Positions 1 to 64,000 of a stretch of DNA of 64,000 bases are shown piece after piece. Origin of the DNA: Haliangiales bacterium (GTDB lineage: Bacteria; Myxococcota_A; Polyangia; Haliangiales; Haliangiaceae). Each line of letters starts with the position of its first letter. Positions within the stretch are counted from its first letter, which is position 1. A program made the translations under genes and the position numbers. The notes under the pieces are model-generated. The model made no database searches. It saw only the letters and a list, made by a program, of their open reading frames with translations, and was not told where the DNA came from. The stretch lies in contig JBBQEX010000005.1 of the NCBI GenBank assembly GCA_038321315.1, positions 100,097 to 164,096 on the forward strand, read 5' to 3'.

Positions 1-1304
1 GCCGCGACGTCCATCTTCCCGAGGTCGCCGACGAAGCTCTGGACGCCGAGCTCGTTGACCAGGTCGATGAACGGCAGGTTGAGCGAGTGCGACAGCGAGT
101 CCTCGAGCGTGACGAGGCCACGCCAGTCGCCGTCGAAGTTCTTCGGCCGGTACGTGCCGTACTGGGTCGGCACGTCGGGCACGAGGTACTCGGGCAGGGC
201 GACGCCGCGATCGATCGCGACCGCGTAGAGGAACGGCTTGAGCGTCGAGCCCGGCGAGCGCGGCTTGTCGAACATCGCGATCTGTCCGCCGTGCGGCCGG
301 TCGGTGAAGTCGAGGTTGCCGATCAGCGCGACGACATCGCGCGTGCGGTGATCGACGACGACGATCGCGGCGTTGTAGATGCCCTTTTGGTGTAGCTCGG
401 TCGCGTGCAGCGCGACCTGTTGCTCGACGAGCTGCTGGATCCCCTGATCGAGCGTCGAGTGGATCACGCGCTCCTTGGGATAGCGCTGGCGCAGCTGGTA
501 GGCCGCGTGCATCGCGTCGCGCGGCATCGGTCGCAGGTGATCGGGCGGCGCGGTGTGCGCGGCGTCGGCGAGCGCGCTCGTCGCGTCGACGCCGGTGAAT
601 ACCTGGGCCTCGATCAGCTTGCCGAGGATCGCGTCGCGCCGGGCCCGCAGCCGCGGCAGGTTCGCGGCGCTCGGTGCGTAGCGCGCCGGGCCCTGCGGCA
701 CCGCGAGCAGCGTCGCGATCTCGAGCGGCGTCAGGTGCGCCGCGGCGTGCCCGAAGTACGCCCACGACGCCGACTCGACGCCCTCGACGTTCCGGCCGTA
801 CGGCGTGCGCGCCAGGTAGTCGGCGAGGATCTCGCGCTTGGACATCCGCAGATCGAGCTGCACCGCGCGGAACATGTCGATCAGCTTGCTCGGCACCGTG
901 CGCGCGCGCGGCTCGAGCAGGCGCGCGAGCTGCATCGACAGCGTCGAGCCGCCCGACACGACGTGCGCGTGGGTCACGTCGGTCCAGGCCGCGCGCACGA
1001 TCGCGATCGAGTCGACACCGTCGTGATCCCAGAACCGCTTGTCCTCGAGCGCGACCAGGCCGTCGACCAGCTTGGGATCGAGCCGATCGAGGTCGACCTG
1101 GAGCCGCCACTTGTCGTCGGGTGACAGGAACACGTGGGCGAGCCGGCCATCGCGGTACTCCACCGTCGAGGACCAGCCGTGGTCGCGGTCCGGCAGCGGG
1201 ACCGCGATCACGAGCGCGAGCACGACGAGCCACGCGATGTTGATCGCCGTGACCGCGACGAGCGCGCGCCGCGCCCACCGGATCAGAGCGTCTTGCCGGT
1301 CCAC
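1..1304 (-). CDS. pbpC: Penicillin-binding protein 1C (PBP1C, bifunctional glycosyltransferase/transpeptidase). Only the N-terminal ~434 codons are in the window; the gene runs off the left edge.
   Basis: Minus-strand translation from a GTG that overlaps the A2M stop gives MDRQDALIRWARRALVAVTAINIAWLV... It contains GT51 transglycosylase motifs (RFWDHDGVD, GGSTLSMQLARLL, RMSKREILADYL) and the transpeptidase SxxK motif SPGSTLKPF. The ORF track omits it because no stop lies inside the window. A2M/PBP1C co-occurrence is a well-known bacterial gene pair. Confidence 0.85.
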   Translation of the reverse strand, partial: MDRQDALIRWARRALVAVTAINIAWLVVLALVIAVPLPDRDHGWSSTVEYRDGRLAHVFLSPDDKWRLQVDLDRLDPKLVDGLVALEDKRFWDHDGVDSIAIVRAAWTDVTHAHVVSGGSTLSMQLARLLEPRARTVPSKLIDMFRAVQLDLRMSKREILADYLARTPYGRNVEGVESASWAYFGHAAAHLTPLEIATLLAVPQGPARYAPSAANLPRLRARRDAILGKLIEAQVFTGVDATSALADAAHTAPPDHLRPMPRDAMHAAYQLRQRYPKERVIHSTLDQGIQQLVEQQVALHATELHQKGIYNAAIVVVDHRTRDVVALIGNLDFTDRPHGGQIAMFDKPRSPGSTLKPFLYAVAIDRGVALPEYLVPDVPTQYGTYRPKNFDGDWRGLVTLEDSLSHSLNLPFIDLVNELGVQSFVGDLGKMDVA

Positions 1305-4300
1305 GGGCCGCTCACGACGAGCTGACCACCCTTCTCGCGACCCCACAGCGTCGGGTCGTACATCGCCTCGGCGTCGATCGGCGGCACGGTGAACTTGCCG
1401 GCCGTCACGACGCGCACGGTGTAGATGATCGTCTTCGCGGTGCTGCCGGGCAGCGAGCCGAACATCTCGAGGTGGTCATCGCGCAGGTTCATGAAGTCCG
1501 CCGACCACTGGTCCTCGTCCTTGATCCAGTCGGCCTTGATCGAGCGCCCGAGCCGCGGGTTCTCGATCTCGAACCCGGCGGGCAGCCGATCGACGAGCGC
1601 GATGTTCTGGATCGCGGCGCCGCTCGTGTTCGCCAGCGTGAGCTCGACGAACACCAGGTCGCCGAGCTTCAAGCTGCCGTCGGCGAGGTTGACCTCGGTG
1701 CCGTCGAGGTTGCGGTAGGTGCGGCCGACCTTCAGGCCCTCGGCGCCCTCCTTGTACACGCCGTTCGGGCGCGTGCCCTCACTCGCGATCACCAGCCACA
1801 GCCCGGCGGCCGAGGCCGGCACGTCGAGCGTGAGCTTGCCGTACTCGCTCGCGCGCGACAGCGACCACGTCTTGTCGTTCGTCTTCTTCTTCGTCTTGCG
1901 CGGCTGGATCGTCGCGCCGTCCGCGACCAGCGTGCCGTCGGCGACGCCCTTGACGTTCGAGCCCTCGACCCACTTGCCGAGGCCGGTGATGCCCCACACG
2001 AGCTCCTGGGTGTTGTAGTAGCCGCTGCGCTCGCTCGCGAGCCCCTCGGCGACGCGCGTCGCGAGCACGTCGCCCGCGGGATCGTTGCCGAACAGATCGT
2101 GGAACGTCGACAGCATGAAGCCGCGGCGACGGCGATCCGAGTAGAAGCTCCAGCTGTTGATCCGGTCCTTCACGATCGGCGAGCTGTCGACCGCCTTCAG
2201 ATCCTTCTCGAACCGGCGGTCGCCCGCGAGGTAGAGCGCCGCCATCAGCGTGTAGCGATCCTCGGCCTGCTCGCCCTTCGCGGTCGCCGGAATCTCGGTG
2301 ACCAGCTTGAGGATGCGCGCCTTCTTGCCCTTGCCGCCGAGCGCGAGCACGTAGTGGAGGTACGCCTCGGACTGTTCGTCGTAGTGGTTCCACGGCTGGC
2401 GCTGGATCTTCGCGCCGCGCTCGTACTGCGCCGCGCGGTTCTCGATCCACGCCATCACGCCAGCGAGCCGATCGTCGGAGACCACGTACCCCGCCTTCTT
2501 GGCGTCGAGCAGCATGTGCGTCGCGTACGCGGTCGCCCACTCGAGCGGTTCGGTCGCGCCGGGCCAGTAGCCGAAGCCGCCCGACGGCGTCTCCATCGAC
2601 CACACGCGGTTGATGCCCGACAGCACCATGTCCTCGAGCTTGACCTCGGCGAGCTTGGGATCGACCTGATCGACGATGTTCGCGACGTAGAGCAGCGGCC
2701 GGGTCGACGACACGGTCTGCTCGATGCAGCCGAACGGATAGTGGATCAGGTAGTTCAGGTGATCGAACGACTCGCCGAACGGGTTCGTCGTCAGCCAGAA
2801 CGAGGTCTGCTCGCTGGTCGCCGCCCAGTTCTTGAGCGCCGGCTGCGCCGCGAGGTCGAGCGTGCCCGCGGCGACGTGGATCTTCTGGATCACGCGCTCC
2901 TTGGGGCCGGCCGGCAGGAACGGCACGTCGAGCTCGTCCCGTTCTTCGAAGGTGCCGACCGACGGCCCCTTGGCCTTCGCGGTGACCACGAGGTGCGCGC
3001 CACCGACCGGCATCATCGCCTTGGCGGCGAACACCAGCGTGTCGGCGCGGCCGTTCTCGAGCTTCACCGTCGTCGTGTTCTTGCCGGAGAACGTGATCGG
3101 TGGGCCCTTCACCTTGGGCGGTGCGAGGCCGGGGATCGCGATCAGCGTGCTGTCCATCGCGATCGTGATCTCGAGCGGCCCGCCCGACAGGTTCTGCAGC
3201 ATCACCGGGATCTGGAGCTCGTCGTTCTGGGTCACGAAGCGCGGGAACGTCGTCTGGATCACGAGCGGATCCTTGACCGTGACCTTGGCCTCGGCGCGGC
3301 CGATCTTCGTCGGCCCCGACGTGATCGCCATGACGCGCACCTGACCGCGATAGCTCGGCAGCTGGAACGGCACGACGAGCTTGCCGTCGTCGGGCACCTT
3401 CAGGAGGCCCGAGAACAACGCGACCGGCTTGACCGGCTGTACGCGATCCTTGCCGAGCGCGCCGCCCTCTTCACTCATCTCGCCCATGTCGCCGCCGCCC
3501 GTCTTGCTCGACGCGCCGGCCGGCTGATGCAGCATCGTCCAGCCGATCGTCTCGTAGGTCTCGACGCCGAGCGCGCGGCGCGCGAACAGCTGGCCGAGCG
3601 GATCGGGCGTCGGGAAGCTCGTGAGCGACAGGATGCCCTCGTCGACGACCGCGACGACCGCGAACGTCGGGCCGCTCGGCTTGTCGAGCTGCAACGTGAC
3701 GTCGAGCGCGGCCGACGAGCGGACCTCCTTGGGGACGTCGAGCGTGACGTTCTGCGTGTACGCGGTCGGCTTGACGCGCGCCGAGCCGACGCCGAACGCG
3801 CGGTCCGGCATGAACGCGTCCTTGCTCTCGAGGTGCGGATCCTTGACGACGAACGCCGACACGTAGACGTTCGGCGCGTAGTCGGCGAGCGTGAAGCTCC
3901 AGGTCGCGTCGCCGGCGGTGACGTCCTTCCACTCCGCGGTCACGACGTGATCGGTCTCGACCGTCCACAGCACGCGGCCCTTGTACGGCGCGTGGATCTT
4001 CACCGGCACGGCCTTGCCGGCCTCGATCTCCTTGGGCACGGTGACCGAGACCTTGGTCGGCTTCGCCGGCCGCGGCGTCGCGTCGACCGAGCCGCCCTCG
4101 TAGTAGCCGTAGTACTCGTACGGATACTCGCCCTCGACGGAGAGCTCGGTCTTCGCCTTGCCGGCGAAGACGTCGATCACGTAGCCCGCGCCGGCGTCGC
4201 TCGGCGTCACGTCGAACTTGAACTTGCCATCGACGACCTTGGCGGTCAGCTTGCCCTCGGGCACGTGCCGCATGTTGCGGTCGTAGCGCGACTCGCCGCT

Positions 4301-6999
4301 GTACTCGTCGTAGCCGTAGCCGTAGTCGAACTCGAGGTGCGAGAGCTCGACCGCGACCTCCTTGACCGCCGACGGCGCGACGCGACCCTTCCAGTCGACG
4401 ACGGTGCCCTCGACGGTGAACGTCGAGCCCGCGGTCGCGCGCTGCTCCTTGGTGCGCACGCCGAGATAGAACTTCTCGGGGTGCATCGTGACCGACGTGG
4501 TCTTGACCGTCGCGCGGCCGCTGCCGGCCTCGAGCACCGACGCCGTCGCGGACACGGTCGCGGTCTGCGCGAACGACGCCGTGCCGTCCGGCTCGGCGCA
4601 CGCGATGTCGAGCTCGCCCTTGCCGTCGAGCTGGCCCTTGGTCATGCCGAGGTTGACCTCCTTGCCCCGTGGATCGACACCATATGTCAGGTCGCCGTTC
4701 TCCTCGGGCGCGAACCGGCTCGGGGCGACCGTGCAGGTCAGCTCGACGCCGCTGTCGATCGCGGTGCCGCCGAACAGGTAGTTCGCGGCGACCGCGACGG
4801 TGATCGGCTGGCCGCCGAGCACGTCCTCGGCCTTGGGCGTGGTCGTGACCTTCATGCGCTCGGGCACGAACTCCTCGACCTGGATGTCGTACGCGCCGAG
4901 CGTCTTGTCGGCGACCGACAGCTCGACGCGCCAGTGGCCGGTGTCGGCGAACGCCGGGAACGCCTGGTCGAGCCCGATCACGCCGCCGCCGTTGGTCGGC
5001 AGCGTCAACTTGCGGACGATCTTGGCCTTGGGGTCGTAGAGCTTGACGTCGATCGGCAGCGCGTCCGACGGCGCCTTGTCCTTGGCGTCGCGCACGATCG
5101 CGGTGACGTGCGCGGTGTCGCCGGGGCGATACACGCCGCGGTCCGAGAAGATCGACGCGCGGTACGGGCTCTGCGCGAGGATCGGCACGCCCGACGTGCT
5201 CGACTCGGCGACGTCGGCGCGCAGGTCCTGGTAGCGGATGTACGTCAGGTCGTCGCCCTTCTTCGCGACCAGCGCGAACGGCTCGGCCTCGTCGGGATCG
5301 CCGGCCGACAGGCTCGACAGCTTGCAACCGTCGCCGCCGTTCGTCGTGCAGTGCGCGACCGACTTGCCGCTCTTGCGCACGAGCGAGATATCGACGCCGT
5401 CGACCAGGTCGGCGGTCTCCATGTCGAGCGCCCAGACCTGGACCTGCTGCTCCCACGGCTTGCCCGGCGTCGTGGTCTTCTTGGCGACCAGCGACAGATC
5501 GGTGAGCAGGAGGCGCGACGTCGCGGTCGAGCCGACCCCGACCAGCTTGAGCTCGAGCACGCCGCGCGTGTTGCTCGGCAGCAGCGAGCCGAGATCGAGC
5601 CACGACATCGTCGACGCGTCGGGGTCACCGCGCAGCGGCATCGTCTTGCGCAGGATCACGTTCGACGTGCGGTCGTCGGCGGCGTCGGTGCCCTGGTTGC
5701 CGAGCCAGAACACCAGGTTCTCCGGCGGGACCTGGCGGACGACCAGGTTCACGCCGTCCATGTTGAGGTGCTTGATGCCGAGGTTGGTCCACGCCGAGCG
5801 CGGCAGGTAGCGGCCGGTCGACGCGAACGACAGCTGCGACTTGCGCGCCGAGACGGTGAACGTGCGCGCGTAGTTCGCGAGCACGACGCCGCCGTCGATC
5901 GACTTGGCGCCGGCGTCGATCTTGATCGAGTACGCGCCGCGCTTGAAGTCGCCGAAGATGCGGAAGCCCGCGCGGCCCGGCGTCAGGTACGGCTTCTTGG
6001 GCGCCGGCGAGATGTGGATCTTCGCCATCGCGTCATCGGTGAGCTGGCAGCGCCGCGACAGGCTGTAGTAGCTCTCGCTGTCGCCGTACCACGAGCGCTC
6101 GCCCGGATCGGACGCGCCGTCATCGCACACGACCTCGAGGTAGAACCCGTTGGCGCCCTCGACGACCGAGACCGTCTTCACCGCGATCGCCTTGTCGGCG
6201 GCGATCGTGTACGTCGACGACACCGGTGGCACCTTCACCGCGCCGGTGTACGACGGCAGATCATTCCCGATCGTGAGCGTCACCTTGCTGCCGATCGCGA
6301 TCCGCGGATCGGTGAACTTCACGGCGACCGTGTTGGCGACGTGGCTCGCCATCAGCGTCGGCGGGATCGCCGGCTTGCCGTCGACCGCGAACGTCATCGC
6401 CGCGAACGCCTTGTTCGGGAGCACGGCGCCGGAGAACACGATCTCCATGACGACCTCGTGCTTGACGAGGTTGATGGTGGCGGGTGCGAACGTCAGGAAC
6501 TTGAACGCCGGCGTCTTGAACTCGTAGGTCCACTTCTCGTTGGCGGCGGGCTCGATCGCGCCGTCGCGGGTCTCGAGCTTCTGGAGGTCGAGCTTGTAGG
6601 TCGTGTCGAACTCGAACGGCTTGGCGGGCGTGAACGTCAGCTCCGACGTACCGCTGTAGCTCAGCGAGCCGGCGGTCTCGGGCGTGATCTTCAGCACCGA
6701 CAGCGGGCTCGGGTTGCCGATCTGCTCGCGATCGACGATCGAGGTCGCCAGCGAGATCGCGACGCCGGTGGGCACCACGTTCTCGACCGCGAGCTCCTTG
6801 ATGATCGGCGCCAGTGAGGCGGAGGTCACGGTCGCGCGTGGCGGCGGCTGATCGGGATCCTTGGTCGCGGTCTTACCGCTGCCGGACCCGGTCCCGACCG
6901 TCGCGGGCGACGACCCGAGGTCGTCGAGGGGCGACTTGTTCTTGCAGGCCACACCGGCCACCACCAGGACACAGGCTGACAACGCGATCCGACGGATCA
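1283..6999 (-). CDS. Alpha-2-macroglobulin family lipoprotein (large periplasmic protease inhibitor).
   Basis: 1933-aa ORF (1283..7084). The likely start is the internal M at about 6999 (MIRRIALSACVLVVAGVAC), which gives a lipoprotein signal with a lipobox. The size and the A2M-like bait/thioester-region architecture fit, and its stop overlaps the pbpC start (GTG 21 nt upstream of the TGA). The 1781-aa antisense ORF on the plus strand is an artefact. Confidence 0.8.
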
Positions 7000-7104
7000 T
7001 GTGATTCCCTTCCAAACGTTCCACCGCACCCACCCATTCCGATGTACGGCGCGCGGCACGATACCCCATCCGAAACACGACCATGCGGGTGTAGACTCGC
7101 TCTC

Positions 7105-8442
7105 GTGCGAACGCTCAACCGAACCCTGTTTGTTGCGTCGGTGTTGTCGGCAGCAGCGCCGATCGCAGCGGCCGATCCGGTCGCCGTGCCATGGACGCGC
7201 GGCCCCAACAGTTGCGGCACGCCGCAGATCGCGCAGGACCGCGACATCCCGGTCTACGACGCGGCGCCCGCCGGTGGGCAGCGCGTGCTGTGGGTCAACA
7301 AGCAGGGCGGTCACTTCACGGTGTCGTCGACCGACTCGACGAAGAACACGGTCTCGAGCAACATCCTGCAGACCAGCGTCTCGCAGTTCACGATCCCGAA
7401 GATTCCGACCGGCTTCGACTGGCCGGTCGTGCGCGCGTGCATCGACGAGGAGTTCAGCAAGTTCAACATCCGCGTCGTCGAGACCCGGCCGTCGGCCGGC
7501 GACTTCGTGCAGGCCGTCGTCGGCGGCACCGGCGCCGAGATCGGCTTCAACGCGCAGAGCGGCATCCTCGGCATCACCTCGACGGACAACTTCTGCCACG
7601 TCGCCGAGCGCGGCATCACGCTCAACTTCGCGCCCAACCACCTCGGGATCCTCAAGCCGAACCAGGAGCTGTGCGCGACGATCACGCACGAGGCCGGCCA
7701 CGCATTCTCGCTCGAGCACGAGATCCTCGGCATCGACCTCATGTCGTACGTGCCGGTCTCGCAGGCGGCGTCGAAGGAATTCGTCGATCAGAACCAGAAC
7801 TGCGGGACCGACCCGCAGACCCAGAACCCGTGCTCGTGCACGAGCGGGCAGACCAACTCGGGGATGCGGCTGACCGCGAACGTCGGCGCGCGTCCGACCG
7901 ATGGCACCGCGCCGTCGTTGACCGTGCAGTCGCCGAGCGACGGCAAGCTGGCGCCGTCGTTCGCCGTGGTCGCCAAGGCGACCGACGCGTCGGGCATGGC
8001 CGACGTCGTGGTCTCGATCGACGGTGAAGAGGTCGGCAACGACGAGGCGGGCTCGGGCGGCACGTACACGATCCCGGGCACCGCGTCGCTCGGCATGCAC
8101 ATGCTGACGGTCACCGCGCGCGACCTCGCCGGCAACGTCACCAAGAAGGACATCCCGGTCACCGTCGCGAAGCTCGAGATCGGCGAGACCTGCACCGGCA
8201 ACGACGCGTGTACCGGCAACCTGTGCGCGACCGGTGGCGACGGCACGATGTTCTGCACGCAGTCCTGCGATCCGGCGGCGAGCACGTGCCCCGATGGGTT
8301 CTCCTGCGACGCGACCGCCAAGGTCTGCTCCCCGTCGGACACCGGCGGCTGCTGCTCGGCGAGCACGCCGCGCCAGGGCGTGACCGCGATGCTGTTCGGG
8401 CTCGGCGTCGGCGCCATCCTGATCCGCCGCAAGAGGCGGTAA
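7105..8442 (+). CDS. Secreted zinc metalloprotease (HExxH) with a C-terminal MYXO-CTERM-like sorting signal.
   Basis: GTG start gives the signal peptide VRTLNRTLFVASVLSAAAPIAAADP. The HEAGHAFSLEHE zinc-binding motif is present. The C-terminus is Cys-rich (CTGNDACTGNLC...) and ends GGCCSASTPRQGVTAMLFGLGVGAILIRRKRR: a Cys motif, then a TM helix, then a basic cluster, as in MYXO-CTERM (TIGR03901). Confidence 0.7.
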   Translation: MRTLNRTLFVASVLSAAAPIAAADPVAVPWTRGPNSCGTPQIAQDRDIPVYDAAPAGGQRVLWVNKQGGHFTVSSTDSTKNTVSSNILQTSVSQFTIPKIPTGFDWPVVRACIDEEFSKFNIRVVETRPSAGDFVQAVVGGTGAEIGFNAQSGILGITSTDNFCHVAERGITLNFAPNHLGILKPNQELCATITHEAGHAFSLEHEILGIDLMSYVPVSQAASKEFVDQNQNCGTDPQTQNPCSCTSGQTNSGMRLTANVGARPTDGTAPSLTVQSPSDGKLAPSFAVVAKATDASGMADVVVSIDGEEVGNDEAGSGGTYTIPGTASLGMHMLTVTARDLAGNVTKKDIPVTVAKLEIGETCTGNDACTGNLCATGGDGTMFCTQSCDPAASTCPDGFSCDATAKVCSPSDTGGCCSASTPRQGVTAMLFGLGVGAILIRRKRR

Positions 8443-8501
8443 CAGTTACGGTTACGTTGCGAGCACGCTCGGGTGTCAGAGTGATCGCCTAGCGTCGTCG
8501 A

Positions 8502-8918
8502 ATGGCAATCGAAGTCACCGGCAGGCTCCACGTAATCTTCGAGACCAAGCAGGTCTCGGAGCGGTTCACGAAGCGCGAGTTGGTCGTCGAGATCGCGGAC
8601 GGCAAGTACCCGCAGTTCGTCCAGTTCCAGCTGTCCGGCGACCGCTGCACGCTCGCCGACCAGTTCCAGGTCAACGACCAGGTCCGCATCGAGTTCAACC
8701 TCCGCGGCCGGGAGTGGCGCTCGCCGCAGGGCGAGACCAAGTACTTCAACAGCCTCGACATCTGGAAGCTCGAGCCGGCCCGCGCGAACATGGCGCAGGG
8801 CTCGTCGGGCAACCGGTCGCGGCCGGACAGCTTCGGCGGCAGCCCGCGCGTCGATCTCGACATGCCGGCTCACATGCGCGACGACGCGCCGCGCCCGGAC
8901 GACGACATCCCGTTCTGA
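8502..8918 (+). CDS. DUF3127-family small OB-fold-like protein.
   Basis: 138 aa: MAIEVTGRLHVIFETKQVSERFTKRELVVEIADGKYPQFVQFQLSGDRC...RIEFNLRGREW...KYFNSLDIWKLE, which matches the DUF3127 pattern (iTGkiievlpeq...YPq.v.F.lwgdk...v.f...sREy.gRwfT...aWk.e). Confidence 0.6.
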   Translation: MAIEVTGRLHVIFETKQVSERFTKRELVVEIADGKYPQFVQFQLSGDRCTLADQFQVNDQVRIEFNLRGREWRSPQGETKYFNSLDIWKLEPARANMAQGSSGNRSRPDSFGGSPRVDLDMPAHMRDDAPRPDDDIPF

Positions 8919-8944
8919 GCCCCGCGACGGTGTAGGGTGGCGGC

Positions 8945-10636
8945 GTGCAGAACCGGGTTGTCATCATCACCGGTTCTTCTCGGGGCATCGGCCTCGCGCT
9001 CGCCGAGGGTTGCGCCGCGCGCGGCGATCGCGTGGTCGTTCACGGTCGCGATGCGGCCCGCGTCGCCGAGGCGATCGCGCAGATCCGCGCCGCGGTCGGC
9101 GACAGCGGGGAGCTCGTCGGGATCACCGCCGATCTCGCGACCGTCGCCGGTGCCGAGCAGCTCGTGCGCGAGTCACTCGCGGCGTTCGGCCGGATCGACG
9201 TGCTGGTCAACAACGCCGCGACCACCGCGTCGCGTGCCCCGCTGTGGGAGATCGAGCCGCACGAGCTCGCCTCGGTGATCGCGACCAACGTGATCGCGCC
9301 GATGGCGTGCGCGCGCGCCGTGCTCGCGTGGGCGGTGCTGCGCGACGAGCCGGTCCGCATCGTCAACGTGTCGTCGGGGATCTCGACGCGGCCGCGCGCC
9401 GATGCCGCGGCCTACGCCGCCAGCAAGGCCGCGCTCGACGCGTTCACCCATGGCCTCGCGCGCGACCTCGCGACCTCGCGGGCCACGGTCACCGGGATCG
9501 CGCTCGCCGGTCATCGCACCGAGCTCGCGCGCCGCGCGTTGCCGGCCGACGAGTACGCCGCGCTGCCCGAGGCCTCGGCCGCGGTGCGTCGCTTGCTGAC
9601 CGTGATCGGCGCGCCCGCCGAGGACGTCCACGGCCGGATCATCGCGGGTGGCGACGGTCCGCCGATCGACATCGACGGTGCCGACCTGATCGAGCATCCC
9701 CTCGGCGCCTCACCGCGCGCCCGCGCCGCGCTTGCCGCGGTCGCGACCGAGGGCTCGCTCGAGCGCTATCCGGAGGCGTCGCCCCTCGCACTGCGCAAGG
9801 TGCTCGCGGCGCGGTTCGGCGCGGCGCTCGACGCGATCGTGCTCGGCGCCGGCGCGAGCGAGCTGCTCGATCGCGTCGTGCGCGTCGCGCTCCAGCCCGG
9901 CGAGACCATCGTCGCGAACTCGCCGAGCTGGCCGGGGCTCGCCCATGCGTGTCGCGCACACCGGCTGGCGTGGAAGCAGGTGCCGTACCGTCTCGTCGAC
10001 GGGCGCGCCGATCACGACCTCGACGCGGTGCTCGCGGCGGTCGATCGGTCGACGCGCCTGGTCTACCTGACGAGCCCGGCGAACCCCGGCGGTGCCGCGA
10101 TCGACCGCGCCGCGTTCCTCGCGTTCGTCGCGGCGCTGCCGCGCCACGTGACGATCGTCGTCGACGAGGCGTACGCCGAGTACGTCCAGCGCCCCGACGC
10201 GCTCGAGGCCGCGGCGCTCGTCCGCGCCTCGGATCGCCCGTTCGTCGTGCTGCGGACGTTCTCGAAGTTCTACGGGCTCGCCGGGCTGCGCATCGGGTTC
10301 GCGATCGCGACCGACCCGCTCGCGCGCCAGCTCGCCGCGGCGGCGCCGGCGTTCCCGCTCGCGCGCGGCGCGGCCGAGGCGGCGATCGCCGCGCTCGGCG
10401 ATCTCGAGCACGCCGCGAAGACCCGCGCCGCCATCGCGACCGGACGCGCGCGCCTGATCGCCGAGCTCGACGCCCGGGGCATCGCCCACCTGACGAGCGA
10501 CGCGCCATTCCTGCTCGCCGCGGTGCCCGAGTCCTTCGAGGTTCACGGGCCGCGCTACTTCGATCGCCGCTATGTGATGCTGTCCGTCGCGAAGGAGATC
10601 CCGTGGCCGAACGTGGACGCGAGCACGACCCGGTAG
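8945..10636 (+). CDS. Fusion protein: an N-terminal short-chain dehydrogenase/reductase (SDR) joined to a C-terminal class I/II aminotransferase of the HisC/CobD type.
   Basis: 563 aa. The N-terminus has the SDR Rossmann motif VVIITGSSRGIGLALA and the catalytic YxxxK (YAASKAAL). The C-terminal half has histidinol-phosphate/threonine-phosphate aminotransferase-family motifs (LTSPANPGG, VVDEAYAEY, and RTFSKFYGLAGLRIGFAI with the PLP lysine). Confidence 0.7.
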   Translation: MQNRVVIITGSSRGIGLALAEGCAARGDRVVVHGRDAARVAEAIAQIRAAVGDSGELVGITADLATVAGAEQLVRESLAAFGRIDVLVNNAATTASRAPLWEIEPHELASVIATNVIAPMACARAVLAWAVLRDEPVRIVNVSSGISTRPRADAAAYAASKAALDAFTHGLARDLATSRATVTGIALAGHRTELARRALPADEYAALPEASAAVRRLLTVIGAPAEDVHGRIIAGGDGPPIDIDGADLIEHPLGASPRARAALAAVATEGSLERYPEASPLALRKVLAARFGAALDAIVLGAGASELLDRVVRVALQPGETIVANSPSWPGLAHACRAHRLAWKQVPYRLVDGRADHDLDAVLAAVDRSTRLVYLTSPANPGGAAIDRAAFLAFVAALPRHVTIVVDEAYAEYVQRPDALEAAALVRASDRPFVVLRTFSKFYGLAGLRIGFAIATDPLARQLAAAAPAFPLARGAAEAAIAALGDLEHAAKTRAAIATGRARLIAELDARGIAHLTSDAPFLLAAVPESFEVHGPRYFDRRYVMLSVAKEIPWPNVDASTTR

Positions 10637-11751
10637 CTTGGTACGGCGGCGGCCAGTCGTGGTCCGAGGAGGACGAGGCCGCCTATCAGGCGCAGCTCGA
10701 GCGCGCGCGGATCCAGCGGACGCCGTATCCGTCGAAGCGCACGGTCGCAGGCTTCGGCGATCCGGCGCCGCTCGGCGCGCGCGGCCTGGTCGCCGGCCGG
10801 TTCCTGCCGATGCACCGCGGCCACCAGTACCTGCTCGACTTCGCGACCGCGTCGGTCGAGCACCTGGTGATCCTGGTCGCGACCCGGCCCGACGATCCGC
10901 TCCCGTATCACCTGCGCGCGCGCTGGCTCGCCGAGCTGTACCCCGACGCGCAGCTCGCCGAGCTGACGATGGCGATCGACGGCGACACGCGCGAGCTCGC
11001 CGCGCGGATCCGGACGATCGCGGGCGAGCCGACGCACTTCTTCGCGTCGGAGCCGAGCTACGTGGCGATCGCGAACGAGCTGCGCGCGACGTTCGTGCCG
11101 GTCGATCCGACGCGCATCGTGATCCCGACCTCGGGCACCGCGATCCGCGCGAACGTGATGGAGAACTTCCACTTCATCGTGCCGCCGGCGCGGCCGTGGT
11201 TCGCGCGTCGCGTCGCGGTCGTCGGCGCCGAGTCGACCGGCAAGTCGACGCTGTGCGCGCAGCTGCGCGACGCGTTCGAGGCCGTCGTCGTGCCCGAGTA
11301 CGCGCGCACGCTCGGCGCGATGCCGTCGAGCGCGGTCCAGCTCGTGGCGCGCAGCCAGATCGCGTCGGAGGACGCGCTCGCCCTCCAGGTCCCCGGTGGC
11401 AACGGTGGCGGGTTGCTCGTGTGCGACACCGATCTGCGCGCGGTCAAGCTGTGGTCCGATCGGCTCTACGAGGGCGATCTGCCGCCGTGGATCGAGGCCG
11501 CGATCGCGGTGCGACCGTACGACCTCTACCTGTTGTGCAGTCCGGACATCCCGTTCGTCGGCTATCCCGAGCGCGATCACCCGGTCGATCGCCGGACGTT
11601 CCACGACCTCCTGCTCGCGTCGCTCGCCGGTCAGCCGGTCGTGCTCGTCGAGGGCGATCGTGCCGAGCGCTTCCAGATCGCGTCCGACGCGATCGTGTCG
11701 CTGTTCTCGCCGACGACGCTGTTGTCCGCCCGCGGCACCACGATGATCTGA
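10603..11751 (+). CDS. NadR-like bifunctional NMN adenylyltransferase / ribosylnicotinamide kinase, without the HTH domain.
   Basis: This is the 3-prime part of the 9010..11751 ORF frame. The nucleotidyltransferase motif is GRFLPMHRGHQYLL (GxFxPxHxGH) and the P-loop is VAVVGAESTGKSTL, which matches the NadR RNK-domain Walker A. The probable GTG start overlaps the end of the upstream fusion gene by about 30 nt. The Arg-rich 5-prime 530 codons of that ORF are an artefact. Confidence 0.6.
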   Translation: MAERGREHDPVAWYGGGQSWSEEDEAAYQAQLERARIQRTPYPSKRTVAGFGDPAPLGARGLVAGRFLPMHRGHQYLLDFATASVEHLVILVATRPDDPLPYHLRARWLAELYPDAQLAELTMAIDGDTRELAARIRTIAGEPTHFFASEPSYVAIANELRATFVPVDPTRIVIPTSGTAIRANVMENFHFIVPPARPWFARRVAVVGAESTGKSTLCAQLRDAFEAVVVPEYARTLGAMPSSAVQLVARSQIASEDALALQVPGGNGGGLLVCDTDLRAVKLWSDRLYEGDLPPWIEAAIAVRPYDLYLLCSPDIPFVGYPERDHPVDRRTFHDLLLASLAGQPVVLVEGDRAERFQIASDAIVSLFSPTTLLSARGTTMI

Positions 11752-11768
11752 GCTGAGTTAGCATCGCC

Positions 11769-13163
11769 GTGATGCCACGTTACGAATTCGTCGAGGGGAC
11801 GTCGAAGAAGTTCTGGGAGATCGCGGTCGCCGGCAAGGCCGTCACCACGAAGTGGGGACGCCTCGGCACACCCGGGTCGGAGAAGACCAAGGCGTTCGCG
11901 AGCCCGGCCGCGGCGCAGAAGGAGCACGACAAGCTGGTCGCCGAGAAGACCAAGAAGGGTTACGCGGCGGTCGGCGGCAAGCCGGCCAAGGCGAAGGCGG
12001 CCAAGGCGGCCGCGCCGGTTGTTGAGGAGCCGCGCAACGCGGCGCTCGAGAAGGCGATCCGCGACGATCCCGACGACGACGGCGCGTACGGTGTGTACGG
12101 CGACTGGCTCGCGCAGCAGGGCCACCCGCGCGGCGAGCTCGCGACCGCGCAGCTCGCGCGCAACACCGCGGTCGCCAAGAAGCTGCTCGCCAAGCACGCG
12201 GCGCTATGGGGCGAGCTCGCCGGGCTCGAGGACGTCGTCACGAACGTGATCTGGAAGGGCGGGTTCATCGAGCGCGCGCGCGTCGCGAACACGTTCGAGC
12301 GCTCGACGATGCACGGCGGCGAGAAGTCGACGATCGACGTCGCCGACGTGGTCGGCAAGCTGCTGGCCGGGCCGGGGCGGTTCCTCCGCGAGCTCGTCGT
12401 CGGGATCGTCGACTACGAGGGCAACGGCTACCGGGACGTCGTGAAGGCGATCGCGGCCCACAAGTCGGTCCCGACGCTGCGCTCGCTGTACTTCGGCGAC
12501 TTCCACTCCGAGGAGACCGAGCTCAACTGGAGCGCGATCGGCGAGATCACCGAGCTCGGCAAGGCGTGCCCGAACCTCCAGCGCCTGAAGCTGCGCAGCG
12601 GCGGCATGAAGCTCGGCAAGCTCGACTTCCCGAACCTCGTCGGCCTCACGATCTTCAGCGGGGGCCTCGATCCGGCGAGCAGCAAGGCGATCGCCGATGC
12701 GAAGTGGCCGAAGCTCGAGAAGCTCGACCTCATGTTCGGGCGCAAGAGCCACGGCGCGCTCGCGACCGCCAAGCCGCTGCAGGCGCTGTTCGACGCCAGG
12801 TCGGTCCCGCGGCTGACCGCGCTCGGGATCAAGAACTTCGAGTTCCACGCCGAGCTCGTCCCGATGCTGTTGCGCAGCAAGCTGCTCCGCCAGCTCGAGA
12901 CGCTCGATCTGTCGCTCGGCACGATGGGCGACGCCGAGGCCGCGCTGCTGCTCGCGGGCAAGGCGCAGCTCGCGCACCTGAAGAGCCTCGACGTCTCGGA
13001 GAACTTCTTCACCGCGGCCGGGTTGAAGACGCTCAAGCAGATCGGCATCCCGATCGAGACCAAGAGCGGCAACGGGAGCGCGTGGAACAGCAACAAGCTC
13101 GGCCAGCGCGACGACGAGGATCCCGAGGATCCGTCGGATCGTTACGCGTCGATCTACGAGTAG
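11769..13163 (+). CDS. WGR-domain protein with a TIGR02996 repeat-companion motif and a leucine-rich-repeat (RNI-like) C-terminal domain.
   Basis: The N-terminus has KKFWEI...TKWGRLGTPG (WGR domain). Then comes DDPDDDGAYGVYGDWLAQQGHPRGEL, a TIGR02996-type motif. The remaining ~300 aa have regular LxxLxLxxN/G spacing (LQRLKLRSGGMKLGKLDFPNLVGLTIFSGGL...). Confidence 0.6.
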   Translation: MMPRYEFVEGTSKKFWEIAVAGKAVTTKWGRLGTPGSEKTKAFASPAAAQKEHDKLVAEKTKKGYAAVGGKPAKAKAAKAAAPVVEEPRNAALEKAIRDDPDDDGAYGVYGDWLAQQGHPRGELATAQLARNTAVAKKLLAKHAALWGELAGLEDVVTNVIWKGGFIERARVANTFERSTMHGGEKSTIDVADVVGKLLAGPGRFLRELVVGIVDYEGNGYRDVVKAIAAHKSVPTLRSLYFGDFHSEETELNWSAIGEITELGKACPNLQRLKLRSGGMKLGKLDFPNLVGLTIFSGGLDPASSKAIADAKWPKLEKLDLMFGRKSHGALATAKPLQALFDARSVPRLTALGIKNFEFHAELVPMLLRSKLLRQLETLDLSLGTMGDAEAALLLAGKAQLAHLKSLDVSENFFTAAGLKTLKQIGIPIETKSGNGSAWNSNKLGQRDDEDPEDPSDRYASIYE

Positions 13164-13184
13164 AACTACGAGTAAGGTCAGGCG

Positions 13185-13805
13185 ATGAAAGCTGCCGCGC
13201 TCGCCATCCTCCTCGCGTCGTCGTCGCTCGCGCTCGCCGACAAGCCGGCACCCAAGGTCGACGTGATCGCGACCCAGCTCGACGGCCTGAAGACCGCCGC
13301 GAAGTGCGCCGACGCGACGTCGCCGTGGCGACCGTGGTGCATCGCGACGAGGTTCGCGACCGGCACCGTCGCGGATCTGCCGAAGGGCAAGGTCCTCGTC
13401 GGGCTGTCGATCCGGCTCGAGAAGGGCAAGGACCTCGCCGACGCGCTGTCGAATCGGGTGACGCTCGCCGCGCTCGCGATCGACGCCGACGGCAAGGTCA
13501 AGCTGACCGACGTCACGCCGAGCAACGACGGCGAGTCGACGATGATCGGCAAGGCCGTGTTCAACGCGTCGGCGGTGTTCAAGGGCAAGGCGACCTCGAT
13601 CGACGTGCCGAAGGAGCTCGCGGGCTACATCGGGACGCTCAAGGGCGCGTACGCCGCGACCAGGACCGCGACCGAGTGGACGTGGACCGGCAAGTCGGCG
13701 ATGCACCTGCGCAAGGTCGACAAGTTCTGGGTCGCGATCGAGGTGCCCGACGCGCAGGACGGGATCTTCGCGACGATCTTGACCGACGCCTGGGCCGGCA
13801 AGTAG
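13185..13805 (+). CDS. Secreted hypothetical protein.
   Basis: 206-aa ORF with the signal peptide MKAAALAILLASSSLALADKP and typical GC3 bias. Confidence 0.55.
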   Translation: MKAAALAILLASSSLALADKPAPKVDVIATQLDGLKTAAKCADATSPWRPWCIATRFATGTVADLPKGKVLVGLSIRLEKGKDLADALSNRVTLAALAIDADGKVKLTDVTPSNDGESTMIGKAVFNASAVFKGKATSIDVPKELAGYIGTLKGAYAATRTATEWTWTGKSAMHLRKVDKFWVAIEVPDAQDGIFATILTDAWAGK

Positions 13806-13806
13806 C

Positions 13807-15345
13807 TCAGCCTTCGATCACGAAGCGCTCGTGCTCGCTGGCGAGCTCGCGGCCGGTCGGCGACACCACGGCGCGCTCGTCGTCACACGGGATCGCGAGG
13901 TCGTCGATCGCGAGCAGGCCGTCGACGATCGCGAGCTCCTCGGGCGGTAGCTCCCACGTGACGGCGTCGACGATCTCGACGCGCTCGGCGGCGATCGCGA
14001 GCTCGTGCAGCGTTCCGGCGTGCCGCCAGAACAGCCGCGTGCCGTCGGCCGAGAACCCGAGGCGGTCGCTCTCGCGCGCGGGAGCCGCGAGCTCGGCCTC
14101 GAACAGGCGCGCGCCGCTGGCGACGTCGTGAACGACGAGGCCGCCGCGCGACCACACCGCATGGCGCTCGCCGGCCGCGTCGAACGCGACGAGGTCGCCG
14201 TGGCGCGCGCCCCGGCGTCGATCGTCGATCGCGAGCTCGCCGTCGGTGGTCCGCCACGCGCGAAACGCGAACGGCGTGATCTCCATGAACGCGGCATTGC
14301 CGAGGCGCTGGCAGTCGCGCGGCGGACCGCCCTCGAGCCAGCCCGGGCCGTTGACGTCGAGCACCCTGACCACCGCGGGGTCACCGGCGCGCGCGAGGAA
14401 CGGCGCGGTGAACACGTGCGCGCCGTCGGGCGAGAAGGCGATCTTCCGCCACGCACGGCCGCGTGCGGGCATCGCGACCTGCGCGGCGAGCGCGAGGTCC
14501 GGGTCCCACACGCGGATCACGCCGCCGCCGTAGGTGACGATCGCACCATCGGGGGCGATCGCGAGCTCGCCGGGATCGAAGCAACCCCAGCTGCCACCGA
14601 CCGCCCCGGTCTCGACGTCGCGCAGCGAGAGGCCCTCGCTCTCGACGCACACCAGCGCGCCGTCGCGGAGCCCGGCGGTGCCGATCCGGCCCTCGGCGCG
14701 CCAGATCACCCGGCCGCGCGCGGGATCGATCAGGTAGCTCGCGTGGTCGTAGGCGTCGCCGTAGTCGAACGCCTCGGTGATCACGATCGCGAGCTCGGTG
14801 CCGATCGGCACGAGGTGGGTCGCGGCCTCGCCGTCGCCGGTCTCGAGCTCGACCCGGCGGGTGCCGTCGTCGAGCACGGCGCGGCCGTCGCGCGCGGGCA
14901 TGCGCTCGGTGATCAGCCGCCACGGCGATCGCGGTTCGACGACGAGCCCGCGCGGATCGATCGTGCGGCCGGTGCCGCGATCCCACGCGATCGCGCCGGC
15001 GATCCCGATCACGCCGGCGCCGTCGACGTCGCGGACCGCGAGCGACCCGGTCGCGTCGGTGCGGTACTCCTCGACGATGCCGGCGGGCAGGGGCCACGGA
15101 CCACCGAGCGCGCGCAGCCAGCGCTTGCCGGGCGCCCACGCCGCGACCCACGCGTCGATCGGCGCGCGCCGGCGCACGAGACACGGGATCGCGAGCTCCG
15201 GACGCACCGCGGTGAGCGCGAGATCGATCCGGATCAGGCGCGCGAGCTCGCGGCGCGCCGGATCGGCGATCGACCACTCGGCGATCAGCGCCGGCAGCTG
15301 ACCGGCCTCGGCCTCGTCGAGCACGCGCCCGAGCTCTTCGATCAC
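13807..15345 (-). CDS. Hypothetical protein, possibly a beta-propeller, translationally coupled to sthA.
   Basis: 512-aa ORF. Its ATG overlaps the sthA stop (ATGA), so it is the third gene of the HDOD-sthA operon. It has repeated G-x-V/I-x-VWD-like segments. I recognise no family. Confidence 0.5.
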   Translation of the reverse strand: MIEELGRVLDEAEAGQLPALIAEWSIADPARRELARLIRIDLALTAVRPELAIPCLVRRRAPIDAWVAAWAPGKRWLRALGGPWPLPAGIVEEYRTDATGSLAVRDVDGAGVIGIAGAIAWDRGTGRTIDPRGLVVEPRSPWRLITERMPARDGRAVLDDGTRRVELETGDGEAATHLVPIGTELAIVITEAFDYGDAYDHASYLIDPARGRVIWRAEGRIGTAGLRDGALVCVESEGLSLRDVETGAVGGSWGCFDPGELAIAPDGAIVTYGGGVIRVWDPDLALAAQVAMPARGRAWRKIAFSPDGAHVFTAPFLARAGDPAVVRVLDVNGPGWLEGGPPRDCQRLGNAAFMEITPFAFRAWRTTDGELAIDDRRRGARHGDLVAFDAAGERHAVWSRGGLVVHDVASGARLFEAELAAPARESDRLGFSADGTRLFWRHAGTLHELAIAAERVEIVDAVTWELPPEELAIVDGLLAIDDLAIPCDDERAVVSPTGRELASEHERFVIEG

Positions 15346-16730
15346 CCCGCGATCGTGCCACGTCCGCCGCGCTGGCGCAGGACGTCGAGCGCCGCGACGC
15401 GATAGGCCTCGCCGAGCGTCGGGAAGTTGAAGACGTTGTCGACGAACGCGTCGGCCTCCCAGCCGGCGATCATCGCGATCTGACCGACGTGGACCAGCTC
15501 GGCGGCACCCTCACCGACGACGTGGACGCCGAGCACGCGGCGACCCGAGGGATCGCACACCAGCTTCAGGAGGCCATCTTCGATCGCGGAGATCTGCCCG
15601 CGCGCGAGCTCGCCGAACCGCGCGCGTCCGACGACCGCCCCGGGGACCTGCGCCTCGGTCAGGCCGACGCTGGCGAGCTCGGGGATCGCGTAGACGCCAG
15701 CGGGGATCAGCTCGGCCGATGGCGGAACCGGGAGCGCGAGCGCGTGACACGCGGCGCGCCGACCTTGCTCCATCGCGGTCGCCGCGAGCGACGGCGGGCC
15801 GATCACGTCGCCGACCGCGTAGATGTGCGGGACCGCGGTGCGGCCGTGGCGGTCGACCTCGAGGAGGCCGCGCGCGGTCGCGACGAGGCCGGCGGCGTCG
15901 AGCGCGAGCCCGCTCAGGTTGGCCTCGCGGCCGAGGCAATAGAGCAGCTTCTCGGACTCGAGGCGGCGACCGTCGTCGAGCGTGGTGGTCACCGCGACGC
16001 CGTCCCACGCGATCGTGCGCGCGCTGCGGCCGCCGAGGTAGGTGCCGCCCTGGCGGGTGAACGCGCGGACCAGCTCGTCGGTCATCTCCTCGTCGAAGAA
16101 GGCGAGCGGGCGGGGCGAGCGATCGATCATCGTCACGCGCACGCCGAGCGCGGCGAACGTGCACGCGTACTCGGTCGCGATCACGCCGCTGCCGATCACC
16201 GCGAGCGAGCTCGGCAGGTAGGTCAGCGACAGGATCGAGTCGCTGTCGAGCACGTTCTCGTGATCGATCGGCACGTCCGGCGGGTTGCGCGGATGCGAGC
16301 CGGTCGCGATCACGACGTGCGTGCCGGTCGCGGTGCGCCGCGAGCCATCGACGCCGCGGACCTCGACGTCGTGCGGCGAGGTGAACCGCGCGCGGCCGTG
16401 CCAGCGCGCGACGCCGTTGCGATCGAGTTGGTCGGCGATGAACCGCTGGTGCGACGCGATCACGTCGCCGACGCGGGTCATCAGGCTGGCGAGCTTGAGA
16501 TCGGCGGGCGGCTGGACATCGAGGACACCGCCCGACCGCCGGCGCAGGAGGCCGAGCGCGACCGCGGTCTCCCGCAGCGTCTTCGACGGGATCGTGCCGC
16601 GGTGCACGCACGCCCCGCCGGGGTGCGCGCCCTCCTCGATCACGACGACGCGTGCGCCGGCCTTGGCCGCCTGGACCGCGGCCTTCTGGCCGGCCGGGCC
16701 GCTGCCGATCACGACCATGTCGAACTTCAC
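15342..16730 (-). CDS. sthA: Soluble pyridine nucleotide transhydrogenase (flavoprotein disulfide reductase family).
   Basis: 462 aa: [80 protein letters not shown]. These align closely with E. coli SthA ([63 protein letters not shown]). Confidence 0.85.
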   Translation of the reverse strand: [462 protein letters not shown]

Positions 16731-17527
16731 GCGATCGCCTCGAGCGCGACGGTGATGTCGGCCGACTTGCGCGCGAGCGCCTCGACGTCCTCGGGATACA
16801 GGTTGAGCGCGGCGGCGAGCGCGGCGCCCTCGAACGGCTCGCCGTCGAGCGCGTGGGCGAACCGATCGCCGAGCGCGACGGTCAGCGCGAGCTCGTTGTC
16901 GGCGGGCGCGTGGTGCGCGCGGACCGCCTCGGCGACCCGCACCGGCAGCCTCCAGCGCTCGATCAGCGTGCCGCCGAGCTCGGCGTGGACGCGGTCGGCC
17001 TCGGCGAGGATCGCGGCGCGATCCGGCGACACGCGATGTGCGGCGTGAACGTCGAGCAGGACCTGCAGCGCGAGCGGCTTGCCGATGTCGTGGAGCAGCC
17101 CGGCGAGGAACGCGAGATCGACGCCGCTGCGCCGCGCGCGGGCGATCTCCTGCGCGAACAGCGCCGAGGCCAGTGAATGACGGAACGTGGCGCGCACCTC
17201 GGGCTCGAATCCGGCGACCGCGAACACGCGCAGCTTGGTCGCGACGACGAGCGCGATCTGCGTGATCGTCGCGAACCCGAGGCGGCCGATCACCTGCTGG
17301 AGCGACGCGAGCTTGGTCGAGCCGGCATACATCGGCGACGCGGCGACCCGCATGACGTGCGCCGTGAGGCTGGCGTCGCGGCGGATCAGGTCGGCGAGGG
17401 CGCGCGCGTCGCAGTCGGGGCGATCGACGAGCGCGAGCACCTGGGCCGCGACCTCGGGCAACATCGGCAGCGCGAGCTCGCCGGCGGCGACGCGATCGGC
17501 GAACGTCTGTTGCACCGAGGGTTCCAT
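16727..17527 (-). CDS. HDOD-domain protein (HD-related output domain signalling protein).
   Basis: The real start is MEPSVQQTFADRV at about 17527. The LLHDIGKPLAL motif is present. The stop overlaps the sthA start (ATGA). The upstream 190 codons of the 16727..18100 ORF are Arg/Ser-rich run-through. Confidence 0.7.
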   Translation of the reverse strand: MEPSVQQTFADRVAAGELALPMLPEVAAQVLALVDRPDCDARALADLIRRDASLTAHVMRVAASPMYAGSTKLASLQQVIGRLGFATITQIALVVATKLRVFAVAGFEPEVRATFRHSLASALFAQEIARARRSGVDLAFLAGLLHDIGKPLALQVLLDVHAAHRVSPDRAAILAEADRVHAELGGTLIERWRLPVRVAEAVRAHHAPADNELALTVALGDRFAHALDGEPFEGAALAAALNLYPEDVEALARKSADITVALEAIA

Positions 17528-17828
17528 CGCTACCGGATCAATCGACCGCCGCGGCGTGACGTACAGTAGGGCGATGTCAGCTTCGTGGGGCCCGGCGATC
17601 GAGCCGGCGATCGCGGTGATCGAGCGGCTGGTCGCCGAGGAGTGCGGGGGTGCATGAGCTGGCGCTGCACCTGCAGATCGGGCACGACGCCGCGGTGATG
17701 CCCGACGCGATCGCCGGCTGCTTCGAGCTCGCGACCCACGACGGGCCGCTCGCCGGAGCCACCCTGGCGATCGCGATGGTCCCTGGATCGATCCTGACGA
17801 TTCGCCGAAGCACCGCGAACGCGACCCG

Positions 17829-19140
17829 ATGGAGAGCGTGCCGGAGGCCGCGGGCCTGCTCGCCGAGCTGACCGGCATGATGGCGACGAGCGAGAGCGCG
17901 CTGGCGTTCCTCGACGAGCTGGCCACCGCGGTGATGCCGGCGGATCGCCGCGACGTCGAACACCTGACGTGGCGCGAGCGCGGCGCCGCCGACGAGCAGG
18001 CCGCCCGCCTCGATCCGCGCGCGGCCGCCGAGGCCCAGCTGCGTGCCGCCGAACGTCGGTTTCGCGCGCTCGTCGAGCAGATTCCGGCCGTGACGTTCAT
18101 GGCCGTGCTCGGCGAAGCAGCTCCACCTCGAGGACCGCCACCTGTGGAACCTCGAGTTCTCGCGCGGCATCCGCACCGGCGGTTCGTTCAAGGCCGAGTG
18201 CCGGTTCCACGCGCGCGACGGTCACATCGTGTGAGTGCACGGCGAGGCGCGGATCATCAAGGACGAGCAGGGCCGCCCCTCGCTCCTCCAGGGCATCGCG
18301 TTCGACATCACCGAGACCAAGCGCGCGCAGGAGATCGTGCTCGCGAACGCCGTGAGCACCGCGAAGCACGAGGAGGAGCTCGCGATCGCGCACCGCATCC
18401 AGACCCAGATGTTGCCGCGCGAGATCGAGGTCCTCGGGCTCGAGTGCGCGAGCGCGATGCGGCCGGCCGACGATATCGGCGGCGACTACTTCGACGTGCT
18501 GCCGGCCAAGCGTGGCGCGTGGATCGCGATCGGAGACGTCGCCGGACACGGCCTCTCGGCGGGCCTGATCATGCTGCTGCTCCAGTCGGCGGTCGCGTCG
18601 GTGTCGCGCGCGATGCCGAACGCCACGCCCAAGGAGTGATCGCGAACGTCAACGCCGTGCTGTTCGAGTCGATCCGCGATCGGCTCGGCCGCGACGAGCA
18701 CGTGACGTTCTCGCTGTTCCGCTACACCCACGACGGACGCCTCGTGTTCGCCGTCGCCCACGAGGACGTCGTCGTGTATCGCGCGGGCACCGGGCAGGTC
18801 GAGCTCGTGCGACCGACCGGGGTGTGGCTCGGGGCGCGGGCGGAGATCGGGCACCTCACCGAGAACGCCGCGATCCGGCTCCACGACGGCGATGTCGTCG
18901 TGCTCTACACCGATGGGATCACCGAGGCGATGAACGCGGCCGGCGTGCAGTTCGATCTGCCGCGACTCACGAGATCGTGGTCGCCAACGGCACGCCGCCG
19001 CCGCACGAGATCGTCGCCGCGATCCTGGCCGCGGTCTCTGCGTGGATGCACGTGCAGGATGACGATCTCTCGCTCCTCGTGTTCCGCTACACGACGCCGC
19101 CGGGTCGCGAGCGCAATCAGACCTCGCACCGACCGTGAGC
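17829..19140 (+). pseudogene. Disrupted PAS-domain PP2C-type (RsbU/SpoIIE-like) serine phosphatase gene.
   Basis: The reading frame jumps 0 -> 1 -> 0 -> 2. (1) The PAS domain lacks about 25 residues between FMAVLGE and QLHLEDRHLWNLEF. (2) An in-frame TGA at 18232-18234 sits where the conserved PAS Trp belongs (FHARDGHIV*VHGEARIIKDEQGRP...DITETKRAQE). (3) The PP2C core GDVAGHGLSAGLIMLL is in frame 1, and a 1-nt shift near 18640 leads to ...VIANVNAVLFES..FRYTHDGRL..LYTDGITEA. (4) Another 1-nt shift near 18965 precedes HEIVVANG...DDDLSLLVFRYT. Confidence 0.65.
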
Positions 19141-19143
19141 TGA

Positions 19144-19536
19144 TCACTCGAACTTCAGCGAGGCGCGGCGCCGATCGGTGTCCCACGAGCTCGCACACTT
19201 GCAGGCCAGGTCGATCGCCTCGACGTAGTCGCCGTCGCGATCGTGCGCGACGCTCGCGCGCACGATGACCTCGAAGGTCTCGCGCAGACACTCGCTTCGC
19301 GGGCCGCGCTCGACGACGCGGATCGCCTTGCCGTTCTTGACCAGCGCGAAGCGGTGCCCGCCGGGGACCTCCGCGATCGAGCCGGCGGCGACGTAGCCGT
19401 GGATCTGGAGCCGCTTGGCCTGCCACGCCGCGAGGTCACCGACCTCGTCGACCATCTTGTAGTACGAGGTGTGATCGATCGCGCCGGCAGTGACGCAGGT
19501 GGCCAGTGCGAGCGCGGCGAGCAACCCGGGTTCCAT
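19144..19536 (-). CDS. CcmE-like OB-fold protein (resembles the cytochrome c maturation haem chaperone CcmE); stand-alone.
   Basis: 131 aa: MEPGLLAALALATCVTAGAIDHTSYYKMVDEV..RLQIHGYVAAGSI..HRFALVKNGKAIRVVERG..CLRETFEVIVRASVAHDRDGDY. This parallels CcmE ([58 protein letters not shown], which has the His/Tyr haem site). Confidence 0.45.
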   Translation of the reverse strand: MEPGLLAALALATCVTAGAIDHTSYYKMVDEVGDLAAWQAKRLQIHGYVAAGSIAEVPGGHRFALVKNGKAIRVVERGPRSECLRETFEVIVRASVAHDRDGDYVEAIDLACKCASSWDTDRRRASLKFE

Positions 19537-19620
19537 GTCAGCCCTACCGTCGCGCCCAGCGCGCCATTCCCCCGATTCCGGGGAACTTCGCCCGGCGACC
19601 ACCCTCGCTACCGTGACCGG

Positions 19621-20919
19621 ATGAAGCTCATCGCCTTGCTCGCGCTGACCGCGTGCAGCTCCGACCCAAAATCCGCGGTCGCCGACGCGCCCGATCACGC
19701 GATCGACGCGATGGCCGACGGCGCACCCGACGCACCGGCGACCGGCACCGCGAGCATCCGGATCGCCAACCTCGGCACGAGCAATGTCGGGTTGCCGGTC
19801 TCGTTCGCCGATCCGACCGGCGCGCCGACCCAGCTCGTGATGACCGACGCGACCGGGATGGCGAGCGCGACCGTCACCGCGGGCGGCAGCGTCACGGTGT
19901 TCGTCAACACCTCGCTCGCGCTCGCGGTCCTCGACGTGCAGCCGGGCGACGCCATCGTGGTCGACAACGGCCCGATCCCGACCGTGGTCGGAACCGCGAA
20001 CGTCAACGTCACCGCGAAGACCAACGCCACGAACTACGCGGTGACCGCGGGCTGCAACGCGCGAAACCAGGCCGCCACGACGCCACCCGCCGCGATGTCG
20101 CTCGACATCACGACCGCGTGCGTGACCGGCACGAACACCTACGATCTGTTCGCGACCGCGACCGACGCGAGCGACCGCCTGATCGCGTACCAGGCACAGC
20201 TCGATCTCGTGCCGCCGACAGGCACGAAGTCGATCGCGATGTCGAGCTGGCAGACGGCGTTCACGAGCCTCGCGGTCGCGCTCGGTAACGCGCCGGTCGG
20301 GAGCGATGTGGTCGAGGTCGACACGTTCGCGCTCCGCGACAAGCGCCGGTTCCGCGGTGACTCCGTCAGCGGGCCGATCGTCGCCGGCGGTGGCAGCGCG
20401 CAGAGCCTCAACCTGCCGGCTGGCGCGTGGTCGGCGATGGCCTATGGAGTTCAGGTCAACAACACCTCCGGCGGGACCACCACGGTGGTGCGCTCGGCGC
20501 CGACACTCGGCGGGCTCGTCACGGTCGATCTCTCGACCGACCTGTTGCCGTACCTCCACGACCAGGCGGTCAACTTCCAGAACGGCACGACGCCGACGAT
20601 CCACTTCTTTGCCGACGGCCCGCTGACCAACGCGCGCGGGATGGTCGCCCAGGTCGCCTACACCGCGTCGTCGGGCGCGATCCAGATGATCGTGGTGATG
20701 CCGGCGGTGGTCGCGGCAGTCGATCTGCCGCGACTCCCCGACGCGCTGTCGGCGTATCGCCCCATGTTGCCGTTCTCCGGTGGGGTCCAGGTGATCGAGG
20801 CGCTCGGTGGCGATCTGTTCGCCGACGCGAAGGCCTTCCGTGAACATTTCGGCAGGACGCTCGCCGGCGATCTGTTCCCGCCGAGCGGCGGCCAGACGTC
20901 GCTGACCGTCGTCCAGTGA
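19621..20919 (+). CDS. Lipoprotein of unknown function.
   Basis: ATG at 19621 gives MKLIALLALTACSSD (lipobox LTAC). 432 aa, Thr/Ala/Gly-rich and beta-rich, with no recognised motif. The upstream 126 codons of the 19243..20919 ORF are antisense to the ccmE-like gene. Confidence 0.6.
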   Translation: MKLIALLALTACSSDPKSAVADAPDHAIDAMADGAPDAPATGTASIRIANLGTSNVGLPVSFADPTGAPTQLVMTDATGMASATVTAGGSVTVFVNTSLALAVLDVQPGDAIVVDNGPIPTVVGTANVNVTAKTNATNYAVTAGCNARNQAATTPPAAMSLDITTACVTGTNTYDLFATATDASDRLIAYQAQLDLVPPTGTKSIAMSSWQTAFTSLAVALGNAPVGSDVVEVDTFALRDKRRFRGDSVSGPIVAGGGSAQSLNLPAGAWSAMAYGVQVNNTSGGTTTVVRSAPTLGGLVTVDLSTDLLPYLHDQAVNFQNGTTPTIHFFADGPLTNARGMVAQVAYTASSGAIQMIVVMPAVVAAVDLPRLPDALSAYRPMLPFSGGVQVIEALGGDLFADAKAFREHFGRTLAGDLFPPSGGQTSLTVVQ

Positions 20920-21921
20920 TCAGAACGCGGCGTCGAGGCTGACCTCGCCCTCGACCCCGACCTGGTACGCCGACACGCGGCGCTCGAAGAAGTTCGTGAC
21001 CTCCTGGACGTCCTGAAGCTCGAGGAAGTCGAACGGGTTCTTCGCGTGGTACGTGCGCGCGAGGCCGAGCGTGGCGAGCCGCTGATCGGCGCAGTACTCG
21101 AGGTACGTGCGCAGCTCGCCGACCGACATCCCGGCGATGCCGCCGGCGAGCAGGTCGTCGGCGAACTGGGTCTCGCAGCGGATCGCGTCGTCGAGCATCG
21201 CGCGGATCTCGACCTCGAGCCCGGCATCGAACAGCGTCGGCTCCTCGCGCCGCACGGTCGCGACGACCTCGAACGCGAACGCCATGTGCGCGCTCTCGTC
21301 GCGGAACACCCAGTTCGTCCCGGCCGCGAGCCCGTGCAGGAGGCCGCGCGAGCGCAGGAAGTAGACGTAGGCGAACGCGCCGAAGAAGAACAGGCCCTCG
21401 ACGCACGCCGCGAAGCAGATCACGTTGAGCAGGAACCGCCGGCGATCCTCGATCGTCTCGAGCCGATCGAGCTCGTGGATCGAGTCCATCCACCGCATGC
21501 AGAACGCGGCCTTGGTGGCGATCGACGGGATGGTCTCGATCGCGGCGAACGCGCGCTGGCGCTCGACCGGATCGGGCACGTAGGTATCGAGCAGCGTCAG
21601 GTAGAACTGCACGTGCAGCGCTTCCTCGTAGAGCTGGCGCGACAGGTACATCCGCGCCTCGGGCGCGTTGACGTGCTTGTACAGATTGAGCACCAGGTTG
21701 TTCGCGACGATCGAGTCGCCGGTCGCGAAGAACGCGACGAGACGATGCACGAGGTGGCGCTCGGCGGCCGACATCTTCGCGAGGTCGGCGACGTCGGTGC
21801 CGAAGTCGATCTCCTCGACGGTCCAGGTGTTCTTGATCGCGCCGCGATACATCTCGTAGAACTGCGGATACGCCATCGGACGCAGCGTCAGGTTCATCCC
21901 GGGATCGAGGAGGTTGCTCAC
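20920..21921 (-). CDS. nrdB: Ribonucleotide reductase class Ia beta subunit (R2).
   Basis: ...LLDPGMNLTLRPMAYPQFYEMYRGAIKNTWTVEEIDF...EGLFFFGAFAYVYF...FRDESAHMAFAF..., with the ferritin-like diiron/tyrosyl radical motifs. The start is either the GTG overlapping the nrdA stop (GTGA, giving 21921) or the ATG at 21897. The remainder of the 526-aa ORF is run-through. Confidence 0.85.
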   Translation of the reverse strand: MSNLLDPGMNLTLRPMAYPQFYEMYRGAIKNTWTVEEIDFGTDVADLAKMSAAERHLVHRLVAFFATGDSIVANNLVLNLYKHVNAPEARMYLSRQLYEEALHVQFYLTLLDTYVPDPVERQRAFAAIETIPSIATKAAFCMRWMDSIHELDRLETIEDRRRFLLNVICFAACVEGLFFFGAFAYVYFLRSRGLLHGLAAGTNWVFRDESAHMAFAFEVVATVRREEPTLFDAGLEVEIRAMLDDAIRCETQFADDLLAGGIAGMSVGELRTYLEYCADQRLATLGLARTYHAKNPFDFLELQDVQEVTNFFERRVSAYQVGVEGEVSLDAAF

Positions 21922-24283
21922 TGGCAGGCCTCGCACGCGCCGGGGTTCTCGAGCGAGCAGGCGACCGCGTCGGCGTCGGCGACGACGACCGTGGTCTTCG
22001 CGATCCGCGTCGCCGGGCGCGACCGCAGGTAGTACGTCGTCTTCAGGCCGCGCTGCCACGCGTAGAAGTACATGCTCGACAGCGCGCCGATGTTCGGGCT
22101 CTCGACGAACAGGTTGAGCGACTGGCTCTGATCGAGGAACGCGCCGCGATCGGCGGCCATGTCGATCAGCGAGCGCATCGGGATCTCCCACGCGGTGCGG
22201 AACAGCCGGCGAACCGCGTCGGGCAACTCGACCATGCCCTGCACCGAGCCCTCGGCGATCTTCAGGCGGGTGCGCGTCGGCTCGGTCCACAGGCCGAGCT
22301 TCACGAGCACGTCGACCAGGTAGCGATTGACCTGGATGAAGTCGCCCGACAGCGTCTCGCGCTTGAACAGGTTCGACACCTGCGGCTCGATGCACTCGTA
22401 GCAGCCGGCGATCGACGCGATCGTCGCGGTCGGCGCGATCGCGATCATCAGCGAGTTGCGCAGGCCGGTCTCCTGGATCCGCGCGCGCAGGGCATCCCAC
22501 CGCGCGGGCTCGGCGGGCGTGACCTTCCAGGCGTCGAACTGCAGCTCGCCGCGCGCGGCACGGGTCTCGGGAAACGCCGGGTGTGCGCCCTTGTCGACCG
22601 CGAGCTCGACCGACGCGGTCAGCGCGTGGAAGTAGATCTCCTCGGCGATCTTCGCCGACAGCGCGCGCGCCGCCGGATCATCGAACGGCAGGCTCAGCTG
22701 GAAGAACACGTCCTGCAACCCCATGACCCCGAGGCCGACCGGGCGCCATCGCAGGTTCGAGCGGCGGGTCGCCTCGATCGGGTAGTAGTTGAGATCGATC
22801 ACGCGATCGAGCTGGCGGATCGCGATCCGCACGGTGCGCGCGAGCTTGCCGAAGTCGAACGCGCCGTCGCGCACGTGGCGCGACAGGTTGATCGAGCCGA
22901 GGTTGCACACCGCGGCCTCCTCGGCGGAGGTCACCTCGATGATCTCGGTGCACAGGTTCGACAGGTGCACGGTGCGACCGGGCAGGGCGGTCTGGTTGCA
23001 GCCGCGGTTCGACGCGTCCTTCCACGTCATCCAGCCGTTGCCGGTCTGCGCGAGCGTCCGCATCATTCGCGCGTAGAGGTCGCGCGCCTTCACGGTCTTC
23101 GCCGCGAGGCCGGCCTCCTCGGCGGCCTCGTACGCGCGATCGAACTCCGCGCCGAACAGATCGGGGAGCGCGGGGACGCGCTTGGGATCGAACAGGCTCC
23201 AGGTGCCGTTCGCCTCGACCCGCCGCATGAACAGATCGGGGATCCAGTTCGCGATGTTGAGGTTGTGCGTGCGGCTGGCCTCGTCGCCGGTGTTGTCGCG
23301 CAGCTCGAGGAACGCCTCGATGTCGGCGTGCCACGACTCGAGGTAGACGCACGCCGCGCCCTTGCGCTTGCCACCCTGGTTGACCGCGGACACCGAGGCG
23401 TCGAGCGTCTTGAGCCACGGCACGATGCCGTTCGAGTGGCCGTTCGTGCTCTCGATCAGCGAGCCGCGCGAGCGGACGCGGTGGTATGCGAGGCCGATGC
23501 CACCGGAGAACTTCGAGAGCAGCGCGACGTCGGTGTACTTGGCGTAGATCGACTCGAGGTGATCGGCCGGCGAGTCGAGCAGGAAGCAGCTCGACAGCTG
23601 CTCGTGCGACGTGCCGGAGTTGAACAGCGTCGGCGAGCTCGGCAGGTACTCGAGCGACGACATCAGGTGATAGAGGTCCATCGCGTCGCCGATCGTCTCG
23701 GTCAGCGCGCACGCGATCCGCAGGAAGAACTGCTGCGGCGTCTCGATCACGAGGCGCGTGATCGGGTGCCGGATCAGGTAGCGGTCGTAGACCGTGCGCA
23801 GCCCGAAGTACTCGAACTCGCGATCGCGCTCGCCGGCGATCGTGTCGTTGAGCTTGCGCGCGTGGCGCACGACCAGCTGGGCGAGCCGCGCGTTGACCAG
23901 GCCGAGCTGGTGGCCGAGCGCGATCGACTGCGAGAACGCGTGGATCTCCTGGTTGCGGACCTCCTTGTCGATGTAGGTCGCGAGCAACCGGGCCGCGAGC
24001 CGGCCGTACTGCGGCTCCTCGACGATCAGCGCGGCGGCGGTCTGGATCGACAGCCGATCGAGCTCGCTCGTGGTCGCGCCGTCGTACAGCCCGCTGATCG
24101 TCTTCATCGCGACGCGCAGCGCGTCGACCTCGGGCAGGCCCGCGCAGCAGCGGTTGACCGCCTTCACGATCTTGCCGACGTCGACCACCTCGCACGATCC
24201 GTCGCGCTTGGTGACCTTCATCGAGGTCTGCGTCAGGGGAACAAATGGGGAAACGGGAACGCGCGGCGACGACTCGATCTGCA
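21918..24283 (-). CDS. nrdA: Ribonucleotide reductase class Ia alpha subunit (R1), with an N-terminal ATP-cone.
   Basis: MQIESSPRVPVSPFVPLTQTSMKVTKRDGSCEVVDVGKIVKAV... The start aligns with E. coli NrdA (LLVTKRDGSTERINLDKIHRVL). Catalytic-region motifs include SNLCTEI, the C-terminal CxxC, and GLKTTYYLR. The ATG near 24283 has a perfect AAGGAG Shine-Dalgarno 6 nt upstream. The alternative start is MKVTK at about 24221. Confidence 0.85.
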
Positions 24284-24319
24284 TCGATGACTCCTTGCAC
24301 CTCCCTCCGAGGTGCGGAT

Positions 24320-24475
24320 GGTTCCGAGCAGGCAGGTATTCGGACTCGCGAGCGCGCCGTGATCGGCACCTACTGTCCACGGTTGTCGTGGAGGTCGTTC
24401 TCGTTTACCGCTGCGGGGCAGTCCCGGACTCACACCGGGTTCCCGTACCAGCTCGGCTATGGCTGAGATTTCTTG
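24320..24475 (-). promoter_or_regulatory. Putative cobalamin (B12) riboswitch in the nrdAB leader.
   Basis: The minus-strand leader reads ...GGUACGGGAACCCGGUGUGAGUCCGGGACUGCCCCGCAGCGGUAAACGAG...GAGUCCGAAUACCUGCC..., which matches the cobalamin riboswitch core (GGGAAnnnGGUGnAAnUCCnnGCnGcCCCGCaACUGUAA and the 3-prime rAGYCMGGAAGRCCUGCC element). A stem-loop GCACCUC-GGAGG-GAGGUGC sits immediately upstream of the AAGGAG SD. Confidence 0.55.
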
Positions 24476-24532
24476 TACGCGCTCGCCCTGACACTCGGCA
24501 ACTAATCGACCACTAAATCTGGGGTCCGAGGA

Positions 24533-26611
24533 TCAGTCGGACACCATGGCTAGGAGATCTCGCACCCGTTGGAGCAAAGAATCCGGCGTCAGCGGCTTCT
24601 GGATCAGCTCGACGCCGGGGTCGAGGATGCCCTGGCTGCCGAGCTCGTCATCCGTGTACCCCGACATGAACAGCACGAGGGACTCGGGGTGGATCTCCTT
24701 CCAGTGGACCGCGAGCTGGGGACCGCCGAGCCGCGGCATGATCACGTCGGTCAGCAGGAGATCGATCGGCAGGTAGATCGTCCGCGCGTCCGCGAGGGCC
24801 TGCTCGCCATCGCTCGCCTCGTGCACGGTGTAGCCGGCACCGCGCAGCACGGTGCAGATCAGCGTGCGCACCTCGTGCTGGTCCTCGACCACGAAGATCC
24901 GAGCGTCGCTCGGGGCCACGACCACCGGCGCCGCACGCGGGGCGATCGGCGCCGCGGGTTTGAGACTGGTCGGCAAGTACACCCGGAACGTGGTGCCGCG
25001 GCCGATGACACTGTCGACCGTGACGTGCCCGCCGCTCTGCTTGCAGATGCCCATCACGGTCGACAGCCCGAGCCCGGTGCCTTTGCCGCGCGGCTTGGTC
25101 GTGAAGAACGGCTCGAACAGGTGAGGATGCGTCTTGGTATCGATCCCGCTGCCGGTGTCGACGACGGCGAGCGTGGTGAACGGTCCCATCGCGAGCCCGA
25201 GCTTGGCGGCGCTCGCCGCGTCGAGCTCGACGCGCGCGGCCTCGAGCGTGAGCACGCCGCCGCGCCCCTCCATCGCGTCGCGCGCGTTGACCACGAGGTT
25301 CATGACGACCTGCTCGATCTGCCCGGCATCGACGATGACGTGGCCGAGCTCTGCCGGCGCGACGATGCGGAGCTCGATGGTCTCGCCGATCAATCGTCGG
25401 ATCATGTCCTCCATCGCGCGCAGCGTCGCGGCGAGATCGATCGCGGTCGGTTCGAGGACCTGCTGGCGCGAGAACGCCAGGAGCTGGCGCGTCAGCTCGG
25501 CGGCGCGATTTCCGGCGCGATCGATCTGGATGACGTCCTGCACCGCGCGGCTCCCGTGCGGCAGCGCGCGCTTGAGGATCGCGGCGTAGCTGAGGATCAC
25601 GGTGAGCAGGTTGTTGAAGTCGTGCGCGACGCCACCGGCGAGGCGGCCGAGCGCCTCCATCCGCTGCGCCTGCCGCAGCTCGGTCTCGAGCCGTTGGGTC
25701 TCGCGCAGGTCGCGCTGCACGGTCGCGAACCCGAGCGGCGTGCCCTCGGAGTCGCGCATGAGGAACGAGCTGATCTGCGTCGGGATCAGCTCGCCGGTCA
25801 CGAAGTGTCGCAGCACGCCCTGACCCTGCCAGCTGCCGCGCTCGCGGATGATGTCGCCGCGGCGGAGGCCATCCTCGGTGTGGAAGTCGGGCAGCGTGAG
25901 GTCGCGGACGTCGCGATCGGGTGGCAGGCCGACGAGCGCGCGGCCCGCCGCGTTGACGAACAGCACGCGCCCGTCGAGCGACGCCATCGCGATCATCTCG
26001 GTGCTGTTCTCGACCAGCGACACGAAGCGCGCGGACTTCTCCTCGGCGCGACGGCGCTCCTCGAGCTCGGCCTGGAGCGAGACCACGAGCTGGGCGTTCG
26101 CGATCGCGAGCGCCGCGTGGTCCGCGAGGCTCCGCGCGAACGCGAGGTCGGCCTCGTCGAACACGCCGCTGTCGGGCGCGTAGCGCATCAACGTGACCGC
26201 GCCGAACCGGCGGCCGCGCGCGTGAAGCGGCACGGCGAGGAAGCTGCGCGGGCGCAGCGCGCAAACGACCGCGGCGAACGGCTGCTCGGCACGTGCGGCG
26301 AGCTCGTCGGGATCGACGTGCAGCATCATGGGGTCGCCGGTGTTCGCGACGCGCGCGGCCAGCCCGACGCCGACCGCCCCGACCTCGACGCGACGGATCG
26401 CTTCGAGCAGGAGCGCGGCCGAAGCCGGATCGCGCGCGGCGGCGGTGCAGTGCTCGGCCCACGCACCCGCGTCATCGACCAGCGCGACCACGCAGCCATC
26501 GCCGATCAGCCGGACGAGCTCGTCGGCGACCGTCGCCAGGAGGCTCGGGTAGTCGGTCGTCGTCTCGGCGAACGCGCGAAACGCCTCGGACAGCGCGAAC
26601 ACCCGATCCAC
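24533..26611 (-). CDS. Hybrid sensor histidine kinase (GAF-PAS-HisKA-HATPase_c-REC).
   Basis: 692 aa. N-terminal GAF-like region, a PAS domain (..VENSTEMIAMASLDGRVLFVNAAG..), the H-box GGVAHDFNNLLTVI, N/G boxes (NLVVNARDAM, DTGSGI, GKGTGLGLS), and a C-terminal receiver (VEDQHEVR..LLLTDVIMP..). Confidence 0.85.
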   Translation of the reverse strand: MDRVFALSEAFRAFAETTTDYPSLLATVADELVRLIGDGCVVALVDDAGAWAEHCTAAARDPASAALLLEAIRRVEVGAVGVGLAARVANTGDPMMLHVDPDELAARAEQPFAAVVCALRPRSFLAVPLHARGRRFGAVTLMRYAPDSGVFDEADLAFARSLADHAALAIANAQLVVSLQAELEERRRAEEKSARFVSLVENSTEMIAMASLDGRVLFVNAAGRALVGLPPDRDVRDLTLPDFHTEDGLRRGDIIRERGSWQGQGVLRHFVTGELIPTQISSFLMRDSEGTPLGFATVQRDLRETQRLETELRQAQRMEALGRLAGGVAHDFNNLLTVILSYAAILKRALPHGSRAVQDVIQIDRAGNRAAELTRQLLAFSRQQVLEPTAIDLAATLRAMEDMIRRLIGETIELRIVAPAELGHVIVDAGQIEQVVMNLVVNARDAMEGRGGVLTLEAARVELDAASAAKLGLAMGPFTTLAVVDTGSGIDTKTHPHLFEPFFTTKPRGKGTGLGLSTVMGICKQSGGHVTVDSVIGRGTTFRVYLPTSLKPAAPIAPRAAPVVVAPSDARIFVVEDQHEVRTLICTVLRGAGYTVHEASDGEQALADARTIYLPIDLLLTDVIMPRLGGPQLAVHWKEIHPESLVLFMSGYTDDELGSQGILDPGVELIQKPLTPDSLLQRVRDLLAMVSD

Positions 26612-26650
26612 AACCTCAGGTTCGCACGGGATCGGCTACGATTTCGTTCC

Positions 26651-26914
26651 ATGCCGCGCTTCATTGTCGTCCACCACGCGCCGGGCGTGACCCCCGAGGA
26701 GTTCCAGAAGAGCGTCCCGGCCGTGCTCGAGGGCAAGTTCGCGAAGTTCGTGCAGTGCTACGCCAACATGGTCGATGGTCTGATCATCAACCTGTACGAC
26801 GGCGACGACGCCGAGGCGGTCGGTCGCGAGCTCGAGCGCATCGGGTTTCCGTACGACGAGATCAAGCCACTCCAGTTCGCCGCGTCGTTCGACGAGCTGT
26901 CTGCGATGCCGTGA
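26651..26914 (+). CDS. DUF4242-family small protein (SCO4226-like).
   Basis: MPRFIVVHHAPGVTPEEFQKSVPAVLEG..VQCYANMVDGLIINLYDGDDAEAV; compare the DUF4242 pattern MPKFMDVHHGPGVTPEEV... It is the last part of the 24569..26914 ORF frame, and its stop overlaps the next start (TGATG). Confidence 0.5.
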   Translation: MPRFIVVHHAPGVTPEEFQKSVPAVLEGKFAKFVQCYANMVDGLIINLYDGDDAEAVGRELERIGFPYDEIKPLQFAASFDELSAMP

Positions 26915-27561
26915 TGTGGTTCGACGAGCCGCCGGCGAAGCAGCCGCTGAAGGTCAACGTGTTCGCGCACGCGATGGCGCATCAGGGGATGCTCCAACAG
27001 GCGCCGCTGTTCCCGTACGTCGGCCCTGGCGACCTCGTGCCGACCGCGGCGCTGTCGCTCACGCTGCCCGACACGCCGCGCGTGCACTTCTATCACCACA
27101 ACGACGTCACCGAGGTCATCCTCTGCATGGCGAGCGAGGGCGGCACGATCGCGACGGGGCAGCTCTATCTCCAGCAGGGCACCCACGGGGTGACGACGTT
27201 CCTGCGCGAGCCGACCGGCCCCGAGGCGAAGCACTACCAGCTCTCGCTGATCACCTTTCGCATGCGCGAGGTCGGGCCGCAGATGGAGGGCTTCATCCTG
27301 CGCTGCCACGGCTGCAACGCGATCGTGTTCCGCATGGATCGCGACATCTGGCAGCCCGCGTCGCGCGCGCACTATCCCGAGCTCGCGAACCTGCGGTTCT
27401 ACGCCGATGCCGCCGATGCCTACAACGCGATCCCGCGAACGTGCGAGGCGTGCGCGCTGGCGCAGCTGCCGTTCCCCTCGGAGCTGATGGGCTGGCGGCG
27501 CTACGTGCAGTACGTCGAGCTCGCGAATCGCGCGCAGACCGATCTGCTCGAGGCGGGCTGA
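26914..27561 (+). CDS. 3-hydroxyanthranilate 3,4-dioxygenase (HAO)-like cupin protein, paralogue 1.
   Basis: 215 aa: MWFDEPPAKQPLKVNVF..HFYHHNDVTEVILCMASEGGTI..LITFRMREVGPQMEGFILRCHGCNAIVF...RTCEACA. This is a cupin fold with a C-terminal CxxC...CxxC rubredoxin-like pair, as in bacterial HAO. The start overlaps the DUF4242 stop. Confidence 0.45.
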   Translation: MWFDEPPAKQPLKVNVFAHAMAHQGMLQQAPLFPYVGPGDLVPTAALSLTLPDTPRVHFYHHNDVTEVILCMASEGGTIATGQLYLQQGTHGVTTFLREPTGPEAKHYQLSLITFRMREVGPQMEGFILRCHGCNAIVFRMDRDIWQPASRAHYPELANLRFYADAADAYNAIPRTCEACALAQLPFPSELMGWRRYVQYVELANRAQTDLLEAG

Positions 27562-28103
27562 TGCTGGAACGCAAGAAGACGCTGAACGTGTTCAAGGACG
27601 CCAAGCACGCGTTCGGCTCGTACGACGACTTTCCGGTCGGCCCGCCGGGTACCGATCCGATGCCGCACCTGTCGCGCAACCGCTGCGATCAGCCGTTCTT
27701 CCTGATCGCCGAGCGCGACCAGGTGCTCGTACAGATGGCCGGCCGCGCGACGCTGCGCTTCCAGGGCGCACCGGCGGTCGCGCTCGCCCCCGGCGACACC
27801 GTGTACCTGCCGGCGCGGATGCCGAGCCGGATCTTCCCCGACGGCGAGTGCGTGCAGCTCCGGCTCAAGGCCGAGCCCGGCGGCAAGGAAGCGATCGCCT
27901 GGTACTGCGAGCCGTGCGGCACGCTGCTGCACGCGATCGAGATCGCGCCGGGCGTCGTCCAGGCCGCGTACCTCGCCGGTGTGCACGCGTTCAACGCGAG
28001 CCCACGGCGCTGCCAGGACTGCGGCCTCGAGCATCCGCGGGTCGAGCTCGGCGACATCGCGTGGGACGCGGTCGCTACGGCGCTTTGCACGCCGGCGGGA
28101 TGA
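27561..28103 (+). CDS. HAO-like cupin protein, paralogue 2.
   Basis: 180 aa: MLERKKTLNVFKDAKHAFGSYDD..LSRNRCDQPFFLIAERDQVLVQMAG..GDTVYLPARMPSRIF..IAWYCEPCGTLLH...RRCQDCG. This matches the HAO pattern (..gemFLLP..vpHSP.R...WyCe.C... plus a distal CxxC). TGATG overlap with paralogue 1. Confidence 0.45.
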   Translation: MLERKKTLNVFKDAKHAFGSYDDFPVGPPGTDPMPHLSRNRCDQPFFLIAERDQVLVQMAGRATLRFQGAPAVALAPGDTVYLPARMPSRIFPDGECVQLRLKAEPGGKEAIAWYCEPCGTLLHAIEIAPGVVQAAYLAGVHAFNASPRRCQDCGLEHPRVELGDIAWDAVATALCTPAG

Positions 28104-29015
28104 TCGCCTTCACCGCGCCGGTCTTGCGATCGAGCACGCCAACGCGGCCCGCCTCGGTGACGTAGACCAGCGTATCGCCGTGCGCCGCGAAGCCGGCCGC
28201 CGCGGCGTAGTCGCCCGCCCGCGTGAGCGGCGCGAGCTCGAACTTCATGACGCGCTTCGCGGTCGCGAGGTCGACGACGATCAACAGCGGGGCGTCGAGC
28301 TGCTTGAACGCCCACTGCGAGCCGTCGACCGGCCAGGTATCGACCGTGTTCTGCGTGAAGTCCGGGAGCGCGACCGGCCCGATCAGCTTGCCGGCGCGCG
28401 TGTAGATCCGCCCGCCATCGGAGACCGGCGACGCGTGGCCCCACACGATCAGGCGATCGTCGCCGGCGAACGTCGGCAGGTCGAGCGGCGATGGATCGCC
28501 CATGTCGGTCTTCCAGCCCTTCAGCGTCACGATCCGCTTGCCGGTCGCGCCGTCGTAGAGCCCGATCGCGGTGCCGCTGGATTCCTGGTGCGCGAGGAGC
28601 TTGCCGTCGTCGCTGACCGCGACGTCGCCGTCCTTGAACGGCGGCTTCGGGTGCACCTCGGTGCAGCTTGGCTTCGTGCTCGGCGGGCACAGCTTGACCG
28701 AGCCGTCGGGCGAGACGGTCGCGGCCGGCGGCGAGTCGGTGGCAGGGAGTGCGGGCGTGGTCGGGATCGCGGCGACGGTGCCGGCCGCGAGGTCGACCTT
28801 CCAGCACGTGCGGGCCTCGGTGGTGCAGTACGTCACCGCGTCGGGGCCGATCTTCACGTCGCCGATCGTCGCGTCGGCGGGAAGGCAGCTGGCGAGCGCG
28901 GCGTCGGCGGGCACGGCGGCGTCGGCGACGACCGGCTTCTCGGGCACCAGCTCGACCACCTTCTCCGGCTTGTCCTTCGTGTTGCAGCTCGCGAGCGCGA
29001 TCACGAATCCGAGAG
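28075..29015 (-). CDS. Lipoprotein of unknown function (third gene of the MVP-kinase operon).
   Basis: The real start is MRMALGFVIALASCNTKDK (lipobox LASC) at about 29015. 313 aa with conserved Cys pairs and beta-rich sequence. It lies 20 nt downstream of the kinase gene. Confidence 0.55.
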
Positions 29016-29035
29016 CCATGCGCATCGCGGCTAAC

Positions 29036-30739
<1,704 letters not shown>

Positions 30740-30748
30740 GATAGCGCA

Positions 30749-33253
30749 TCACTCCTTCGGAATGACGAGCTTGTCGACCAGCGACTTCAGCGGGGTGTTG
30801 TGGAACAGCCGGTTGAGGGTGTCGCCGATCGACTCGCCCTCGATGACGCGCTGCACCCCCCACGCCTGGGCGACCTTGACGAGCGTCTCGTCACGGCCGA
30901 GCGAGATGAGCGCCTCGCTGAAGTTGCCCGATGCCGCGGTGAACCGCGCAACCGCCGTCTCGGCCTCCGCGCGCAGGAGCTCGATGTGCTCGTCCTGCTC
31001 GCGGGCCAGGAACGCGAGCTCCTGGTCCTTCTCCTTCTTCACGCGCTCGAGGCGCATCTGCTGCTTGTAGCTGTCGACCACCTGCTCGGCCTCGATCACC
31101 TTCTTCTTCTCGTCGGTCTCCTTCAGCGAGTTCGCGATCCGCGCGAGTGCGGTCGCAAGCTCGCTCGTCGCGACCTCGCGGGCCAGCTCGTCCTGCCGCA
31201 TCTTGGTCTGCGCCTTGACCTCGGCCGTCTCGCGACTGATCACCTCGCGCTGGCGGGTGACCGCCAGCTCGCGCGTCAGGTTCGAGAGGTCGATGTTCGA
31301 GCGCACGACGTCGTGCTGCTGGGCGTCGAGCAGGGCGCGGATCTTGTCGTCCTGCAGCACGACCTTCAGCACGTCGACGTCGACGATCCGCATGCCGTTC
31401 GCGGTGAACGCCATGCCGGTGCGCTTGCCCTCGCTCGACTTGCCGAGGATCGCGTCGCGCACTCGATCGGTCGAGTTCGCGTAGAGATCTTCGACCGCGA
31501 GCTTGCGCAGCTGACCCTTCAACACCGAGCGCACGTGATCGCACATCAGCTTCACGTAGTTCTCGACGGCGAACCACCGGAGCGGATCACCCTCGAAGTC
31601 CACCCGGTACGACAGCTGGATCTGCACGTGCACGTGATCCATCGTCTCGACGGTCACGAGGTCCGACACCTGGTTGTTCTCGACGCGCAGGTACGGGGTC
31701 TCGAGCAGCTTGTCGATCGACTTCGGCGTGCCGGTCGACAGCGTCAGCGCCTCGATGCCCTCGTCGTAGTCGAGGAGCAGCGTGGTCGGTCCGACCTCGA
31801 CGCGGCGGCGACCGGTCTTGGCGGTGACGAGCACGGCGTAGCCGGTCCACACCGTGACCTGCGGCGCGCCCTGGTACTTGTTGTCGAGCGTCACCGTGCG
31901 CGGCTGCGTGTAGGTCGAGGCGCGCGAGAACTCGTCGGAGATCAGCGCCTGATCGCCGCTCACGCGACTCGCCTCCATCACCATGCCCGGCGTGCCCGGC
32001 TTCTGCACCCGCTTGCCACCGCGCTCGATGTCACCCTCCGACAAGACGCCATGGCGCGTCGTCGGCACGTTATGGATCAACGTGCGCACGCTCTGGTTGT
32101 AGCCGAGCGCCTCGGTGTTACCCGGGTACCACAGCGCGCACTCGCGATCCGACAGCACGCGGCGCACGATCACCTCGGAGCGCGGGTCCGGCAGCAACAT
32201 CGCCGGGCCACGCACCGTGCGGATCGCACCGGTGAGGCGGTTCATCACGTAGCGCGCCTCGCCGGCCGGGATGGCCGTCGCGAAGTGCTTCGCCTTGCCG
32301 TCGTACTTGATCGCCGAGTGCTCCTCGCGCGGAAAGTAGATCGCGGTGTCCTTGCCGGTGATGAACAGCTCGTCACCGGCGCGATGCACCGCACCGTTCT
32401 CGGTGTAGTCCGCGATCACCTTGATGTGGAGCCCCTGGATCTCGTTGAGCTCGACCGCGCGGAACTTCTTGCTCGCGCGACCACCGTCGTCACGCGCCTC
32501 GACGAACCGCTCCGTCGGCAACGGGAACACGACCTGCGGGCCGATCTCGTAGCGCTTCTTGCCGTTCTCGTCGACGAGGATCGCGTACTCGAGGCGCTCG
32601 AGCGTCAGCGCCTCGCGGGCGTACGCATCGCCGTCGCGCACGACCTCGATGCCGGTCGGCGGGATGTAGAACGACACCTCGGTGCCGCGGATGATCAGCT
32701 GCTTGCCGACGATGAGATCCGGCGGCGGCGTCGCGACGGACGCGACCTCGGCGTCGGTGCCGGCCGGCTTGACGACGGCCTTGCTCCAGTTCTTGCGCGC
32801 CTCGTCCTCGTTGTAGACGCGGACGAGCAGGTACTGGTTCGAGCGCAGGTGGTGGCCCTCGACGACCTCGGCCGCCTGGCCCGGCCACAGCGCGAACGTC
32901 GCCGGGCCCGGCACGATGATCGTGCGACCGATCTCGAGCTCGGCGCTCGGCTGCGCGCTGCCCTCGTCCGGGTGCTTGTTGGCCTTCGCCGGGTTGCGCA
33001 GGATGATGTAGAAGCCCTCGGCGGCGATCGGAGAGATCCGCATCGCCTCCTCGAGTGCATTGACGCCGCGGAACGTGTTCGACGCCGCGTCGTAGGTGAC
33101 GGACCGCTCCTGGGCCGTCGGGTTGATCACCGTCGGACCGCTGTACGTCTTGACGACACCCTTGGTGACGTCCTGCATGTACGCGTAGCTGCCCGGCGGC
33201 AACACGAGGTCGCGCTTCTGGATCTCGCTCATGATGTTGCTCGCTCCCTTCAT
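30749..33253 (-). CDS. Major vault protein (MVP) homologue: MVP repeat domains, an SPFH/shoulder domain and a cap-helix coiled coil.
   Basis: 834 aa. The N-terminus LVLPPGSYAYMQDVTKGVVKTYSGPTVINPTAQERSV parallels human MVP [38 protein letters not shown]. Shoulder: LVTVETMDHVHVQIQLSYRVDFEG versus [24 protein letters not shown]. A long C-terminal coiled coil follows (RETAEVKAQTKMRQDELAREVATSELATALARIANSLKE...). Confidence 0.8.
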   Translation of the reverse strand: MKGASNIMSEIQKRDLVLPPGSYAYMQDVTKGVVKTYSGPTVINPTAQERSVTYDAASNTFRGVNALEEAMRISPIAAEGFYIILRNPAKANKHPDEGSAQPSAELEIGRTIIVPGPATFALWPGQAAEVVEGHHLRSNQYLLVRVYNEDEARKNWSKAVVKPAGTDAEVASVATPPPDLIVGKQLIIRGTEVSFYIPPTGIEVVRDGDAYAREALTLERLEYAILVDENGKKRYEIGPQVVFPLPTERFVEARDDGGRASKKFRAVELNEIQGLHIKVIADYTENGAVHRAGDELFITGKDTAIYFPREEHSAIKYDGKAKHFATAIPAGEARYVMNRLTGAIRTVRGPAMLLPDPRSEVIVRRVLSDRECALWYPGNTEALGYNQSVRTLIHNVPTTRHGVLSEGDIERGGKRVQKPGTPGMVMEASRVSGDQALISDEFSRASTYTQPRTVTLDNKYQGAPQVTVWTGYAVLVTAKTGRRRVEVGPTTLLLDYDEGIEALTLSTGTPKSIDKLLETPYLRVENNQVSDLVTVETMDHVHVQIQLSYRVDFEGDPLRWFAVENYVKLMCDHVRSVLKGQLRKLAVEDLYANSTDRVRDAILGKSSEGKRTGMAFTANGMRIVDVDVLKVVLQDDKIRALLDAQQHDVVRSNIDLSNLTRELAVTRQREVISRETAEVKAQTKMRQDELAREVATSELATALARIANSLKETDEKKKVIEAEQVVDSYKQQMRLERVKKEKDQELAFLAREQDEHIELLRAEAETAVARFTAASGNFSEALISLGRDETLVKVAQAWGVQRVIEGESIGDTLNRLFHNTPLKSLVDKLVIPKE

Positions 33254-33355
33254 CTCGAAGGGGCCGATTTGCAGGACCGAGTCCAGCGATCAGTCCATGC
33301 AGATCCAACTAGTTACGTATAGTAAGATTATCGCAACGGATACGCATTGATACGT

Positions 33356-34126
33356 TCAGAGTGTCGACGGGCGTAGCCGTTCGAGCCCGACCCGCTCGTC
33401 CCAAGCGGCACTCCAGCCGGTGTACGTGATCGCGTAGCGCTTGCGCGGCAGCACCTTCGTGATCGATCCGGCGAACCACTCGTCACCGTATGCGATGTCG
33501 ACCTTGTCGCCGACCGCGTACCTGTCGGGAGTCTTCGCGGTCACGCGCGGTCGCAGCCGCTCGCGCGCGACATTTTCGGCCCAGTCCCAGCCGACGTACG
33601 AGACGCGATAGCCCACGGCGGTCTTCGCCTTGACGAACCCGGGGTACCACAACCACGCGTAGAGGACGGAGATGGCGTCTCCGACCTTGTAGCCTGGCTG
33701 CTTCGGCTTCGGCTTCGGCTTGTCGATCGCGCGCACCAGCTGGGCCGTGGTCGCCGGCGCTCTCCAGGTCGGCTTCCGCGCGTCGACCGTCCAGTCGATC
33801 CGGTTCGGCCGCTTCACGGCCTCGACCAGCGATGCCCACAGCTCCTTGCCGCGCATCGCGAAGTCGCCACCGCGCGCCTCGCCGACGATCCGTGCGGTCC
33901 CGACGTCGAACATCAGGCCGGCATCGCCGACCTGCCACCACTCGGCGCGGATCCCGCGGCCGCGCCGGATCGCGTAGCGCGCCGTGCGGCCGAGCAGCGT
34001 GTCGATCTTCGGGTGCGCGCGCGCGCCGCCGAGAAACGCGTGCAGCAGCGCGGCGCGGCCGCGATCGCGGGCGTCGAGCTCGCTCCAGCGCGCGCGCTCC
34101 TGGTTCCGGTGAAATCGCGGCTTCAC
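33356..34126 (-). CDS. Hypothetical protein with two tandem ~55-aa Tudor/SH3-like repeats.
   Basis: GTG start overlapping the upstream lipoprotein stop (GTGA). Repeat 1 is YKVGDAISVLYAWLWYPGFVKAKTAVGYRVSYVGWDWAENVARERLRP and repeat 2 is YAVGDKVDIAYGDEWFAGSITKVLPRKRYAITYTGWSAAWDERVGLERLRP. The rest of the 611-aa ORF (33356..35191) is antisense overlap. Confidence 0.5.
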   Translation of the reverse strand: MKPRFHRNQERARWSELDARDRGRAALLHAFLGGARAHPKIDTLLGRTARYAIRRGRGIRAEWWQVGDAGLMFDVGTARIVGEARGGDFAMRGKELWASLVEAVKRPNRIDWTVDARKPTWRAPATTAQLVRAIDKPKPKPKQPGYKVGDAISVLYAWLWYPGFVKAKTAVGYRVSYVGWDWAENVARERLRPRVTAKTPDRYAVGDKVDIAYGDEWFAGSITKVLPRKRYAITYTGWSAAWDERVGLERLRPSTL

Positions 34127-35415
34127 GGCGCCTTGGGCCGCGTGATCATCACGTGGCTGTGGTTGCCGAGATCGAGATAGCCGAACCGGAACGGCATCCG
34201 ATCCTTGGGCTTCTTCCACTTCTTGCGCGAGCTGACGTCGCCGCGCTGGCCGACCATGCTCGGCAGCACGGGACCGTCGAACTGGCCGTACGCGTCCTGC
34301 TCCATACCGGCGGGCTCGGCGAAGTTCGGCGCGATGCCGGTCGAGTCCGCGACCATCCACGCGAGGTGATCGAGCAGGTACTTGCGGAACGTCGAGAAGT
34401 CGTCGAGCCACAGGAGGTAGCTGCCGCCCTTCACGCACACCGCGACCTTGCCCTTGGCGGCGAGGTACGCGAGCACGCCGGGCTGCTTCGCGAGCGCCTG
34501 GTTCGACAGGTTCCACGCGATGTGGCGATGCACGCGCACGGTGGTCTCGCCGATCTTGCGGTACTTGACCTCGACGTTCTGGAACGCCTGCGAGAACGCC
34601 GGAGCCTTCCAGCTCCCGCTCAGCGACTTGCCGGGCTTCGGATCGATCTCGTCGGTCTCGTAGTAGTGGACCGCGCCGGTGTCGTCGAGCGCGAAGAACC
34701 GGACCGCGACCGGCTCGTAGCCGCCGGTCGACAATCCGAGCAGGTGCGACGACAGCTGCGCGGCGACCGAGCTGCGCTGCTCGTCGGACAGGTTGACGCT
34801 GAGGTTCGAGCCGACCCAGATCAGCATGCCGATGTCGCGGCGGAACGTTGCGAGGTTCCGGTCCAGCTCCTCGGGTGCGAGCGCGGGCAGCTTGCGCGGG
34901 TCGCCGGCGAGCTCGAGCGACAGGGTCGTGATGTCGGTCGCGTCGGGGAACGCGACCAGCGCGGACACCAGGTCGCCACCGCCGAACGCGTACACCACGG
35001 TCGTCGGGAGATCCTTGGGCTCGTGCGCGACGAACCACGCGCGCGCGACGTCGAAGTACTCCTTCCGGAACTTGTCCATGAATGGCGCGAGCGTCTTGCA
35101 GTGGCCGTCGATCACCTTCTGCAGCTTCGCCGCGCGATCGGCATCGCCGTGCGCGAGCACGTCGGGGATCGGGGTGTCGAGGTGGCCGCACGCGACGACG
35201 CGATACAGGAGCTGCACGTCGTCGATGAAGTCGTGCCCGGGTTCCTTCGCGGCGACGATGGCGGCCGGCGGGGCATCGGCGACCGGTGCGACCGCCGCAT
35301 CGGCCGGGGCTTGCACCACGACCGGCGCGATCGGTGCCGCGACATCGGCGGGAGGCTTGGCGTGATCGCTACAACCGATCGCGAGGGCGGCGATCACGAG
35401 CGCCGCCTGATTCAT
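34123..35415 (-). CDS. Lipoprotein of unknown function.
   Basis: The real start is MNQAALVIAALAIGCSDHAKPP (lipobox AIGC). 430 aa, with no recognised catalytic motif. The first 137 codons of the 34123..35826 ORF are run-through. Confidence 0.55.
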   Translation of the reverse strand: MNQAALVIAALAIGCSDHAKPPADVAAPIAPVVVQAPADAAVAPVADAPPAAIVAAKEPGHDFIDDVQLLYRVVACGHLDTPIPDVLAHGDADRAAKLQKVIDGHCKTLAPFMDKFRKEYFDVARAWFVAHEPKDLPTTVVYAFGGGDLVSALVAFPDATDITTLSLELAGDPRKLPALAPEELDRNLATFRRDIGMLIWVGSNLSVNLSDEQRSSVAAQLSSHLLGLSTGGYEPVAVRFFALDDTGAVHYYETDEIDPKPGKSLSGSWKAPAFSQAFQNVEVKYRKIGETTVRVHRHIAWNLSNQALAKQPGVLAYLAAKGKVAVCVKGGSYLLWLDDFSTFRKYLLDHLAWMVADSTGIAPNFAEPAGMEQDAYGQFDGPVLPSMVGQRGDVSSRKKWKKPKDRMPFRFGYLDLGNHSHVMITRPKAP

Positions 35416-35897
35416 CGCCGACCTCGGGCCGCGGTCACGACCGCGAGCGGATCGGCCCGGTGGGCCACCCACCAGGCCTCCCACGCCGCGAGCGTGGCGG
35501 CGTCTCGCGCCTCGTTCGCGGCGAAGTCGGGCTTCTTCATGCCACCGATGTGCGAGAACTCGCCGAGCTTCTGCTCGCCGCTGATCGCGCGGAGGATGCC
35601 CACCGCGCCCATGCGTCCCTCGACCCGCGGGCCATCGCCTTCGCTGAGATCGTAGAGCGCGGTCTCGTCGTGCAATCGCGCGATCGAGACCGTCAACGCC
35701 TGGACGAGCTGGGCATCCGAGCACCCCGTGATCGCAGCGTCCGACTCGAGGAATTCGGCGGCCGCATGGACCTTCGGCGCGAGCTCCATGGGCGGCGCGC
35801 TCCACAGCGCGAGCGCGTCGGTGCACGCCGGGGTCGCCGGCACCGGTCGGTTGGCGTGGCAGCCGAGGAGGGCCGCGATCACGACGGCGGCCCTCAC
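35412..35897 (-). CDS. Small lipoprotein of unknown function.
   Basis: The GTG start overlaps the epimerase-like gene stop (GTGA). VRAAVVIAALLGCHANRPVP (lipobox LLGC). About 160 aa. Confidence 0.45.
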   Translation of the reverse strand: MRAAVVIAALLGCHANRPVPATPACTDALALWSAPPMELAPKVHAAAEFLESDAAITGCSDAQLVQALTVSIARLHDETALYDLSEGDGPRVEGRMGAVGILRAISGEQKLGEFSHIGGMKKPDFAANEARDAATLAAWEAWWVAHRADPLAVVTAARGRR

Positions 35898-36664
35898 AGG
35901 AGCTCGATCCTCATCCAGAACGTGCGGGCCTCGCCGGCCGGGACCCACGCGCGGCGATCGGTGTTGATCGTTCCGGCGGGCCCGAAGAACGGCTCGAGAC
36001 AGATGAACGGCTTTCCGGGCTGCGACCAGAACTGCAGGTGCCGCATCTCCGGCGAGAAGCACAGCTCGAGCGCGCCGACTTGCGGGATCGCGAAGCGCGC
36101 GCGTCCGGTCGGCGGCGCGACGACGCCGAAGTCGAACTCGCGGTCGTCGCCGAGTCGGTCCGGCGTGAACCCGGCGACGTCACCGGTCACCGCGCTCTTG
36201 TCGGCCGCCGCGCAGCCGAAGTACGGATGCCAGCCCGGCGACACCGGCACCGGCTGATCGCCGGCGACGATCGCGAGCTCGATCTGGATCCCGCGCGGCA
36301 CGATCATCACGGTCTGCTCGGCGACGAACTCGTACGGATACTGCGCGCGGGTCTCGGCATCGGCGGCGAGCGCCATGCGCACCGACGACGCGCGCTGATC
36401 GACGACGCGCCACGCGCGGTTGCGACCGAAGCCATGCTGCTTCATCTTCGTGCCGGTCAGCGCCAGCGTCTCGTCGGCGAGCTTGCCGGCGAACGGAAAC
36501 AGGACCGGGATGCCGCCGCGCACGTTCTTCGTCGGATCGTCGAGCGTCGCGCGGTCGAGGTAGAGCACCGGCTTCCCAGCGACGGTCAACCCCGCGACGA
36601 TCGCGCCGCGGTCCGGCACGACCTCGACGACGACATCTCCTGATTCGAGCCTCATGCGAGCCAC
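35894..36664 (-). CDS. Aldose 1-epimerase-family (D-hexose-6-phosphate mutarotase-like) protein.
   Basis: 256 aa: ..GGIPVLFPFAGKL..QHGFGRNRAWRV.., a characteristic pattern of the YeaD/galactose mutarotase superfamily. Confidence 0.55.
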   Translation of the reverse strand: MARMRLESGDVVVEVVPDRGAIVAGLTVAGKPVLYLDRATLDDPTKNVRGGIPVLFPFAGKLADETLALTGTKMKQHGFGRNRAWRVVDQRASSVRMALAADAETRAQYPYEFVAEQTVMIVPRGIQIELAIVAGDQPVPVSPGWHPYFGCAAADKSAVTGDVAGFTPDRLGDDREFDFGVVAPPTGRARFAIPQVGALELCFSPEMRHLQFWSQPGKPFICLEPFFGPAGTINTDRRAWVPAGEARTFWMRIELL

Positions 36665-36688
36665 GATATCAGGCGCGTGACCGATCGA

Positions 36689-37666
36689 TCAGGTCTTGCA
36701 GGACATGCCGGCGGGCGGCAGCTTGCAGGTGCCGTTGGTGCACGTGAGGTTGCCGAGGCAGCTCGCCTGAGCACCGACCACGCAGGCATCTCCGGCGCCC
36801 GGTCGCGCGACGCACACCGCACTCTCGCAGGTCGCGAACCCGACGCAGGCGCCATCCGGACACGCCTCGCCCACCGTCGGTAGGCGGGTGCACTTCATCG
36901 CCGCGTTGCAGTAGTCGCGACCATCGGCGCAGCTGATGCCCGCGTCCTGCATGCATGCCTCGCCGGTCGCCGCCGCCTTCTTGCACGTGCCGGAGGAGCC
37001 CGAGCCGGAGCCCGAGGTGTCGCAGTACAGCGGGTTCGCGCACGCGTCGAACACGTCGCACGCGGTGCCGGCGCCGGTGACGAGCGCGGTGCAGGTGCCG
37101 CTCTGGGTACCGCTCGCGATCTTGCAGTACGCGGTCTGGTTGGCGCACACCTTGGTGTTGCCATCGCACGCCCCGCCGATCGCGACGACCGTCGGCTGCG
37201 GCACGTCGGCGCTGCACGTGCCGGCGCAACAAGCCGTGTTGCGATTGCAGGCCGTGTCGGTCTGCGTGCACACGGCATGACCGGCGCACTCCTGGTTGAT
37301 CTCGCAGGCCCCGCCGGTCGCGACGGTGCCGGTGAACACGCCGTCGCACGCGCTGACGTCGGGCGCGGTGTGGAGGCCGGCGAACGTGCAGCTCGACTTG
37401 AACTCGCCGAGGCACGCCGCGGCCGCGCCGGCGTCGTACTTGATGACGCCGGCATCGACGTCGGCGAACAAGGTGAGCGATTCGTTGTCGGTCGCGCCGG
37501 TGTGCGAGGCCTGACAGGTGGCGGTATCGGGGTCGTTGGCGCACGCGACGTCGCGATTGCAGCGCGCGTCGAGGATGTCGCCGGGCAAATCTTTGATCGC
37601 GATCGGGTCGTCACCACAACCGGCCACCACGACACCCAGGAGAAGCAAGGATCGGATATTTCGCAT
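36689..37666 (-). CDS. Cysteine-rich secreted lipoprotein.
   Basis: MRNIRSLLLLGVVVAGCGDD (lipobox VAGC). 325 aa with about 40 Cys in repeated CxxxC/CAxxxC modules (EINQECAGHAVCTQTDTACNRNTACCAGTCS...). Confidence 0.55.
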   Translation of the reverse strand: MRNIRSLLLLGVVVAGCGDDPIAIKDLPGDILDARCNRDVACANDPDTATCQASHTGATDNESLTLFADVDAGVIKYDAGAAAACLGEFKSSCTFAGLHTAPDVSACDGVFTGTVATGGACEINQECAGHAVCTQTDTACNRNTACCAGTCSADVPQPTVVAIGGACDGNTKVCANQTAYCKIASGTQSGTCTALVTGAGTACDVFDACANPLYCDTSGSGSGSSGTCKKAAATGEACMQDAGISCADGRDYCNAAMKCTRLPTVGEACPDGACVGFATCESAVCVARPGAGDACVVGAQASCLGNLTCTNGTCKLPPAGMSCKT

Positions 37667-37694
37667 TGACGCGATCGTATCCGCATTTGCCTGG

Positions 37695-38717
37695 TCAGCG
37701 GGTGTGCGTGACTTTGGTCAAGTGAAGCGGCAAGTCCGCGTCGAGCCCGCGGCACGTCGCGAGCGACGGGAGCGCGAGATACGCGGCCTGGAGGTGGACG
37801 AGCGGCGCGAGGATCGCGGGCACGTCGAGGGTCGGGAGCGTCACGGCACCGTCGACGTCGAGCGTCGAGATCACGCCGGCCCCGAGCGCGACGAGCCGCG
37901 CGAGCGTGGCGCGCATCGACGCCTCCGTCGGATCGCCGGCGTGTCCGAGCGCGACGATCGGGAACCCGGGCCCGACGAGGGCGAGCGGACCGTGCAGCAC
38001 CTCGGCGGTACTGAACGCCTCGGCATGGAGCCGGCAGGTCTCCTTGAGCTTGAGCGCGAGCTCCTGCGCGGCACCCAGCCCGAGGCCGCGCCCGAGCACG
38101 TAGAGATCGTGCGCGCCGGCGAGCGCGGCGAACGCGGGAGCCCAGTCGAGCGCGCGCGCGGCCTCGAGCGCATCGGGCAGCTGGGCGACCGCCGCGTGGA
38201 GCTCGGGCGCCTGGCTCCACGCGGCGGCGAGCTGGACGAACGCGAGCCCGGCGAGCAGCACCGACTTGGTCGCGGCGATCGCGAGCTCGGGCCCGGCACA
38301 CAGCGGCACCACGACGTCGCAGCGGTCGGCGAGCGGCGCGGTCGGATCGTTGAGGAGGCCGACGACGAGCGCCCCGGCGCGTCGCGCGGTGTCGGTGAGC
38401 TCGAGGAGATCGGGGCTGCGGCCACTCTGCGAGACCGCGATGAACAGCGCGCCGGCGAGGCCGCGCGGCGTGCGGTCGTACAGCGACGCGACGCTCGGGC
38501 CGACCGAGGCGACGATCCGATCGACGGTGGTCTCGAGGACGTACTTGCCGTAGGTCGCGGCGTGATCGGAGCTGCCGCGCGCACACGTCACCACGAACGG
38601 CGGCGGCGTCGCGCGCAGCCGGTGCCCGAGCTCGGCGAGCGGGGCGGCGCAGGTCGCGATCTGGCGGCGCGCGCCGGCAGCGGCCTCGCGCGCCTCGCGC
38701 TCGAGCTGCGACGTCAT
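37695..38717 (-). CDS. SIS-domain sugar-phosphate isomerase/aminotransferase-like protein (AgaS/GlmS isomerase-domain family).
   Basis: The real start is MTSQLEREAREAAAG at about 38717. There are two SIS domains (..FVVTCARGSSDHAATYGKY..FIAVSQSGRSPDLLE.. and ..LYVLGRGLGLGAAQELALKLKETCRLHAEAFSTAEVLHGP..). Confidence 0.65.
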   Translation of the reverse strand: MTSQLEREAREAAAGARRQIATCAAPLAELGHRLRATPPPFVVTCARGSSDHAATYGKYVLETTVDRIVASVGPSVASLYDRTPRGLAGALFIAVSQSGRSPDLLELTDTARRAGALVVGLLNDPTAPLADRCDVVVPLCAGPELAIAATKSVLLAGLAFVQLAAAWSQAPELHAAVAQLPDALEAARALDWAPAFAALAGAHDLYVLGRGLGLGAAQELALKLKETCRLHAEAFSTAEVLHGPLALVGPGFPIVALGHAGDPTEASMRATLARLVALGAGVISTLDVDGAVTLPTLDVPAILAPLVHLQAAYLALPSLATCRGLDADLPLHLTKVTHTR

Positions 38718-39316
38718 CGCGGGAGGCGCCGCGTCAGGAAGTGGATCGTCGAGGGCGCCGTGCGCCGCGACGGCAGCGCGCTGGTCGGTCGCTCCGGCGT
38801 GCCGGTCGCGAGGCCCTCGGTTGTTGGCCACGCCGGCGTCTCGCCGAACGCGAGGACGTGCAGCCCGCTCTGCCACGCGGCGATCACGTGCGTGTGACCG
38901 GCGGCGCGGCAGCCGAGGAAGCGTGTCCACGCGACGGCGAACGCCTGGCCGTCGCGCGCGCCGAACGTCTCGCACGTTCGCCACCACCACAGCGCGTCGG
39001 GGCCGACGAGTCGCGCGCGCACCGCGACGAGCGCGGCGTGCAGCGGATGGCCCGGCCTCGTGGCGGCGACGTCGAGCACGTCCGCGCCGATCAGCGCCGA
39101 GCCCCACTTGCCGTGACCCCAGAACTGGATCTCGCCGATCTCGTGGTCGGGCGCGACGGTCGCGAGCCACGCGAGCGCCTCGGCCCAGCTGCGCGCGCCG
39201 AAGGCGGCGTCGATCGCGAACAGCCCGCGATACAGGATCGCGCCGCTGCGCCACGCGAGCGACAGCGGATCGCGCCGCGTCGCATCGTAGATCAGCAGGC
39301 GGCGCGGGCTAGCCAT
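38714..39316 (-). CDS. Trp-rich hypothetical protein, coupled to the SIS gene.
   Basis: The start is MASPRRLLIYDATRRDP at about 39316, and the stop overlaps the SIS start (ATGA). I recognise no domain. Confidence 0.45.
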   Translation of the reverse strand: MASPRRLLIYDATRRDPLSLAWRSGAILYRGLFAIDAAFGARSWAEALAWLATVAPDHEIGEIQFWGHGKWGSALIGADVLDVAATRPGHPLHAALVAVRARLVGPDALWWWRTCETFGARDGQAFAVAWTRFLGCRAAGHTHVIAAWQSGLHVLAFGETPAWPTTEGLATGTPERPTSALPSRRTAPSTIHFLTRRLPR

Positions 39317-40085
39317 GGACGTGCGTTCCGAGGTCGCGCATCCACGCGGTCTCCTCGTCGGTGAGCGGGCCGCGCTCGATCGCGGCGAGGTTCTCGTCGA
39401 GCTGCTGGGTCGAGGCCGGCCCGGTGAGACAGACGTCGACGTGCGGGCTCGACAGGCAGAACCGGTAGCAGTCGCCGGCGGTCGCGAGCTTGCCCTCCCA
39501 GCCCTTGGGGCGCTGCAGCATCTTGCGCCAGCTGGTCGCGGTGTACGCGACGACATGCGGCTGTCGCCTGGCGAGGTGCGGGAAGATGTCGCGCTCGGCG
39601 CCGGGGTGCGCGGCGTTGTAGCGGATCATCAGGAGATCGAGCGGCGAGTCGTCGGCCAGCTTGCCGGCGCGCACGCGATCGTGGATCGACACGCCGAGCG
39701 CCCGCACCTTGCCGGACTCCTTCAGGTGGCGGAGCTCCTTCATCGTCGACTCGGTCCACGCCGAGCCGACCCCGAGCCACATCAGCTGGAAGATATCGAG
39801 GTAGTCGACGCCGAGCTTCTTCAGCTTGCGCTCGGCGCCGCGCCGCACGGAACCACCGAAGTAGCCGACCAGCGGGCCGGCCGCGACCACGAGCTTGTCG
39901 CGATCGCGGCGCAGCGCGTCGCGCAGCGGGCGTGCGAGCGGCCCGCGCGACGTGAAGTAGATGTAGTTCATGCCGCGGTCGAGGGCGGCCCTCACGCCCG
40001 CCTCGTCGATCCCGTAGTTGGCCGCCAGTCCCAATCGAAACACGCGCTTCCCGACCAGCCGGAGATCGCGATGAGTGAAATCCAC
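39309..40085 (-). CDS. Aldo/keto reductase family oxidoreductase.
   Basis: GTG start VDFTHRDLRLVGKRVFRLGLAANYGIDE.., ..VDYLDIFQLMWLG..GKVRALGVSIH..; typical AKR motifs. The start overlaps the upstream gene. Confidence 0.65.
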   Translation of the reverse strand: MDFTHRDLRLVGKRVFRLGLAANYGIDEAGVRAALDRGMNYIYFTSRGPLARPLRDALRRDRDKLVVAAGPLVGYFGGSVRRGAERKLKKLGVDYLDIFQLMWLGVGSAWTESTMKELRHLKESGKVRALGVSIHDRVRAGKLADDSPLDLLMIRYNAAHPGAERDIFPHLARRQPHVVAYTATSWRKMLQRPKGWEGKLATAGDCYRFCLSSPHVDVCLTGPASTQQLDENLAAIERGPLTDEETAWMRDLGTHVHG

Positions 40086-40121
40086 ATCCCATCGTAGCCC
40101 GGTCCTCGGTAGGATGCGTCC

Positions 40122-41399
40122 GTGGAAGTCGTACGCGGCACGATGGCCGACCGCCCGTGGGGCGCCACGCTCGCAGCCCTTCACCGGCGACGCCACACCG
40201 GCACGCTCACCCTCATGGGTGAGAACGCCGGCATGTTCGTGCTCGCGCTGCGCGACGGCGCGGTGGTCGCCGCGACCTCGCCGGTGCCGGCCGACTCGGC
40301 GGATCGGATCGCCAGCGCGATCGAGTTCAGCGATCCGCTCGAGCTCGCGATCGTCACGCGACGCACGGCGCGCACGTTCGCGGTGGAGGCCGGCACGTTC
40401 GTCGTGACCGACGACGTTCCCGTGGAGACCGACTGCGCGCTCGACCTGCGCGAGGGGATCTATCAGGGCGCGTTGACCCGGATGTCGGATCGCCGGATCG
40501 CCGACGAGCTCGCGGCGTTCGGCGCGCGCTTCGAGCTCCGCGGGGTGGTCGACGCCGAGGCGTTCGGATTCGGCGACACCGATGACCTGTTCACCGTGCT
40601 GCGCGTGCCGCAGAGCATCCGCGAGCTCGAGCCGCGCTTCATCCACCTCGGGGTGCGTCGGCTGCACGCGATCGCGTATTCGCTGCTGTGCTACGGCGTG
40701 TGCGGCGCGACCGAGGCGCCCGCGCTGATCGGCGAGGCGAACCCGAGTCTCGGTCGCTCCAACACGATGCGCGTCGCGGTGCGCGCGCCGACGAGCCCAC
40801 CACCGACTACCGAGGAGCGCGCGCCGACGCGGCCGACACGACCGATCACGCTGCGGGCGACCGCCGACGAACGGCTCGCGAGCGGCACGCTGCCGCCGAG
40901 GACAGTCACGCCGCGCGCGACCGGCACGGTGCCACCTCGCACGCTCACGCCGTCGATCCCGCGCACCGCGACGCCGATCGTCGGGCGCAGCCCGTCGCCG
41001 CAGCGGCCGATCGACGACGCCGCGGTCGCCGCCGCGGCATTTCAGGCCGGGCTCGCATCGCTGCGCAGCGAGAACTTCGATCAGGCCGTCGTCCAGCTGA
41101 CGCGGGCGACCATGCTCGCGCCCGCGCAGCTCGAGTATCCCGCGACGCTCGCGTGGGCGAAGTTCTGCGCGGCCGCCGACAAGCCGAGCGTCGCGACCGA
41201 GACCCGACTCCTGCTCAGCTCGATCGCGTCGCGCGAACCCAAGGTCGCGCGGTTCTATCTCGGACGCATGGAGCGCGCGCTCGGTCGCGATCGCGAGGCG
41301 CTCGCTCACTTTCGCGACGTGCTGAGCAATCAGCCGACCCACGCCGACGCTGCCGCCGAGATCCGGGCGATCGAGGAACGGATGCCGCAGAAGCGTTGA
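40122..41399 (+). CDS. DUF4388-like N-terminal domain protein with a Pro/Thr-rich linker and a TPR-like C-terminus.
   Basis: 425-aa ORF. N-terminus: ..HTGTLTLMGENAGMFVLALRDGAVVAA... A low-complexity PPRTVTPRATGTVPPRTLTP linker follows. C-terminus: ..FYLGRMERALGRDREALAHFRDVL.. Confidence 0.45.
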   Translation: MEVVRGTMADRPWGATLAALHRRRHTGTLTLMGENAGMFVLALRDGAVVAATSPVPADSADRIASAIEFSDPLELAIVTRRTARTFAVEAGTFVVTDDVPVETDCALDLREGIYQGALTRMSDRRIADELAAFGARFELRGVVDAEAFGFGDTDDLFTVLRVPQSIRELEPRFIHLGVRRLHAIAYSLLCYGVCGATEAPALIGEANPSLGRSNTMRVAVRAPTSPPPTTEERAPTRPTRPITLRATADERLASGTLPPRTVTPRATGTVPPRTLTPSIPRTATPIVGRSPSPQRPIDDAAVAAAAFQAGLASLRSENFDQAVVQLTRATMLAPAQLEYPATLAWAKFCAAADKPSVATETRLLLSSIASREPKVARFYLGRMERALGRDREALAHFRDVLSNQPTHADAAAEIRAIEERMPQKR

Positions 41400-41465
41400 C
41401 GCTGTACATCGCGTCAGCCGGCTCACAGACCTTGCATTCCGGTTTTCTCGACACTTGCTTCACAA

Positions 41466-44400
41466 TTGATCTGGATGTCGACGCCACGAAGCCTGGCGTT
41501 TGCCCCGGCTCTGCCCGAGCAGCACTTCACCGGCAGTGGTCGGTTCGAGCTGCGCCGCGTCCTTGGCGAAGGCTCGATGGGCATCGTCTACGAGGCGTTC
41601 GACCACGAGCGCAACATGGTCGTCGCGTTGAAGACGGTGCGGCGGCTCGATGCCCAGGCGCTGTACCGGCTGAAGACCGAGTTCCGCGTTCGCGTCGATC
41701 TCGAGCACCGCAACCTCGTGCGGCTCGGCGAGTTGCTGCACGACGACGGCGACTGGTTCTTCACGATGGAGCTCGTCGAGGGGTGGCCGTTCCTCGAATG
41801 GGTGCGCGCCGGCTCCGGCGACGCCGAGGATCACGGCACGCCCGACAGTCGCCTGCGCGACGCGATCCGCCAGCTGTCGGCGGGCCTCGAGGTCCTGCAT
41901 CGCGCCGGCAACGTGCACCGCGATCTCAAGCCGTCGAACATCCTCGTCACGCGCAAGGGCCGCGTCGTCGTGCTCGACTTCGGGCTCGTCGGCGAGGCCG
42001 CGCCGGACCGCCGGAGCGCGGGGCTCGACGTCGTCGGCACCGCCGCGTACATGGCGCCCGAACAGGCGCGATCGTCGTCGGTCGGGCCGCCCGCCGACCT
42101 CTACTCGATGGGCGTCATGATGTACGAGGCGATCGGTGGTCGCCTGCCGTTCGATGGCCAACCGCTCGAGATCCTGACGCGCAAGCAGAACGAGGATCCG
42201 TTGCCGCCGCTCGTCGGCGTCGCGCCGACCGAGCTGTCGACGCTGTGCATGGAGTTGCTGCGCCGCCGCCCGCAGGATCGACCGACCACGACGGCGATCA
42301 TCGCGCGGCTCTCGCAGCGCGCGGTCACCGAGTCGGAGAAGCCGCCGCCGTTCGTCGGTCGGTCACCCGAGCTCGCGCGCCTCGATGCCGCGCTCGATCA
42401 GGTCACCAACGGGCAGGCGAGCACGGTGTTCGTCGAGGGCGAGTCCGGCATCGGCAAGACCGCGCTCGTCCGCAGCTTCGTCGATCGCGTTCACGAGCAA
42501 CGCCCCGGCGTGCTCGCACTCTACGGTCGCTGCTACGAGCGCGAGTCGGTGCCGTTCAAGGGCCTCGACAACGTGGTCGACGCGCTCGCGCACGACCTCA
42601 TGCGCCGCCACCCGGTCGACGTCGCGCTTCACATGAGCAACGACATCGACGCGCTCGCCCGCGTGTTCCCGGTGCTGCGTCGCGTGCCAGCGATCGCCCG
42701 GCTCACGGTGCCGCGCCCGGCATCGCCCGTCGAGCTGCGGGCGCGCGCGTTTCGCGGGCTGCGCGCGCTGCTCGCGTCGCTCGCGACCACGCAGACGATC
42801 GTCGTCGTGATCGACGACCTCCAGTGGGCCGACTCCGACTCGATCGCGTTGCTCCGCGAGATCCTGCACCCGCCGAACGCGCCGCGGATCCTGCTCATCA
42901 TCACGCGCCGGGGCGATGCCGGCCCGCGGCCCGAGCTGCCGGGCTCGGTCGAGGCGATCCCGATCGGCCGCCTGTCGGTGGAGGAGGGCCGCGAGCTGAT
43001 CAACCTGCTGACGCCGGGTCGCTCGGATGCCGACGCGCTGGTCGCCGACGCCGACGGCCACCCGATGTTCATGCACGAGCTCGTGCGCCACTCGGGCACG
43101 CCGCTCGCGGCCTCGCGGTTCGACAACGCGCTGTGGGCGCGCATCACGCGCATGGAGCACCGCGCGCGTCGCGTGCTCGAGCTGATCTCGGTCGCCGGCG
43201 CGCCGTTGCCGCAGGGCGTGATCGGGCAGGCCCTCGAGCTTTCGCCGCGCCGGCTCACCAAGGTGCTCGACACGCTGCGCTCGACGTCGCTCGTGCGCAC
43301 CGGCGGTACGCGCAGCAACGATCCGGTCGAGCCGTACCACGACCGCGTCCGCGAGGCGGTGGTCGCGCGCGTGCCCGAGCCACGCCGCCGCCGCTATCAC
43401 CAGCGACTCGCGACCGTGTTGCTCAGCAGCACGAGCTCGAACAAGGATCCGCTCACGATCGTCCGCCACGTCGAGGCGGCCGGCGATGCGAACCACGCCG
43501 GCGAGCTCGCGATCCAGGCCGCGCGGCGGGCCGAGGAGGCGCTCGCGTTCGAGCTCGTCGCCGCGTTGCTCGAGGTCGCGCTCCGGCTGGCGACGCTCGA
43601 CGCCGAGACCCGACGCGAGCTGCTGCTGCGGCGCGCGCAGGCCCTCAGCTACGCCGGTCGCGGCCCCGAGTCGGCCACCGCGTTCCTCGCCGCGGCCGCG
43701 GGCGCCGACGGCGAGACCGGCTTTCAGTGCCGGCGCAAGGCGGCCCACGAGCTGCTCGTCAGCGGGCACATCCACGATGGCCTCGCGCTCCTCCGCTCGG
43801 TGCTCGCCGAGATCGGCGAGGATCTCCCTCGCTCGACCGGCGCGGCGAAGCGCCAGCTGGTGTGGCGCTGGATCAAGATCGCCATCCGCGGCACGCGGTT
43901 CCAGACCCGCACGCTCGATGTCAAGGCGAGCATGGACGAGCTCCGGCTCGACGTGATGCGCAGCGCGTCGCTCGGGCTGTCGATGGTCGACGTGCTGCCG
44001 GGCGCGGCGTTCCAGGCGGGCGCGGTGCTCGTCGCGCTCCGGCTCGGTGATCGCCATCGCGTCGCGTACGCGCTGTGCTTCCACGCGATGTACGTCGCGG
44101 CGAGCGGGACCCGCGTGCGCGCGGCACGGGCGTTCGTCGCGCAGGCGCGCGGCCTCGCGCACGAGCTCGACAACCCGCTGCTGCTCGGCTGGACGCGCGC
44201 GGGCGAGGGCATCATCGAGTTCTTCGCCGGCCACTACGTCGCCGCGCTCGCGACGCTCGACGAGGCCGAGACGTACCTCAGCGAGCAGACCGTGGGCAGC
44301 TCCGCAGAGCTCAACCACATCCGCAACTTCATGATGTTCGCGTTGCGGCGCATGGGGAACTACGACGAGCTGCGCGCTCGCCTGGTCGACTACGTGCGCG

Positions 44401-45053
44401 ACGCGAACCGCCGCGGCGATCGCTACGCCGCGACCTCGTTCGTGTGGTCGTCGAACGTGGTCTGGCTCGTGGCCGACGATGTCGCGCGCGCGCGCAGCGA
44501 TCTCGCGTCGGTCGTGTGGTCGCGTATCGAGGACGGTCTCCACCTGCAGCACTGGTTCCACGTTCGCGCGCAGGCCGAGCTCGCGATGTACGAGGACGAT
44601 CGTGCGCGGATCGAGGAGCTCGTTCCCCAGCTGCGCGCGTTCCTCGGGCCCGCGTTCGCGCACGTCGAGGCGGTCGCGACCGAGACGCGATTCCAGCTCG
44701 GTCGCGTCGCGATCCGCAACGGCGATGCCGCGCTCGCGCGCAAAGAGGTCGCCGCGCTGGCTCACCTGAAGGTGGGCTACGTCCGCGCGTTCGTGAGGCT
44801 GATCCACGCCGCGGCGTTCGTGCTCGAGGGCCGGACCCGCGACGCGCGCGAGGCGCTCGCCGGCGCGATCGCCGACGCCGAGAGCACGCAGATGACGACG
44901 CTCGTCGCGCAGGCTCGCCGCCGGTTTGCCGAGCTCGGCGGCGATGTCCAGGAGATCGCCGCCGCCGATGCCGTGCTGTCGGCGCGCGGCATCGTCGATC
45001 CCGATCGCTTCCTGCGGATCTTCGCGACCTGGCCGACTATGGCTTCGTCGTGA
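41466..45053 (+). CDS. Ser/Thr protein kinase fused to an AAA/NACHT-like NTPase and a TPR region (STAND-type signalling protein).
   Basis: 1195 aa. Kinase domain: LGEGSMGIVYEA, HRDLKPSNILV, DFG and APE motifs. P-loop: VFVEGESGIGKTALV, followed by Walker B VVIDDLQWAD. About 500 aa of helical repeats follow. Confidence 0.8.
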   Translation: MIWMSTPRSLAFAPALPEQHFTGSGRFELRRVLGEGSMGIVYEAFDHERNMVVALKTVRRLDAQALYRLKTEFRVRVDLEHRNLVRLGELLHDDGDWFFTMELVEGWPFLEWVRAGSGDAEDHGTPDSRLRDAIRQLSAGLEVLHRAGNVHRDLKPSNILVTRKGRVVVLDFGLVGEAAPDRRSAGLDVVGTAAYMAPEQARSSSVGPPADLYSMGVMMYEAIGGRLPFDGQPLEILTRKQNEDPLPPLVGVAPTELSTLCMELLRRRPQDRPTTTAIIARLSQRAVTESEKPPPFVGRSPELARLDAALDQVTNGQASTVFVEGESGIGKTALVRSFVDRVHEQRPGVLALYGRCYERESVPFKGLDNVVDALAHDLMRRHPVDVALHMSNDIDALARVFPVLRRVPAIARLTVPRPASPVELRARAFRGLRALLASLATTQTIVVVIDDLQWADSDSIALLREILHPPNAPRILLIITRRGDAGPRPELPGSVEAIPIGRLSVEEGRELINLLTPGRSDADALVADADGHPMFMHELVRHSGTPLAASRFDNALWARITRMEHRARRVLELISVAGAPLPQGVIGQALELSPRRLTKVLDTLRSTSLVRTGGTRSNDPVEPYHDRVREAVVARVPEPRRRRYHQRLATVLLSSTSSNKDPLTIVRHVEAAGDANHAGELAIQAARRAEEALAFELVAALLEVALRLATLDAETRRELLLRRAQALSYAGRGPESATAFLAAAAGADGETGFQCRRKAAHELLVSGHIHDGLALLRSVLAEIGEDLPRSTGAAKRQLVWRWIKIAIRGTRFQTRTLDVKASMDELRLDVMRSASLGLSMVDVLPGAAFQAGAVLVALRLGDRHRVAYALCFHAMYVAASGTRVRAARAFVAQARGLAHELDNPLLLGWTRAGEGIIEFFAGHYVAALATLDEAETYLSEQTVGSSAELNHIRNFMMFALRRMGNYDELRARLVDYVRDANRRGDRYAATSFVWSSNVVWLVADDVARARSDLASVVWSRIEDGLHLQHWFHVRAQAELAMYEDDRARIEELVPQLRAFLGPAFAHVEAVATETRFQLGRVAIRNGDAALARKEVAALAHLKVGYVRAFVRLIHAAAFVLEGRTRDAREALAGAIADAESTQMTTLVAQARRRFAELGGDVQEIAAADAVLSARGIVDPDRFLRIFATWPTMASS

Positions 45054-45729
45054 TCGGTACGACCGCGGCGCTCGGCTTCGATAGCCGGCCGAACTGATCG
45101 ACGTACACGAACGTCATCGTCTCGCCGAGGCGCGGCACGTCGAGGCCGCTCGGGTTGAACCCGCAGTGGCCCGGATCGGCGTACGTGACGATCGCCCTGG
45201 CGGCGCGATCGTCGATCGCGGCGAACTCGATCGCGAGCGACTTCTTGTCGCGCACGACGTAGCCGATGATCGCGACCGCGCGGTCGGGGATCTTGGCCGA
45301 CAGCGCGGCGGTGACGGTCCGGCCGTCACCCCAGCGACTCGGGCGGCCCGTGATCGCCAGCGAGCTGACTGCGGGCGCGTCGAGCGCGAACGCGGCAGGC
45401 CTGGGATCGCGCTTGAACTTCGCGATCGACTTGCCCTTGGCATCCGCGATCGCGAGGTCGGCGGCGAGCGGCGTCTTCGGGCGGTGGACGACGAGCGACG
45501 GCGCGAGCGTCTCGGCGACCATCGGGGTCGAGAACGTCCACTTCGGGTGCGCCGGATCGTCGTTCGGCTCGCCGTTCACGATCTGCTTCCAGCCGACGAG
45601 CACGCCGCCGTCGGGTGGCAACGCCGCGGTGGTCGGGGTCAGCAGGGCGGCGCCGAGGTCGACGCGCATGCAGTCGGCGTCGGCAGTGGGGACCGCGAGG
45701 GTGAGACCAACGACGGCGAGGAGCTTCAC
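45037..45729 (-). CDS. Secreted hypothetical protein.
   Basis: GTG start VKLLAVVGLTLAVPTADADC (signal peptide), 230 aa. It converges on and overlaps the kinase gene by 17 nt. The rest of the 631-aa ORF upstream belongs to the broken GST-like gene. Confidence 0.45.
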   Translation of the reverse strand: MKLLAVVGLTLAVPTADADCMRVDLGAALLTPTTAALPPDGGVLVGWKQIVNGEPNDDPAHPKWTFSTPMVAETLAPSLVVHRPKTPLAADLAIADAKGKSIAKFKRDPRPAAFALDAPAVSSLAITGRPSRWGDGRTVTAALSAKIPDRAVAIIGYVVRDKKSLAIEFAAIDDRAARAIVTYADPGHCGFNPSGLDVPRLGETMTFVYVDQFGRLSKPSAAVVPITTKP

Positions 45730-45736
45730 GCCGCGA

Positions 45737-46436
45737 TCATGACGCGACGGGAGCCCGCGGTCGATGACTGTCGTACAGGGCATCGCGCCAGGCGACCAGG
45801 TCGGCAAACTCGCGGGCGCGCGCCGGATTGGTGAAGCTGCGCCGGCTGGCGCGTCCGCGAAAGCCGGAGGCGACACGAACGCGAGCACCTGTGCGGCCGC
45901 GATGTCGGCGAAGCTCAGCGCGCCGAGCAGCGTCGGGCGGGTGGCCGCGGCGCGCAGCTCGGCGAGGGCGGCATCGAGCACGCGCCGCGATCGGCGCCGT
46001 ACTTGCGCAGCGTGCGGCGGACGCCGGCGGCAGCGATCCGCGGCCCGATCGCCGAGGCGCGAAGCCGGCGGGGGACCATCTCTCGCAGCGCATCGTCTTC
46101 GTCGAGCACCCGCTGCAACGAGGTCGCGCGACCCGCCGCGATGGCCGTCGATCCCGTGCGCGATCGCGGCAGCGTGCTCGGGTGGAAACAGGCGCGGCCC
46201 ATCGCCGCGGGTGTCGGCGAAGCGCGCGATGTCGGCGGAGTCGGCGTGGACCGTGCCTCGGTCGTCGGTGAACACCGGCACGGTCACCGGGCCGGTCCAC
46301 CGCCGCGTCTTCCAGCGCAGGGCGGGCTCGCCGATCAGCGGCTGATACAGGCGGAAGCGAAACGCGACGTGGCGAACCTCGAGGCCAAGCGCGCCTTCTC
46401 GGACCACGGCGAGTACGGCAGGCCGAGGAGCTCCAT
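45737..46436 (-). pseudogene. Glutathione S-transferase-like gene split over three frames.
   Basis: N-terminus MELLGLPYSPWSEKARLA (frame 1), then ..LGLEVRHVAF..RWTGPVTVPVFTDDRGTVHADSADIARFADTRGDGPRLFPPEHAAAIA (frame A), then ..SLQRVLDEDDALREMVPRRLRA..RRTLRKYGAD (frame C), then RRVLDAALAELRAAATRPTLLGALSFADIAAAQVLAFV (frame A), then ..EFADLVAWRDALYDSHRP* (frame B). The junctions coincide with 1-nt losses in G/C runs. Confidence 0.5.
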
Positions 46437-46459
46437 GGCGTCTTCTTACCAGCTCGGGC

Positions 46460-47965
46460 ATGCTGCCGCGCATGCGGCTAGGGATCGATTTCGGCACCAC
46501 GCGGACCGTGGTCGCCGCGGTGGACGATGGGAGGCATCCGCTCGTCGCGTTCGACGACGGCGGTGAGTTTCGCGAATACATCCCGGGTGCCGCGGCGATG
46601 CGCGACGGCGAGTTGCTCGTCGGGTGGGCCGCGTCGCGCGCGATCACCGACGGCAGCGCGACGCACGCGATCCGCTCGATCAAGCGCGTGCTCGGCACGC
46701 TCGCGCCCGACGCGCCGGTCGCCGAGCTGCCGGGGCTGACCGCGCTCGAGCTCCTGACCGCGTTCCTGCGCGACCTGCGGGGGGCGCTCGTCGAGCGCTC
46801 GAACCTCGATCTCGACGACGACGAGCCTCTCGAGGCGATGGTCGCGGTGCCGGCCAGCGCACCGTCGCGCCAGCGCTGGCTGACGCTCGAGGCGTTCCGG
46901 CGCGCCGGGTTCGCGCCACTCGGCATGCTCAACGAGCCGACCGCGGCGGCCGTCGAGTTCGCGCACCGCCACCTCGGCGAGGCCGGGCGCGCGACGTCGA
47001 AGAGCCCGAAGCGCTACGTCGTGGTCTACGACCTCGGCGGCGGCACGTTCGACACCTCGGCGGTCTCGCTCGAGGGCCGGCGGTTCGAGCTGATCGCGTC
47101 GGAGGGTCTCGCGCAGCTCGGCGGCGACGACTTCGACCAGCTCGTCCTCGAGGTCGCGGGCGTGCCGGCGACGCCGAGCGCCCTCGAGCGCGCCCGCGAG
47201 GCCAAGGAGTCCTTGCGGCCGACGACGCGCAAGCTGCTCCTCGATCTCGGAGGCGGCGCCGAGCCGATCTCGATCGACGTCGCCGAGCTCTACACCCGCG
47301 CCCAGCCGCTGATCGATCAGACGCTCGTGCAGCTCGACCTGCTGTTCGATCGGCTGCGCGAGCGCGGCATCGATCCCGAGGACGCCCGCGAGCTCGGCGG
47401 CATCTATCTCGTCGGCGGGGGCGCCGCGTTTCCCGCGGTCGCGCGGACGCTGCGCGCGCGGTTCGCCAAGAAGCTGCAGCTCGCCCCGCAGCCGTTCGCG
47501 TCGCCCGCGATCGGCCTCGCGATCGCGGCCGATCCGACCGCCCACGTGCTGATCCGCGAGGCGATCACGCGCCACTTCGGCGTGTGGCGCGAGGGTGCCG
47601 CCGGCACCGACAAGATCTTCGACTCGATCATCGGCAAGAACAGCACCGGCGACATCGTCCGGCGGCGCTATCGCCCGACGCACGCCGTCGGTCACCTGCG
47701 CTTCCTCGAGTGCGGTGCGCTCGATGCCGGCGGCCAGCCGGTCCAGGACCTCGTCCCGTGTACCGACGTCTACTTTCCGTACGACCCGGCGCTCGCCGAC
47801 TCCGACGAGCTCGCCGCGGTGCCGAACCTGCGTCGCACGGACCTCATGACCAACGAGATCGCCGAGACCTATACCTACGCGGCCGACGGCACGATCTCGG
47901 TTCACATCGAGAATGTCTCGCGCGGGTACGGGCGCACGTTCACGCTCGGCGCACTGCCGCGGTAG
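46460..47965 (+). CDS. Hsp70/actin-fold ATPase (DnaK nucleotide-binding-domain-like, YegD-type) without a canonical substrate-binding domain.
   Basis: [17 protein letters not shown] (phosphate-1), [15 protein letters not shown] (phosphate-2), [21 protein letters not shown] (adenosine motif). 501 aa. Confidence 0.7.
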
Positions 47966-47973
47966 GCTGCCGC

Positions 47974-48387
<414 letters not shown>

Positions 48388-48397
48388 GTCAGACGAG

Positions 48398-49306
48398 TCA
48401 GGCGCTCGCGGCGAGCTGCTCGAGCAGCTTCTTGCAGTCGGCGTAGACCTCGGGCATGTCGCGCGGCTCGTCGAGCACCGCGACGAGCTCGGTGGCGTCG
48501 AGCAGCCGCGCGGCCTGGCACCAGCCCGGCGGCAGGTCGCCCCCGGCGGCGCGATAGCCGCGCTCGAACTCGGCGCGAAACGTCGCGTCGTGGCGGCGGC
48601 CGTAGCGGAACAAGCTGCCGATGTCCGCGAGCGGCGAGCTGGTCGACGTCGCCTCCCAGTCGATCACGCCGCTGATCTGCCAGCGGTTGTCGGCGCGCGC
48701 CGCGAGGATGTTGCGATGGTTGAGATCGCCGTGCGACAGGCACACCGCGCCGAACGCCATCTCGGGCTCGGCGGCCTCGAGCATGCGGCGGACGCGATCG
48801 CAGAGCGCGACGCCGATCCGCTCCGCGGCGCGACCACCGGCGAGCTGGGTGTACGCGCGATCGAGGATCGGCGTCAGCTCGTAGGGCGCCTCGGCATCGG
48901 TGCGCGCGAGGTTCGCGAGCACGCCACCGAGCGGCTCGGCGAGCGCCGCGAACGCGTCCTTGTGGCCGCCGGTCCGCAGCTGGTGCAGCGTGACGCCGAC
49001 GATCCAGCGGTAGACGATGACCTGCCGTGCCTCGTCGACGTGGACGATCTCGGGGACCGGGATGGTGCCGTGCAACAGCGTCAGGGTGGTCAGCTCGGTC
49101 TCGAACCACTGGCGGCCGCCGGCGTAGTGCTTGACGCCGAGGCTGTCGCCGCGGGAGAGCGCGACCTTGTGGATCGTGTTGGTCAGCCCGCCGTCGATCC
49201 GCTCGATGCCGACGATCGGCTCGCCGACGATCTCGGCGAGCTCCGCGGGATCGACGGCGATGAGCGGGAACACGCGCACCGCCGTCTGCGTCGTGTCGAT
49301 GCCCAC
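48398..49306 (-). CDS. Aminoglycoside/choline-kinase-type phosphotransferase (APH family).
   Basis: GTG start, 302 aa. The Brenner motif HGDLNHRNIL and the VIDWE motif are present. Confidence 0.65.
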   Translation of the reverse strand: MGIDTTQTAVRVFPLIAVDPAELAEIVGEPIVGIERIDGGLTNTIHKVALSRGDSLGVKHYAGGRQWFETELTTLTLLHGTIPVPEIVHVDEARQVIVYRWIVGVTLHQLRTGGHKDAFAALAEPLGGVLANLARTDAEAPYELTPILDRAYTQLAGGRAAERIGVALCDRVRRMLEAAEPEMAFGAVCLSHGDLNHRNILAARADNRWQISGVIDWEATSTSSPLADIGSLFRYGRRHDATFRAEFERGYRAAGGDLPPGWCQAARLLDATELVAVLDEPRDMPEVYADCKKLLEQLAASA

Positions 49307-49370
49307 GCGATCAGGATATCGCGTTGCCTACCTCGCGTGGAGGCAGTCGTTCGACGTACCGTGGACGGCG

Positions 49371-50558
49371 GTGTTGTCTCGCAAGCGGTCCTGGGCCATC
49401 GCGGCGGTCGCGATGCTCACGATGACGGTCAGCTACGTCGATCGCGCGACCCTCGCGGTGCTCGCGCCGTCGGTGACCAAGGCGCTCGACATCTCGGAGT
49501 CGGCCTACGGCTGGCTGACCTCGGCGTTCTCGATCGCCTACCTGTTCGCGACGCCGCTGTCGGGGTGGTGGATCGGTCGCGCCGGCGCGCGTCGCGGGCT
49601 GCTCGCGTCGGTGCTGGTGTGGTCCGGGATCGCGGCGATGCACGCGCTCGTGCCCGGGTTCGGCGTGCTGTTCGCGCTGCGGATCATGCTCGGCATCGCC
49701 GAGGGCCCGAGCTTCCCCGGCGCGACGCAGACGATGTACCGCGTGCTCGGGCCCGCCGATCGTTCGCGTGGGTTCGGCATGTTGTTCACCGGTTCGTCGA
49801 TCGGCAGCATGATCGCGCCACCGCTCGCCGGCCTCCTGTTCGGGCTCGCCGGCTGGCGCACCGCGTTCCTCGCCACCGCGGCGATCGGGCTCGTGTGGAT
49901 CCCGATCTGGCTCGTCGTGACCGGCGGGCGCGCCGCCGCGCAGCTCGACGGCGTCACGCACGAGCGACCGCGCGAGCGACCGGCGTTCGGCGTGATCGCG
50001 CGGCACCCGATGATGATCCGCGCGTTCGTCTCGATCCTCGCGATCGCACCCGCGGTCAACGTGTTCGCGGCGTGGGGCTCGAAGTACCTCGTGCGGCGCT
50101 TCGACATCCACCAGGAGGACGTCGGGCACTACCTGTGGGTGCCACCACTCTGCCTCGACGTCGGCGCGCTCCTGTTCGGCGATCTCGTCGCGCGCACCGG
50201 GCGACCGCGCGCGCTGTACGTGGTCGCCGCGCTGATGACGATGACCCTCGGGCTGCTCCCGTTCGTCGAGACGCCGTGGCAGGCGATGGCGGTGCTCGGG
50301 GTCACGGTCGGCGGCGGTGGCGCGGTCTACACGATCACGACCGCCGATATGCTCGGACGCATGCCGCCCGAGGCGGTGTCGGTCGCCGGCGGCCTGATCG
50401 TCACCGCGCAGTCGATCGCGCTGATCGTCGCGAACCCGCTGGTCGGGCGCGCGGTCGACTACTACGGCAACTACGATGGGGTCGCGATCGTCGTCGGCCT
50501 GTGGGTGCTTCCGGGGACGCTGCTGTGGCTCCTGTGGCGGCCGTCGACGCTCACCTGA
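49371..50558 (+). CDS. MFS transporter (anion:cation symporter-like).
   Basis: ..SRKRSWAIAAVAMLTMTVSYVDRATLAVLAPSV.. is typical of the MFS N-terminus (..NYLDRTNLSVAAP..), followed by 12 predicted TM segments. The start is uncertain: an ATG near 49296 would overlap the divergent APH start, so I prefer the GTG near 49371. Confidence 0.65.
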   Translation: MLSRKRSWAIAAVAMLTMTVSYVDRATLAVLAPSVTKALDISESAYGWLTSAFSIAYLFATPLSGWWIGRAGARRGLLASVLVWSGIAAMHALVPGFGVLFALRIMLGIAEGPSFPGATQTMYRVLGPADRSRGFGMLFTGSSIGSMIAPPLAGLLFGLAGWRTAFLATAAIGLVWIPIWLVVTGGRAAAQLDGVTHERPRERPAFGVIARHPMMIRAFVSILAIAPAVNVFAAWGSKYLVRRFDIHQEDVGHYLWVPPLCLDVGALLFGDLVARTGRPRALYVVAALMTMTLGLLPFVETPWQAMAVLGVTVGGGGAVYTITTADMLGRMPPEAVSVAGGLIVTAQSIALIVANPLVGRAVDYYGNYDGVAIVVGLWVLPGTLLWLLWRPSTLT

Positions 50559-50575
50559 AGCGTGTCATGCTCGGG

Positions 50576-51300
50576 CGATGCCGACTCCGGCTCCCGCGAG
50601 ATCCGATCCGCGCACCGCGATCATCGTCGCGGTCTGCGTGGTGTACGTCGTCGCGAACTGGATCCCGTTCGGCTCGACGGTCCTCTACCCGCTGACGCTG
50701 TTCACGACCTGGGTCCACGAGATGGGCCACGGGCTCACCGCGCTCCTGCTCGGCGGCGACTTTCACCAGCTCGAGATCTTCGCGAACGCTTCGGGCTTCG
50801 CGCGATTCTCGGTCGAGACCGACACCCAGGCAGGGCTGGTCGCGGCGGGTGGCCTGCTCGCGCCACCGATCCTCGGCAGCGCGATCGTCGCGTTCGTCCA
50901 CGGGCCGCGACGAGCACGCGTGCTGCTCGGCGCGCTCGCCGGCGCGCTCGCGCTGTCGATCGCGCTGTACGTCCGCTCGGTCACCGGCATCGTCGCGATG
51001 AGCCTGGTCGCCGCGTTCCTCGCGTGGGCGACCTGGCGCGGGCTCGCCCCGACGCGGCGCGTGTTGCTCGCGCAGGTGCTCGGCGTCCTGCTCGGGCTCG
51101 ACACGCTGACGCGCATGGTCCACTACGTGTTCACGGAGAGCGTCGTCGTCGACGGCAAGCGCTCCGCCTCCGACATCCGCAAGGTCGCCGACGGGCTGGG
51201 CGGCAGCTACGTGTTGTGGGGGCTCGCGATCACTGCGCTCGCGATCGGCATGCTCGCCGCCGCGATCTGGTGGGCGTGGCGCCGTCGCCCGGCGACGTAG
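50576..51300 (+). CDS. M50-family membrane metallopeptidase-like protein.
   Basis: 241 aa, polytopic, with HEMGHGLTALLLGG (HExxH within a TM helix, as in site-2 protease/M50B-like proteins). It begins 18 nt after the MFS stop. Confidence 0.55.
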
Positions 51301-51738
51301 TTACGGGCAGAGGTCGCCGAGGTTGTCGGGTGCGCCGGTCGCGCAGCCCGAGCCGTTCGGGAACGGACAGCAGACCCACGCGCACGCCGCGGTCGCCCCG
51401 ACCGTGATCTTCGCGGTGCTGGTGTCGCCGGCGACCGTGCCCGCGACGCCGGTGTTGCCGGTCGTGCCATCGACGTGGTGCCACATGTCCGGCCCGAGGA
51501 TGAACGTGCCGGCGCCCTTCGCGGTCAGCGTGATCTGCCCGGGTGGGACGTGCGTGGTGATCACCGCCGCGGTCGAGGCCGTGCCGCCGGCGACCGTGAC
51601 CGAGCACCAGCTGAATACGTTCTTGATCGTGAGTGTCGTGCCGGCCGGGCTGTCGACGCCGGCCTTGGGCGCATCGACCGTCTTGGTGCTATCGGAGCTG
51701 CAGCCGGCGACGGCGAGCGCAAAGACAAGAATTCGCAT
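51301..51738 (-). CDS. Lipoprotein of unknown function.
   Basis: MRILVFALAVAGCSSDS (lipobox VAGC). About 145 aa, Gly/Thr-rich, ending with a CAWVCCPFPNGSGC Cys cluster. Confidence 0.45.
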   Translation of the reverse strand: MRILVFALAVAGCSSDSTKTVDAPKAGVDSPAGTTLTIKNVFSWCSVTVAGGTASTAAVITTHVPPGQITLTAKGAGTFILGPDMWHHVDGTTGNTGVAGTVAGDTSTAKITVGATAACAWVCCPFPNGSGCATGAPDNLGDLCP

Positions 51739-51755
51739 CGGCGGAGCGTACACCG

Positions 51756-52310
51756 CTAGTCGAGGCGGCGAGCAATTCCCAGCGTGAGCGTGACGCTCTT
51801 GGTCCAGTGGTCGTCGAAGCCGTCGTGGAACTCGAGCGTGTCGACGATCGCGCGGAACCGCGTGTGCTCGCCCCCGACATCGAGGCCGAAGCTGGGGCCG
51901 ACGACGAGGCCGGCGTGGACCTCGGTCGCCAGCGCGGTGCCGAAGTCGTTCATGCCGTTCCAGGTCTGCGACTGATAGCCGACATCGAACTGGGCGAGCA
52001 CGCAGGCGCCACCGTGGTCATCCGCACACTGGCGCAGCTCGAGTCCCGCGCGCCCGTGCTCGAGCTCGCCGCCGCCGCTGAAATCGCCGGCCTGGCCGAT
52101 CGCCGCGACGCCGTGCGCGTAGAGCGGGATCTCGGGCGTCAGGCGCACCGTGCCCTCGAAGCTGATCGCGCTCTCGAACGCGTTGCCGTCAGCCCCGAGC
52201 ATCAGCGCGGCGCCGATGCTGCCTCGATCGACCGCTGGAGCCTCGTCGGCATGTGCGATCCGGGCGATCGAGCAACCGACAACCACGAAGGCGGTGGCGA
52301 GCTTTTCCAT
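51756..52310 (-). CDS. Secreted hypothetical protein, possibly a small beta-barrel.
   Basis: The signal peptide is MEKLATAFVVVGCSIARIAHA. 184 aa with an alternating hydrophobic pattern. Confidence 0.4.
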   Translation of the reverse strand: MEKLATAFVVVGCSIARIAHADEAPAVDRGSIGAALMLGADGNAFESAISFEGTVRLTPEIPLYAHGVAAIGQAGDFSGGGELEHGRAGLELRQCADDHGGACVLAQFDVGYQSQTWNGMNDFGTALATEVHAGLVVGPSFGLDVGGEHTRFRAIVDTLEFHDGFDDHWTKSVTLTLGIARRLD

Positions 52311-52385
52311 GGCAGGGACTCACGCAAGCCACGGACCACGGTGCAAGTAGGCATTGCCTCGTCGCACACCGGTCGGAGTTCACCA

Positions 52386-53375
52386 CTATTCGGCGGGTTC
52401 GAAGTCCAGCGGGTAGGTCACCTGCACGATGTCGGCCGGCGCGGGGAACTGCAGCGTCTTGAAGCGCTGCGCGATGCAGGTATCGACCGTCGGATCGAAG
52501 CCACTCGCGGTCGCCGCGGTCACCGCGCCGGTGTGATCGATCGTGAACGTCACGACGACCTTGCCGTGGACGTTGGGGTCGCGCTGCAGCGCGGTCTCGT
52601 AGCACAGCCGCAATCCGCCGAAGTTCGCGCGCACGATCCGCGAGATCACCTCGGGCGGGACCGAGCCCTTCACCGTCGCGGTGCCGGGCTTGATCGTCGG
52701 TGCCTTCGGGGTGTGATTGCCGCCCAGCCTGCCGTTGCCGGTGCCGTAGCCGGTGCCGGTGCCGGTGCCGCCGCCGTGGCCGATCGTGCCGATCTGCCCG
52801 AGGCCGATGCCTTCGCCCTTACCGCCGCCACCCTGGCCGGTGCCGACGAGGCCGAGGCCGCCGCCGCCGGGGGCGCCGTCGAGCCCACCGGTGGCCGGCG
52901 GCGGTGGGGGCTTGGTCGTCGGTGTCGTGGTGTGCGCTGGTGCGGTCTTCGGCGTGACCACCGTGGATGCCGCGGTGTCGATCGCGCTGTGCTCGTCGTG
53001 GCGACCGGCCGCCGAGGTGTCGCCGGCGACCGCGGTCGCGAGGTGCTCGGCCTTCGGCAGGCCCCACGCGACCGACTCCTTCACCGCGCCGCTGCGACCG
53101 GCGCCGAGGCTCCATCGCGCGTTGTTGTGTGCGAGCTCGATCGTGACGCTCGCGTCGGCGGTGGTGGTGACCACGTCGTCGCTGCTGACCTCGCCGCCGA
53201 GCGCGAGGTCGCGCGTCGCGCCGGCGCGCGTCGCGGTGACCTTGCCGGTGAGCTCGACCACCGTGCCGGCCTTCGCCGTCGCGACGGGCACGGGCGCGGG
53301 CGTGACTTCCTCGCTCGACTTCGAGCAGGCCGGCGCGATCAGCGCGAGAGCCAGGACGAGCTTCGGGAACGGCAT
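52386..53375 (-). CDS. Lipoprotein with a Gly/Pro/Thr-rich linker and an AgmX/PglI(TonB_C)-like C-terminal domain.
   Basis: Start MPFPKLVLALALIAPACSKSS (lipobox). Low-complexity TTPTTKPPPPPATGG...GGGTGTGTGYGTGNG region. C-terminus ..VKGSVPPEVISRIVRANFGGLRLCYETALQRDPNVHGKVVVTFTIDHTGAV.., which is TonB_C/AgmX-like. Confidence 0.55.
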   Translation of the reverse strand: MPFPKLVLALALIAPACSKSSEEVTPAPVPVATAKAGTVVELTGKVTATRAGATRDLALGGEVSSDDVVTTTADASVTIELAHNNARWSLGAGRSGAVKESVAWGLPKAEHLATAVAGDTSAAGRHDEHSAIDTAASTVVTPKTAPAHTTTPTTKPPPPPATGGLDGAPGGGGLGLVGTGQGGGGKGEGIGLGQIGTIGHGGGTGTGTGYGTGNGRLGGNHTPKAPTIKPGTATVKGSVPPEVISRIVRANFGGLRLCYETALQRDPNVHGKVVVTFTIDHTGAVTAATASGFDPTVDTCIAQRFKTLQFPAPADIVQVTYPLDFEPAE

Positions 53376-53406
53376 CGCCTCGAGGATAGCACCCGCCTTC
53401 GTCAGT

Positions 53407-54432
53407 TCACGGCGTGACCGTCGTCGTGTTGGTCGCGGCCGTCCAGTGGACGTGGCCGTGCTCGAAGTCAGCGCCGCGCCCGTCGGTCTCGACGTACTCG
53501 TCGGAGGTCGGGTAGCCGAGTCGTCCGGTCTCCCAGCCGGCATCTTTCCACGCGTCGCGGATCCGGCCGTGGACCTCGTGCGCGCCGAGCTGCGGGGTCC
53601 AGTAGATCGAGCCGCGCTCGAACACCGTGTAGCGCCCGACGTGGTCGGGCGAGCCGCGCTCCTCGGTGATTGGCGCGCCGACCGTGCCGCCGCAGCCGCC
53701 GAGTGCGTCGAACTTCTCGCCGATCTTGCCGACCACCGCGTCGCGCGCGCAGTCGGCGAGGGCGGTGTAGCCCTTCGGCGGGATCAGCGTGGCGACCTGA
53801 TCGAACGGGAGCCAGTACTGCTGGTTGCCGCCGAAGTTCGCCGAGTCCGCGACGTAGACCTGGCGCGTGTCGGGGTTGTAGCCGGTGAGCGAGATGTAGT
53901 GATAGATCGTCGAGCTCGGGTAGCCGGGTGGATGATTGCTCGGCGGCGCGACGATGTTCGCGACCATCGGGAAGCCGTCGTCGACCGCGCGCACCAGGTC
54001 GTGCCACAGGAGATCGCGCTGATTTGCGGTCGGCGGATCGCTCGGCATCTCGCGCGTCGTGTACCAGCCGGCCTTGAGGTTCGCGTTCAACACGCCGGTG
54101 ACCTGGCCGATCCAGTCGGTGCCGTTCGTCGTCGTGCCGAGCTGGTTCGCCAGCGCGGCTTGACCCGGCGGCGCGATCCGCGCCGACAGCGTCATGTCGG
54201 TCGCGGTCGGGCCGCACCAGTACGACGTCGTCTGCACCTCGTAGCGAACGCCGAGCACGCGCCAGGTCGCCGCGTGCGGGGTGAAGTCGGCGCCCTGCGT
54301 TCCGGATCCATCGCCGGGATCGGGCGTGGCCCCGGTTCCCGGATCGGGCGGTGCGGTCATCGGATCGTCGTCCGTCGGCGCGCCGGCGCAACCGATCAGG
54401 GCGAGCGTGGAGAGCAGCGTCAGGCGAGTCAT
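53407..54432 (-). CDS. Lipoprotein: a papain-like (Peptidase_C39_2-like) cysteine peptidase domain plus C-terminal LGFP repeats.
   Basis: Start MTRLTLLSTLALIGCAG. ..TSYWCGPTATDMTL.. and ..IYHYISLTGYNP.. are the C39-like Cys/His motifs. C-terminus GRYTVFERGSIYWTPQLGAHEVHGRIRDAWKDAGWETGRLGYPTSDEY (LGFP repeats). Confidence 0.55.
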   Translation of the reverse strand: MTRLTLLSTLALIGCAGAPTDDDPMTAPPDPGTGATPDPGDGSGTQGADFTPHAATWRVLGVRYEVQTTSYWCGPTATDMTLSARIAPPGQAALANQLGTTTNGTDWIGQVTGVLNANLKAGWYTTREMPSDPPTANQRDLLWHDLVRAVDDGFPMVANIVAPPSNHPPGYPSSTIYHYISLTGYNPDTRQVYVADSANFGGNQQYWLPFDQVATLIPPKGYTALADCARDAVVGKIGEKFDALGGCGGTVGAPITEERGSPDHVGRYTVFERGSIYWTPQLGAHEVHGRIRDAWKDAGWETGRLGYPTSDEYVETDGRGADFEHGHVHWTAATNTTTVTP

Positions 54433-55490
54433 GGTGCGGTTCCATTCGTGAGGGTGATCGCGGATTGATCGGTCGCCTGGGTCCAGGTGATCGAGCCATG
54501 CTGGAAATCGGAGCGGCGGCCGCCGGCGACGGCGTACTCGTCGGAGATCGGATAGCCGAGCTCGCCGGTCTCCCAGCCGGCGGCCTTCCACGCGTCGCGG
54601 ATCCGGCCGTGGACCTCGAACGCGCCGAGCTGCGGCGTCCAGTAGATCGAGCCGCGCTCGAACACGCTGTACCGACCGACGTTATCGGGTGCGCCGGTCT
54701 CCGCGGTGGTCGGTGCACCGAGGATCGAGCCGCAGCCGCCGAGCGCGAGGTACTTGCGTTCGATCTCGCCGACCGCGGCAGGCGAGTTGCCGCAGCGCGT
54801 GCCGGCGTTGGCCGTCCAGAAGCCAAGCCCACCGGGCTCGCTGATCGCGAGCTGATAGCCGTCGGAGTAGGTGCGGTAGCGATCGTTCCAGCAGCTCCAG
54901 CCGGGCTGGCAGCCGTTGTAGTAGCGGACCACCGTGCTGATCCATTGATCGACCAGCGCGTGGTTGTTCGGATCGAAGCGACCGATCCATGCGCGCGCCT
55001 TGTCGTCGGTCTCGGCGTCGGTGGTGTAGGCCGAGATCTTGACCATCCACGTCGCGTAGTCGAACGCGTGCGTGGTCTGACCGGCGACCGTCAGCACGTC
55101 GTTGCTGTACTTGTTCAACGTGTCGGTGAACGTGCCGGCGTCGAACTGGAACATGCCGAGGCCACCCTGGTGAGCGCTGCATGGGCCGTCGGCGGCGCCG
55201 GCGATCACCGGGCCGCCACCGCAGTCGGGCGAATTCGGACCCTGACAGGCCCACGTCGCCTCGGACCAGCACATCGCGAGGCCGGTCTCGTCGTTCGCGA
55301 TCCCGGCGAGCAGGTACGCGTTGCCGATACCCCGCGCGCGCGCCGCGTCGCGGATCGCGGCGTAGCGCGGCAACTTCGCGTTGGTCGACAGCGCCGCGTT
55401 TTCGGGCGGCGTGTCATCGGGCGTGGCGGACGGGTCGCCGACCGAGCAACCGGCGAGGACGATCGAGAACAACGTGGGGGTTCGGTTCAC
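54429..55490 (-). CDS. Lipoprotein: a lysozyme/lytic-transglycosylase-like N-terminal domain plus C-terminal LGFP repeats.
   Basis: MNRTPTLFSIVLAGCSVG. ..NDETGLAMCW..GGLGMFQFDAGTF..ISAYTT.. resembles the SLT/GH23 E-S / GLMQ / AYN motifs (weak). The C-terminal ~110 aa are nearly identical to the downstream paralogue (GRYSVFERGSIYWTPQLGAFEVHGRIRDAWKAAGWETGELGYPISDEY). The stop overlaps the paralogue start (ATGA). Confidence 0.5.
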   Translation of the reverse strand: MNRTPTLFSIVLAGCSVGDPSATPDDTPPENAALSTNAKLPRYAAIRDAARARGIGNAYLLAGIANDETGLAMCWSEATWACQGPNSPDCGGGPVIAGAADGPCSAHQGGLGMFQFDAGTFTDTLNKYSNDVLTVAGQTTHAFDYATWMVKISAYTTDAETDDKARAWIGRFDPNNHALVDQWISTVVRYYNGCQPGWSCWNDRYRTYSDGYQLAISEPGGLGFWTANAGTRCGNSPAAVGEIERKYLALGGCGSILGAPTTAETGAPDNVGRYSVFERGSIYWTPQLGAFEVHGRIRDAWKAAGWETGELGYPISDEYAVAGGRRSDFQHGSITWTQATDQSAITLTNGTAP

Positions 55491-55609
55491 GCCATGTAGG
55501 TATACAAGTCGTATACCAAAGTGAAGCCTGCGAGATCAGGGCGGCGCCGGGAGATGATCGGGGAGTGCAGACCTCGATCGGTGACGACCCTGCAACCCAC
55601 CGTGTGCGA

Positions 55610-56518
55610 TCAGTGCGGCGCGTTCGCCAGCACCATCGTCCAGTGAAACACGCCGCGTGCGCCGAGCGCGCGGATCCCGAGTTCGGGGTTCGCCGATGCG
55701 CTGTTCGAGCTCTTGGTGAGCTCGGTGGGCGTCGCGCGGCAGCGGTAGACCTGGTCGGTCTTGGTGATCGCGGTGGCGTAGGGCGTGTCGAGTGCGAGCG
55801 GGTGGCCGGCGCTGGCGAGCGAGGTCTCGTAGCTCGTGTTGACCAGCGCGATCCGCGAATCGCCGCCGCTCGTGAGGACGAGCTCGCACGCGATCGCGTC
55901 GCTGACCACGCCCATGCCGGCCGCATACGGCGGCGGGTTCGCGAGCGCCGCCGCGGTGAACGCGGCGACCACGCTGAACCGGGTCGCGACCGGCGCGGGT
56001 AGCTCGAGCATCGCCCGCGCGCCGACGCCGAGATCCACGCTCGCGCCGTCGTCGACGATCGTCCACGTCCCGGTGGCATGCCAGCGATCGAGCCCGTGGC
56101 GGAAGCTGTCGAACACGACGATCGAGTCGCCCGGCGTCGCCGGATCGGGGTCGCACTCGTCGGACACGCCGTCACCGTCGCTGTCGATCGGAGCGTCGTT
56201 CGCGTACGGCGGGCAGGGGTCGCACGCGTCGCCGAAGCGGTCGCCGTCGTAGTTGTCCTGATCGGGGTTCGCGACCGATGGGCAGTTGTCCGCGCCATCC
56301 GAAATCCCATCGCCATCGGTGTCGACGGTCATGTCGGGGACGACCTCGGCCATCGCATCGGGGGCCGCGTGCGACAGGCACGCGAAGCCGGTGCCGGTCG
56401 CGCGGCAGGCCTGGTCGTCGGGGCATGCCGGCCGCGCCGGATCGCACGGCACGTCGGATGGCGCGTGAGGCGCGAAGCACCCCGCGACGAGCACCAGCGC
56501 TGCCATCGACGTATACAT
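55610..56518 (-). CDS. Lipoprotein with thrombospondin type-3 (calcium-binding) repeats.
   Basis: MAALVLVAGCFA. DTDGDGISDGADNCPSVANPDQDNYDGDRFGDACDPCP..DSDGDGVSDECDPDP are TSP3 Asp-rich repeats. Confidence 0.6.
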   Translation of the reverse strand: MYTSMAALVLVAGCFAPHAPSDVPCDPARPACPDDQACRATGTGFACLSHAAPDAMAEVVPDMTVDTDGDGISDGADNCPSVANPDQDNYDGDRFGDACDPCPPYANDAPIDSDGDGVSDECDPDPATPGDSIVVFDSFRHGLDRWHATGTWTIVDDGASVDLGVGARAMLELPAPVATRFSVVAAFTAAALANPPPYAAGMGVVSDAIACELVLTSGGDSRIALVNTSYETSLASAGHPLALDTPYATAITKTDQVYRCRATPTELTKSSNSASANPELGIRALGARGVFHWTMVLANAPH

Positions 56519-56575
56519 GATGTCTACGAGACATATACATAGCGTCTACCAGCGACGGATGTCAAGCTCGGTGTG

Positions 56576-58390
56576 TTACCGGCCCGGATGTAGGATCTCG
56601 TCGATCCGTGCCTTCAACGCGTTGTCGCTGGTCTGCTGGGCGAGCGCGATCAGGGCGTCGGCGACCTTCGGGTTGTCGGCGAGGTGAGGCCCGAGGACGC
56701 TGGTCGCCTCGCCGCCGGCGTCGGCAGGGAGCCGTCCGTCCCGAACCACACCGGCGAGACGCGTGACCGTCGCGAGCTCGAGCTCGCGATGGCCGAGCGT
56801 GGTCCACGCGGTCCGTGCGACGGTCGCCTCCGGGTCGGCGGCGAGCGCACCGAGCGCGGCCTCGGCCTCGGGCGTCTTGGCGTCGCGCAGCGCGACCGCG
56901 ACCTGCGCGCGCACCTCGGGATCGCGATCGGTCGCGAGCGCCGCGATCGCGCCGACGTCGTCGGGCAGGCCGGCATTGCCGAGCGCGGCGAGCAGCGTGC
57001 GCTTGGCATCGGGGGTCCTGGCCTCGGCGAGCTCCTTGCGAAAGCGCGCGGTGTAGCCACGCGCGGTCGCGAGATCTCCGCTGTCGGCGAGATGCCCGGC
57101 CAGCGAGCCGAGCGTGTAGAGCGCCGCGGTCTCGAGTGGGCGATCGCCGGTCGTCGCCGCGTCGGCGCGCAGCTTGTCGATGAACGGCGCCGACTCGGCC
57201 GCGGGCTGCTCGACGATCGAGAACCGCTCGACGAACGCGAGGTACGCCGTGGGATCGGTGCGCGCGGTTTCGGACTCGAGGATCGCGCGCATCGCCTCTT
57301 GGGCCGGCCCGCTGCCGGCCGAGGTCAACAGATCGAGGATCATGCCGCGACCGGTCAGGTTGATCTCCGGATCCTCGAACAGGTCGCGCAGCTGATCGCA
57401 CAGCTCCGGGTGGAGCTGGAGCAGCGCGACCGCACGGACCGCCCACGTGTTGTTGACGCCGAGCTTGCCGGTCAGCGCCGAGATCCGCAGCTGATCGAGG
57501 AGCGCCTCGCCGGTGAGGCCGTCGATCCGCCGCTCGAGGGCCTCGCGCTGATAGCTCGTGGTCGCGTCGACCAGGTGGGCCTCGTCGATCGCCGCCTCGA
57601 CGCCCGCGCCGGCATGGACATCGACGAGCGCGATCGCGAAGTGCGACTGGACGTCGAGCATCGTGCTGCCATCGGGGCGCCGGCTCGCGAGCGTCTCGCG
57701 ATCGTCGAGCGACGCGACGTGGCCATCCGCGAGGTCGATCGAGGCGCTCGCGCTGAGGGTCGGGCGACACTCCGAGCACAGCCCGGCGGGCAGCGCGTCG
57801 AGCGTGCGATAGCTGACCCGATCGCGGACCAGCGCGTCGTCGTGGCGATGATAGTGGACGCGCGCGCGTCCACTCGGGCCCTGCTCGACGACGTCCCAGT
57901 CGGCGCCGGTCCGCAGCGTGACGATAGCCTGCGGCGCGATCGCGCTCATCGCGGCGCGAAACAGCGGCGGCGCGTCGGGGTCGAAGCGAACCGCGGCGAG
58001 GCTGCCATCGGCGCGCAGCGAGATGTAGGCGGCGCGGCCGGTGAACGTCGCCTGCACCGTCGCGTCGTCGGGGAACAGCTCGCGGCCGAGCACGCTCCAG
58101 CGATGGCGCTCGAGCTGCGGCACGCTGATCGCCAGCAGCGTCGTGTCGCCGCGCCTGCCGAGCGATCGCAGCTCGAGCTGGCCGTCGAGATCGACGTCGC
58201 CATCGGTGGCGGGGATCCCGATCGTCGCGTCGCCTTGCATGTGGGTCCGGGCCTGCCACGCCAGCGTGTAGACGTAGCGCTGGCCGAGCGGCCACGCGAG
58301 CGTCGCGCCGTCGGGCTCGCCGCGCGAGCGCAGCGCCGCGACGAGCGCGATCGCGCCGACCAGCCCGCCGATCGCGAGGCGCTTCTTCAC
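56576..58390 (-). CDS. Secreted HEAT/PBS-lyase-repeat protein.
   Basis: The GTG start (VKKRLAIGGLVGAIALVAA signal) overlaps the stop of the upstream FG-GAP gene (GTGA). C-terminal HEAT-like repeats: ..TDRDPEVRAQVAVALRDAKTPEAEAALGALAADPEATVARTAWTTLG... The upstream part of the 945-aa ORF is run-through. Confidence 0.55.
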   Translation of the reverse strand: MKKRLAIGGLVGAIALVAALRSRGEPDGATLAWPLGQRYVYTLAWQARTHMQGDATIGIPATDGDVDLDGQLELRSLGRRGDTTLLAISVPQLERHRWSVLGRELFPDDATVQATFTGRAAYISLRADGSLAAVRFDPDAPPLFRAAMSAIAPQAIVTLRTGADWDVVEQGPSGRARVHYHRHDDALVRDRVSYRTLDALPAGLCSECRPTLSASASIDLADGHVASLDDRETLASRRPDGSTMLDVQSHFAIALVDVHAGAGVEAAIDEAHLVDATTSYQREALERRIDGLTGEALLDQLRISALTGKLGVNNTWAVRAVALLQLHPELCDQLRDLFEDPEINLTGRGMILDLLTSAGSGPAQEAMRAILESETARTDPTAYLAFVERFSIVEQPAAESAPFIDKLRADAATTGDRPLETAALYTLGSLAGHLADSGDLATARGYTARFRKELAEARTPDAKRTLLAALGNAGLPDDVGAIAALATDRDPEVRAQVAVALRDAKTPEAEAALGALAADPEATVARTAWTTLGHRELELATVTRLAGVVRDGRLPADAGGEATSVLGPHLADNPKVADALIALAQQTSDNALKARIDEILHPGR

Positions 58391-61300
58391 AGGTTCCTCG
58401 GAGAGAACTCGCGCTTGAGCGCCGGCATGTTGATGTGGAGCTCGCGATTCCACATCACGTGATCGAGTGGCAGGCCGTGCCACGAGAAGATCTCGGCCTC
58501 CGCGGTATCGATCAGGTAGTCGACGAACACGCTGATCTTGCCGTCGAGCAGCCGCGTGTGGATGCTCGCGTCGGTGTAGACGTCGAGCACCACGGCGTCG
58601 ACCGGACCGGACAACGAGGCCGAGACGTTGAACGGCAGGTCGAGGCTGGCCACCATGACCACGCCGCGCACGCCGACCGAGAGTCCGGGGACGCCGATCC
58701 CGAGGCTGCCGACCGCGTCGATCTTCGCTTTCGGCTCGAAGTGGAGCTGGAGCTTCTCGACCCCGCCGCTGACCGGGCCCGCGACGTCGAACGAGCTCGT
58801 GTAGCCGTAGTTGGCAGCGACGCCGAGCGACACGTAGCACGGGATGCCGAACACGGTGAACGGCTTGGTCGTGTTGTAGATGGTGACGCGATTGTCGTAG
58901 TTCGGTCCTTCGTAGGTCTGGTTGTTCGCGTAAACGCGCTCGAACGGCTCGATGATCTGCTTGTCCATGAAGATCAGGTGGCCCTTGATGTCGGCCGCGT
59001 GACCGTCGTGCCCGGCCGACGCCTCGAACGCGCCGTCGACCACGGTGTAGGTGTGGGCCAGGATCCCGTCCTCGACCGAGTTGACCGCGCCCTGCAGGAG
59101 ATCGCCGGGGTTGTAGCTCGCCGTCCCTGCCGTCGGGATCTTGATCAGCTCGGCGGGATCCGGGACGCTCGTGCGCGGCACCGTGAACGACGCGTACGCG
59201 TAGACCTTCGCGTCGGTGTCGACCGAGTCGACCTTCGTCTTGGTCGACTTGTTGACGGTCAGCGTCCAGCCCCCACCGTAATCCCAGCGGGCCTCGAGGA
59301 AGCCGCGGAGGCCGTAGCGCTGGCCGTCCTGCGGAAACGACAGCGCCAGCGTGCTGCGCGTCGCCAGCGTGTCGGCGAGCGGGTCGAGCGCGGCGGGGGT
59401 TTGCCACGGCCACGTCTGGGCCTCGGCATCCATCCGGGCACGCTGGCGCCCGAACGCATCCTCGAGCGTGCGCAGGCTGGCCAGGTCACTCGCGGTCAGG
59501 TTGCTGCCGGTCCCGTTGCTCGCGTCGGCGAAGTCGCTCGGCGTGAACGAATCGATACACTTCTGGTAGGTCGCCGCGCGGGCGGTGCCGAGGATCCCGG
59601 CGTACTCGCGCACGAACGCCTTGGGCGACCAGTCGCACTTCTTGCTGTCGAGCGCGAGGCATCCGTGATCGACGAGGCCCGAGCGCGGGTCCTTGTGATT
59701 CCATTCGATGCGGAGCGTGTACTCGAGCTCGGTGATCGCGTTGCGCAGCCGGCCGTCGAGGACACTGGTGCAGGTGACACCCCGATCGTCAGGCCCGAAG
59801 ACCGGTGGACACGGTCCGTTCGTGCACGTGCAGTGCTGCGTCTTGTAGAAGCCGCGGAGGGCGACCTCGACCGCGTCGACCTGCGCGAGCGCGTTCTGAT
59901 AGTTGACGACGCGCGTGTCGATCGCGGCACGCTCGTCGAGGTTGATCGGCCCCTGGGCGTCGTGCATCTGCTGCTGCCAGGCCCATCGATCCGAGGTGTC
60001 GTAGGGTTGCGTGATGCCGGTGGCGATCGCCGCCTTGATCGCGTCGAGGTCCGCCTGGCCTTCGGCGTCGTATCCCGGGACGAGCTGGAACATGTCGGCG
60101 ACGCTCTCGGTGAAGAACGGGTTCTTCACCTGCGTGGTCGGGACGATCACGGTCGCGTCCTGGCGCTGACCCGAGCTCGCCTGGGTCTGGAACATCAGGC
60201 CATGGCGGGACGCGCGATCGTTGGCGTCATCCATCGTGAGGTAGAAGCCGAGGCCCGGGTTGGAGCCCGACATCGCGACGCCGTAGATGCACTCGTCGTC
60301 GCCGAGACAGGTCGCGGCCGCCTCCTCGAAGCGCGCGTAGTCGTAGTAGCGCTTGTACGCGTACTCCTTGCAGCTGGTGATCGCCGTGCCGTGCGCTTCC
60401 CAGTCGGGGTGCTGGGGCGCGAGGTTCGCGCCGTGAGCGAGCCCGAGTGACCGCGCCGTGATGAAGCTCCCGATCGGATCGGCGCCGGCGATCGCGGCGG
60501 TGTCGAACGCCTGGTAGTGCGCGTTGTCGGCGAACATGTCGATCCGCGCCACCGGCAACAGCGGCTTCATGTCGTGCGGCTCGAGGATCGTCGCCGTCGC
60601 GGTCCCGCTCAGCGAGTTGTGGAACTTGTCGATCGCGGCGGCCTCGCACACGGTCTTCTTCGCCGCGGAGCACGAGCTCTCCTGATACGCCTGGTTCGCG
60701 CAGGTCAACAGCGACGGCGCGGGATCGCACCATCCGGGCGCGTGCTGCACGCCGCGTCCGGGTGACGACAACGCGCCGACCGGCTGCGCGCCCGACTGGG
60801 CGGCGAGCTGCGGGATATCGAGCGTGGTGGCGTTGGTGGTGCGGAACGTGCCATCGCCGTTCGAGAACCCGACCGGGACCGTCGTCCATCCCGCCGCGCC
60901 GGTGAGCGCGATATCGCCGAACCCGTCGCCGTTGAAGTCGCCGCCGATGGCCCGCGCGCCGGCCTGCGCCGCGTACACCGGGAGATCCGCGACGGTGCGA
61001 TTCATGTCGCGGAACCCACCGTCGCCGTTCGACAGCGCGACCGGCACCGTGGTCCAGTTGACGCCGCCGACGAGCGCGATGTCACCGCGGCCGTCGCCGT
61101 CGAAGTCGCCCGCGACCGGCATCGCGCCGGTCTGCCCCGCATAGACCGGGAAATTCGACACCCACGAGTTGGTCACACCGAACGAGCCGTTGCCGTTCGA
61201 GAACGCCACCGGGATCGTGTTCCAGCCCTGGCCGCCGACGAGCGCGAGATCACCGCGGCCGTCGCCGTTGAAGTCGCCGGCGACTGGACGACTGCCCTGT

Positions 61301-61905
61301 GTCGCCCAGACTGGAAAGCCCCACACCGCCGTGTTGGTGACGCGAAACGTGCCATCACCCCGCGAGAACGCGATCGGGATCGAGCCCCAGCCGGGACCGC
61401 CGGTGAGCGCGATGTCATCGAGGTGATCTCCGTTGAAGTCGCCAGCGACCGCGACGACGCCCGGCTGCGACGCCCAGCTCGGGAACCCGGACACGCCGGC
61501 ATTGGTGACGTGGAACGTCCCGTTGCCGTTGGAGAACGCGACCGGCACCGTGCCCCAACCGGCGCCACCGGTCAGCGCGACGTCCATCTTGCCGTCGCCG
61601 TCGAAGTCGCCGGTGACCGGCATGGCGCCCGACTGCGTCGCGTAGAGTGAGAAGTTCGCGATGCTCGCGGTCACCGGTCGCCACGTGCCGTCGGCGTTCG
61701 AGAACGCGACCGGCATCGCCGACCAGTACGAGCCACCGATCACCGCGAGGTCCGAGATGCCGTCGCCGTCGAGATCGCCGAACGTGTGCCAGCGGTAGTT
61801 GGGATTGCTGTCGGCGCGGGTCACCCCACTACCCGCGACCACGGCGATCGCGCCGAGCCAGAACACACGGTGGGACGTACGGACGAGACGAGCGAGGTTG
61901 GACAT
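58387..61905 (-). CDS. Large secreted protein: an N-terminal seven-bladed FG-GAP/VCBS-like beta-propeller plus a ~750-aa C-terminal region of unknown function.
   Basis: 1172 aa. Signal MSNLARLVRTSHRVFWLGAIAVVAGSGVTRA. Seven repeats of GDF(D/N)GDGxxDIAL(T/V)GGxGWxT(V/I)PVAFSNGxGTF. The Cys-rich C-terminal region has no recognisable catalytic motif. Confidence 0.7.
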   Translation of the reverse strand: MSNLARLVRTSHRVFWLGAIAVVAGSGVTRADSNPNYRWHTFGDLDGDGISDLAVIGGSYWSAMPVAFSNADGTWRPVTASIANFSLYATQSGAMPVTGDFDGDGKMDVALTGGAGWGTVPVAFSNGNGTFHVTNAGVSGFPSWASQPGVVAVAGDFNGDHLDDIALTGGPGWGSIPIAFSRGDGTFRVTNTAVWGFPVWATQGSRPVAGDFNGDGRGDLALVGGQGWNTIPVAFSNGNGSFGVTNSWVSNFPVYAGQTGAMPVAGDFDGDGRGDIALVGGVNWTTVPVALSNGDGGFRDMNRTVADLPVYAAQAGARAIGGDFNGDGFGDIALTGAAGWTTVPVGFSNGDGTFRTTNATTLDIPQLAAQSGAQPVGALSSPGRGVQHAPGWCDPAPSLLTCANQAYQESSCSAAKKTVCEAAAIDKFHNSLSGTATATILEPHDMKPLLPVARIDMFADNAHYQAFDTAAIAGADPIGSFITARSLGLAHGANLAPQHPDWEAHGTAITSCKEYAYKRYYDYARFEEAAATCLGDDECIYGVAMSGSNPGLGFYLTMDDANDRASRHGLMFQTQASSGQRQDATVIVPTTQVKNPFFTESVADMFQLVPGYDAEGQADLDAIKAAIATGITQPYDTSDRWAWQQQMHDAQGPINLDERAAIDTRVVNYQNALAQVDAVEVALRGFYKTQHCTCTNGPCPPVFGPDDRGVTCTSVLDGRLRNAITELEYTLRIEWNHKDPRSGLVDHGCLALDSKKCDWSPKAFVREYAGILGTARAATYQKCIDSFTPSDFADASNGTGSNLTASDLASLRTLEDAFGRQRARMDAEAQTWPWQTPAALDPLADTLATRSTLALSFPQDGQRYGLRGFLEARWDYGGGWTLTVNKSTKTKVDSVDTDAKVYAYASFTVPRTSVPDPAELIKIPTAGTASYNPGDLLQGAVNSVEDGILAHTYTVVDGAFEASAGHDGHAADIKGHLIFMDKQIIEPFERVYANNQTYEGPNYDNRVTIYNTTKPFTVFGIPCYVSLGVAANYGYTSSFDVAGPVSGGVEKLQLHFEPKAKIDAVGSLGIGVPGLSVGVRGVVMVASLDLPFNVSASLSGPVDAVVLDVYTDASIHTRLLDGKISVFVDYLIDTAEAEIFSWHGLPLDHVMWNRELHINMPALKREFSPRNL

Positions 61906-62039
61906 GGGCGTACCTGGTGACAGGTGTGACCCCTGCTCGATGCGTGGGTTTCGTGCGCCCGTCGGCGGAATCCTCAGAAATCTGAGCAGTCGCGCTGAAG
62001 ATCTCCACGGTTACGCGCGGCCCCCCGTTTGCTTGAGCA

Positions 62040-62498
62040 GTGCTCATGCGCCATCTCATCTGGGTTGTCCTGATCGGCTGCGGCGCCCAGCAGGGCACGT
62101 CGAGCGATCCGGTGTTGAGCGGCAACACCTGCAGCCTCCACACGTCGGCGACGACCTGCCAGATGGAGATGGACTGCACCTGGCTCGGCACCGGCTGCGC
62201 TTGTCCACCGAACGATCCGACCTGTACGTGCTCGGAGGGAACGTGCGCGTCGACCTCGGGCTCGGGCTCGGGATCCGGATCGGGGTCGTCGGGGACGGGC
62301 TGCGCGTGCCCGAACGGCGGCGTGTGTTACGAGCAGATCGGTGGGCCCGCGCAGCAGTCCGGGACCGAGCCGCAGATCGAGTGCACGACGCCGACCGCGG
62401 GGACAGGCGATCCGTGCACGCGGATCGCTGGTGAGGGCACGTGTCGCGACAGCCCGACGGTGTCCGGCCTCTGCGTCTGCGACAACGGCATTCGCTAA
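62040..62498 (+). CDS. Small cysteine-rich lipoprotein.
   Basis: MLMRHLIWVVLIGCGAQQ (lipobox LIGC), a GSGSGSGSGSS linker and 20 Cys. The stop converges on and overlaps the HK stop. Confidence 0.5.
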   Translation: MLMRHLIWVVLIGCGAQQGTSSDPVLSGNTCSLHTSATTCQMEMDCTWLGTGCACPPNDPTCTCSEGTCASTSGSGSGSGSGSSGTGCACPNGGVCYEQIGGPAQQSGTEPQIECTTPTAGTGDPCTRIAGEGTCRDSPTVSGLCVCDNGIR

Positions 62499-63550
62499 CG
62501 CGCGAGCGCGATCGTGAAGCGCATCCCACCACCAGGTCGAGGCGCGTGGGCGATCGAGCCACCGTGCCGGGCCGCGATGCGCTGGGCGATCGCGAGGCCA
62601 AGGCCGATGCCCTGGCGCGGTCGCGTCGGGTCGACACGCGCGAACGGCACGAACAGCTCGCCGTGATCGGCGGGCAGGCCGGGGCCGGTATCGTCGACCT
62701 GGATCGCGTATTTGCCGGCCTCGCTCGCGAGCCCGATCGTGACGCGACCGTTCGGCGCGGCGGCCCGCAGCGCGTTGGTCGTCAGGTTCGAGATCGCGGT
62801 CGCGAGCAGGCTGGCGTCGCCGCGCACGATCGCGTGGTCGATCGCGAGCGTCGCGGTCAACGTGACGCCGGTGCGGGTCGCGACCTCGGCGTACTGCGCG
62901 GCGACCTCCTCGACGAGCTCGGCGAGATCGATCTCGGTCGCGTCGGCCTCGCGGATGGCGTCGGCCTGCGCGAACCGCAGCATCGCCTGCACGACATCGC
63001 CGAGTCGGCGGAGCTCGCCGAGCACGGTCGTCGCGGTGGTCTCCCACTCCGCGGCGGTGCGCGGCCTGCGCAGGTGGACCTCGAGCTCGCTGCACACCGC
63101 GGCGATCGGCGTGCGGAGCTCGTGCGACGCGCTCGCCGAGAACGCCCCGAGCGCTTCGTAGCCGCGCTGCAGTCGATCGAGCAGCGAGTTGATCGCGTTC
63201 GCGAGCGGCCGCAGCTCGTGATCCTCGGCCGGCATCTCCATGCGGCGATCGAAGCGGTCGATCGAGATCTCCGCGGCGGTCTGCGCCGCGCGATCGATCG
63301 CCGCCATCGCGCGTCGCGCCGCGAGCCGCGAGGCCAGCACCGAGAGCCCGATGCCGAGCGGTGCGGCGATCGCCAGGGCGACGAGGATCTCGGTCTCCGG
63401 ATCGTCGGGCGCGCCGCCGTCCGCCTCCTCGCGCTCCTCGAGCGTGACGATGACGTAGGCGACGCCCGCGAACACGAGCAGCGCGACGAGCGTCGCCGCG
63501 GCGGACCACATCGAGAGCGACCGGCGCAGGCTGCGCGGATCACCCGGCAT
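62495..63550 (-). CDS. Two-component sensor histidine kinase.
   Basis: 351 aa with two N-terminal TM segments, the HisKA H-box ASASHELRTPIAAV, and HATPase N/G boxes (NLTTNALRAA, DTGPGL, GIGLGLAIA). Confidence 0.8.
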   Translation of the reverse strand: MPGDPRSLRRSLSMWSAAATLVALLVFAGVAYVIVTLEEREEADGGAPDDPETEILVALAIAAPLGIGLSVLASRLAARRAMAAIDRAAQTAAEISIDRFDRRMEMPAEDHELRPLANAINSLLDRLQRGYEALGAFSASASHELRTPIAAVCSELEVHLRRPRTAAEWETTATTVLGELRRLGDVVQAMLRFAQADAIREADATEIDLAELVEEVAAQYAEVATRTGVTLTATLAIDHAIVRGDASLLATAISNLTTNALRAAAPNGRVTIGLASEAGKYAIQVDDTGPGLPADHGELFVPFARVDPTRPRQGIGLGLAIAQRIAARHGGSIAHAPRPGGGMRFTIALAR

Positions 63551-64000
63551 CGCGTGGCTCCGTCGCGCGCAGGCGGTAGCCGATGCCGCGGATCGCCTCG
63601 ATGACGATCGCGTGCGTGCCGACCTTCCGCCGCAGGTTCGAGACGTGGACGTTGATGATGTTCGTGCCGGGCTCGAACTCGTAGCCGAACACGTGCAACA
63701 GGAGATCCTTTCGACTGAACACCTCTCCCTGACGGCGCAACAGGAACGCGAGCAGCGCGTGCTCGCGCGGCGACAGCGAGATGTCCTTGCCGTCGATCGA
63801 CACGCCGAGTTTGTCGTCGCGCATCACCAGGCTGCCGCACGTGAGCGGCGACCAACGCGGGCCGGTCGCGCGCCGCACCAGCGCGCGGAGGCGCGCGAGC
63901 AGCTCGACGTACTGGAACGGCTTCACCACGTAGTCGTCGGCGCCGCGATCGAGCGCCGCGACCCGCGCGTTCACGCCATCGCGCGCCGTGAGCACGAGGA
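63540..64000 (-). CDS. OmpR/PhoB-family response regulator (winged-helix output); the N-terminal receiver runs off the window end (partial).
   Basis: ..LTARDGVNARVAALDRGADDYVVKPFQYVELLARLRALVRR.. is the receiver C-terminus, then ..LSPREHALLAFLLRRQGEVFSRKDLLLHVFGYEFEPGTNIINVHVSNLRRKV..GIGYRL (trans_reg_C). The stop overlaps the HK start by 11 nt. Confidence 0.8.
   Translation of the reverse strand, partial: LVLTARDGVNARVAALDRGADDYVVKPFQYVELLARLRALVRRATGPRWSPLTCGSLVMRDDKLGVSIDGKDISLSPREHALLAFLLRRQGEVFSRKDLLLHVFGYEFEPGTNIINVHVSNLRRKVGTHAIVIEAIRGIGYRLRATEPRDAG

Follow-up and report, generated by a model that had tools for sequence, protein, structure and literature searches.

A conserved Myxococcota gene pair encoding an SDR–aminotransferase fusion and an HTH-less NadR-like protein

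HTH-less NadR proteins that are associated with the nicotinamide-riboside transporter PnuC are exemplified by Lactococcus lactis NadR (PDB 6GYE; PMC7221760) and by the phage system Bas30_86/87 'NARP3' (PDB 9X6F; PMC13464706). In Bas30_86 the loop between β3 and α5 is an experimentally supported NMN gate, while KVP40 NatV is an active NMNAT despite having a short, non-aromatic loop (PMC13464706). Single-chain PnuC–NadR fusions also exist, and canonical NadR domains are additionally found fused to NAD(P)H-dependent A-T-R reductases. Altemicidin biosynthesis includes a PLP 'aminotransferase' (SbzP/PsePQ) for which β-NAD serves as a building block; in Pseudomonas PsePQ the PLP domain follows an oxygenase domain in the same chain (PMC13518217).

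The gene pair described here comes from a soil-type myxobacterial genome. Within the window, by which we mean the whole 64 kb stretch of DNA that was analysed, five genes lie on a single strand from 8502 to 13805, and no gap between them exceeds 26 nt (Table 1). The spacing is 26 nt between the DUF3127 gene and the fusion gene, and 17 nt between the NadR-like gene and the WGR gene. The three open reading frames, the motifs and the gene overlap reported in an earlier note on this DNA are all present, and its domain assignments are borne out by profile searches against Pfam and NCBIfam. The fusion protein contains TGSSRGIG, YAASK and RTFSKFYGLAGLRIGFA, and the NadR-like protein contains GRFLPMHRGHQYLL and GAESTGKST. 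The overlap between the two genes amounts to 34 nt, indicating translational coupling. The GTG start of the NadR-like gene lies six nucleotides past AAGGAG, and its product matches a database protein of equal length (P0121) in every residue. Only the closest relative (L088, 95% identity) shares the DUF3127 gene; in L001, L004, L089 and L091 it does not precede the pair.

Table 1. Features of the region, with nucleotide positions in the window or residue ranges in the encoded proteins.
Feature	Position	Strand	Remarks
DUF3127 gene	8502..8918	+	Pfam DUF3127, E = 5.5e-25
SDR–aminotransferase fusion gene	8945..10636	+	563 aa; Pfam and NCBIfam matches
Fusion: classical SDR	aa 1–236		
Fusion: disordered linker	aa 237–249		
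Fusion: HisC-family PLP domain	aa 250–563		
Overlap of fusion 3' end and NadR-like start	10603..10636	+	34 nt
NadR-like gene	10603..11751	+	382 aa; GTG start, AAGGAG RBS
NadR-like: clade-specific N-terminal extension	aa 1–59		WxGGGxW and Pro-rich stretch
NadR-like: NMNAT-like nucleotidyltransferase	aa 60–200		
NadR-like: RNK-like P-loop kinase	aa 201–365		
NadR-like: conserved C-terminal tail			LLSARG
WGR + TIGR02996 + LRR (STM4015-like) gene	11769..13163	+	Likely start ATG 11772
206-aa protein gene	13185..13805	+	Signal-peptide-like N-terminus

The pairing of the fusion gene with the HTH-less NadR-like gene is real and conserved. They are arranged head to tail, mostly with an overlap, in nine fetched loci from a Myxococcota clade, with protein identities of 44–60%. 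The NadR-like gene directly follows the fusion gene in L001, L004, L089, L091/L092, L095 and L096; in L094 the SDR end is cut off, and in L085 an aminotransferase-only gene precedes the NadR-like gene. The junction is an overlap of 8 nt in L001, 19 nt in L004 and L085 and 4 nt in L091, and a gap of 6 nt in L089. About 20 further contigs appear in the hit lists of both proteins with identical lengths, which implies that the pair is present there. In a metagenome scan, an aminotransferase gene lay upstream in all three clade members and in none of the 48 other NadR homologues. The overlapping junction is retained down to ~44% identity while the other neighbours change. The closest relative (L088) has an intact fusion gene, but its scaffold jumps 14.3 kb past the NadR-like gene, and in another clade member (L086) the NadR-like gene is not preceded by a fusion. 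A search of 1.84 billion representatives gave no single chain combining both proteins in its best 150 matches. As the pair is conserved and translationally coupled, some functional link between the two proteins is likely. The pair-bearing loci all come from one phylum, and shared ancestry therefore contributes to the synteny.

As in the PnuC systems, the NadR-like gene is the second gene of a translationally coupled two-gene unit, but here the partner is an SDR–PLP enzyme. Outside the clade, NadR homologues follow PnuC or are fused to it: PnuC lies directly upstream of six of the 48 non-clade homologues in the metagenome scan and precedes NadR in the closest outgroup locus (L087, ~40% identity). 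The NadR-like clade is confined to Myxococcota and nested among nicotinamide-riboside salvage enzymes, falling inside the PnuC-linked group in a neighbour-joining tree. PnuC was found neither in the window nor in the called flanks of eight clade loci, nor by tblastn in L094–L096. In this clade, the SDR–PLP enzyme has replaced PnuC as the partner.

The NadR-like protein has the two-domain NMNAT and RNK architecture and the fold of L. lactis NadR and Bas30_86 (Foldseek TM of 0.63–0.75). TIGR01526 (nadR_NMN_Atrans) matches it over positions 4–310 of 325 (E = 5e-42) and Pfam AAA_28 matches with an E value of 1e-21. The earlier assignment as HTH-less stands: there is no HTH match in Pfam, and the N-terminal extension does not align with residues 1–60 of E. 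coli NadR. The top eight Foldseek matches of the AF2 model (pLDDT 91.8, pTM 0.84) are all NadR structures (E values of 2e-21 to 7e-14, TM of 0.62–0.75), headed by 8x7f, 1lw7 and 6gye. The TIGR01526 score of 144.4 bits is far below the curated cutoff of 341.15, and NF005988 (full-length NadR repressor) gives 87.8 bits against a cutoff of 201; for comparison, the TIGR01526 scores of the L089 protein (184 bits) and of a PnuC-linked relative (275 bits) are likewise under the 341 cutoff.

The motifs shared by HTH-less NadRs (HxGH, SxTxxR, Walker A GxESxGKS and Walker B DTD) are all present. GRFLPMHRGH and SGTAIR correspond to the nucleotidyltransferase motifs GxFxPxHxGH and SxTxxR, and in the 58 clade sequences as in the 54 outgroup sequences conservation is 85% or more at H71, G73, H74, S177, G178 and R182; the same level is reached by the P-loop and Walker B among the 58 clade sequences. 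None of the 22 aligned clade members departs from HxGH, SGTxxR or Walker A/B, and the same holds for GAESTGKST, CDTD, E232 and D275, the last two being the equivalents of Bas30_86 E230 and D275. Loss of the catalytic His and Lys residues would, according to the earlier note, have spoken against its reading; both His residues of HxGH and the P-loop Lys are retained.

Differences from the HTH-less NadRs are found in the recognition loop, the lid and the termini. The nicotinamide-recognition loop was compared at Bas30_86 residues E80, P84, Y86, G89 and W90 and at YPHGW of E. coli. Its PQ..HPDFW sequence is at least 90% conserved in the 54 outgroup sequences and is gapped or less than 50% conserved in the 58 clade members. 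In the window it reads DGDTRELAARI. The loop is shorter than the NMN gate of L. lactis NadR and Bas30_86, and none of its aromatic residues is invariant. The clade proteins have also lost the lid Asp and have GRF in place of GKF, and their N-terminal extension of ~60 residues and C-terminal tail are conserved across the 58 sequences. The argument from the loop is a soft one: PnuC-fused NadRs, which surely handle nicotinamide riboside, deviate too, lacking the first loop Trp and having Phe in the lid, and so does the active, short-looped NatV. As judged from the alignment, the clade loop is unconserved rather than re-conserved, and relaxed constraint would fit equally well as a new specificity.

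The fusion protein matches Pfam adh_short over residues 4–197 (E = 6e-41) and Aminotran_1_2 over residues 256–525 (E = 1.5e-44). Its AF2 model has a pLDDT of 84, with values below 50 in the linker, and Foldseek relates the N-terminal half to FabG-type SDRs (target-normalized TM of 0.79–0.90) and the C-terminal half to Rv3772 and HisC. The cofactor motif, the NNAG-type motif and the N-S-Y-K catalytic residues of a classical SDR are all present: TGxxxGxG, NNAA and residues T9, G10, G14, G16, N89, N115, S143, Y157 and K161 are invariant in 20 aligned homologues. The SDR half is predicted to be catalytically intact. It carries basic residues that are typical of NADP(H) users in the established SDR classification.

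The aminotransferase half has the fold of the HisC family (~27–32% identity to E. coli HisC and Mycobacterium tuberculosis Rv3772, PDB 4R2N), and its nearest solved structure is that of the Phe/aromatic aminotransferase Rv3772. Like HisC it retains the residues that bind PLP, among them the Schiff-base Lys of SKxxGLAGLR; the 18 clade and 14 proteobacterial fusions share the equivalents of HisC Y55, N157, D184, Y187, S213, K214 and R222, with the single exception of Y55 (17 of the 18 clade members). Unlike HisC, it is fused behind an SDR and the N-terminal arm is missing. HisC residues D85, Y110, R322 and R335, which we take from the E. coli structures to be substrate-binding, are not retained: D85 is replaced by Ser and Y110 by an invariant Trp, R322 is deleted in the alignment and the R335 position is Met (Leu or Val in the proteobacterial fusions). 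Both Arg residues are kept in stand-alone HisC-like matches. The profile alignment (hhalign) ends at HisC residue 307; the region of R322 and R335 cannot be aligned, and the 49 C-terminal residues of HisC that contain them are replaced by the shorter motif GPR[YF]FDxRY[VA]M[LV]P. Two Arg residues of the clade motif GPR[YF]FDxRY (R537 and R542), close to the lost positions, could substitute for those that were lost.

It is highly improbable that this half works as HisC in histidine synthesis or as CobD, the threonine-phosphate decarboxylase of cobamide synthesis. HisC (TIGR01141, 198.9 bits) and, lower down, CobD (TIGR01140, 148.4 bits) are its best NCBIfam matches and the fold is HisC-like, but both scores are below the curated cutoffs (276.55 and 290.55, respectively), the hisC match spans only profile positions 29–299 of 349 and the CobD structure (PDB 1LC5) is a distant match (E = 1e-12). 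HisC was rejected as an assignment on its score, on the changes at D85 and Y110 and on the replaced R322/R335 region, and the CobD-like role that the earlier note had kept in view is unlikely. No histidine or cobamide genes were found nearby in the annotated stretches of the window from 1283 to 33253.

The same domain order occurs in SDR–aminotransferase fusions of ~650 residues from Beta- and Gammaproteobacteria, which are 35% identical over both halves and also have Trp at HisC position 110 and a non-Arg residue at 335. They differ in being longer, with a basic extension at the N terminus and a C-terminal domain of full length, in lying among genes for FemAB-like acyltransferases and glycosyltransferases in exopolysaccharide/O-antigen clusters, and in having no NadR-like neighbour. 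Members of this group, for example those of Aquabacterium sp. J223 and Thiohalobacter sp. IOR34, carry only generic annotation. The likeness to SbzP and PsePQ is one of concept only, namely an N-terminal redox domain joined to a class I/II-fold PLP domain in pyridine-nucleotide specialized metabolism; a specific relationship in sequence was not apparent, the PDB neighbours of the aminotransferase half are all HisC-type, and the redox domain is an SDR rather than the 2-oxoglutarate oxygenase of PsePQ.

Rather than plain NAD salvage, we tentatively favour a conserved two-gene metabolic module with unrelated neighbours, in which both proteins would belong to a single cytoplasmic pathway for a non-canonical substrate. 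The gene structure, the domains, the conserved pairing, the exchange of PnuC for another partner and the motifs gained and lost are observed; the functional coupling, the substrate type and the reaction direction are what we infer. The first protein would be a bifunctional enzyme, with an SDR, a flexible linker and a HisC-derived PLP domain with an altered C-terminal segment, that interconverts hydroxyl, carbonyl and amine groups on a substrate other than histidinol phosphate or threonine phosphate. The second, combining a NadR-family nucleotidyltransferase with a P-loop kinase, would be a kinase, and probably an adenylyltransferase, for a ribosyl- or alcohol-bearing metabolite, either the same one or one linked to it, and endogenous synthesis would replace PnuC-mediated uptake. 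In HldE (heptose) and CobU (cobinamide), kinase and nucleotidyltransferase functions are combined to turn alcohols or sugars into activated nucleotide derivatives. By analogy, phosphorylation and then nucleotidyl transfer may take place on one polypeptide beside enzymes that make amino or hydroxy substrates, although the protein families are unrelated and the analogy is mechanistic only. Plain NAD salvage is a somewhat less likely alternative. Here, the NadR-like protein would be a nicotinamide-riboside kinase and NMN adenylyltransferase that is co-transcribed with an unrelated SDR–aminotransferase, perhaps since both concern pyridine-nucleotide-dependent metabolism. Such a role is consistent with the retention of every catalytic motif and of the NadR fold, with the PnuC-linked closest outgroup, with the dispensable loop aromatics of NatV (PMC13464706) and the missing first loop Trp of PnuC-fused NadRs, and with L088 and L086, where either gene occurs without the other adjoining; the A-T-R reductase fusions place NadR beside redox enzymes with no motif change. 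It is opposed by the failure to find PnuC in the clade loci searched, the low TIGR01526 score, the decayed loop, the lost lid Asp and the new, conserved extensions, and by an overlapping junction that outlasts the other neighbours.

In most relatives a PRMT-like methyltransferase, a DMATS prenyltransferase and a P450 lie downstream, where the window has the WGR–LRR gene, and the block of fusion, NadR-like, methyltransferase, DMATS and P450 genes is found in six loci (L001, L004, L089, L091, L094 and L095). The 'unknown' gene of the block matches DMATS-type prenyltransferase structures (E = 2e-15) and its P450 retains the heme Cys motif. These common neighbours point to specialized metabolism rather than signalling, and an NAD-derived small molecule is a possible, putative product. 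The pair might be part of a small specialized-metabolite cluster based on tryptophan or another aromatic amino acid, with a remnant in the window, but we consider this unlikely. The aminotransferase and SDR would turn a (prenylated) amino acid into the 2-oxo acid and the 2-hydroxy acid, the DMATS, P450 and methyltransferase would tailor it and the NadR-like enzyme would be accessory. The six-locus block, the proximity to the aromatic aminotransferase Rv3772 and the NADP(H)-type residues of the SDR, which favour reduction, agree with such a cluster. However, all three tailoring genes are missing from the window and L093 while the pair genes remain intact, Arg is missing from the canonical carboxylate-binding position, the kinase/adenylyltransferase is left without a role and the proteobacterial fusions belong to polysaccharide clusters, not aromatic pathways.

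The WGR–LRR gene is a bystander outside the conserved pair. Its product (463 residues from the database start ATG 11772; P0241) does have the N-terminal WGR domain recognized earlier (PF05406, residues 8–67, E = 6.4e-18), together with a TIGR02996 domain above its cutoff and an LRR-type region that scores 172.6 bits against NF038076 (STM4015), below the cutoff of 275; Pfam LRR matches are weak. It belongs to a large Myxococcota paralogue family with this domain combination, of which one contig carries three copies. The earlier note had suggested a nucleotide- or NAD-derived small-molecule or signalling module of all three genes; in such a module the WGR protein would sense or bind the product. 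The common strand, the 17 nt spacing and L093, which alone shares the order NadR-like, LRR and 206-residue protein, are in keeping with this, yet it is very unlikely and is largely refuted by L093 itself, where the orthologue begins past the WGR domain. Synteny in relatives holds for the pair but not for the WGR gene: eight of the nine related loci have other genes downstream, and the gene is absent from the fully checked loci L001, L004, L085, L089 and L091 and gave no tblastn match in L094–L096. No PARP catalytic (ADP-ribosyltransferase) domain was found in the WGR protein with Pfam or NCBIfam, and the only match in PADLOC-DB 2.0 was that of the WGR domain to 95 of the 973 positions of WGR_XIII (26.8 bits), the other five proteins having none. 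The 206-residue protein has no family match in Pfam or NCBIfam; an orthologue with 50% identity directly follows the LRR gene in L093, and the protein associates with the LRR gene, not with the fusion/NadR-like pair.

The five open reading frames at 8502–13805 all lie on the plus strand, separated by no more than 26 nt, and show a strong third-position GC bias, in a window with a G+C content of about 70%. The observation made in the earlier note stands: all of the quoted motifs were found, and Pfam and NCBIfam agree with the domain assignments. The gene for the SDR–aminotransferase fusion overlaps the NadR-like gene by 34 nt. The latter starts with a GTG codon behind AAGGAG, the sole start codon of that frame within 10450–10810, and its product is identical to a database protein. 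A promoter and terminator scan of 6500–14500 gave nothing over shuffle expectation, and the operon boundaries are drawn from spacing.

Features of the window and of related loci (L numbers; the trio comprises a methyltransferase, an approximately 300-residue protein and a P450)
Sequence	Feature	Coordinates	Strand	Basis
Window	Putative bacterial alpha-2-macroglobulin, 1933 aa	1283-7084	-	Length and position only
Window	DUF3127	8502-8918	+	ORF call
Window	SDR-aminotransferase fusion, 563 aa	8945-10636	+	Pfam/NCBIfam: SDR and class I/II aminotransferase
Window	NadR-like, 382 aa	10603-11751	+	Pfam/NCBIfam: NadR-type NMNAT and AAA_28 kinase
Window	WGR gene	11769-13163	+	Pfam/NCBIfam: WGR, TIGR02996 and LRR-type STM4015-like region
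Window	206-aa gene	13185-13805	+	ORF call
Window	SthA, Si-specific NAD(P)+ transhydrogenase	15342-16730	-	NF003585, 525 bits (cutoff 465)
Window	Major vault protein homologue, 834 aa	30749-33253	-	Pfam MVP_shoulder (E 8e-25) and Vault_3
L088	Match to window 5528-10622 and 24971-25388	1-5557		
L085	Stretch with aminotransferase-only gene (294 aa) before NadR-like gene	9135-11122		
L001	Trio	12763-15885		
L004	Trio	12582-15375		
L089	Trio	12825-15969		
L091	Trio	11126-14108		
L094	Trio			
L095	Trio			
L002, L003	Fusion of about 650 aa (Aquabacterium sp. J223, Thiohalobacter sp. IOR34)	10001-11950/11965		

The two genes form a conserved, translationally coupled pair. The NadR-like gene lies directly 3' of the fusion gene in the related loci L001, L004, L089, L091/L092, L095 and L096, where the genes overlap by up to 19 nt or lie up to 6 nt apart; the contig edge truncates the fusion at its SDR end in L094. 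A further 20 contigs stand in the match lists of both proteins, each with the same length in both; several of these lengths have six digits and cannot agree by chance. In L085, on a 6.26-Mb Kofleriaceae contig, the gene before the NadR-like gene encodes the aminotransferase half without the SDR, making the PLP half the part of the fusion that stays with the NadR-like gene. Immediately before the aminotransferase-only gene of this locus, the opposite strand carries a PPK2 gene. No single-chain fusion of the SDR–aminotransferase with the NadR-like protein was present among the best 150 HMMER matches from 1.84 billion representatives.

Two loci are exceptions. In L086 a member of the Myxococcota clade of window-type NadR-like proteins follows a response regulator gene, and the fusion is missing from its upstream side. 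L088, the scaffold of the closest relative, is 86% identical to the window across the first matching segment and carries an intact fusion gene. It is colinear to 20 nt beyond the start of the NadR-like gene, where it skips 14.3 kb and resumes in a hybrid histidine kinase gene, which there lacks a receiver domain. The missing stretch holds the NadR-like, WGR, SthA, HDOD and class I ribonucleotide reductase genes, and the jump may be a real deletion or a chimeric assembly.

The usual view of NadR is that of an enzyme and regulator dedicated to NAD salvage, and the two-gene unit of NadR and PnuC is a textbook example of uptake by metabolic trapping. In a metagenome scan seeded with the N-terminal half of the NadR-like protein, which yielded 51 loci, an aminotransferase was found upstream of the NadR gene in all three clade members versus none of the 48 others, six of which have PnuC directly upstream. 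In the outgroup locus L087 the PnuC gene overlaps a NadR gene whose product is 40% identical to the window protein, and an exhaustive HMMER search showed that PnuC–NadR single-chain fusions also exist. No PnuC homologue was found within the 64-kb window. In a crude neighbour-joining tree calculated without bootstrap, the clade forms one group nested among PnuC-linked NadRs that lack the HTH domain. The coupling is specific to one NadR clade whose linkage to PnuC has been lost, and the simplest reading is that this clade swapped PnuC for the SDR–PLP enzyme as the 5' partner of the NadR-like gene.

The AF2 model of the NadR-like protein is confident (pLDDT of 91.8), and its best structural matches are the NadR proteins of E. 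coli, H. influenzae and L. lactis. Motifs were compared between 58 clade and 54 outgroup sequences. The catalytic His and Lys residues, whose absence the earlier note had named as a refutation, are retained in the window protein; clade and outgroup alike conserve HxGH, SGTxxR, the P-loop and Walker B. The equivalents of Glu230 and Asp275 of Bas30_86, a phage HTH-less NadR that works with PnuC, are also kept in both groups; mutation of either residue abolishes NAD regeneration (PMC13464706). The differences concentrate on the acceptor side. The β3–α5 loop, which in Bas30_86 gates and binds NMN (PMC13464706), reads PQ..P..H..FW in at least 90% of the 54 outgroup sequences, whereas in the clade it is shortened and has no residue at 50% conservation (DGDTRELAARI in the window). 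In addition, GRF stands in place of GKF, Phe replaces both the Trp that follows SGTxxR and that of the kinase lid, and the lid Asp is lost. The clade also has a 60-residue N-terminal extension, marked by a conserved WxGGGxW motif and a stretch rich in Pro (pLDDT of about 80 for residues 22–57), and a clade-specific C-terminal LLSARG tail. Scores against TIGR01526 (cutoff 341 bits) fall from 275 bits for a PnuC-linked relative to 184 for L089 and 144 for the window.

We had at first taken the loss of three Trp residues as strong evidence against nicotinamide binding. This argument is mostly withdrawn: the first loop Trp is equally missing from NadRs fused to PnuC, whose lid also has Phe, although nicotinamide riboside must be a substrate of these proteins. 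NatV of phage KVP40 has a short loop without aromatic residues and is nevertheless active as an NMNAT (PMC13464706), and an unconserved loop is also expected under relaxed constraint. The sequence is therefore compatible with a change of acceptor as well as with an NMNAT activity that is kept but less tightly gated.

Other NadR proteins were met in the course of the searches. Metagenome loci L113–L116 hold an intermediate NadR group with a clade-type N-terminal AWYGGSW that keeps the Trp-containing loop and a DPWxHW motif; NadR is followed by a P450, and an aminotransferase was not found upstream in these four loci, which makes the N-terminal extension older than the link to the fusion. Three database proteins of 1307–1362 residues (P0425, P0461 and P0500) are single chains in which a canonical NadR domain, with the HPDFW loop retained, is joined to an adenylation domain and a reductase (NAD_binding_4); P0461 and P0500 have a PP-binding carrier domain and P0425 does not. 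NadR is joined to a methyltransferase in P0370 and to an extra cytidylyltransferase in P0400. NadR domains thus seem to be used in contexts beyond salvage.

In the fusion enzyme, the SDR cofactor motif and Asn115, Ser143, Tyr157 and Lys161 are kept in 20 homologues. Basic residues mark NADP(H) users in the standard SDR classification, and Arg13 and Arg35 would place the SDR half among them. The PLP half keeps all of the cofactor-binding residues of E. coli HisC, and its nearest structures are HisC-family enzymes, the aromatic aminotransferase Rv3772 first. It scores 199 bits against a curated HisC cutoff of 276.55 and 148 bits against a CobD cutoff of 290.55, and neither identity was retained. 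A HisC or CobD role, the latter left open in the earlier note, is thus very unlikely. Ser occupies the position of HisC Asp85 and an invariant Trp that of Tyr110. The last 49 residues of HisC, including Arg322 and Arg335, have no alignable counterpart (hhalign ends at HisC residue 307), although longer proteobacterial fusions do align through to the HisC end and, via them, Met, Leu or Val is found at the position of Arg335. Two nearby Arg residues, in the clade motif GPR[YF]FDxRY[VA]M[LV]P, are conserved in 17 of 19 sequences. Because of this unalignable segment and these two residues, the loss of the canonical substrate arginines is graded as probable rather than proven; a MAFFT alignment initially taken as proof was dropped once profile alignment showed that the segment cannot be aligned. 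The AF2 model has two well folded domains and a disordered linker at residues 237–249. Both proteins of the pair thus retain cofactor and catalytic sites but differ from the families they are named after at positions on the substrate side.

Database matches to the fusion fall into two groups. Those of 500–580 residues are 44–87% identical, and every source name is Myxococcales, Kofleriaceae or a Deltaproteobacteria MAG; those of about 650 residues are 31–39% identical, and all seven named members are Pseudomonadota, including a Rhodobacteraceae MAG and the sources of L002 and L003. Both of these proteobacterial loci place the fusion inside exopolysaccharide/O-antigen clusters, among several FemAB-like (Acetyltransf_6) genes, Wzy, Wzz, ABC exporters and glycosyltransferases, and neither has a NadR-like neighbour. 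This suggests that the proteobacterial fusions help to make an amino substituent of a glycan. The fusion is widespread but uncharacterized, present in databases under generic names only; a literature search on natural SDR–HisC fusions found nothing relevant.

The earlier note had proposed a three-gene NAD-signalling module that included the WGR protein. The synteny holds for the fusion and NadR-like genes and fails for the WGR protein as a component. We had at first concluded that the WGR gene is never syntenic, but one closer relative, L093, shares the gene order and is the only locus to share the window's own downstream genes: a NadR-like gene (55% identical) is followed by LRR (65%) and 206-aa (50%) orthologues. 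The LRR orthologue begins at the equivalent of residue 71, without the WGR domain. WGR–TIGR02996–LRR proteins form a large Myxococcota family, with three members on one 1.02-Mb contig; Pfam found no PARP domain in the window protein, and a PADLOC scan gave no defence-system membership, only a 27-bit WGR domain match. We therefore regard the WGR protein as a neighbour specific to the lineage and no component of the system; a signalling module built on it is highly improbable.

In six relatives the pair is instead followed by a trio: a convergent PRMT-like methyltransferase, a gene of about 300 residues and a P450 with an intact Cys ligand motif. The second is a DMATS-type aromatic prenyltransferase, with a profile match to PDB entry 4YL7 (E = 2e-15). 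L096 has the methyltransferase alone and L085 parts of the rest. The trio looks like a small specialized-metabolite cluster, and none of its three genes lies within the window. In a further reading, which we consider rather improbable, the pair would belong to a prenylated-aromatic cluster, with a remnant left in the window.

We tentatively favour a shared pathway, in which the SDR–PLP enzyme would make or modify a substrate bearing a hydroxyl, carbonyl or amine, and the NadR-like enzyme would phosphorylate and probably adenylylate it. The main rival, ordinary NR/NMN salvage merely co-transcribed with the fusion, is a serious contender that we rate lower: as the A-T-R reductases show, which depend on NAD(P)H and are fused to canonical NadR domains, NadR can stand beside redox enzymes unchanged, yet here a whole clade has a biosynthetic enzyme in the transporter's place and a decayed nicotinamide gate loop. 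A more specific form of the shared pathway is speculative and, as a whole, unlikely: a Myxococcota NadR branch recruited from vitamin salvage to biosynthesis would act as kinase and adenylyltransferase on an amino-alcohol or aminated ribosyl metabolite, giving a previously unknown ADP-linked compound or NAD analogue that is methylated, prenylated and oxidized in most relatives.

Recruitment of this kind would clearly exemplify how an enzyme of cofactor salvage is turned to new chemistry. It would also add one more to the very few pathways that have pyridine nucleotides or nucleoside-like scaffolds as their starting point. If the NadR-like protein is a normal NR kinase/NMNAT, the operon is unusual and of interest mainly for annotation. 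All of the domains are of known kinds, and HTH-less NadRs have already been characterized; the pairing, the PnuC replacement and the distinct NadR subfamily appear to be undescribed, since literature searches found nothing on them.

Other genes of the region were also noted. With SthA, the region has a second gene of pyridine-nucleotide metabolism, 3.6 kb away from the NadR-like gene and oriented oppositely; its proximity is probably a coincidence. In L004 and L085, the pair is preceded at a distance of a few kilobases by genes with Pfam domains of alpha-2-macroglobulin (1919 and 1899 aa), so that some of the wider synteny in the lineage is simply inherited. The 834-residue protein is, by its domain matches, the bacterial counterpart of the major vault protein of eukaryotes, to which it is homologous.

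Follow-up and report, generated by a model that had tools for sequence, protein, structure and literature searches.

Cobalamin riboswitches have been described in terms of their class architecture and of a kissing-loop mechanism (PMC7367189). The P2 module and the J11/10 adenosines, which open the adenosyl pocket, define AdoCbl-selective Cbl-I aptamers, and the yvrC element of Bacillus subtilis shows that hybrids between the classes can function and bind ligands promiscuously (PMC7367189). The nrdABS operon of Streptomyces coelicolor is repressed by B12 via a riboswitch (Borovok 2006, J Bacteriol 188:2512, as cited in PMC12528414 and PMC5962746). The long 5′ UTR of Pseudomonas aeruginosa nrdAB carries a predicted cobalamin element, which is weak and unresponsive to B12 (PMC12528414).

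The locus described here lies on the minus strand of the window, the whole 64 kb stretch of DNA that was analysed. It comprises nrdA (21918..24284), encoding the 788-aa alpha subunit of a class Ia ribonucleotide reductase (RNR) with an N-terminal ATP-cone, and nrdB (20920..21921) for the beta subunit, with a probable GTG start overlapping the nrdA stop (GTGA) and an alternative ATG start at 21897. NrdA shows ATP-cone, all-alpha and barrel domains (TIGR02506, 705 bits); its best NCBIfam model is PRK07207 and PDB entry 5im3 is among the top matches. NrdB belongs to PF00268 and keeps the Asp/Glu/His metal ligands and the radical Tyr (EEALHVQFY aligned to human ENVHSEMY). Among solved structures, the nearest are class Ia enzymes of eukaryotes and of P. 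aeruginosa, and together with the ATP-cone, the ligands and the radical Tyr this upholds the class Ia assignment. The N-terminus of NrdA, MQIE, is conserved as MQLE, MQTE or MQIT in relatives (L001, L084, L085 and L166); M22 (24221) was considered as an alternative start and rejected, with no Shine-Dalgarno (SD) sequence there and the MQ(I/L/T)E N-terminus conserved. A leader of 248 nt separates nrdA from a GAF-PAS-HisKA-HATPase-REC hybrid kinase that ends at 24533; the flanking genes and the enzyme class are those named in the original prediction. Operons of the Streptomyces nrdABS type carry nrdS as a third gene; here, the ORF downstream of nrdB had no Pfam match. We consider it probable that the leader acts as a B12-responsive translational OFF switch, which would repress the class Ia RNR when the B12 cofactor is available.

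The nrdA leader contains a genuine cobalamin riboswitch aptamer (RF00174, clan CL00101), in a reduced form of 154 nt at 24314..24467 on the minus strand. The cmscan match to Rfam, which the original prediction had called for, covers model positions 1-189 with E = 2.1e-12; at 60.1 bits it reached about twice the gathering score of 31.5, and it was the sole Rfam match in the whole 64 kb window; it is thus far beyond chance. Both conserved blocks that had first drawn attention to the leader are present on this strand, namely GGGAACCCGGUGUGAGUCCGGGACUGCCCCGCAGCGGUAAACGAG at 24444..24401 and the B12 box GAGUCCGAAUACCUGCC at 24346..24330, with AUA as J6/3. A chance resemblance within a GC-rich intergenic region would fit the unremarkable folding-energy z-score of the leader (-0.51), a statistic that is uninformative at 70% GC, but is refuted by the covariance-model E-value of 2e-12 and by positional homology to relatives' nrdA leaders, nucleotide by nucleotide, and we give it practically no weight.

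Read along the minus strand, the P1 5′ strand AGCCGAGCUGGU (24447..24458) is followed by A-CGGGAAC (24440..24449) and then by P4/L4 (CCCGGUGUGAGUCCGGG) and P5/L5 (CUGCCCCGCAG) at 24411..24439, whose columns are invariant across Kofleriaceae leaders; the L5 loop, CCCC, is the putative kissing-loop partner. A capped hairpin, UCCACG-ACAAC-CGUGGA (24376..24392), sits in the alignment at the position of P10-P11 of the relatives. Next come a conserved CAGUAGG junction and an auxiliary hairpin, GCCG-AUCA-CGGC (24356..24375), which varies in sequence among relatives while the hairpin itself is maintained. The P7 3′ strand, the B12 box and the P1 3′ strand UGCUCGG occupy 24324..24352. The minimum free energy fold recovers P1, P4, P5, P6/P7, the capped P9 hairpin and the auxiliary hairpin. 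Altogether, the four-way junction core is present (P3-P6, J3/4 GGGAA, L4 loop, L5 and the B12 box ...AGYCMGRAnACCUGCC), and all positions invariant among six aligned Kofleriaceae-clade leaders are retained in the window copy. P1 and P3 form a near-continuous helix in the fold, in which two U residues are mismatched (U.U) and a C bulges out. Small defects are seen in three helices: P7 and P3 are each mismatched at their base (A.C and C.U, respectively), and P1 has the U.U. Folding of helices P2 to P6 had been proposed as a test of the aptamer: P3-P6 do fold, whereas the P2 arm, like P10-P11, is absent.

The loop-stem-loop that forms P2 between P1 and P3 is missing, since the P1 5′ strand runs directly into A-CGGGAAC. 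The window reads GGU-A-CGGGAA, with 2 nt from GGU to GGGAA versus 24-32 nt in relatives, and the P1-P3 spacing is 1-3 nt. In the alignment, the P10-P11 hairpin of the relatives (GCACUG...GGGAAGC) is replaced by a 5-nt loop, and cmscan skips 37 model positions at this site; as the capped hairpin stands there instead, the J11/10 adenosines are missing too. The proximal part of the P6 extension is retained. This reduction had been overlooked in the original prediction. Of the two hallmarks of Cbl-I, the P2 module and a long P7-P11 extension with J11/10 fold-back, neither is found, and the element is therefore not a standard AdoCbl-class aptamer. It shares with Cbl-II the lack of P2 and a short J1/3, and its family membership stands despite the loss of P2, as Cbl-II riboswitches are likewise without it. 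Its P6 extension is not cut to a loop or short hairpin, however, and a 5-nt J1/3 T-loop is lacking: the core lies 65 nt, with two hairpins, from the B12 box, compared with 25 nt and 40 nt in the nrdA leaders of loci L064 and L126, which are Cbl-II-like. Since all close relatives are full Cbl-I, sequence comparison clearly points to a trimmed Cbl-I by descent, and the corrinoid selectivity of the window riboswitch may have changed.

The same aptamer was found upstream of nrdA in 10 of 11 Kofleriaceae-clade loci; B12 control of an aerobic class Ia RNR had been called unusual, but in this NrdA clade the arrangement is common. At 60-80% NrdA identity, the aptamer precedes nrdA in 14/60 and 22/49 loci (23-45%). 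It occurs 5′ of nrdA in Myxococcota, Xanthomonadales, Acidobacteriota and others, whatever the upstream gene, and in Pseudomonas-type loci it was recognisable in 1 of 36 surveyed. A metagenome scan yielded two loci at at least 79% identity, a gain in breadth with few close relatives. The aptamers of relatives measure 183-227 nt, with scores of 75-116 bits; the copy in the window is smaller. In locus L086 (NrdA 84% identical), GGGAA, CUGCCCCGCA, AGUAGG and ACCUGCC are mutated and the aptamer is undetectable by Rfam at E<=0.01; it looks visibly decayed. The sister lineage L084 is also without the P10-P11 hairpin, which relatives 90-91% identical to it keep; this loss is, by the comparison of sequences, independent of that in the window.

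Such variation raises the main rival explanation, that the window aptamer is a relic: its deletions would have ended ligand sensing, leaving a constitutive structured 5′ UTR that has not yet decayed. Consistent with it are the two missing elements (the P2 arm and P10-P11/J11-10), the drop in score from 99-116 to 60 bits, and the mismatches in P1, P3 and P7; loss of B12 control occurs within the clade, as in L086, and the P. aeruginosa nrdAB leader sets a precedent for a predicted yet unresponsive element (PMC12528414). The double loss was seen in no other sequence among the surveyed relatives. Selection for precisely this form therefore cannot be demonstrated, and the intact core could simply be a sign of recent deletions. 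Yet, in contrast to L086, every core invariant is intact, the deletion sites are cleanly closed into hairpins with P1 and P3 continuous, and the P13/SD platform described below is undamaged. Functional Cbl-II riboswitches have neither element, and some are without any J1/3 element (PMC7367189, PMC6158498), and L084, L064 and L126 represent reduced forms persisting on nrdA in other lineages. Moreover, in three lineages the reduced form goes together with a G-to-U change in J6/3, which has the look of co-adaptation, not of decay. On balance, we regard a relic as unlikely.

Downstream of the aptamer, a P13-type regulatory hairpin, UCC-GCACCUC-GGAGG-GAGGUGC-AA-GGA, spans 24292..24318 on the minus strand. 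Its core, GCACCUC-GGAGG-GAGGUGC (24315..24297), is directly followed by the SD AAGGAG (24296..24291), in the very arrangement that had been predicted, and a 6-nt spacer leads to the nrdA ATG (24282..24284). The hairpin lies 15 nt past the B12 box and 9 nt past the P1 3′ strand, the gap from P1 to the SD being 29 nt. In folding calculations, the P13 helix base pairs with GGA of the SD (p>=0.97) and the extended P13 reaches -14.6 kcal/mol; as P13 is predicted to be stable without ligand, the ligand-dependent step is invisible in secondary-structure calculations. The G-rich loop L13, GGAGG, could kiss L5, with only about three contiguous G-C pairs, since it differs from the GGGG, GCGG or GAGG of relatives; L5 is invariant, and hence offers no L5-L13 covariation. 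L13 was also considered as the true SD and rejected, lying 19 nt from the AUG with no in-frame start codon nearer. In most nrdA leaders of relatives, P1 is followed by a P13-like hairpin of the form CCUC(C)-G[A/G/C]GG-(G)GAGG, with a G-rich loop; at least 20 leaders have it. Pairs 1-5 of its stem are standard in 20/20 leaders, and positions 2-5 show 2-5 pair types, that is, compensatory changes; the pairs were counted by script, MAFFT being unsuited to short hairpins with 4- and 5-nt loops. The hairpin adjoins the SD and AUG in the window and in L001.

In the translational OFF switch that we favour, the aptamer (24467..24314) keeps a complete ligand-binding four-way junction (P3-P6, L4 T-loop, L5 and B12 box) and the P13 hairpin (24318..24292) would serve as the expression platform, its loop kissing L5 and its stem pairing with part of the SD. 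On cobalamin binding, P13 would be held fast against the aptamer, with the SD and AUG closed to the 30S subunit, possibly with subsequent Rho termination or mRNA decay. When cobalamin is absent, the ribosome would open P13 and nrdAB would be translated, nrdB being coupled via the GTGA overlap. The presumed physiological purpose is a switch to a B12-dependent NrdJ encoded elsewhere; no second RNR homologue, nrdJ included, was found within the 64 kb window, and a literature search for nrdJ in myxobacteria gave nothing relevant. Ligand binding, the kissing loop, the direction of regulation and this purpose are what we infer from the arrangement. The RF00174 score, the core invariants kept here and not in L086, the conserved nrdA-leader arrangement, the covariation of P13 and its position next to the SD and AUG, the lack of a terminator and the recurrence of reduced forms upstream of nrdA speak for a switch; the absence of both Cbl-I-defining peripheral elements, the P1/P3/P7 mismatches, the roughly three kissing pairs of L13, the stability of P13 without ligand and the unresponsive P. 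aeruginosa nrdAB element (PMC12528414) speak against it.

A functional B12 riboswitch could instead act mainly on transcription, by attenuation or Rho-dependent termination, and not by occlusion of the ribosome binding site. The title of Borovok 2006 (cited in PMC12528414) refers to control of transcription in Streptomyces nrdABS, and in many relatives the leader continues for 150-300 nt beyond P13, long enough to accommodate other mechanisms. In the window, the minus-strand stretch from the aptamer to the ATG holds no intrinsic terminator (stem plus U-tract), P1 and the SD are only 29 nt apart, and P13 adjoins and partly pairs with the SD; this mode of action thus appears quite improbable here. 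Two terminator-like matches at 24449..24467 were taken as chance: they fall on the plus strand, in antisense orientation to the leader, and there is no plus-strand gene that they could end.

A candidate promoter region at 24472..24525 (minus strand) is suggested by motifs common to L001 and L084. It contains an NrdR-box-like site, ACCCCAGATTTAGTGG, at 24510..24525 (12/16 matches by crude consensus scoring), a -35-like TTGCCG (24496..24501) and a -10-like TACAAG (24472..24477). A strict sigma-70 scan found no promoter, so the two hexamers are proposed solely from their conservation with L001. NrdR-repressed nrd promoters have two 16-bp NrdR boxes with a linker of 15-16 bp (PMC13584703); by crude consensus matching, the window has one box-like site and non-Kofleriaceae relatives have two NrdR-like sites about 31 bp apart.

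The B12 riboswitch on nrdA is a known arrangement, and here a common one. To our knowledge, B12 control of a class Ia RNR has been shown experimentally only in Streptomyces. The present data would extend it to Myxococcota and suggest that it is widespread in a eukaryote-like NrdA clade of soil bacteria, which would imply that the RNR used by these organisms depends on the corrinoids available to them. The leaders appear to form a natural series on one orthologous gene, from full Cbl-I through loss of P10-P11 and loss of both P2 and P10-P11 to Cbl-II-like and decayed forms. With such a series one could examine how corrinoid selectivity depends on the peripheral elements, and how one class of riboswitch turns into another. 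More tentatively, and with some doubt on our part, the window element may be a naturally minimised, still functional Cbl-I descendant that is no longer specific for AdoCbl but senses corrinoids broadly, or those without the adenosyl group, having shed the P2 arm and the J11/10 buttress of the adenosyl pocket and changed J6/3 from G to U. If so, the window together with L084, L126 and L064 would be a record of cobalamin riboswitches moving repeatedly, step by step, from class I towards a class II-like state on one gene.

Compared with Streptomyces nrdABS, the window has the same layout, a same-strand cobalamin aptamer in the 5′ leader directly upstream of a class Ia RNR operon, and presumably the same logic of repressing the B12-independent enzyme when B12 permits NrdJ to work. 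It differs in its host (Myxococcota, Kofleriaceae-like), in its reduced aptamer and in a control that is apparently translational, with a P13/SD hairpin and no terminator, instead of transcriptional. P. aeruginosa nrdAB shares the NrdA family and a predicted cobalamin-like element upstream of nrdA; unlike that weak element, the one in the window scores about twice the Rfam threshold.

With the Cbl-I aptamers of T. tengcongensis (4GMA) and S. thermophilum (4GXY; PMC7367189), the window shares the core junction, the L4 T-loop sequence, L5, the B12 box and the proximal P6 extension (P7, GAACGA junction, P8/P9 and AGUAGG), whereas it lacks their P2 loop-stem-loop and the P10-P11 hairpin whose J11/10 adenosines buttress the adenosyl pocket. 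As in Cbl-II (env8 Cbl-IIa, 4FRN; the E. faecalis eut-type Cbl-IIb; PMC7367189, PMC6158498), P2 and a fold-back J11/10 are absent; the P1-P3 joint of 1-3 nt resembles the ‘short mismatched or paired’ J1/3 of Cbl-IIb, and L5-L13 kissing-loop regulation, a Cbl-II feature, is proposed for the window as well. Unlike Cbl-II, it keeps a 65-nt P6 extension with two hairpins and is without the 5-nt J1/3 T-loop of Cbl-IIa. Like the ‘hybrid’ yvrC of B. subtilis (PMC7367189), the window mixes peripheral features of both classes, but in the opposite way: yvrC, which L084 resembles, keeps P2 with a short P6 hairpin, whereas the window combines the lack of P2 with a P6 extension of medium length.

The 248-nt gap between the stop codon of an upstream hybrid kinase gene (GAF-PAS-HisKA-HATPase-REC; stop at 24533) and the nrdA ATG (24284) holds a cobalamin riboswitch aptamer. 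Rfam cmscan matched RF00174 at 24467..24314 on the minus strand with 60.1 bits (E = 2.1e-12), against a gathering score of 31.5; the match covers model positions 1-189 and is the sole Rfam match across the 64 kb window. Both sequence blocks on which the original prediction was based, as well as its hairpin and Shine-Dalgarno (SD) sequence, were found on the minus strand where it had placed them. Its core interpretation, a B12 riboswitch on a class Ia nrdAB operon, was supported, with the reduced periphery as the atypical part. The element is almost certainly a genuine cobalamin-riboswitch derivative.

The assignment of the operon to class Ia was likewise correct. The nrdA product (24284..21918, minus strand; 788 aa) contains an ATP-cone, an all-alpha domain and the RNR barrel, scores 705 bits against TIGR02506 (cut-off 341), and has class Ia large subunits of human, yeast and P. 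aeruginosa as its nearest solved structures, whilst the nrdB product (about 21921..20920, minus strand; PF00268 small subunit) conserves the iron-ligating Asp, Glu and His residues as well as the radical tyrosine, with EEALHVQFY aligned to ENVHSEMY of human p53R2; the genes are therefore class Ia nrdAB. nrdB probably begins at a GTG that shares bases with the nrdA stop codon (GTGA). The G+C content of the window is 70%, and the nearest NrdA sequences belong to Kofleriaceae MAGs (84-86% identity), followed by those of Sorangium, Nannocystaceae and Archangium (73-76%). This identifies the source as a myxobacterium, from a lineage in which no nearer relative has been sequenced.

Control of a class Ia enzyme by B12 had been called unusual, which is not borne out for this clade. 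RF00174 elements were found upstream of nrdA in loci of Kofleriaceae, Sorangium, Nannocystaceae, Nannocystales, Archangium, Acidobacteriota and Dokdonella. A survey of loci with sufficient upstream sequence, using a conservative pattern that required a B12 box together with an L5 or J3/4-P4 seed, recovered the aptamer in 10 of 11 distinct loci with at least 80% NrdA identity, in 14 of 60 GTDB species representatives and 22 of 49 metagenome loci at 60-80%, and in one of 36 below 60% (Pseudomonas type). The gene upstream of the pair varies from locus to locus, thus the aptamer travels with nrdA. According to passages in PMC12528414 and PMC5962746, such control is documented for Streptomyces nrdABS (Borovok 2006) and predicted in other bacteria (Vitreschak 2003). 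Placing class Ia nrdAB under a B12 riboswitch is a known arrangement and, in this NrdA clade, the rule rather than the exception.

By analogy with Streptomyces, B12 repression of nrdAB would make sense if a B12-dependent NrdJ were available. The original prediction was that nrdJ may lie elsewhere in the genome; within the 64 kb window tblastn revealed no second RNR homologue, and none of ten large window ORFs checked against Pfam was B12-related. Gene neighbourhoods in relatives are consistent with an economy of B12. In one relative's nrdA locus (L169:1-1200), metE, which encodes the B12-independent methionine synthase (PF08267/PF01717), and nrdA are divergently transcribed, each behind a cobalamin aptamer of its own, so that the locus pairs two B12-independent isozymes. 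In Sorangium sp. So ce375, at L057:10677-13133 (minus strand), a TonB-dependent receptor next to nrdAB (Plug plus beta-barrel; presumably BtuB-like) has a further RF00174 element of 94 bits upstream.

Eukaryote-like signalling genes are abundant in the window, as is typical of myxobacterial genomes; Pfam identified a 1217-aa Ser/Thr kinase with an AAA_16 ATPase domain (41400-45053, plus strand), a second Pkinase ORF (29036-30748, minus strand) and a WGR-domain protein (11757-13163, plus strand). The second, a Ser/Thr kinase ORF, adjoins a bacterial MVP-like gene, an 846-aa ORF (30749-33289, minus strand) that matches the Shoulder domain of major vault protein (PF11978, 87.5 bits) as well as a Vault repeat (PF17795, 36.5 bits).

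The P1 3' strand is followed by AACCA-UCC-GCACCUC-GGAGG-GAGGUGC-AA-GGAG-UCAUCG-AUG. For the 7-bp hairpin a free energy of -12.2 kcal/mol was calculated, or -14.6 kcal/mol with UCC paired to the SD GGA, a pairing with p of at least 0.97 in the ensemble. Homologous hairpins, CCUC(C)-G[A/G/C]GG-(G)GAGG, lie downstream of the aptamer in most nrdA leaders; their five inner pairs are standard in 20 of 20 hairpins picked by a finder demanding at least four pairs, and positions 2-5 show two to five kinds of base pair. The invariant L5 CCCC is complementary to the G-rich hairpin loop and adjacent G's; relatives L001 and L081 carry CGGGG, the perfect complement of CCCCG, and the window offers GGG. Every class of cobalamin riboswitch shares this L5-L13 kissing-loop layout (PMC7367189). 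In both the window and L001, the SD and AUG follow immediately on the hairpin, and the N-terminus is conserved (MQIE, MQLE); L084, L085, L166 and L170 have a related SD hairpin, GUUCC-GCGA-AGGAGG, and an extra leader of 150-300 nt occurs in L167-L169 and non-Kofleriaceae relatives. Neither a U-tract nor a terminator was found on the leader's minus strand. Given the stable hairpin that pairs with and abuts the SD, the absence of a terminator and the kissing-loop layout, translational repression is the most likely mechanism. The ligand would stabilise docking of P13 onto L5, and docked P13 would hold the SD-proximal helix closed and keep the 30S subunit from binding; we lean towards this full mechanism being right.

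Some long leaders (L010, L063, L057, L023, L011) possess a second conserved, P13-like hairpin, CGCYC-GCGG-GRGCG, which follows a CU-rich tract and lies 100-200 nt past the B12 box. Two plus-strand terminator-like matches at 24449-24467, which run antisense to the aptamer 5' end, are probably due to chance, since no plus-strand gene ends there. NrdR-box-like palindromes are located upstream of the aptamer in L017, L023, L057, L020 and L032; most non-Kofleriaceae relatives have two, ~31 bp apart, which overlap the TTGAC -35 and the -10 directly upstream of P1. The window (24510-24525, minus strand; CCAGATTTAGTGG), L001 and L084 have a single such site only, and dual NrdR and B12 control may be reduced in the window lineage.

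The window aptamer measures 154 nt and scores 60 bits, against 183-227 nt and 75-116 bits in relatives (99-116 in full-length ones). Two clean deletions emerged from the cmscan alignments and from aligning the Kofleriaceae-clade leaders directly: the GGU-to-GGGAA hairpin, 24-32 nt in relatives, is shortened to GGU-A-CGGGAA, and a 5-nt loop (UCCACG-ACAAC-CGUGGA, 24392..24376) replaces the distal hairpin GCACUG...CYGGGAAGC. The structural classification of these riboswitches identifies the former as the P2 loop-stem-loop and the latter as P10-P11, whose J11/10 adenosines bend back onto the core and open up the pocket to the adenosyl group; the two elements jointly define the class Cbl-I (PMC7367189). 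P7, the GAACGA junction, P8/P9, the AGUAGG junction and a variable auxiliary hairpin are kept, and the core-to-B12-box distance of 65 nt is intermediate between full-length forms (76-190 nt; 83-110 nt in the Kofleriaceae clade) and the relatives L126 (40 nt) and L064 (25 nt). The aptamer is therefore a trimmed Cbl-I, neither standard Cbl-I nor standard Cbl-II.

The main rival reading, a recently inactivated relic, could draw on the missing adenosyl-pocket buttress, on mismatches in P1 (U.U), P3 (C.U) and P7 (A.C) seen by cmscan, and on the P. aeruginosa nrdAB leader, whose predicted cobalamin element gives no B12 response (PMC12528414); no second double-loss aptamer was found that would demonstrate selection for precisely this form. 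We nevertheless consider it unlikely. All columns invariant among six aligned Kofleriaceae-clade leaders are intact in the window, in contrast to the Kofleriaceae relative L086 (NrdA 84% identical), an example of decay. There the nrdA-leader aptamer (L086:1100-1420) is mutated at otherwise invariant positions (GGGAA to GGCAA, CUGCCCCGCA to CGGCCCCGUA, GGGAAG to GGCAAG, AGUAGG to CGCAGG, ACCUGCC to ACCUACC) and gave no Rfam match at E<=0.01, as if B12 control had been lost naturally in this relative. In the window, regular helices close both deletion sites, and the MFE fold reproduces the consensus helices, with P1 and P3 nearly one continuous helix.

Reduced aptamers also persist on nrdA elsewhere. 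That of L084 (Kofleriaceae MAG, GCA_036499605.1; L084:2797-2979, 74.8 bits) has lost the P10-P11 hairpin at the same position, but keeps P2, its stem capped by a GUAA tetraloop. As its closest relatives L166, L168 and L169 (90-91% NrdA identity) keep the hairpin and the window is only 86% identical, the two losses are independent on an NJ tree without bootstrap. Two unrelated lineages carry short Cbl-II-like aptamers upstream of nrdA (L064:4789-4931, 54 bits; L126:1053-1198, 53 bits). J6/3, the strand lining the pocket, is AUA in three of the four reduced aptamers (window, L126, L064) versus one of 46 full-length ones, 41 of which, L059 counted, have AGA (one-sided Fisher about 8e-4, a hand calculation that ignores kinship). 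Cbl-II riboswitches function without either the P2 or the P10-P11 element, some even without any J1/3 element (PMC7367189, PMC6158498). Overall, the window element probably still responds to a corrinoid.

A natural transition from class I to a class-II-like form, with altered corrinoid selectivity, is conceivable, if somewhat doubtful. Compared with Cbl-I, the window aptamer lacks both characteristic features, P2 and P10-P11/J11/10, and the L084 architecture resembles the yvrC hybrid of B. subtilis, a promiscuous cobalamin riboswitch (PMC7367189, PMC6158498).

Follow-up and report, generated by a model that had tools for sequence, protein, structure and literature searches.

The superfamily of large lipid transfer proteins (LLTPs) comprises vitellogenin/lipovitellin, apoB, MTP, and apolipophorin, and its members underlie the formation of yolk and of plasma lipoproteins. 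To our knowledge, LLTPs are regarded as having originated with animals, and we found no description of bacterial LLTP homologues in the literature searched. The element that defines these animal proteins is the "beta-alpha-1" module, a β-barrel followed by a two-layer helical clamp. In MTP, the pit of the barrel and the helical clamp hold the A and C sheets (PMC6717300).

Here we describe two overlapping genes, A and B, in a window of 64,000 nucleotides (the whole stretch of DNA that was analysed). The window has a GC content of about 70%, and its gene content is Myxococcota-like. All coordinates are window positions, and every feature given below lies on the minus strand. Scans of the locus for promoters and terminators and against Rfam gave nothing informative.

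The predicted fold of protein B

Gene B (56576..58390) encodes a protein of 604 aa, identical to the NCBI protein P0003. An AlphaFold2 model computed with 13 homologues, which are 555–649 aa long, had a pLDDT of 87.9. The N-terminal hydrophobic segment (aa ~1–24; 58319..58390), where the pLDDT is below 50, reads as a putative signal peptide or signal anchor; the N-termini of the homologues are alike, and these proteins contain few cysteines. It is followed in the model by a β-barrel (aa 37–260; 57611..58282) made of 11 strands and two interposed helices (aa 109–116 and the 13-residue helix 142–154), and then by an α-helical solenoid of 19 helices (aa 276–600; 56591..57565), to which the Pfam families HEAT_2 and Vitellogenin_N were assigned. 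An N-terminal β-barrel (N-sheet) that encloses a helix and leads directly into a two-layer α-helical superhelix is the arrangement found in LLTPs.

A Foldseek search of the PDB with the model returned LLTPs as its nine best matches, with E-values from 1e-17 to 1e-9: MTP (1.3e-17), apoB100 (8.6e-13), lipovitellin (2.1e-12), and honeybee vitellogenin (7.6e-11) were among them. Each alignment covered approximately 640 columns and took in the barrel and the solenoid together, at a sequence identity of 12–14%. Vitellogenin_N was matched by eight of the 13 members of the B family (best E 9.9e-10), and the family profile matched residues 390–594 of MTP (E 1.1e-3). Together, the modelled fold and the profile matches show B to be a bacterial homologue of the beta-alpha-1 module.

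The likeness could also be explained as an artefact, in which B is a generic HEAT-repeat protein that resembles LLTPs through its helical repeats and stands beside gene A without meaning. HEAT_2 is indeed the strongest Pfam match on B (32.5 bits against a cut-off of 27.7) and is found in all 13 homologues, and Vitellogenin_N barely exceeds its threshold on B itself (24.3 bits against 24). However, the best generic helical repeat reached a Foldseek E-value of only 2.7e-5, at least four orders of magnitude worse than the LLTPs, whose alignments include the barrel, and a barrel of 224 residues with two interposed helices has no explanation in HEAT repeats. With the conserved adjacency of the two genes described below, which is beyond chance, we regard this explanation as highly improbable.

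The sequence-only reading had described the partner of A as a secreted HEAT-repeat protein, and NCBI likewise names the homologues "HEAT repeat domain-containing protein". The HEAT_2 match and the N-terminal hydrophobic segment agree with that description, but it leaves out that the first ~260 aa are modelled as a β-barrel and that the fold as a whole is that of the LLTP N-terminal module.

B finishes at aa 604, right after the last helix. [quoted passage not shown]

Conservation of the gene pair

Gene A (58387..61905) encodes a protein of 1172 aa with a putative signal peptide, FG-GAP repeats, and a C-terminal region that we call domain X. The open reading frame proposed from the sequence is real, being the same as the NCBI-called protein P0001. 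Its first ~31 residues (61813..61905; MSNLARLVRTSHRVFWLGAIAVVAGSGVTRA, followed by DS) look like a signal peptide, and cleavable-looking signal peptides are general at the N-termini of the members of the X family (30 listed). The hydrophobic or signal-peptide-like N-termini of A and B are consistent with the earlier proposal that both products are exported.

As had been noticed, A and B overlap in the tetranucleotide GTGA (CTGTGAAG; 58387..58390), which contains both the stop codon of A and the GTG with which B starts, and a GAGGA ribosome-binding-like site is located ~5–9 nt upstream of the B start (58395–58399). X and B were adjacent and on the same strand in 21 of 21 evaluable loci (the window, L002–L006, L007–L016, L018–L021, and L023), with X usually upstream and B downstream. 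The hosts were Myxococcus, Corallococcus, Cystobacter, Vitiosangium, Citreicoccus, Nannocystaceae, and Bradymonadia. As this adjacency persists in every locus at 20–30% identity, chance is excluded. The overlap and the adjacency across many genera support the first suspicion that A and B are a cognate pair. No third conserved neighbour gene was found around X-B in the loci compared, no X-B fusion occurred among 152 X proteins, and an hhalign comparison of X with B revealed no relationship.

The FG-GAP module of protein A

The N-terminal region of A is a propeller-type module of FG-GAP/VCBS-type repeats (aa 43–377; 60775..61779), recognized by Pfam as FG-GAP_3 (99.1 bits; cut-off 26.9) and FG-GAP (50.9 bits; cut-off 22.1), which bears out the original assignment. 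The same reading had counted seven near-perfect repeats of about 48 aa. The GDF/LxGD motifs, at aa 43, 99, 155, 210, 266, and 322, define six recognizable repeats with a period of 55–56 aa. Their mutual identity is 44–64% (mean 54%), and they are therefore not near-perfect. The repetitiveness noticed in the underlying DNA is real; Tandem Repeats Finder reported a 168-nt period at 60854–61284. A DxDGDGxxD calcium-loop-like motif (G-D-[FL]-[DN]-G-D) occurs in all six repeats, and in the third one H replaces the second G of the loop motif.

A was the only one of the 152 X-family proteins with FG-GAP repeats fused to X. Elsewhere in the family the N-terminal additions are Laminin_G_3, a lactonase-type propeller, cadherin-like domains, and fn3.

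Domain X and its family

Domain X corresponds to the last ~777 aa of A. The statement that the C-terminal part of A resembles nothing recognized held, as X had no significant match in Pfam or in sequence searches of the PDB, and these searches did not reduce it to common carbohydrate-binding or Ig-like domains. Profiles built from 7, 111, and 22 X sequences gave only noise against the PDB, and an AlphaFold2 model of X from a two-sequence alignment had a pLDDT of 27.9, too low to be of use. Word-indexed searches with the single sequence and with a seven-sequence profile recovered only A itself and one relative; the family surfaced in an exhaustive HMMER search, which gave at least 481 clusters at E ≤ 1e-3.

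The members are mostly stand-alone proteins of ~800 aa, and each of the 30 listed contains 9–19 cysteines (12–19 in all but two). The N-terminal part of X (aa 396–855; 59341..60720) is cysteine-rich and, by a crude prediction, mostly helical. It carries the conserved motifs HPxWExxGxxVxSCxEYxYxxYYDYxRFxDAAAxC and GCLxxxxxCDWSP; in X numbering, C117, C354, and C362 are invariant in the four family alignments A2, A4, A5, and A6, and C388 is invariant or nearly so in the same four. The C-terminal part (aa 856–1172; 58390..59340) is the best conserved of the family in alignment A8, which includes 22 loci. It is glycine-rich, appears β-leaning in a crude and weak propensity prediction, and shows the motifs GVPVxV, GxxGxLxL..LP, LxG, and W.G, with invariant P, G, and W columns. 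We conclude that X forms the core of secreted, disulfide-rich proteins of ~800 aa, which together make up a large family without a name.

We also considered an enzymatic role for X and rejected it: Cys, Gly, Pro, and Trp alone are invariant throughout the family, none of them catalytic-looking, and the conservation of the His-containing motifs does not extend to the whole family.

The pair had been proposed to be an adhesin or polymorphic toxin with its partner. The distribution of conserved and variable parts speaks against this, as the C-terminal ~777 aa are the constant core in at least 481 clusters and the N-terminal additions are what varies. Polymorphic-toxin C-terminal families gave no meaningful match on X, the single exception being an isolated Ntox3 match (E 0.04) in one of 55 members. 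A toxin/immunity pair in the strict sense was rejected, because in every locus B is a conserved LLTP-like protein of 555–649 aa and not a small, variable immunity protein.

In a broader form of this idea, X would be a secreted effector or toxin of predatory myxobacteria, membrane-active or otherwise harmful, and B a chaperone, carrier, or immunity protein that keeps it soluble or inactive. The interchangeable N-terminal binding modules, lectin or propeller in type, would then aim X at prey, and the tight coupling and constant company of X and B, the glycine-rich and β-leaning C-terminal stretch, and the hosts, mostly predatory Myxococcota and Bradymonadia, would all be expected. On the other hand, X matches no family of toxins or pore-formers, its conserved part is the C-terminus and not a trafficking N-terminus, and B, with its size, its conservation, and its LLTP-like character, does not resemble known immunity proteins. 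Neither are secretion-system genes conserved near the X-B loci, and the paralogous pairs found in one genome (L011, L021) show no signs of polymorphic cassettes. We therefore judge an effector role improbable.

The same accessory modules can be read in terms of adhesion. The N-terminal module of vitellogenin binds receptors and microbes, and X-B might be a complex for adhesion or recognition at the cell surface or matrix, with B as a protein- or pattern-recognition scaffold, X as a disulfide-stabilized adhesin, and no lipid cargo. The FG-GAP propeller of A and the lectin, cadherin-like, and fn3 domains of its relatives are typical adhesion modules, X has many cysteines able to form disulfides, and a weak but recurrent match to the mucin-type family C8-3_MUC4 was seen at X ~132–153 (14 of 55 members; E 8e-5 on a consensus). 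In LLTPs the beta-alpha-1 module also makes protein–protein contacts, for example with apoB and PDI (PMC6717300). Against this, most X members are without any adhesion module, neither A nor B ends in a visible cell-wall or MYXO-CTERM-type sorting signal, and adhesion leaves unexplained both the sheets that B lost or never had and its obligate X neighbour. We consider this role unlikely.

Search for the missing sheets in domain X

The idea that X might contain the LLTP sheets arose from the fold of B, before we noticed the name that NCBI gives to one X homologue, WP_163870124.1 ("DUF1943 domain-containing protein"). The sole Pfam match of this protein is Vit_open_b-sht (PF09172), with an E-value of 0.26, the value obtained, below threshold, on native Myxococcus homologues of X. 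Three of five family consensus sequences matched PF09172 with E-values of 0.03–0.042 and in the same register, and this was the only match in the C-terminal region. On X the match maps, through alignment A8, to residues ~620–704 (approximately 58609..58863) and to positions ~198–292 of the profile. All of these matches are sub-threshold (11–14 bits against the Pfam cut-off of 23.7), and PF09172 had no match in 16 other native X proteins or in the remaining two consensus sequences.

Direct comparisons were made with the sheet domains of MTP (604–884), apoB (636–1112), and lipovitellin (606–921), whose sequences are 100% identical to the PDB chains. Neither hhalign nor hmmsearch of the X C-terminus against these sheets gave a significant result (p 0.008–0.5 for hmmsearch with shuffled controls), and the X profiles found no LLTP chain in the PDB. 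The top hhalign alignment to lipovitellin plus apoB, also not significant, was in the same register as the PF09172 match. These sequence alignments weakly suggest that the C-terminus of X may supply the sheets missing from B.

A possible split lipid-binding complex

Our preferred reading is of a bacterial lipid-binding complex that is LLTP-like but split between A and B, a two-gene module conserved across Myxococcota, and we give it an even chance of being correct. Both proteins would be exported by the Sec pathway, in amounts matched by translational coupling, and would assemble as a heterodimer, in which B could hold the β-leaning C-terminal ~300 aa of X with its barrel pit and helical clamp, as this module does for the A and C sheets of LLTPs. 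A hydrophobic cavity of X-B would then bind or shuttle lipid, or some other hydrophobic cargo, outside the cytoplasm. The six-repeat FG-GAP propeller, probably gained by X in this organism, would most likely tether or target the complex to a surface ligand. Against a split LLTP stand the ~450 additional residues of X, cysteine-rich and helical, which are without an LLTP counterpart, the usual gene order, in which X precedes B and the domain order of LLTPs is thereby inverted, and the lack of an X-B fusion among the 152 X proteins.

A more specific version, in which X-B is a lipid carrier of prokaryotes with the same ancestry as the animal LLTPs, B being the barrel-plus-clamp and X the sheet-bearing subunit of a lipid cavity that lies outside the cell, is tentative and in our estimate rather doubtful. 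If it were true, the module with which vitellogenin, apoB, and MTP build lipoproteins would either be older than animals or have passed between myxobacteria and early eukaryotes, and predatory, social myxobacteria would have an undescribed route for capturing or moving lipids.

For the question of how animal lipoproteins arose, a conserved bacterial version of the module that defines LLTPs would be informative, and it would offer a simple system for study. In bacteria, this module would be split from its cargo-binding part and locked to an uncharacterized family of partners with at least 481 clusters. The pairing would also be a first functional lead for the X family, whose members are now annotated only as "hypothetical protein" beside a "HEAT repeat domain-containing protein". 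Since the pair is present in cultivable strains of Myxococcus, Corallococcus, and Cystobacter, the proposal is directly testable.

Comparison with known systems

FG-GAP/VCBS propellers, such as the N-terminal domain of integrin α and the bacterial FG-GAP_3 proteins, have in common with A their repeats with a DxDGDGxxD calcium-loop-like motif. The integrin-α-type propeller has seven canonical blades, whereas six clear repeats can be recognized in the sequence of A, where the module is accessory, unlike the core domain X.

Polymorphic toxin/immunity pairs resemble the locus in that a tightly coupled gene lies downstream of one for a large, secreted protein of several domains. They differ from it in that the C-terminus of X is a conserved core without a toxin domain and the downstream gene B is large and conserved.

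Among HEAT-repeat proteins (PBS-lyase-type HEAT_2, alphaRep scaffolds), the resemblance is to the C-terminal half of B, which scores with HEAT_2 and aligns with alphaRep structures. The label covers part of that half, but neither the 224-residue barrel nor the LLTP-specific arrangement.

As for the LLTPs, all four solved classes are matched by the model of B over its whole length, in the barrel with interposed helices as well as in the two-layer superhelix. Animal LLTPs carry the lipid-binding A and C sheets in the same chain, whereas the bacterial protein of Myxococcota and Bradymonadia, 604 aa long here, is without them, and the candidate sheet-bearing partner is encoded by a separate and usually upstream gene. 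A functional unit of two polypeptides, as X-B would be, is also found in MTP, which works with PDI, and in apolipophorin II/I, which is cleaved into two chains.

The two-gene locus and its surroundings

Gene A (58387..61905, reverse strand; window GC ~70%) encodes a 1172-aa protein identical to P0001 of an NCBI assembly. It is followed by gene B (56576..58390, reverse strand), whose 604-aa product is identical to the assembly protein P0003. The A stop and the GTG start of B share the bases GTGA, an overlap already recorded in the sequence-only reading, and a GAGGA lies a few bases upstream; translational coupling of the two genes is therefore plausible.

In the A protein, FG-GAP repeats (Pfam FG-GAP_3, 99.1 bits; FG-GAP, 50.9 bits) come after an N-terminal signal-peptide-like sequence. 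Seven near-perfect repeats of ~48 aa had been described, a count that has to be corrected: there are six (motifs at aa 43, 99, 155, 210, 266, and 322), each 55-56 aa long with 44-64% mutual identity, and the 168-nt period of the DNA agrees with this length. The remainder of A, domain X (~777 aa; 58387-60720, reverse strand), had been said to match nothing recognizable, and indeed it had no significant sequence match in Pfam, NCBIfam, or the PDB.

Upstream of A, an OmpR-type response regulator and a histidine kinase (62495..63995, reverse strand) are separated from the A start by a 589-bp non-coding gap (61906-62494), in which neither a sigma-70-like promoter nor an Rfam family was found. It is possible that this two-component system regulates A and B. 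A lipoprotein-like protein of 302 aa (55610-56518, reverse strand), in which Pfam recognizes thrombospondin type 3 repeats (TSP_3), starts 57 bp after the B stop and may be co-transcribed with the pair. Two secreted proteins with C-terminal LGFP repeats, one with a Peptidase_C39_2 domain (53407..54591, reverse strand) and one with an unassigned N-terminal domain (54429..55490, reverse strand), may be cell-wall-directed enzymes (53407-55490). None of these neighbors was conserved at other loci carrying X and B. On the forward strand, the window also encodes a 1195-aa Ser/Thr kinase fused to an AAA_16 ATPase with a long helical C-terminus (41466-45053) and an atypical 501-aa Hsp70-like protein (46460-47965), a gene content typical of Myxococcota that fits an assignment of the window to this group. 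The ORF listing adds a small lipoprotein-like ORF (~47990-48387, forward strand) with a long (PT)n linker and a cysteine-rich C-terminal domain.

Domain X defines a large family

A word-indexed protein search gave two family members, the A protein itself and one relative, P0002, a stand-alone protein of 763 aa with 27% identity. Exhaustive HMMER searching of 1.84 billion cluster representatives gave 481 proteins at E ≤ 1e-3 (269 at E ≤ 1e-10), mostly 750-1000 aa long. Indexed searching badly under-reports homologues of fast-diverging families such as this one.

The analysis showed export signals and cysteine richness in X: members have cleavable-looking signal peptides and 9-19 cysteines, and of the 30 listed all but two have 12-19. 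The only columns invariant family-wide are Cys, Gly, Pro, and Trp, and His-containing motifs present in close relatives are not kept across the family, a pattern that suggests a structural or binding role for X rather than an enzymatic one. Crude secondary-structure estimates from two weak sources gave a helical, cysteine-rich stretch for the first ~450 residues and a beta-leaning one for the last ~300. The AAAxCxxDxxC motif (window 59900-60330, reverse strand; X residues ~132-153, A aa ~527-548) was a recurrent weak match in Pfam to C8-3_MUC4 (PF23263), a cysteine-rich sub-module of mucin/vWF D assemblies, in 14 of 55 members (best E 5e-4) and, below threshold, in a family consensus (E 8e-5; 22.3 bits, cut-off 25).

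A few members carry other N-terminal modules (Laminin_G_3, lactonase-type propeller, cadherin-like, fn3). Fusion to FG-GAP repeats occurred in one of 152 proteins examined, the A protein itself, so the propeller is a lineage-specific accessory and X the conserved part.

X and B occur as a pair

Starting from B homologues, an X homologue adjoined in every readable locus (L002-L006 and one JGI contig). A scan of species-representative genomes starting from X gave 15 loci, in Corallococcus, Myxococcus, Cystobacter, Vitiosangium, Citreicoccus, Nannocystaceae, Bradymonadia, and other MAGs. HMM scans placed B directly downstream of X on the same strand in 14 of them, the other (L017) being cut by a contig end, and L023 has the same arrangement. 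With the incomplete L001, L017, and L022 left out, the genes were adjacent in 21 of 21 evaluable loci, the window included. These gene neighborhoods show that X and B are a strictly conserved, obligate gene pair. No other gene was conserved around the pair in the loci examined, and no X-B fusion was found among the 152 X proteins. One Nannocystaceae MAG (CAYOBQ01) has two separate pairs (L011 and L021), so paralogous copies of the module can exist.

Gene order is not fixed, since B precedes X in L002 (7929-12235) and probably on the JGI contig of the family protein P0018, judged from a HEAT_2-annotated 621-aa neighbor, whereas X precedes B elsewhere. The gene for P0002, to which X is most closely related, lacks a B gene downstream (L001, 54-4884); ~340 bp of contig are left upstream, and the order there may also be B then X. 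Its convergent neighbor encodes an 841-aa FG-GAP_3 protein, intriguing beside the FG-GAP fusion of A; BLASTP found no significant similarity between the FG-GAP regions of the two.

A conserved pair might also be an effector with its chaperone or immunity protein, which we rate as improbable. The idea of a polymorphic toxin was not supported: the layout of A is the opposite, with the accessory propeller N-terminal and X conserved.

B resembles the N-terminal module of large lipid transfer proteins

That B is a meaningless generic HEAT protein would accord with its HEAT_2 match in Pfam. NCBI names its homologues "HEAT repeat domain-containing protein". B also matched Vitellogenin_N (24.3 bits, cut-off 24), as did 8 of 13 homologues (best E 9.9e-10), and the B family profile matched the helical domain of human MTP (E 1.1e-3). 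The AlphaFold2 model, built with 13 homologues, was confident (pLDDT 87.9, pTM 0.63) and has 11 beta-strands (aa 37-260) with interposed helices (109-116 and 142-154), followed by 19 helices (aa 276-600). The nine best Foldseek matches in the PDB were all large lipid transfer proteins (LLTPs), including MTP (1.3e-17), apoB100 (8.6e-13), lipovitellin (2.1e-12), and honeybee vitellogenin (7.6e-11), in alignments of ~640 columns that cover both barrel and solenoid; the best generic helical repeat reached 2.7e-5. The predicted structure shows the LLTP beta-alpha-1 fold in B, and the generic reading is very hard to credit.

This barrel-plus-helix module is the conserved hallmark of the superfamily; the lipid cavity is formed by the A and C beta-sheets, which are held in place by the barrel pit and helical clamp of the module (PMC6717300). 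The B chain ends directly after the solenoid, and hence lacks these sheets.

Could X supply the missing sheets?

The fold of B raised the idea that X supplies the sheets; only afterwards did we see that an X homologue from Myxococcus eversor (WP_163870124.1) is named "DUF1943 domain-containing protein" at NCBI, DUF1943 being the vitellogenin open beta-sheet family PF09172. Against the current release, this protein and a near-identical one matched PF09172 below threshold (E 0.26; 11 bits, cut-off 23.7; aa 649-739, profile positions 201-286). Three X consensus sequences, from 22 locus-derived C-termini, 55 database representatives, and the Myxococcus-type subfamily, matched in the same register (E 0.03-0.042, profile 198-292), and no other Pfam family matched that region of them. 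The whole profile is covered by apoB residues 636-940, and the best hhalign alignment of X with lipovitellin plus apoB fell in this register without being significant. PF09172 was not matched by 16 other native X proteins or two other consensus sequences, X profiles found no LLTP chain in the PDB, and neither hhalign nor shuffle-controlled hmmsearch against PDB-verified sheet domains of MTP, apoB, and lipovitellin was significant. The AlphaFold2 model of X was too poor for use. The link between X and the sheets is thus a predicted, sub-threshold hint rather than demonstrated homology.

That X and B form a complex for adhesion or recognition that carries no lipid cargo is an alternative we consider unlikely.

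Proposed function and relation to known systems

We propose that the A and B proteins come together outside the cytoplasm, where the C-terminal part of X would be held by the clamp and barrel of B, creating a hydrophobic cavity that could receive lipid or similar cargo; in this organism, the FG-GAP propeller would tether or target the complex. To this reading as a whole we give an even chance.

The LLTP superfamily is usually treated as animal-specific, and our literature search found no paper describing LLTP-type proteins encoded by bacteria. Both structural features of the N-terminal LLTP module were found in the B model, whereas a complete LLTP differs in carrying the sheets in the same chain. 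The LLTP domain order, with the barrel and helices first, is matched by the loci in which B precedes X. At most, the A-B module would work like a split LLTP with putative lipid binding.
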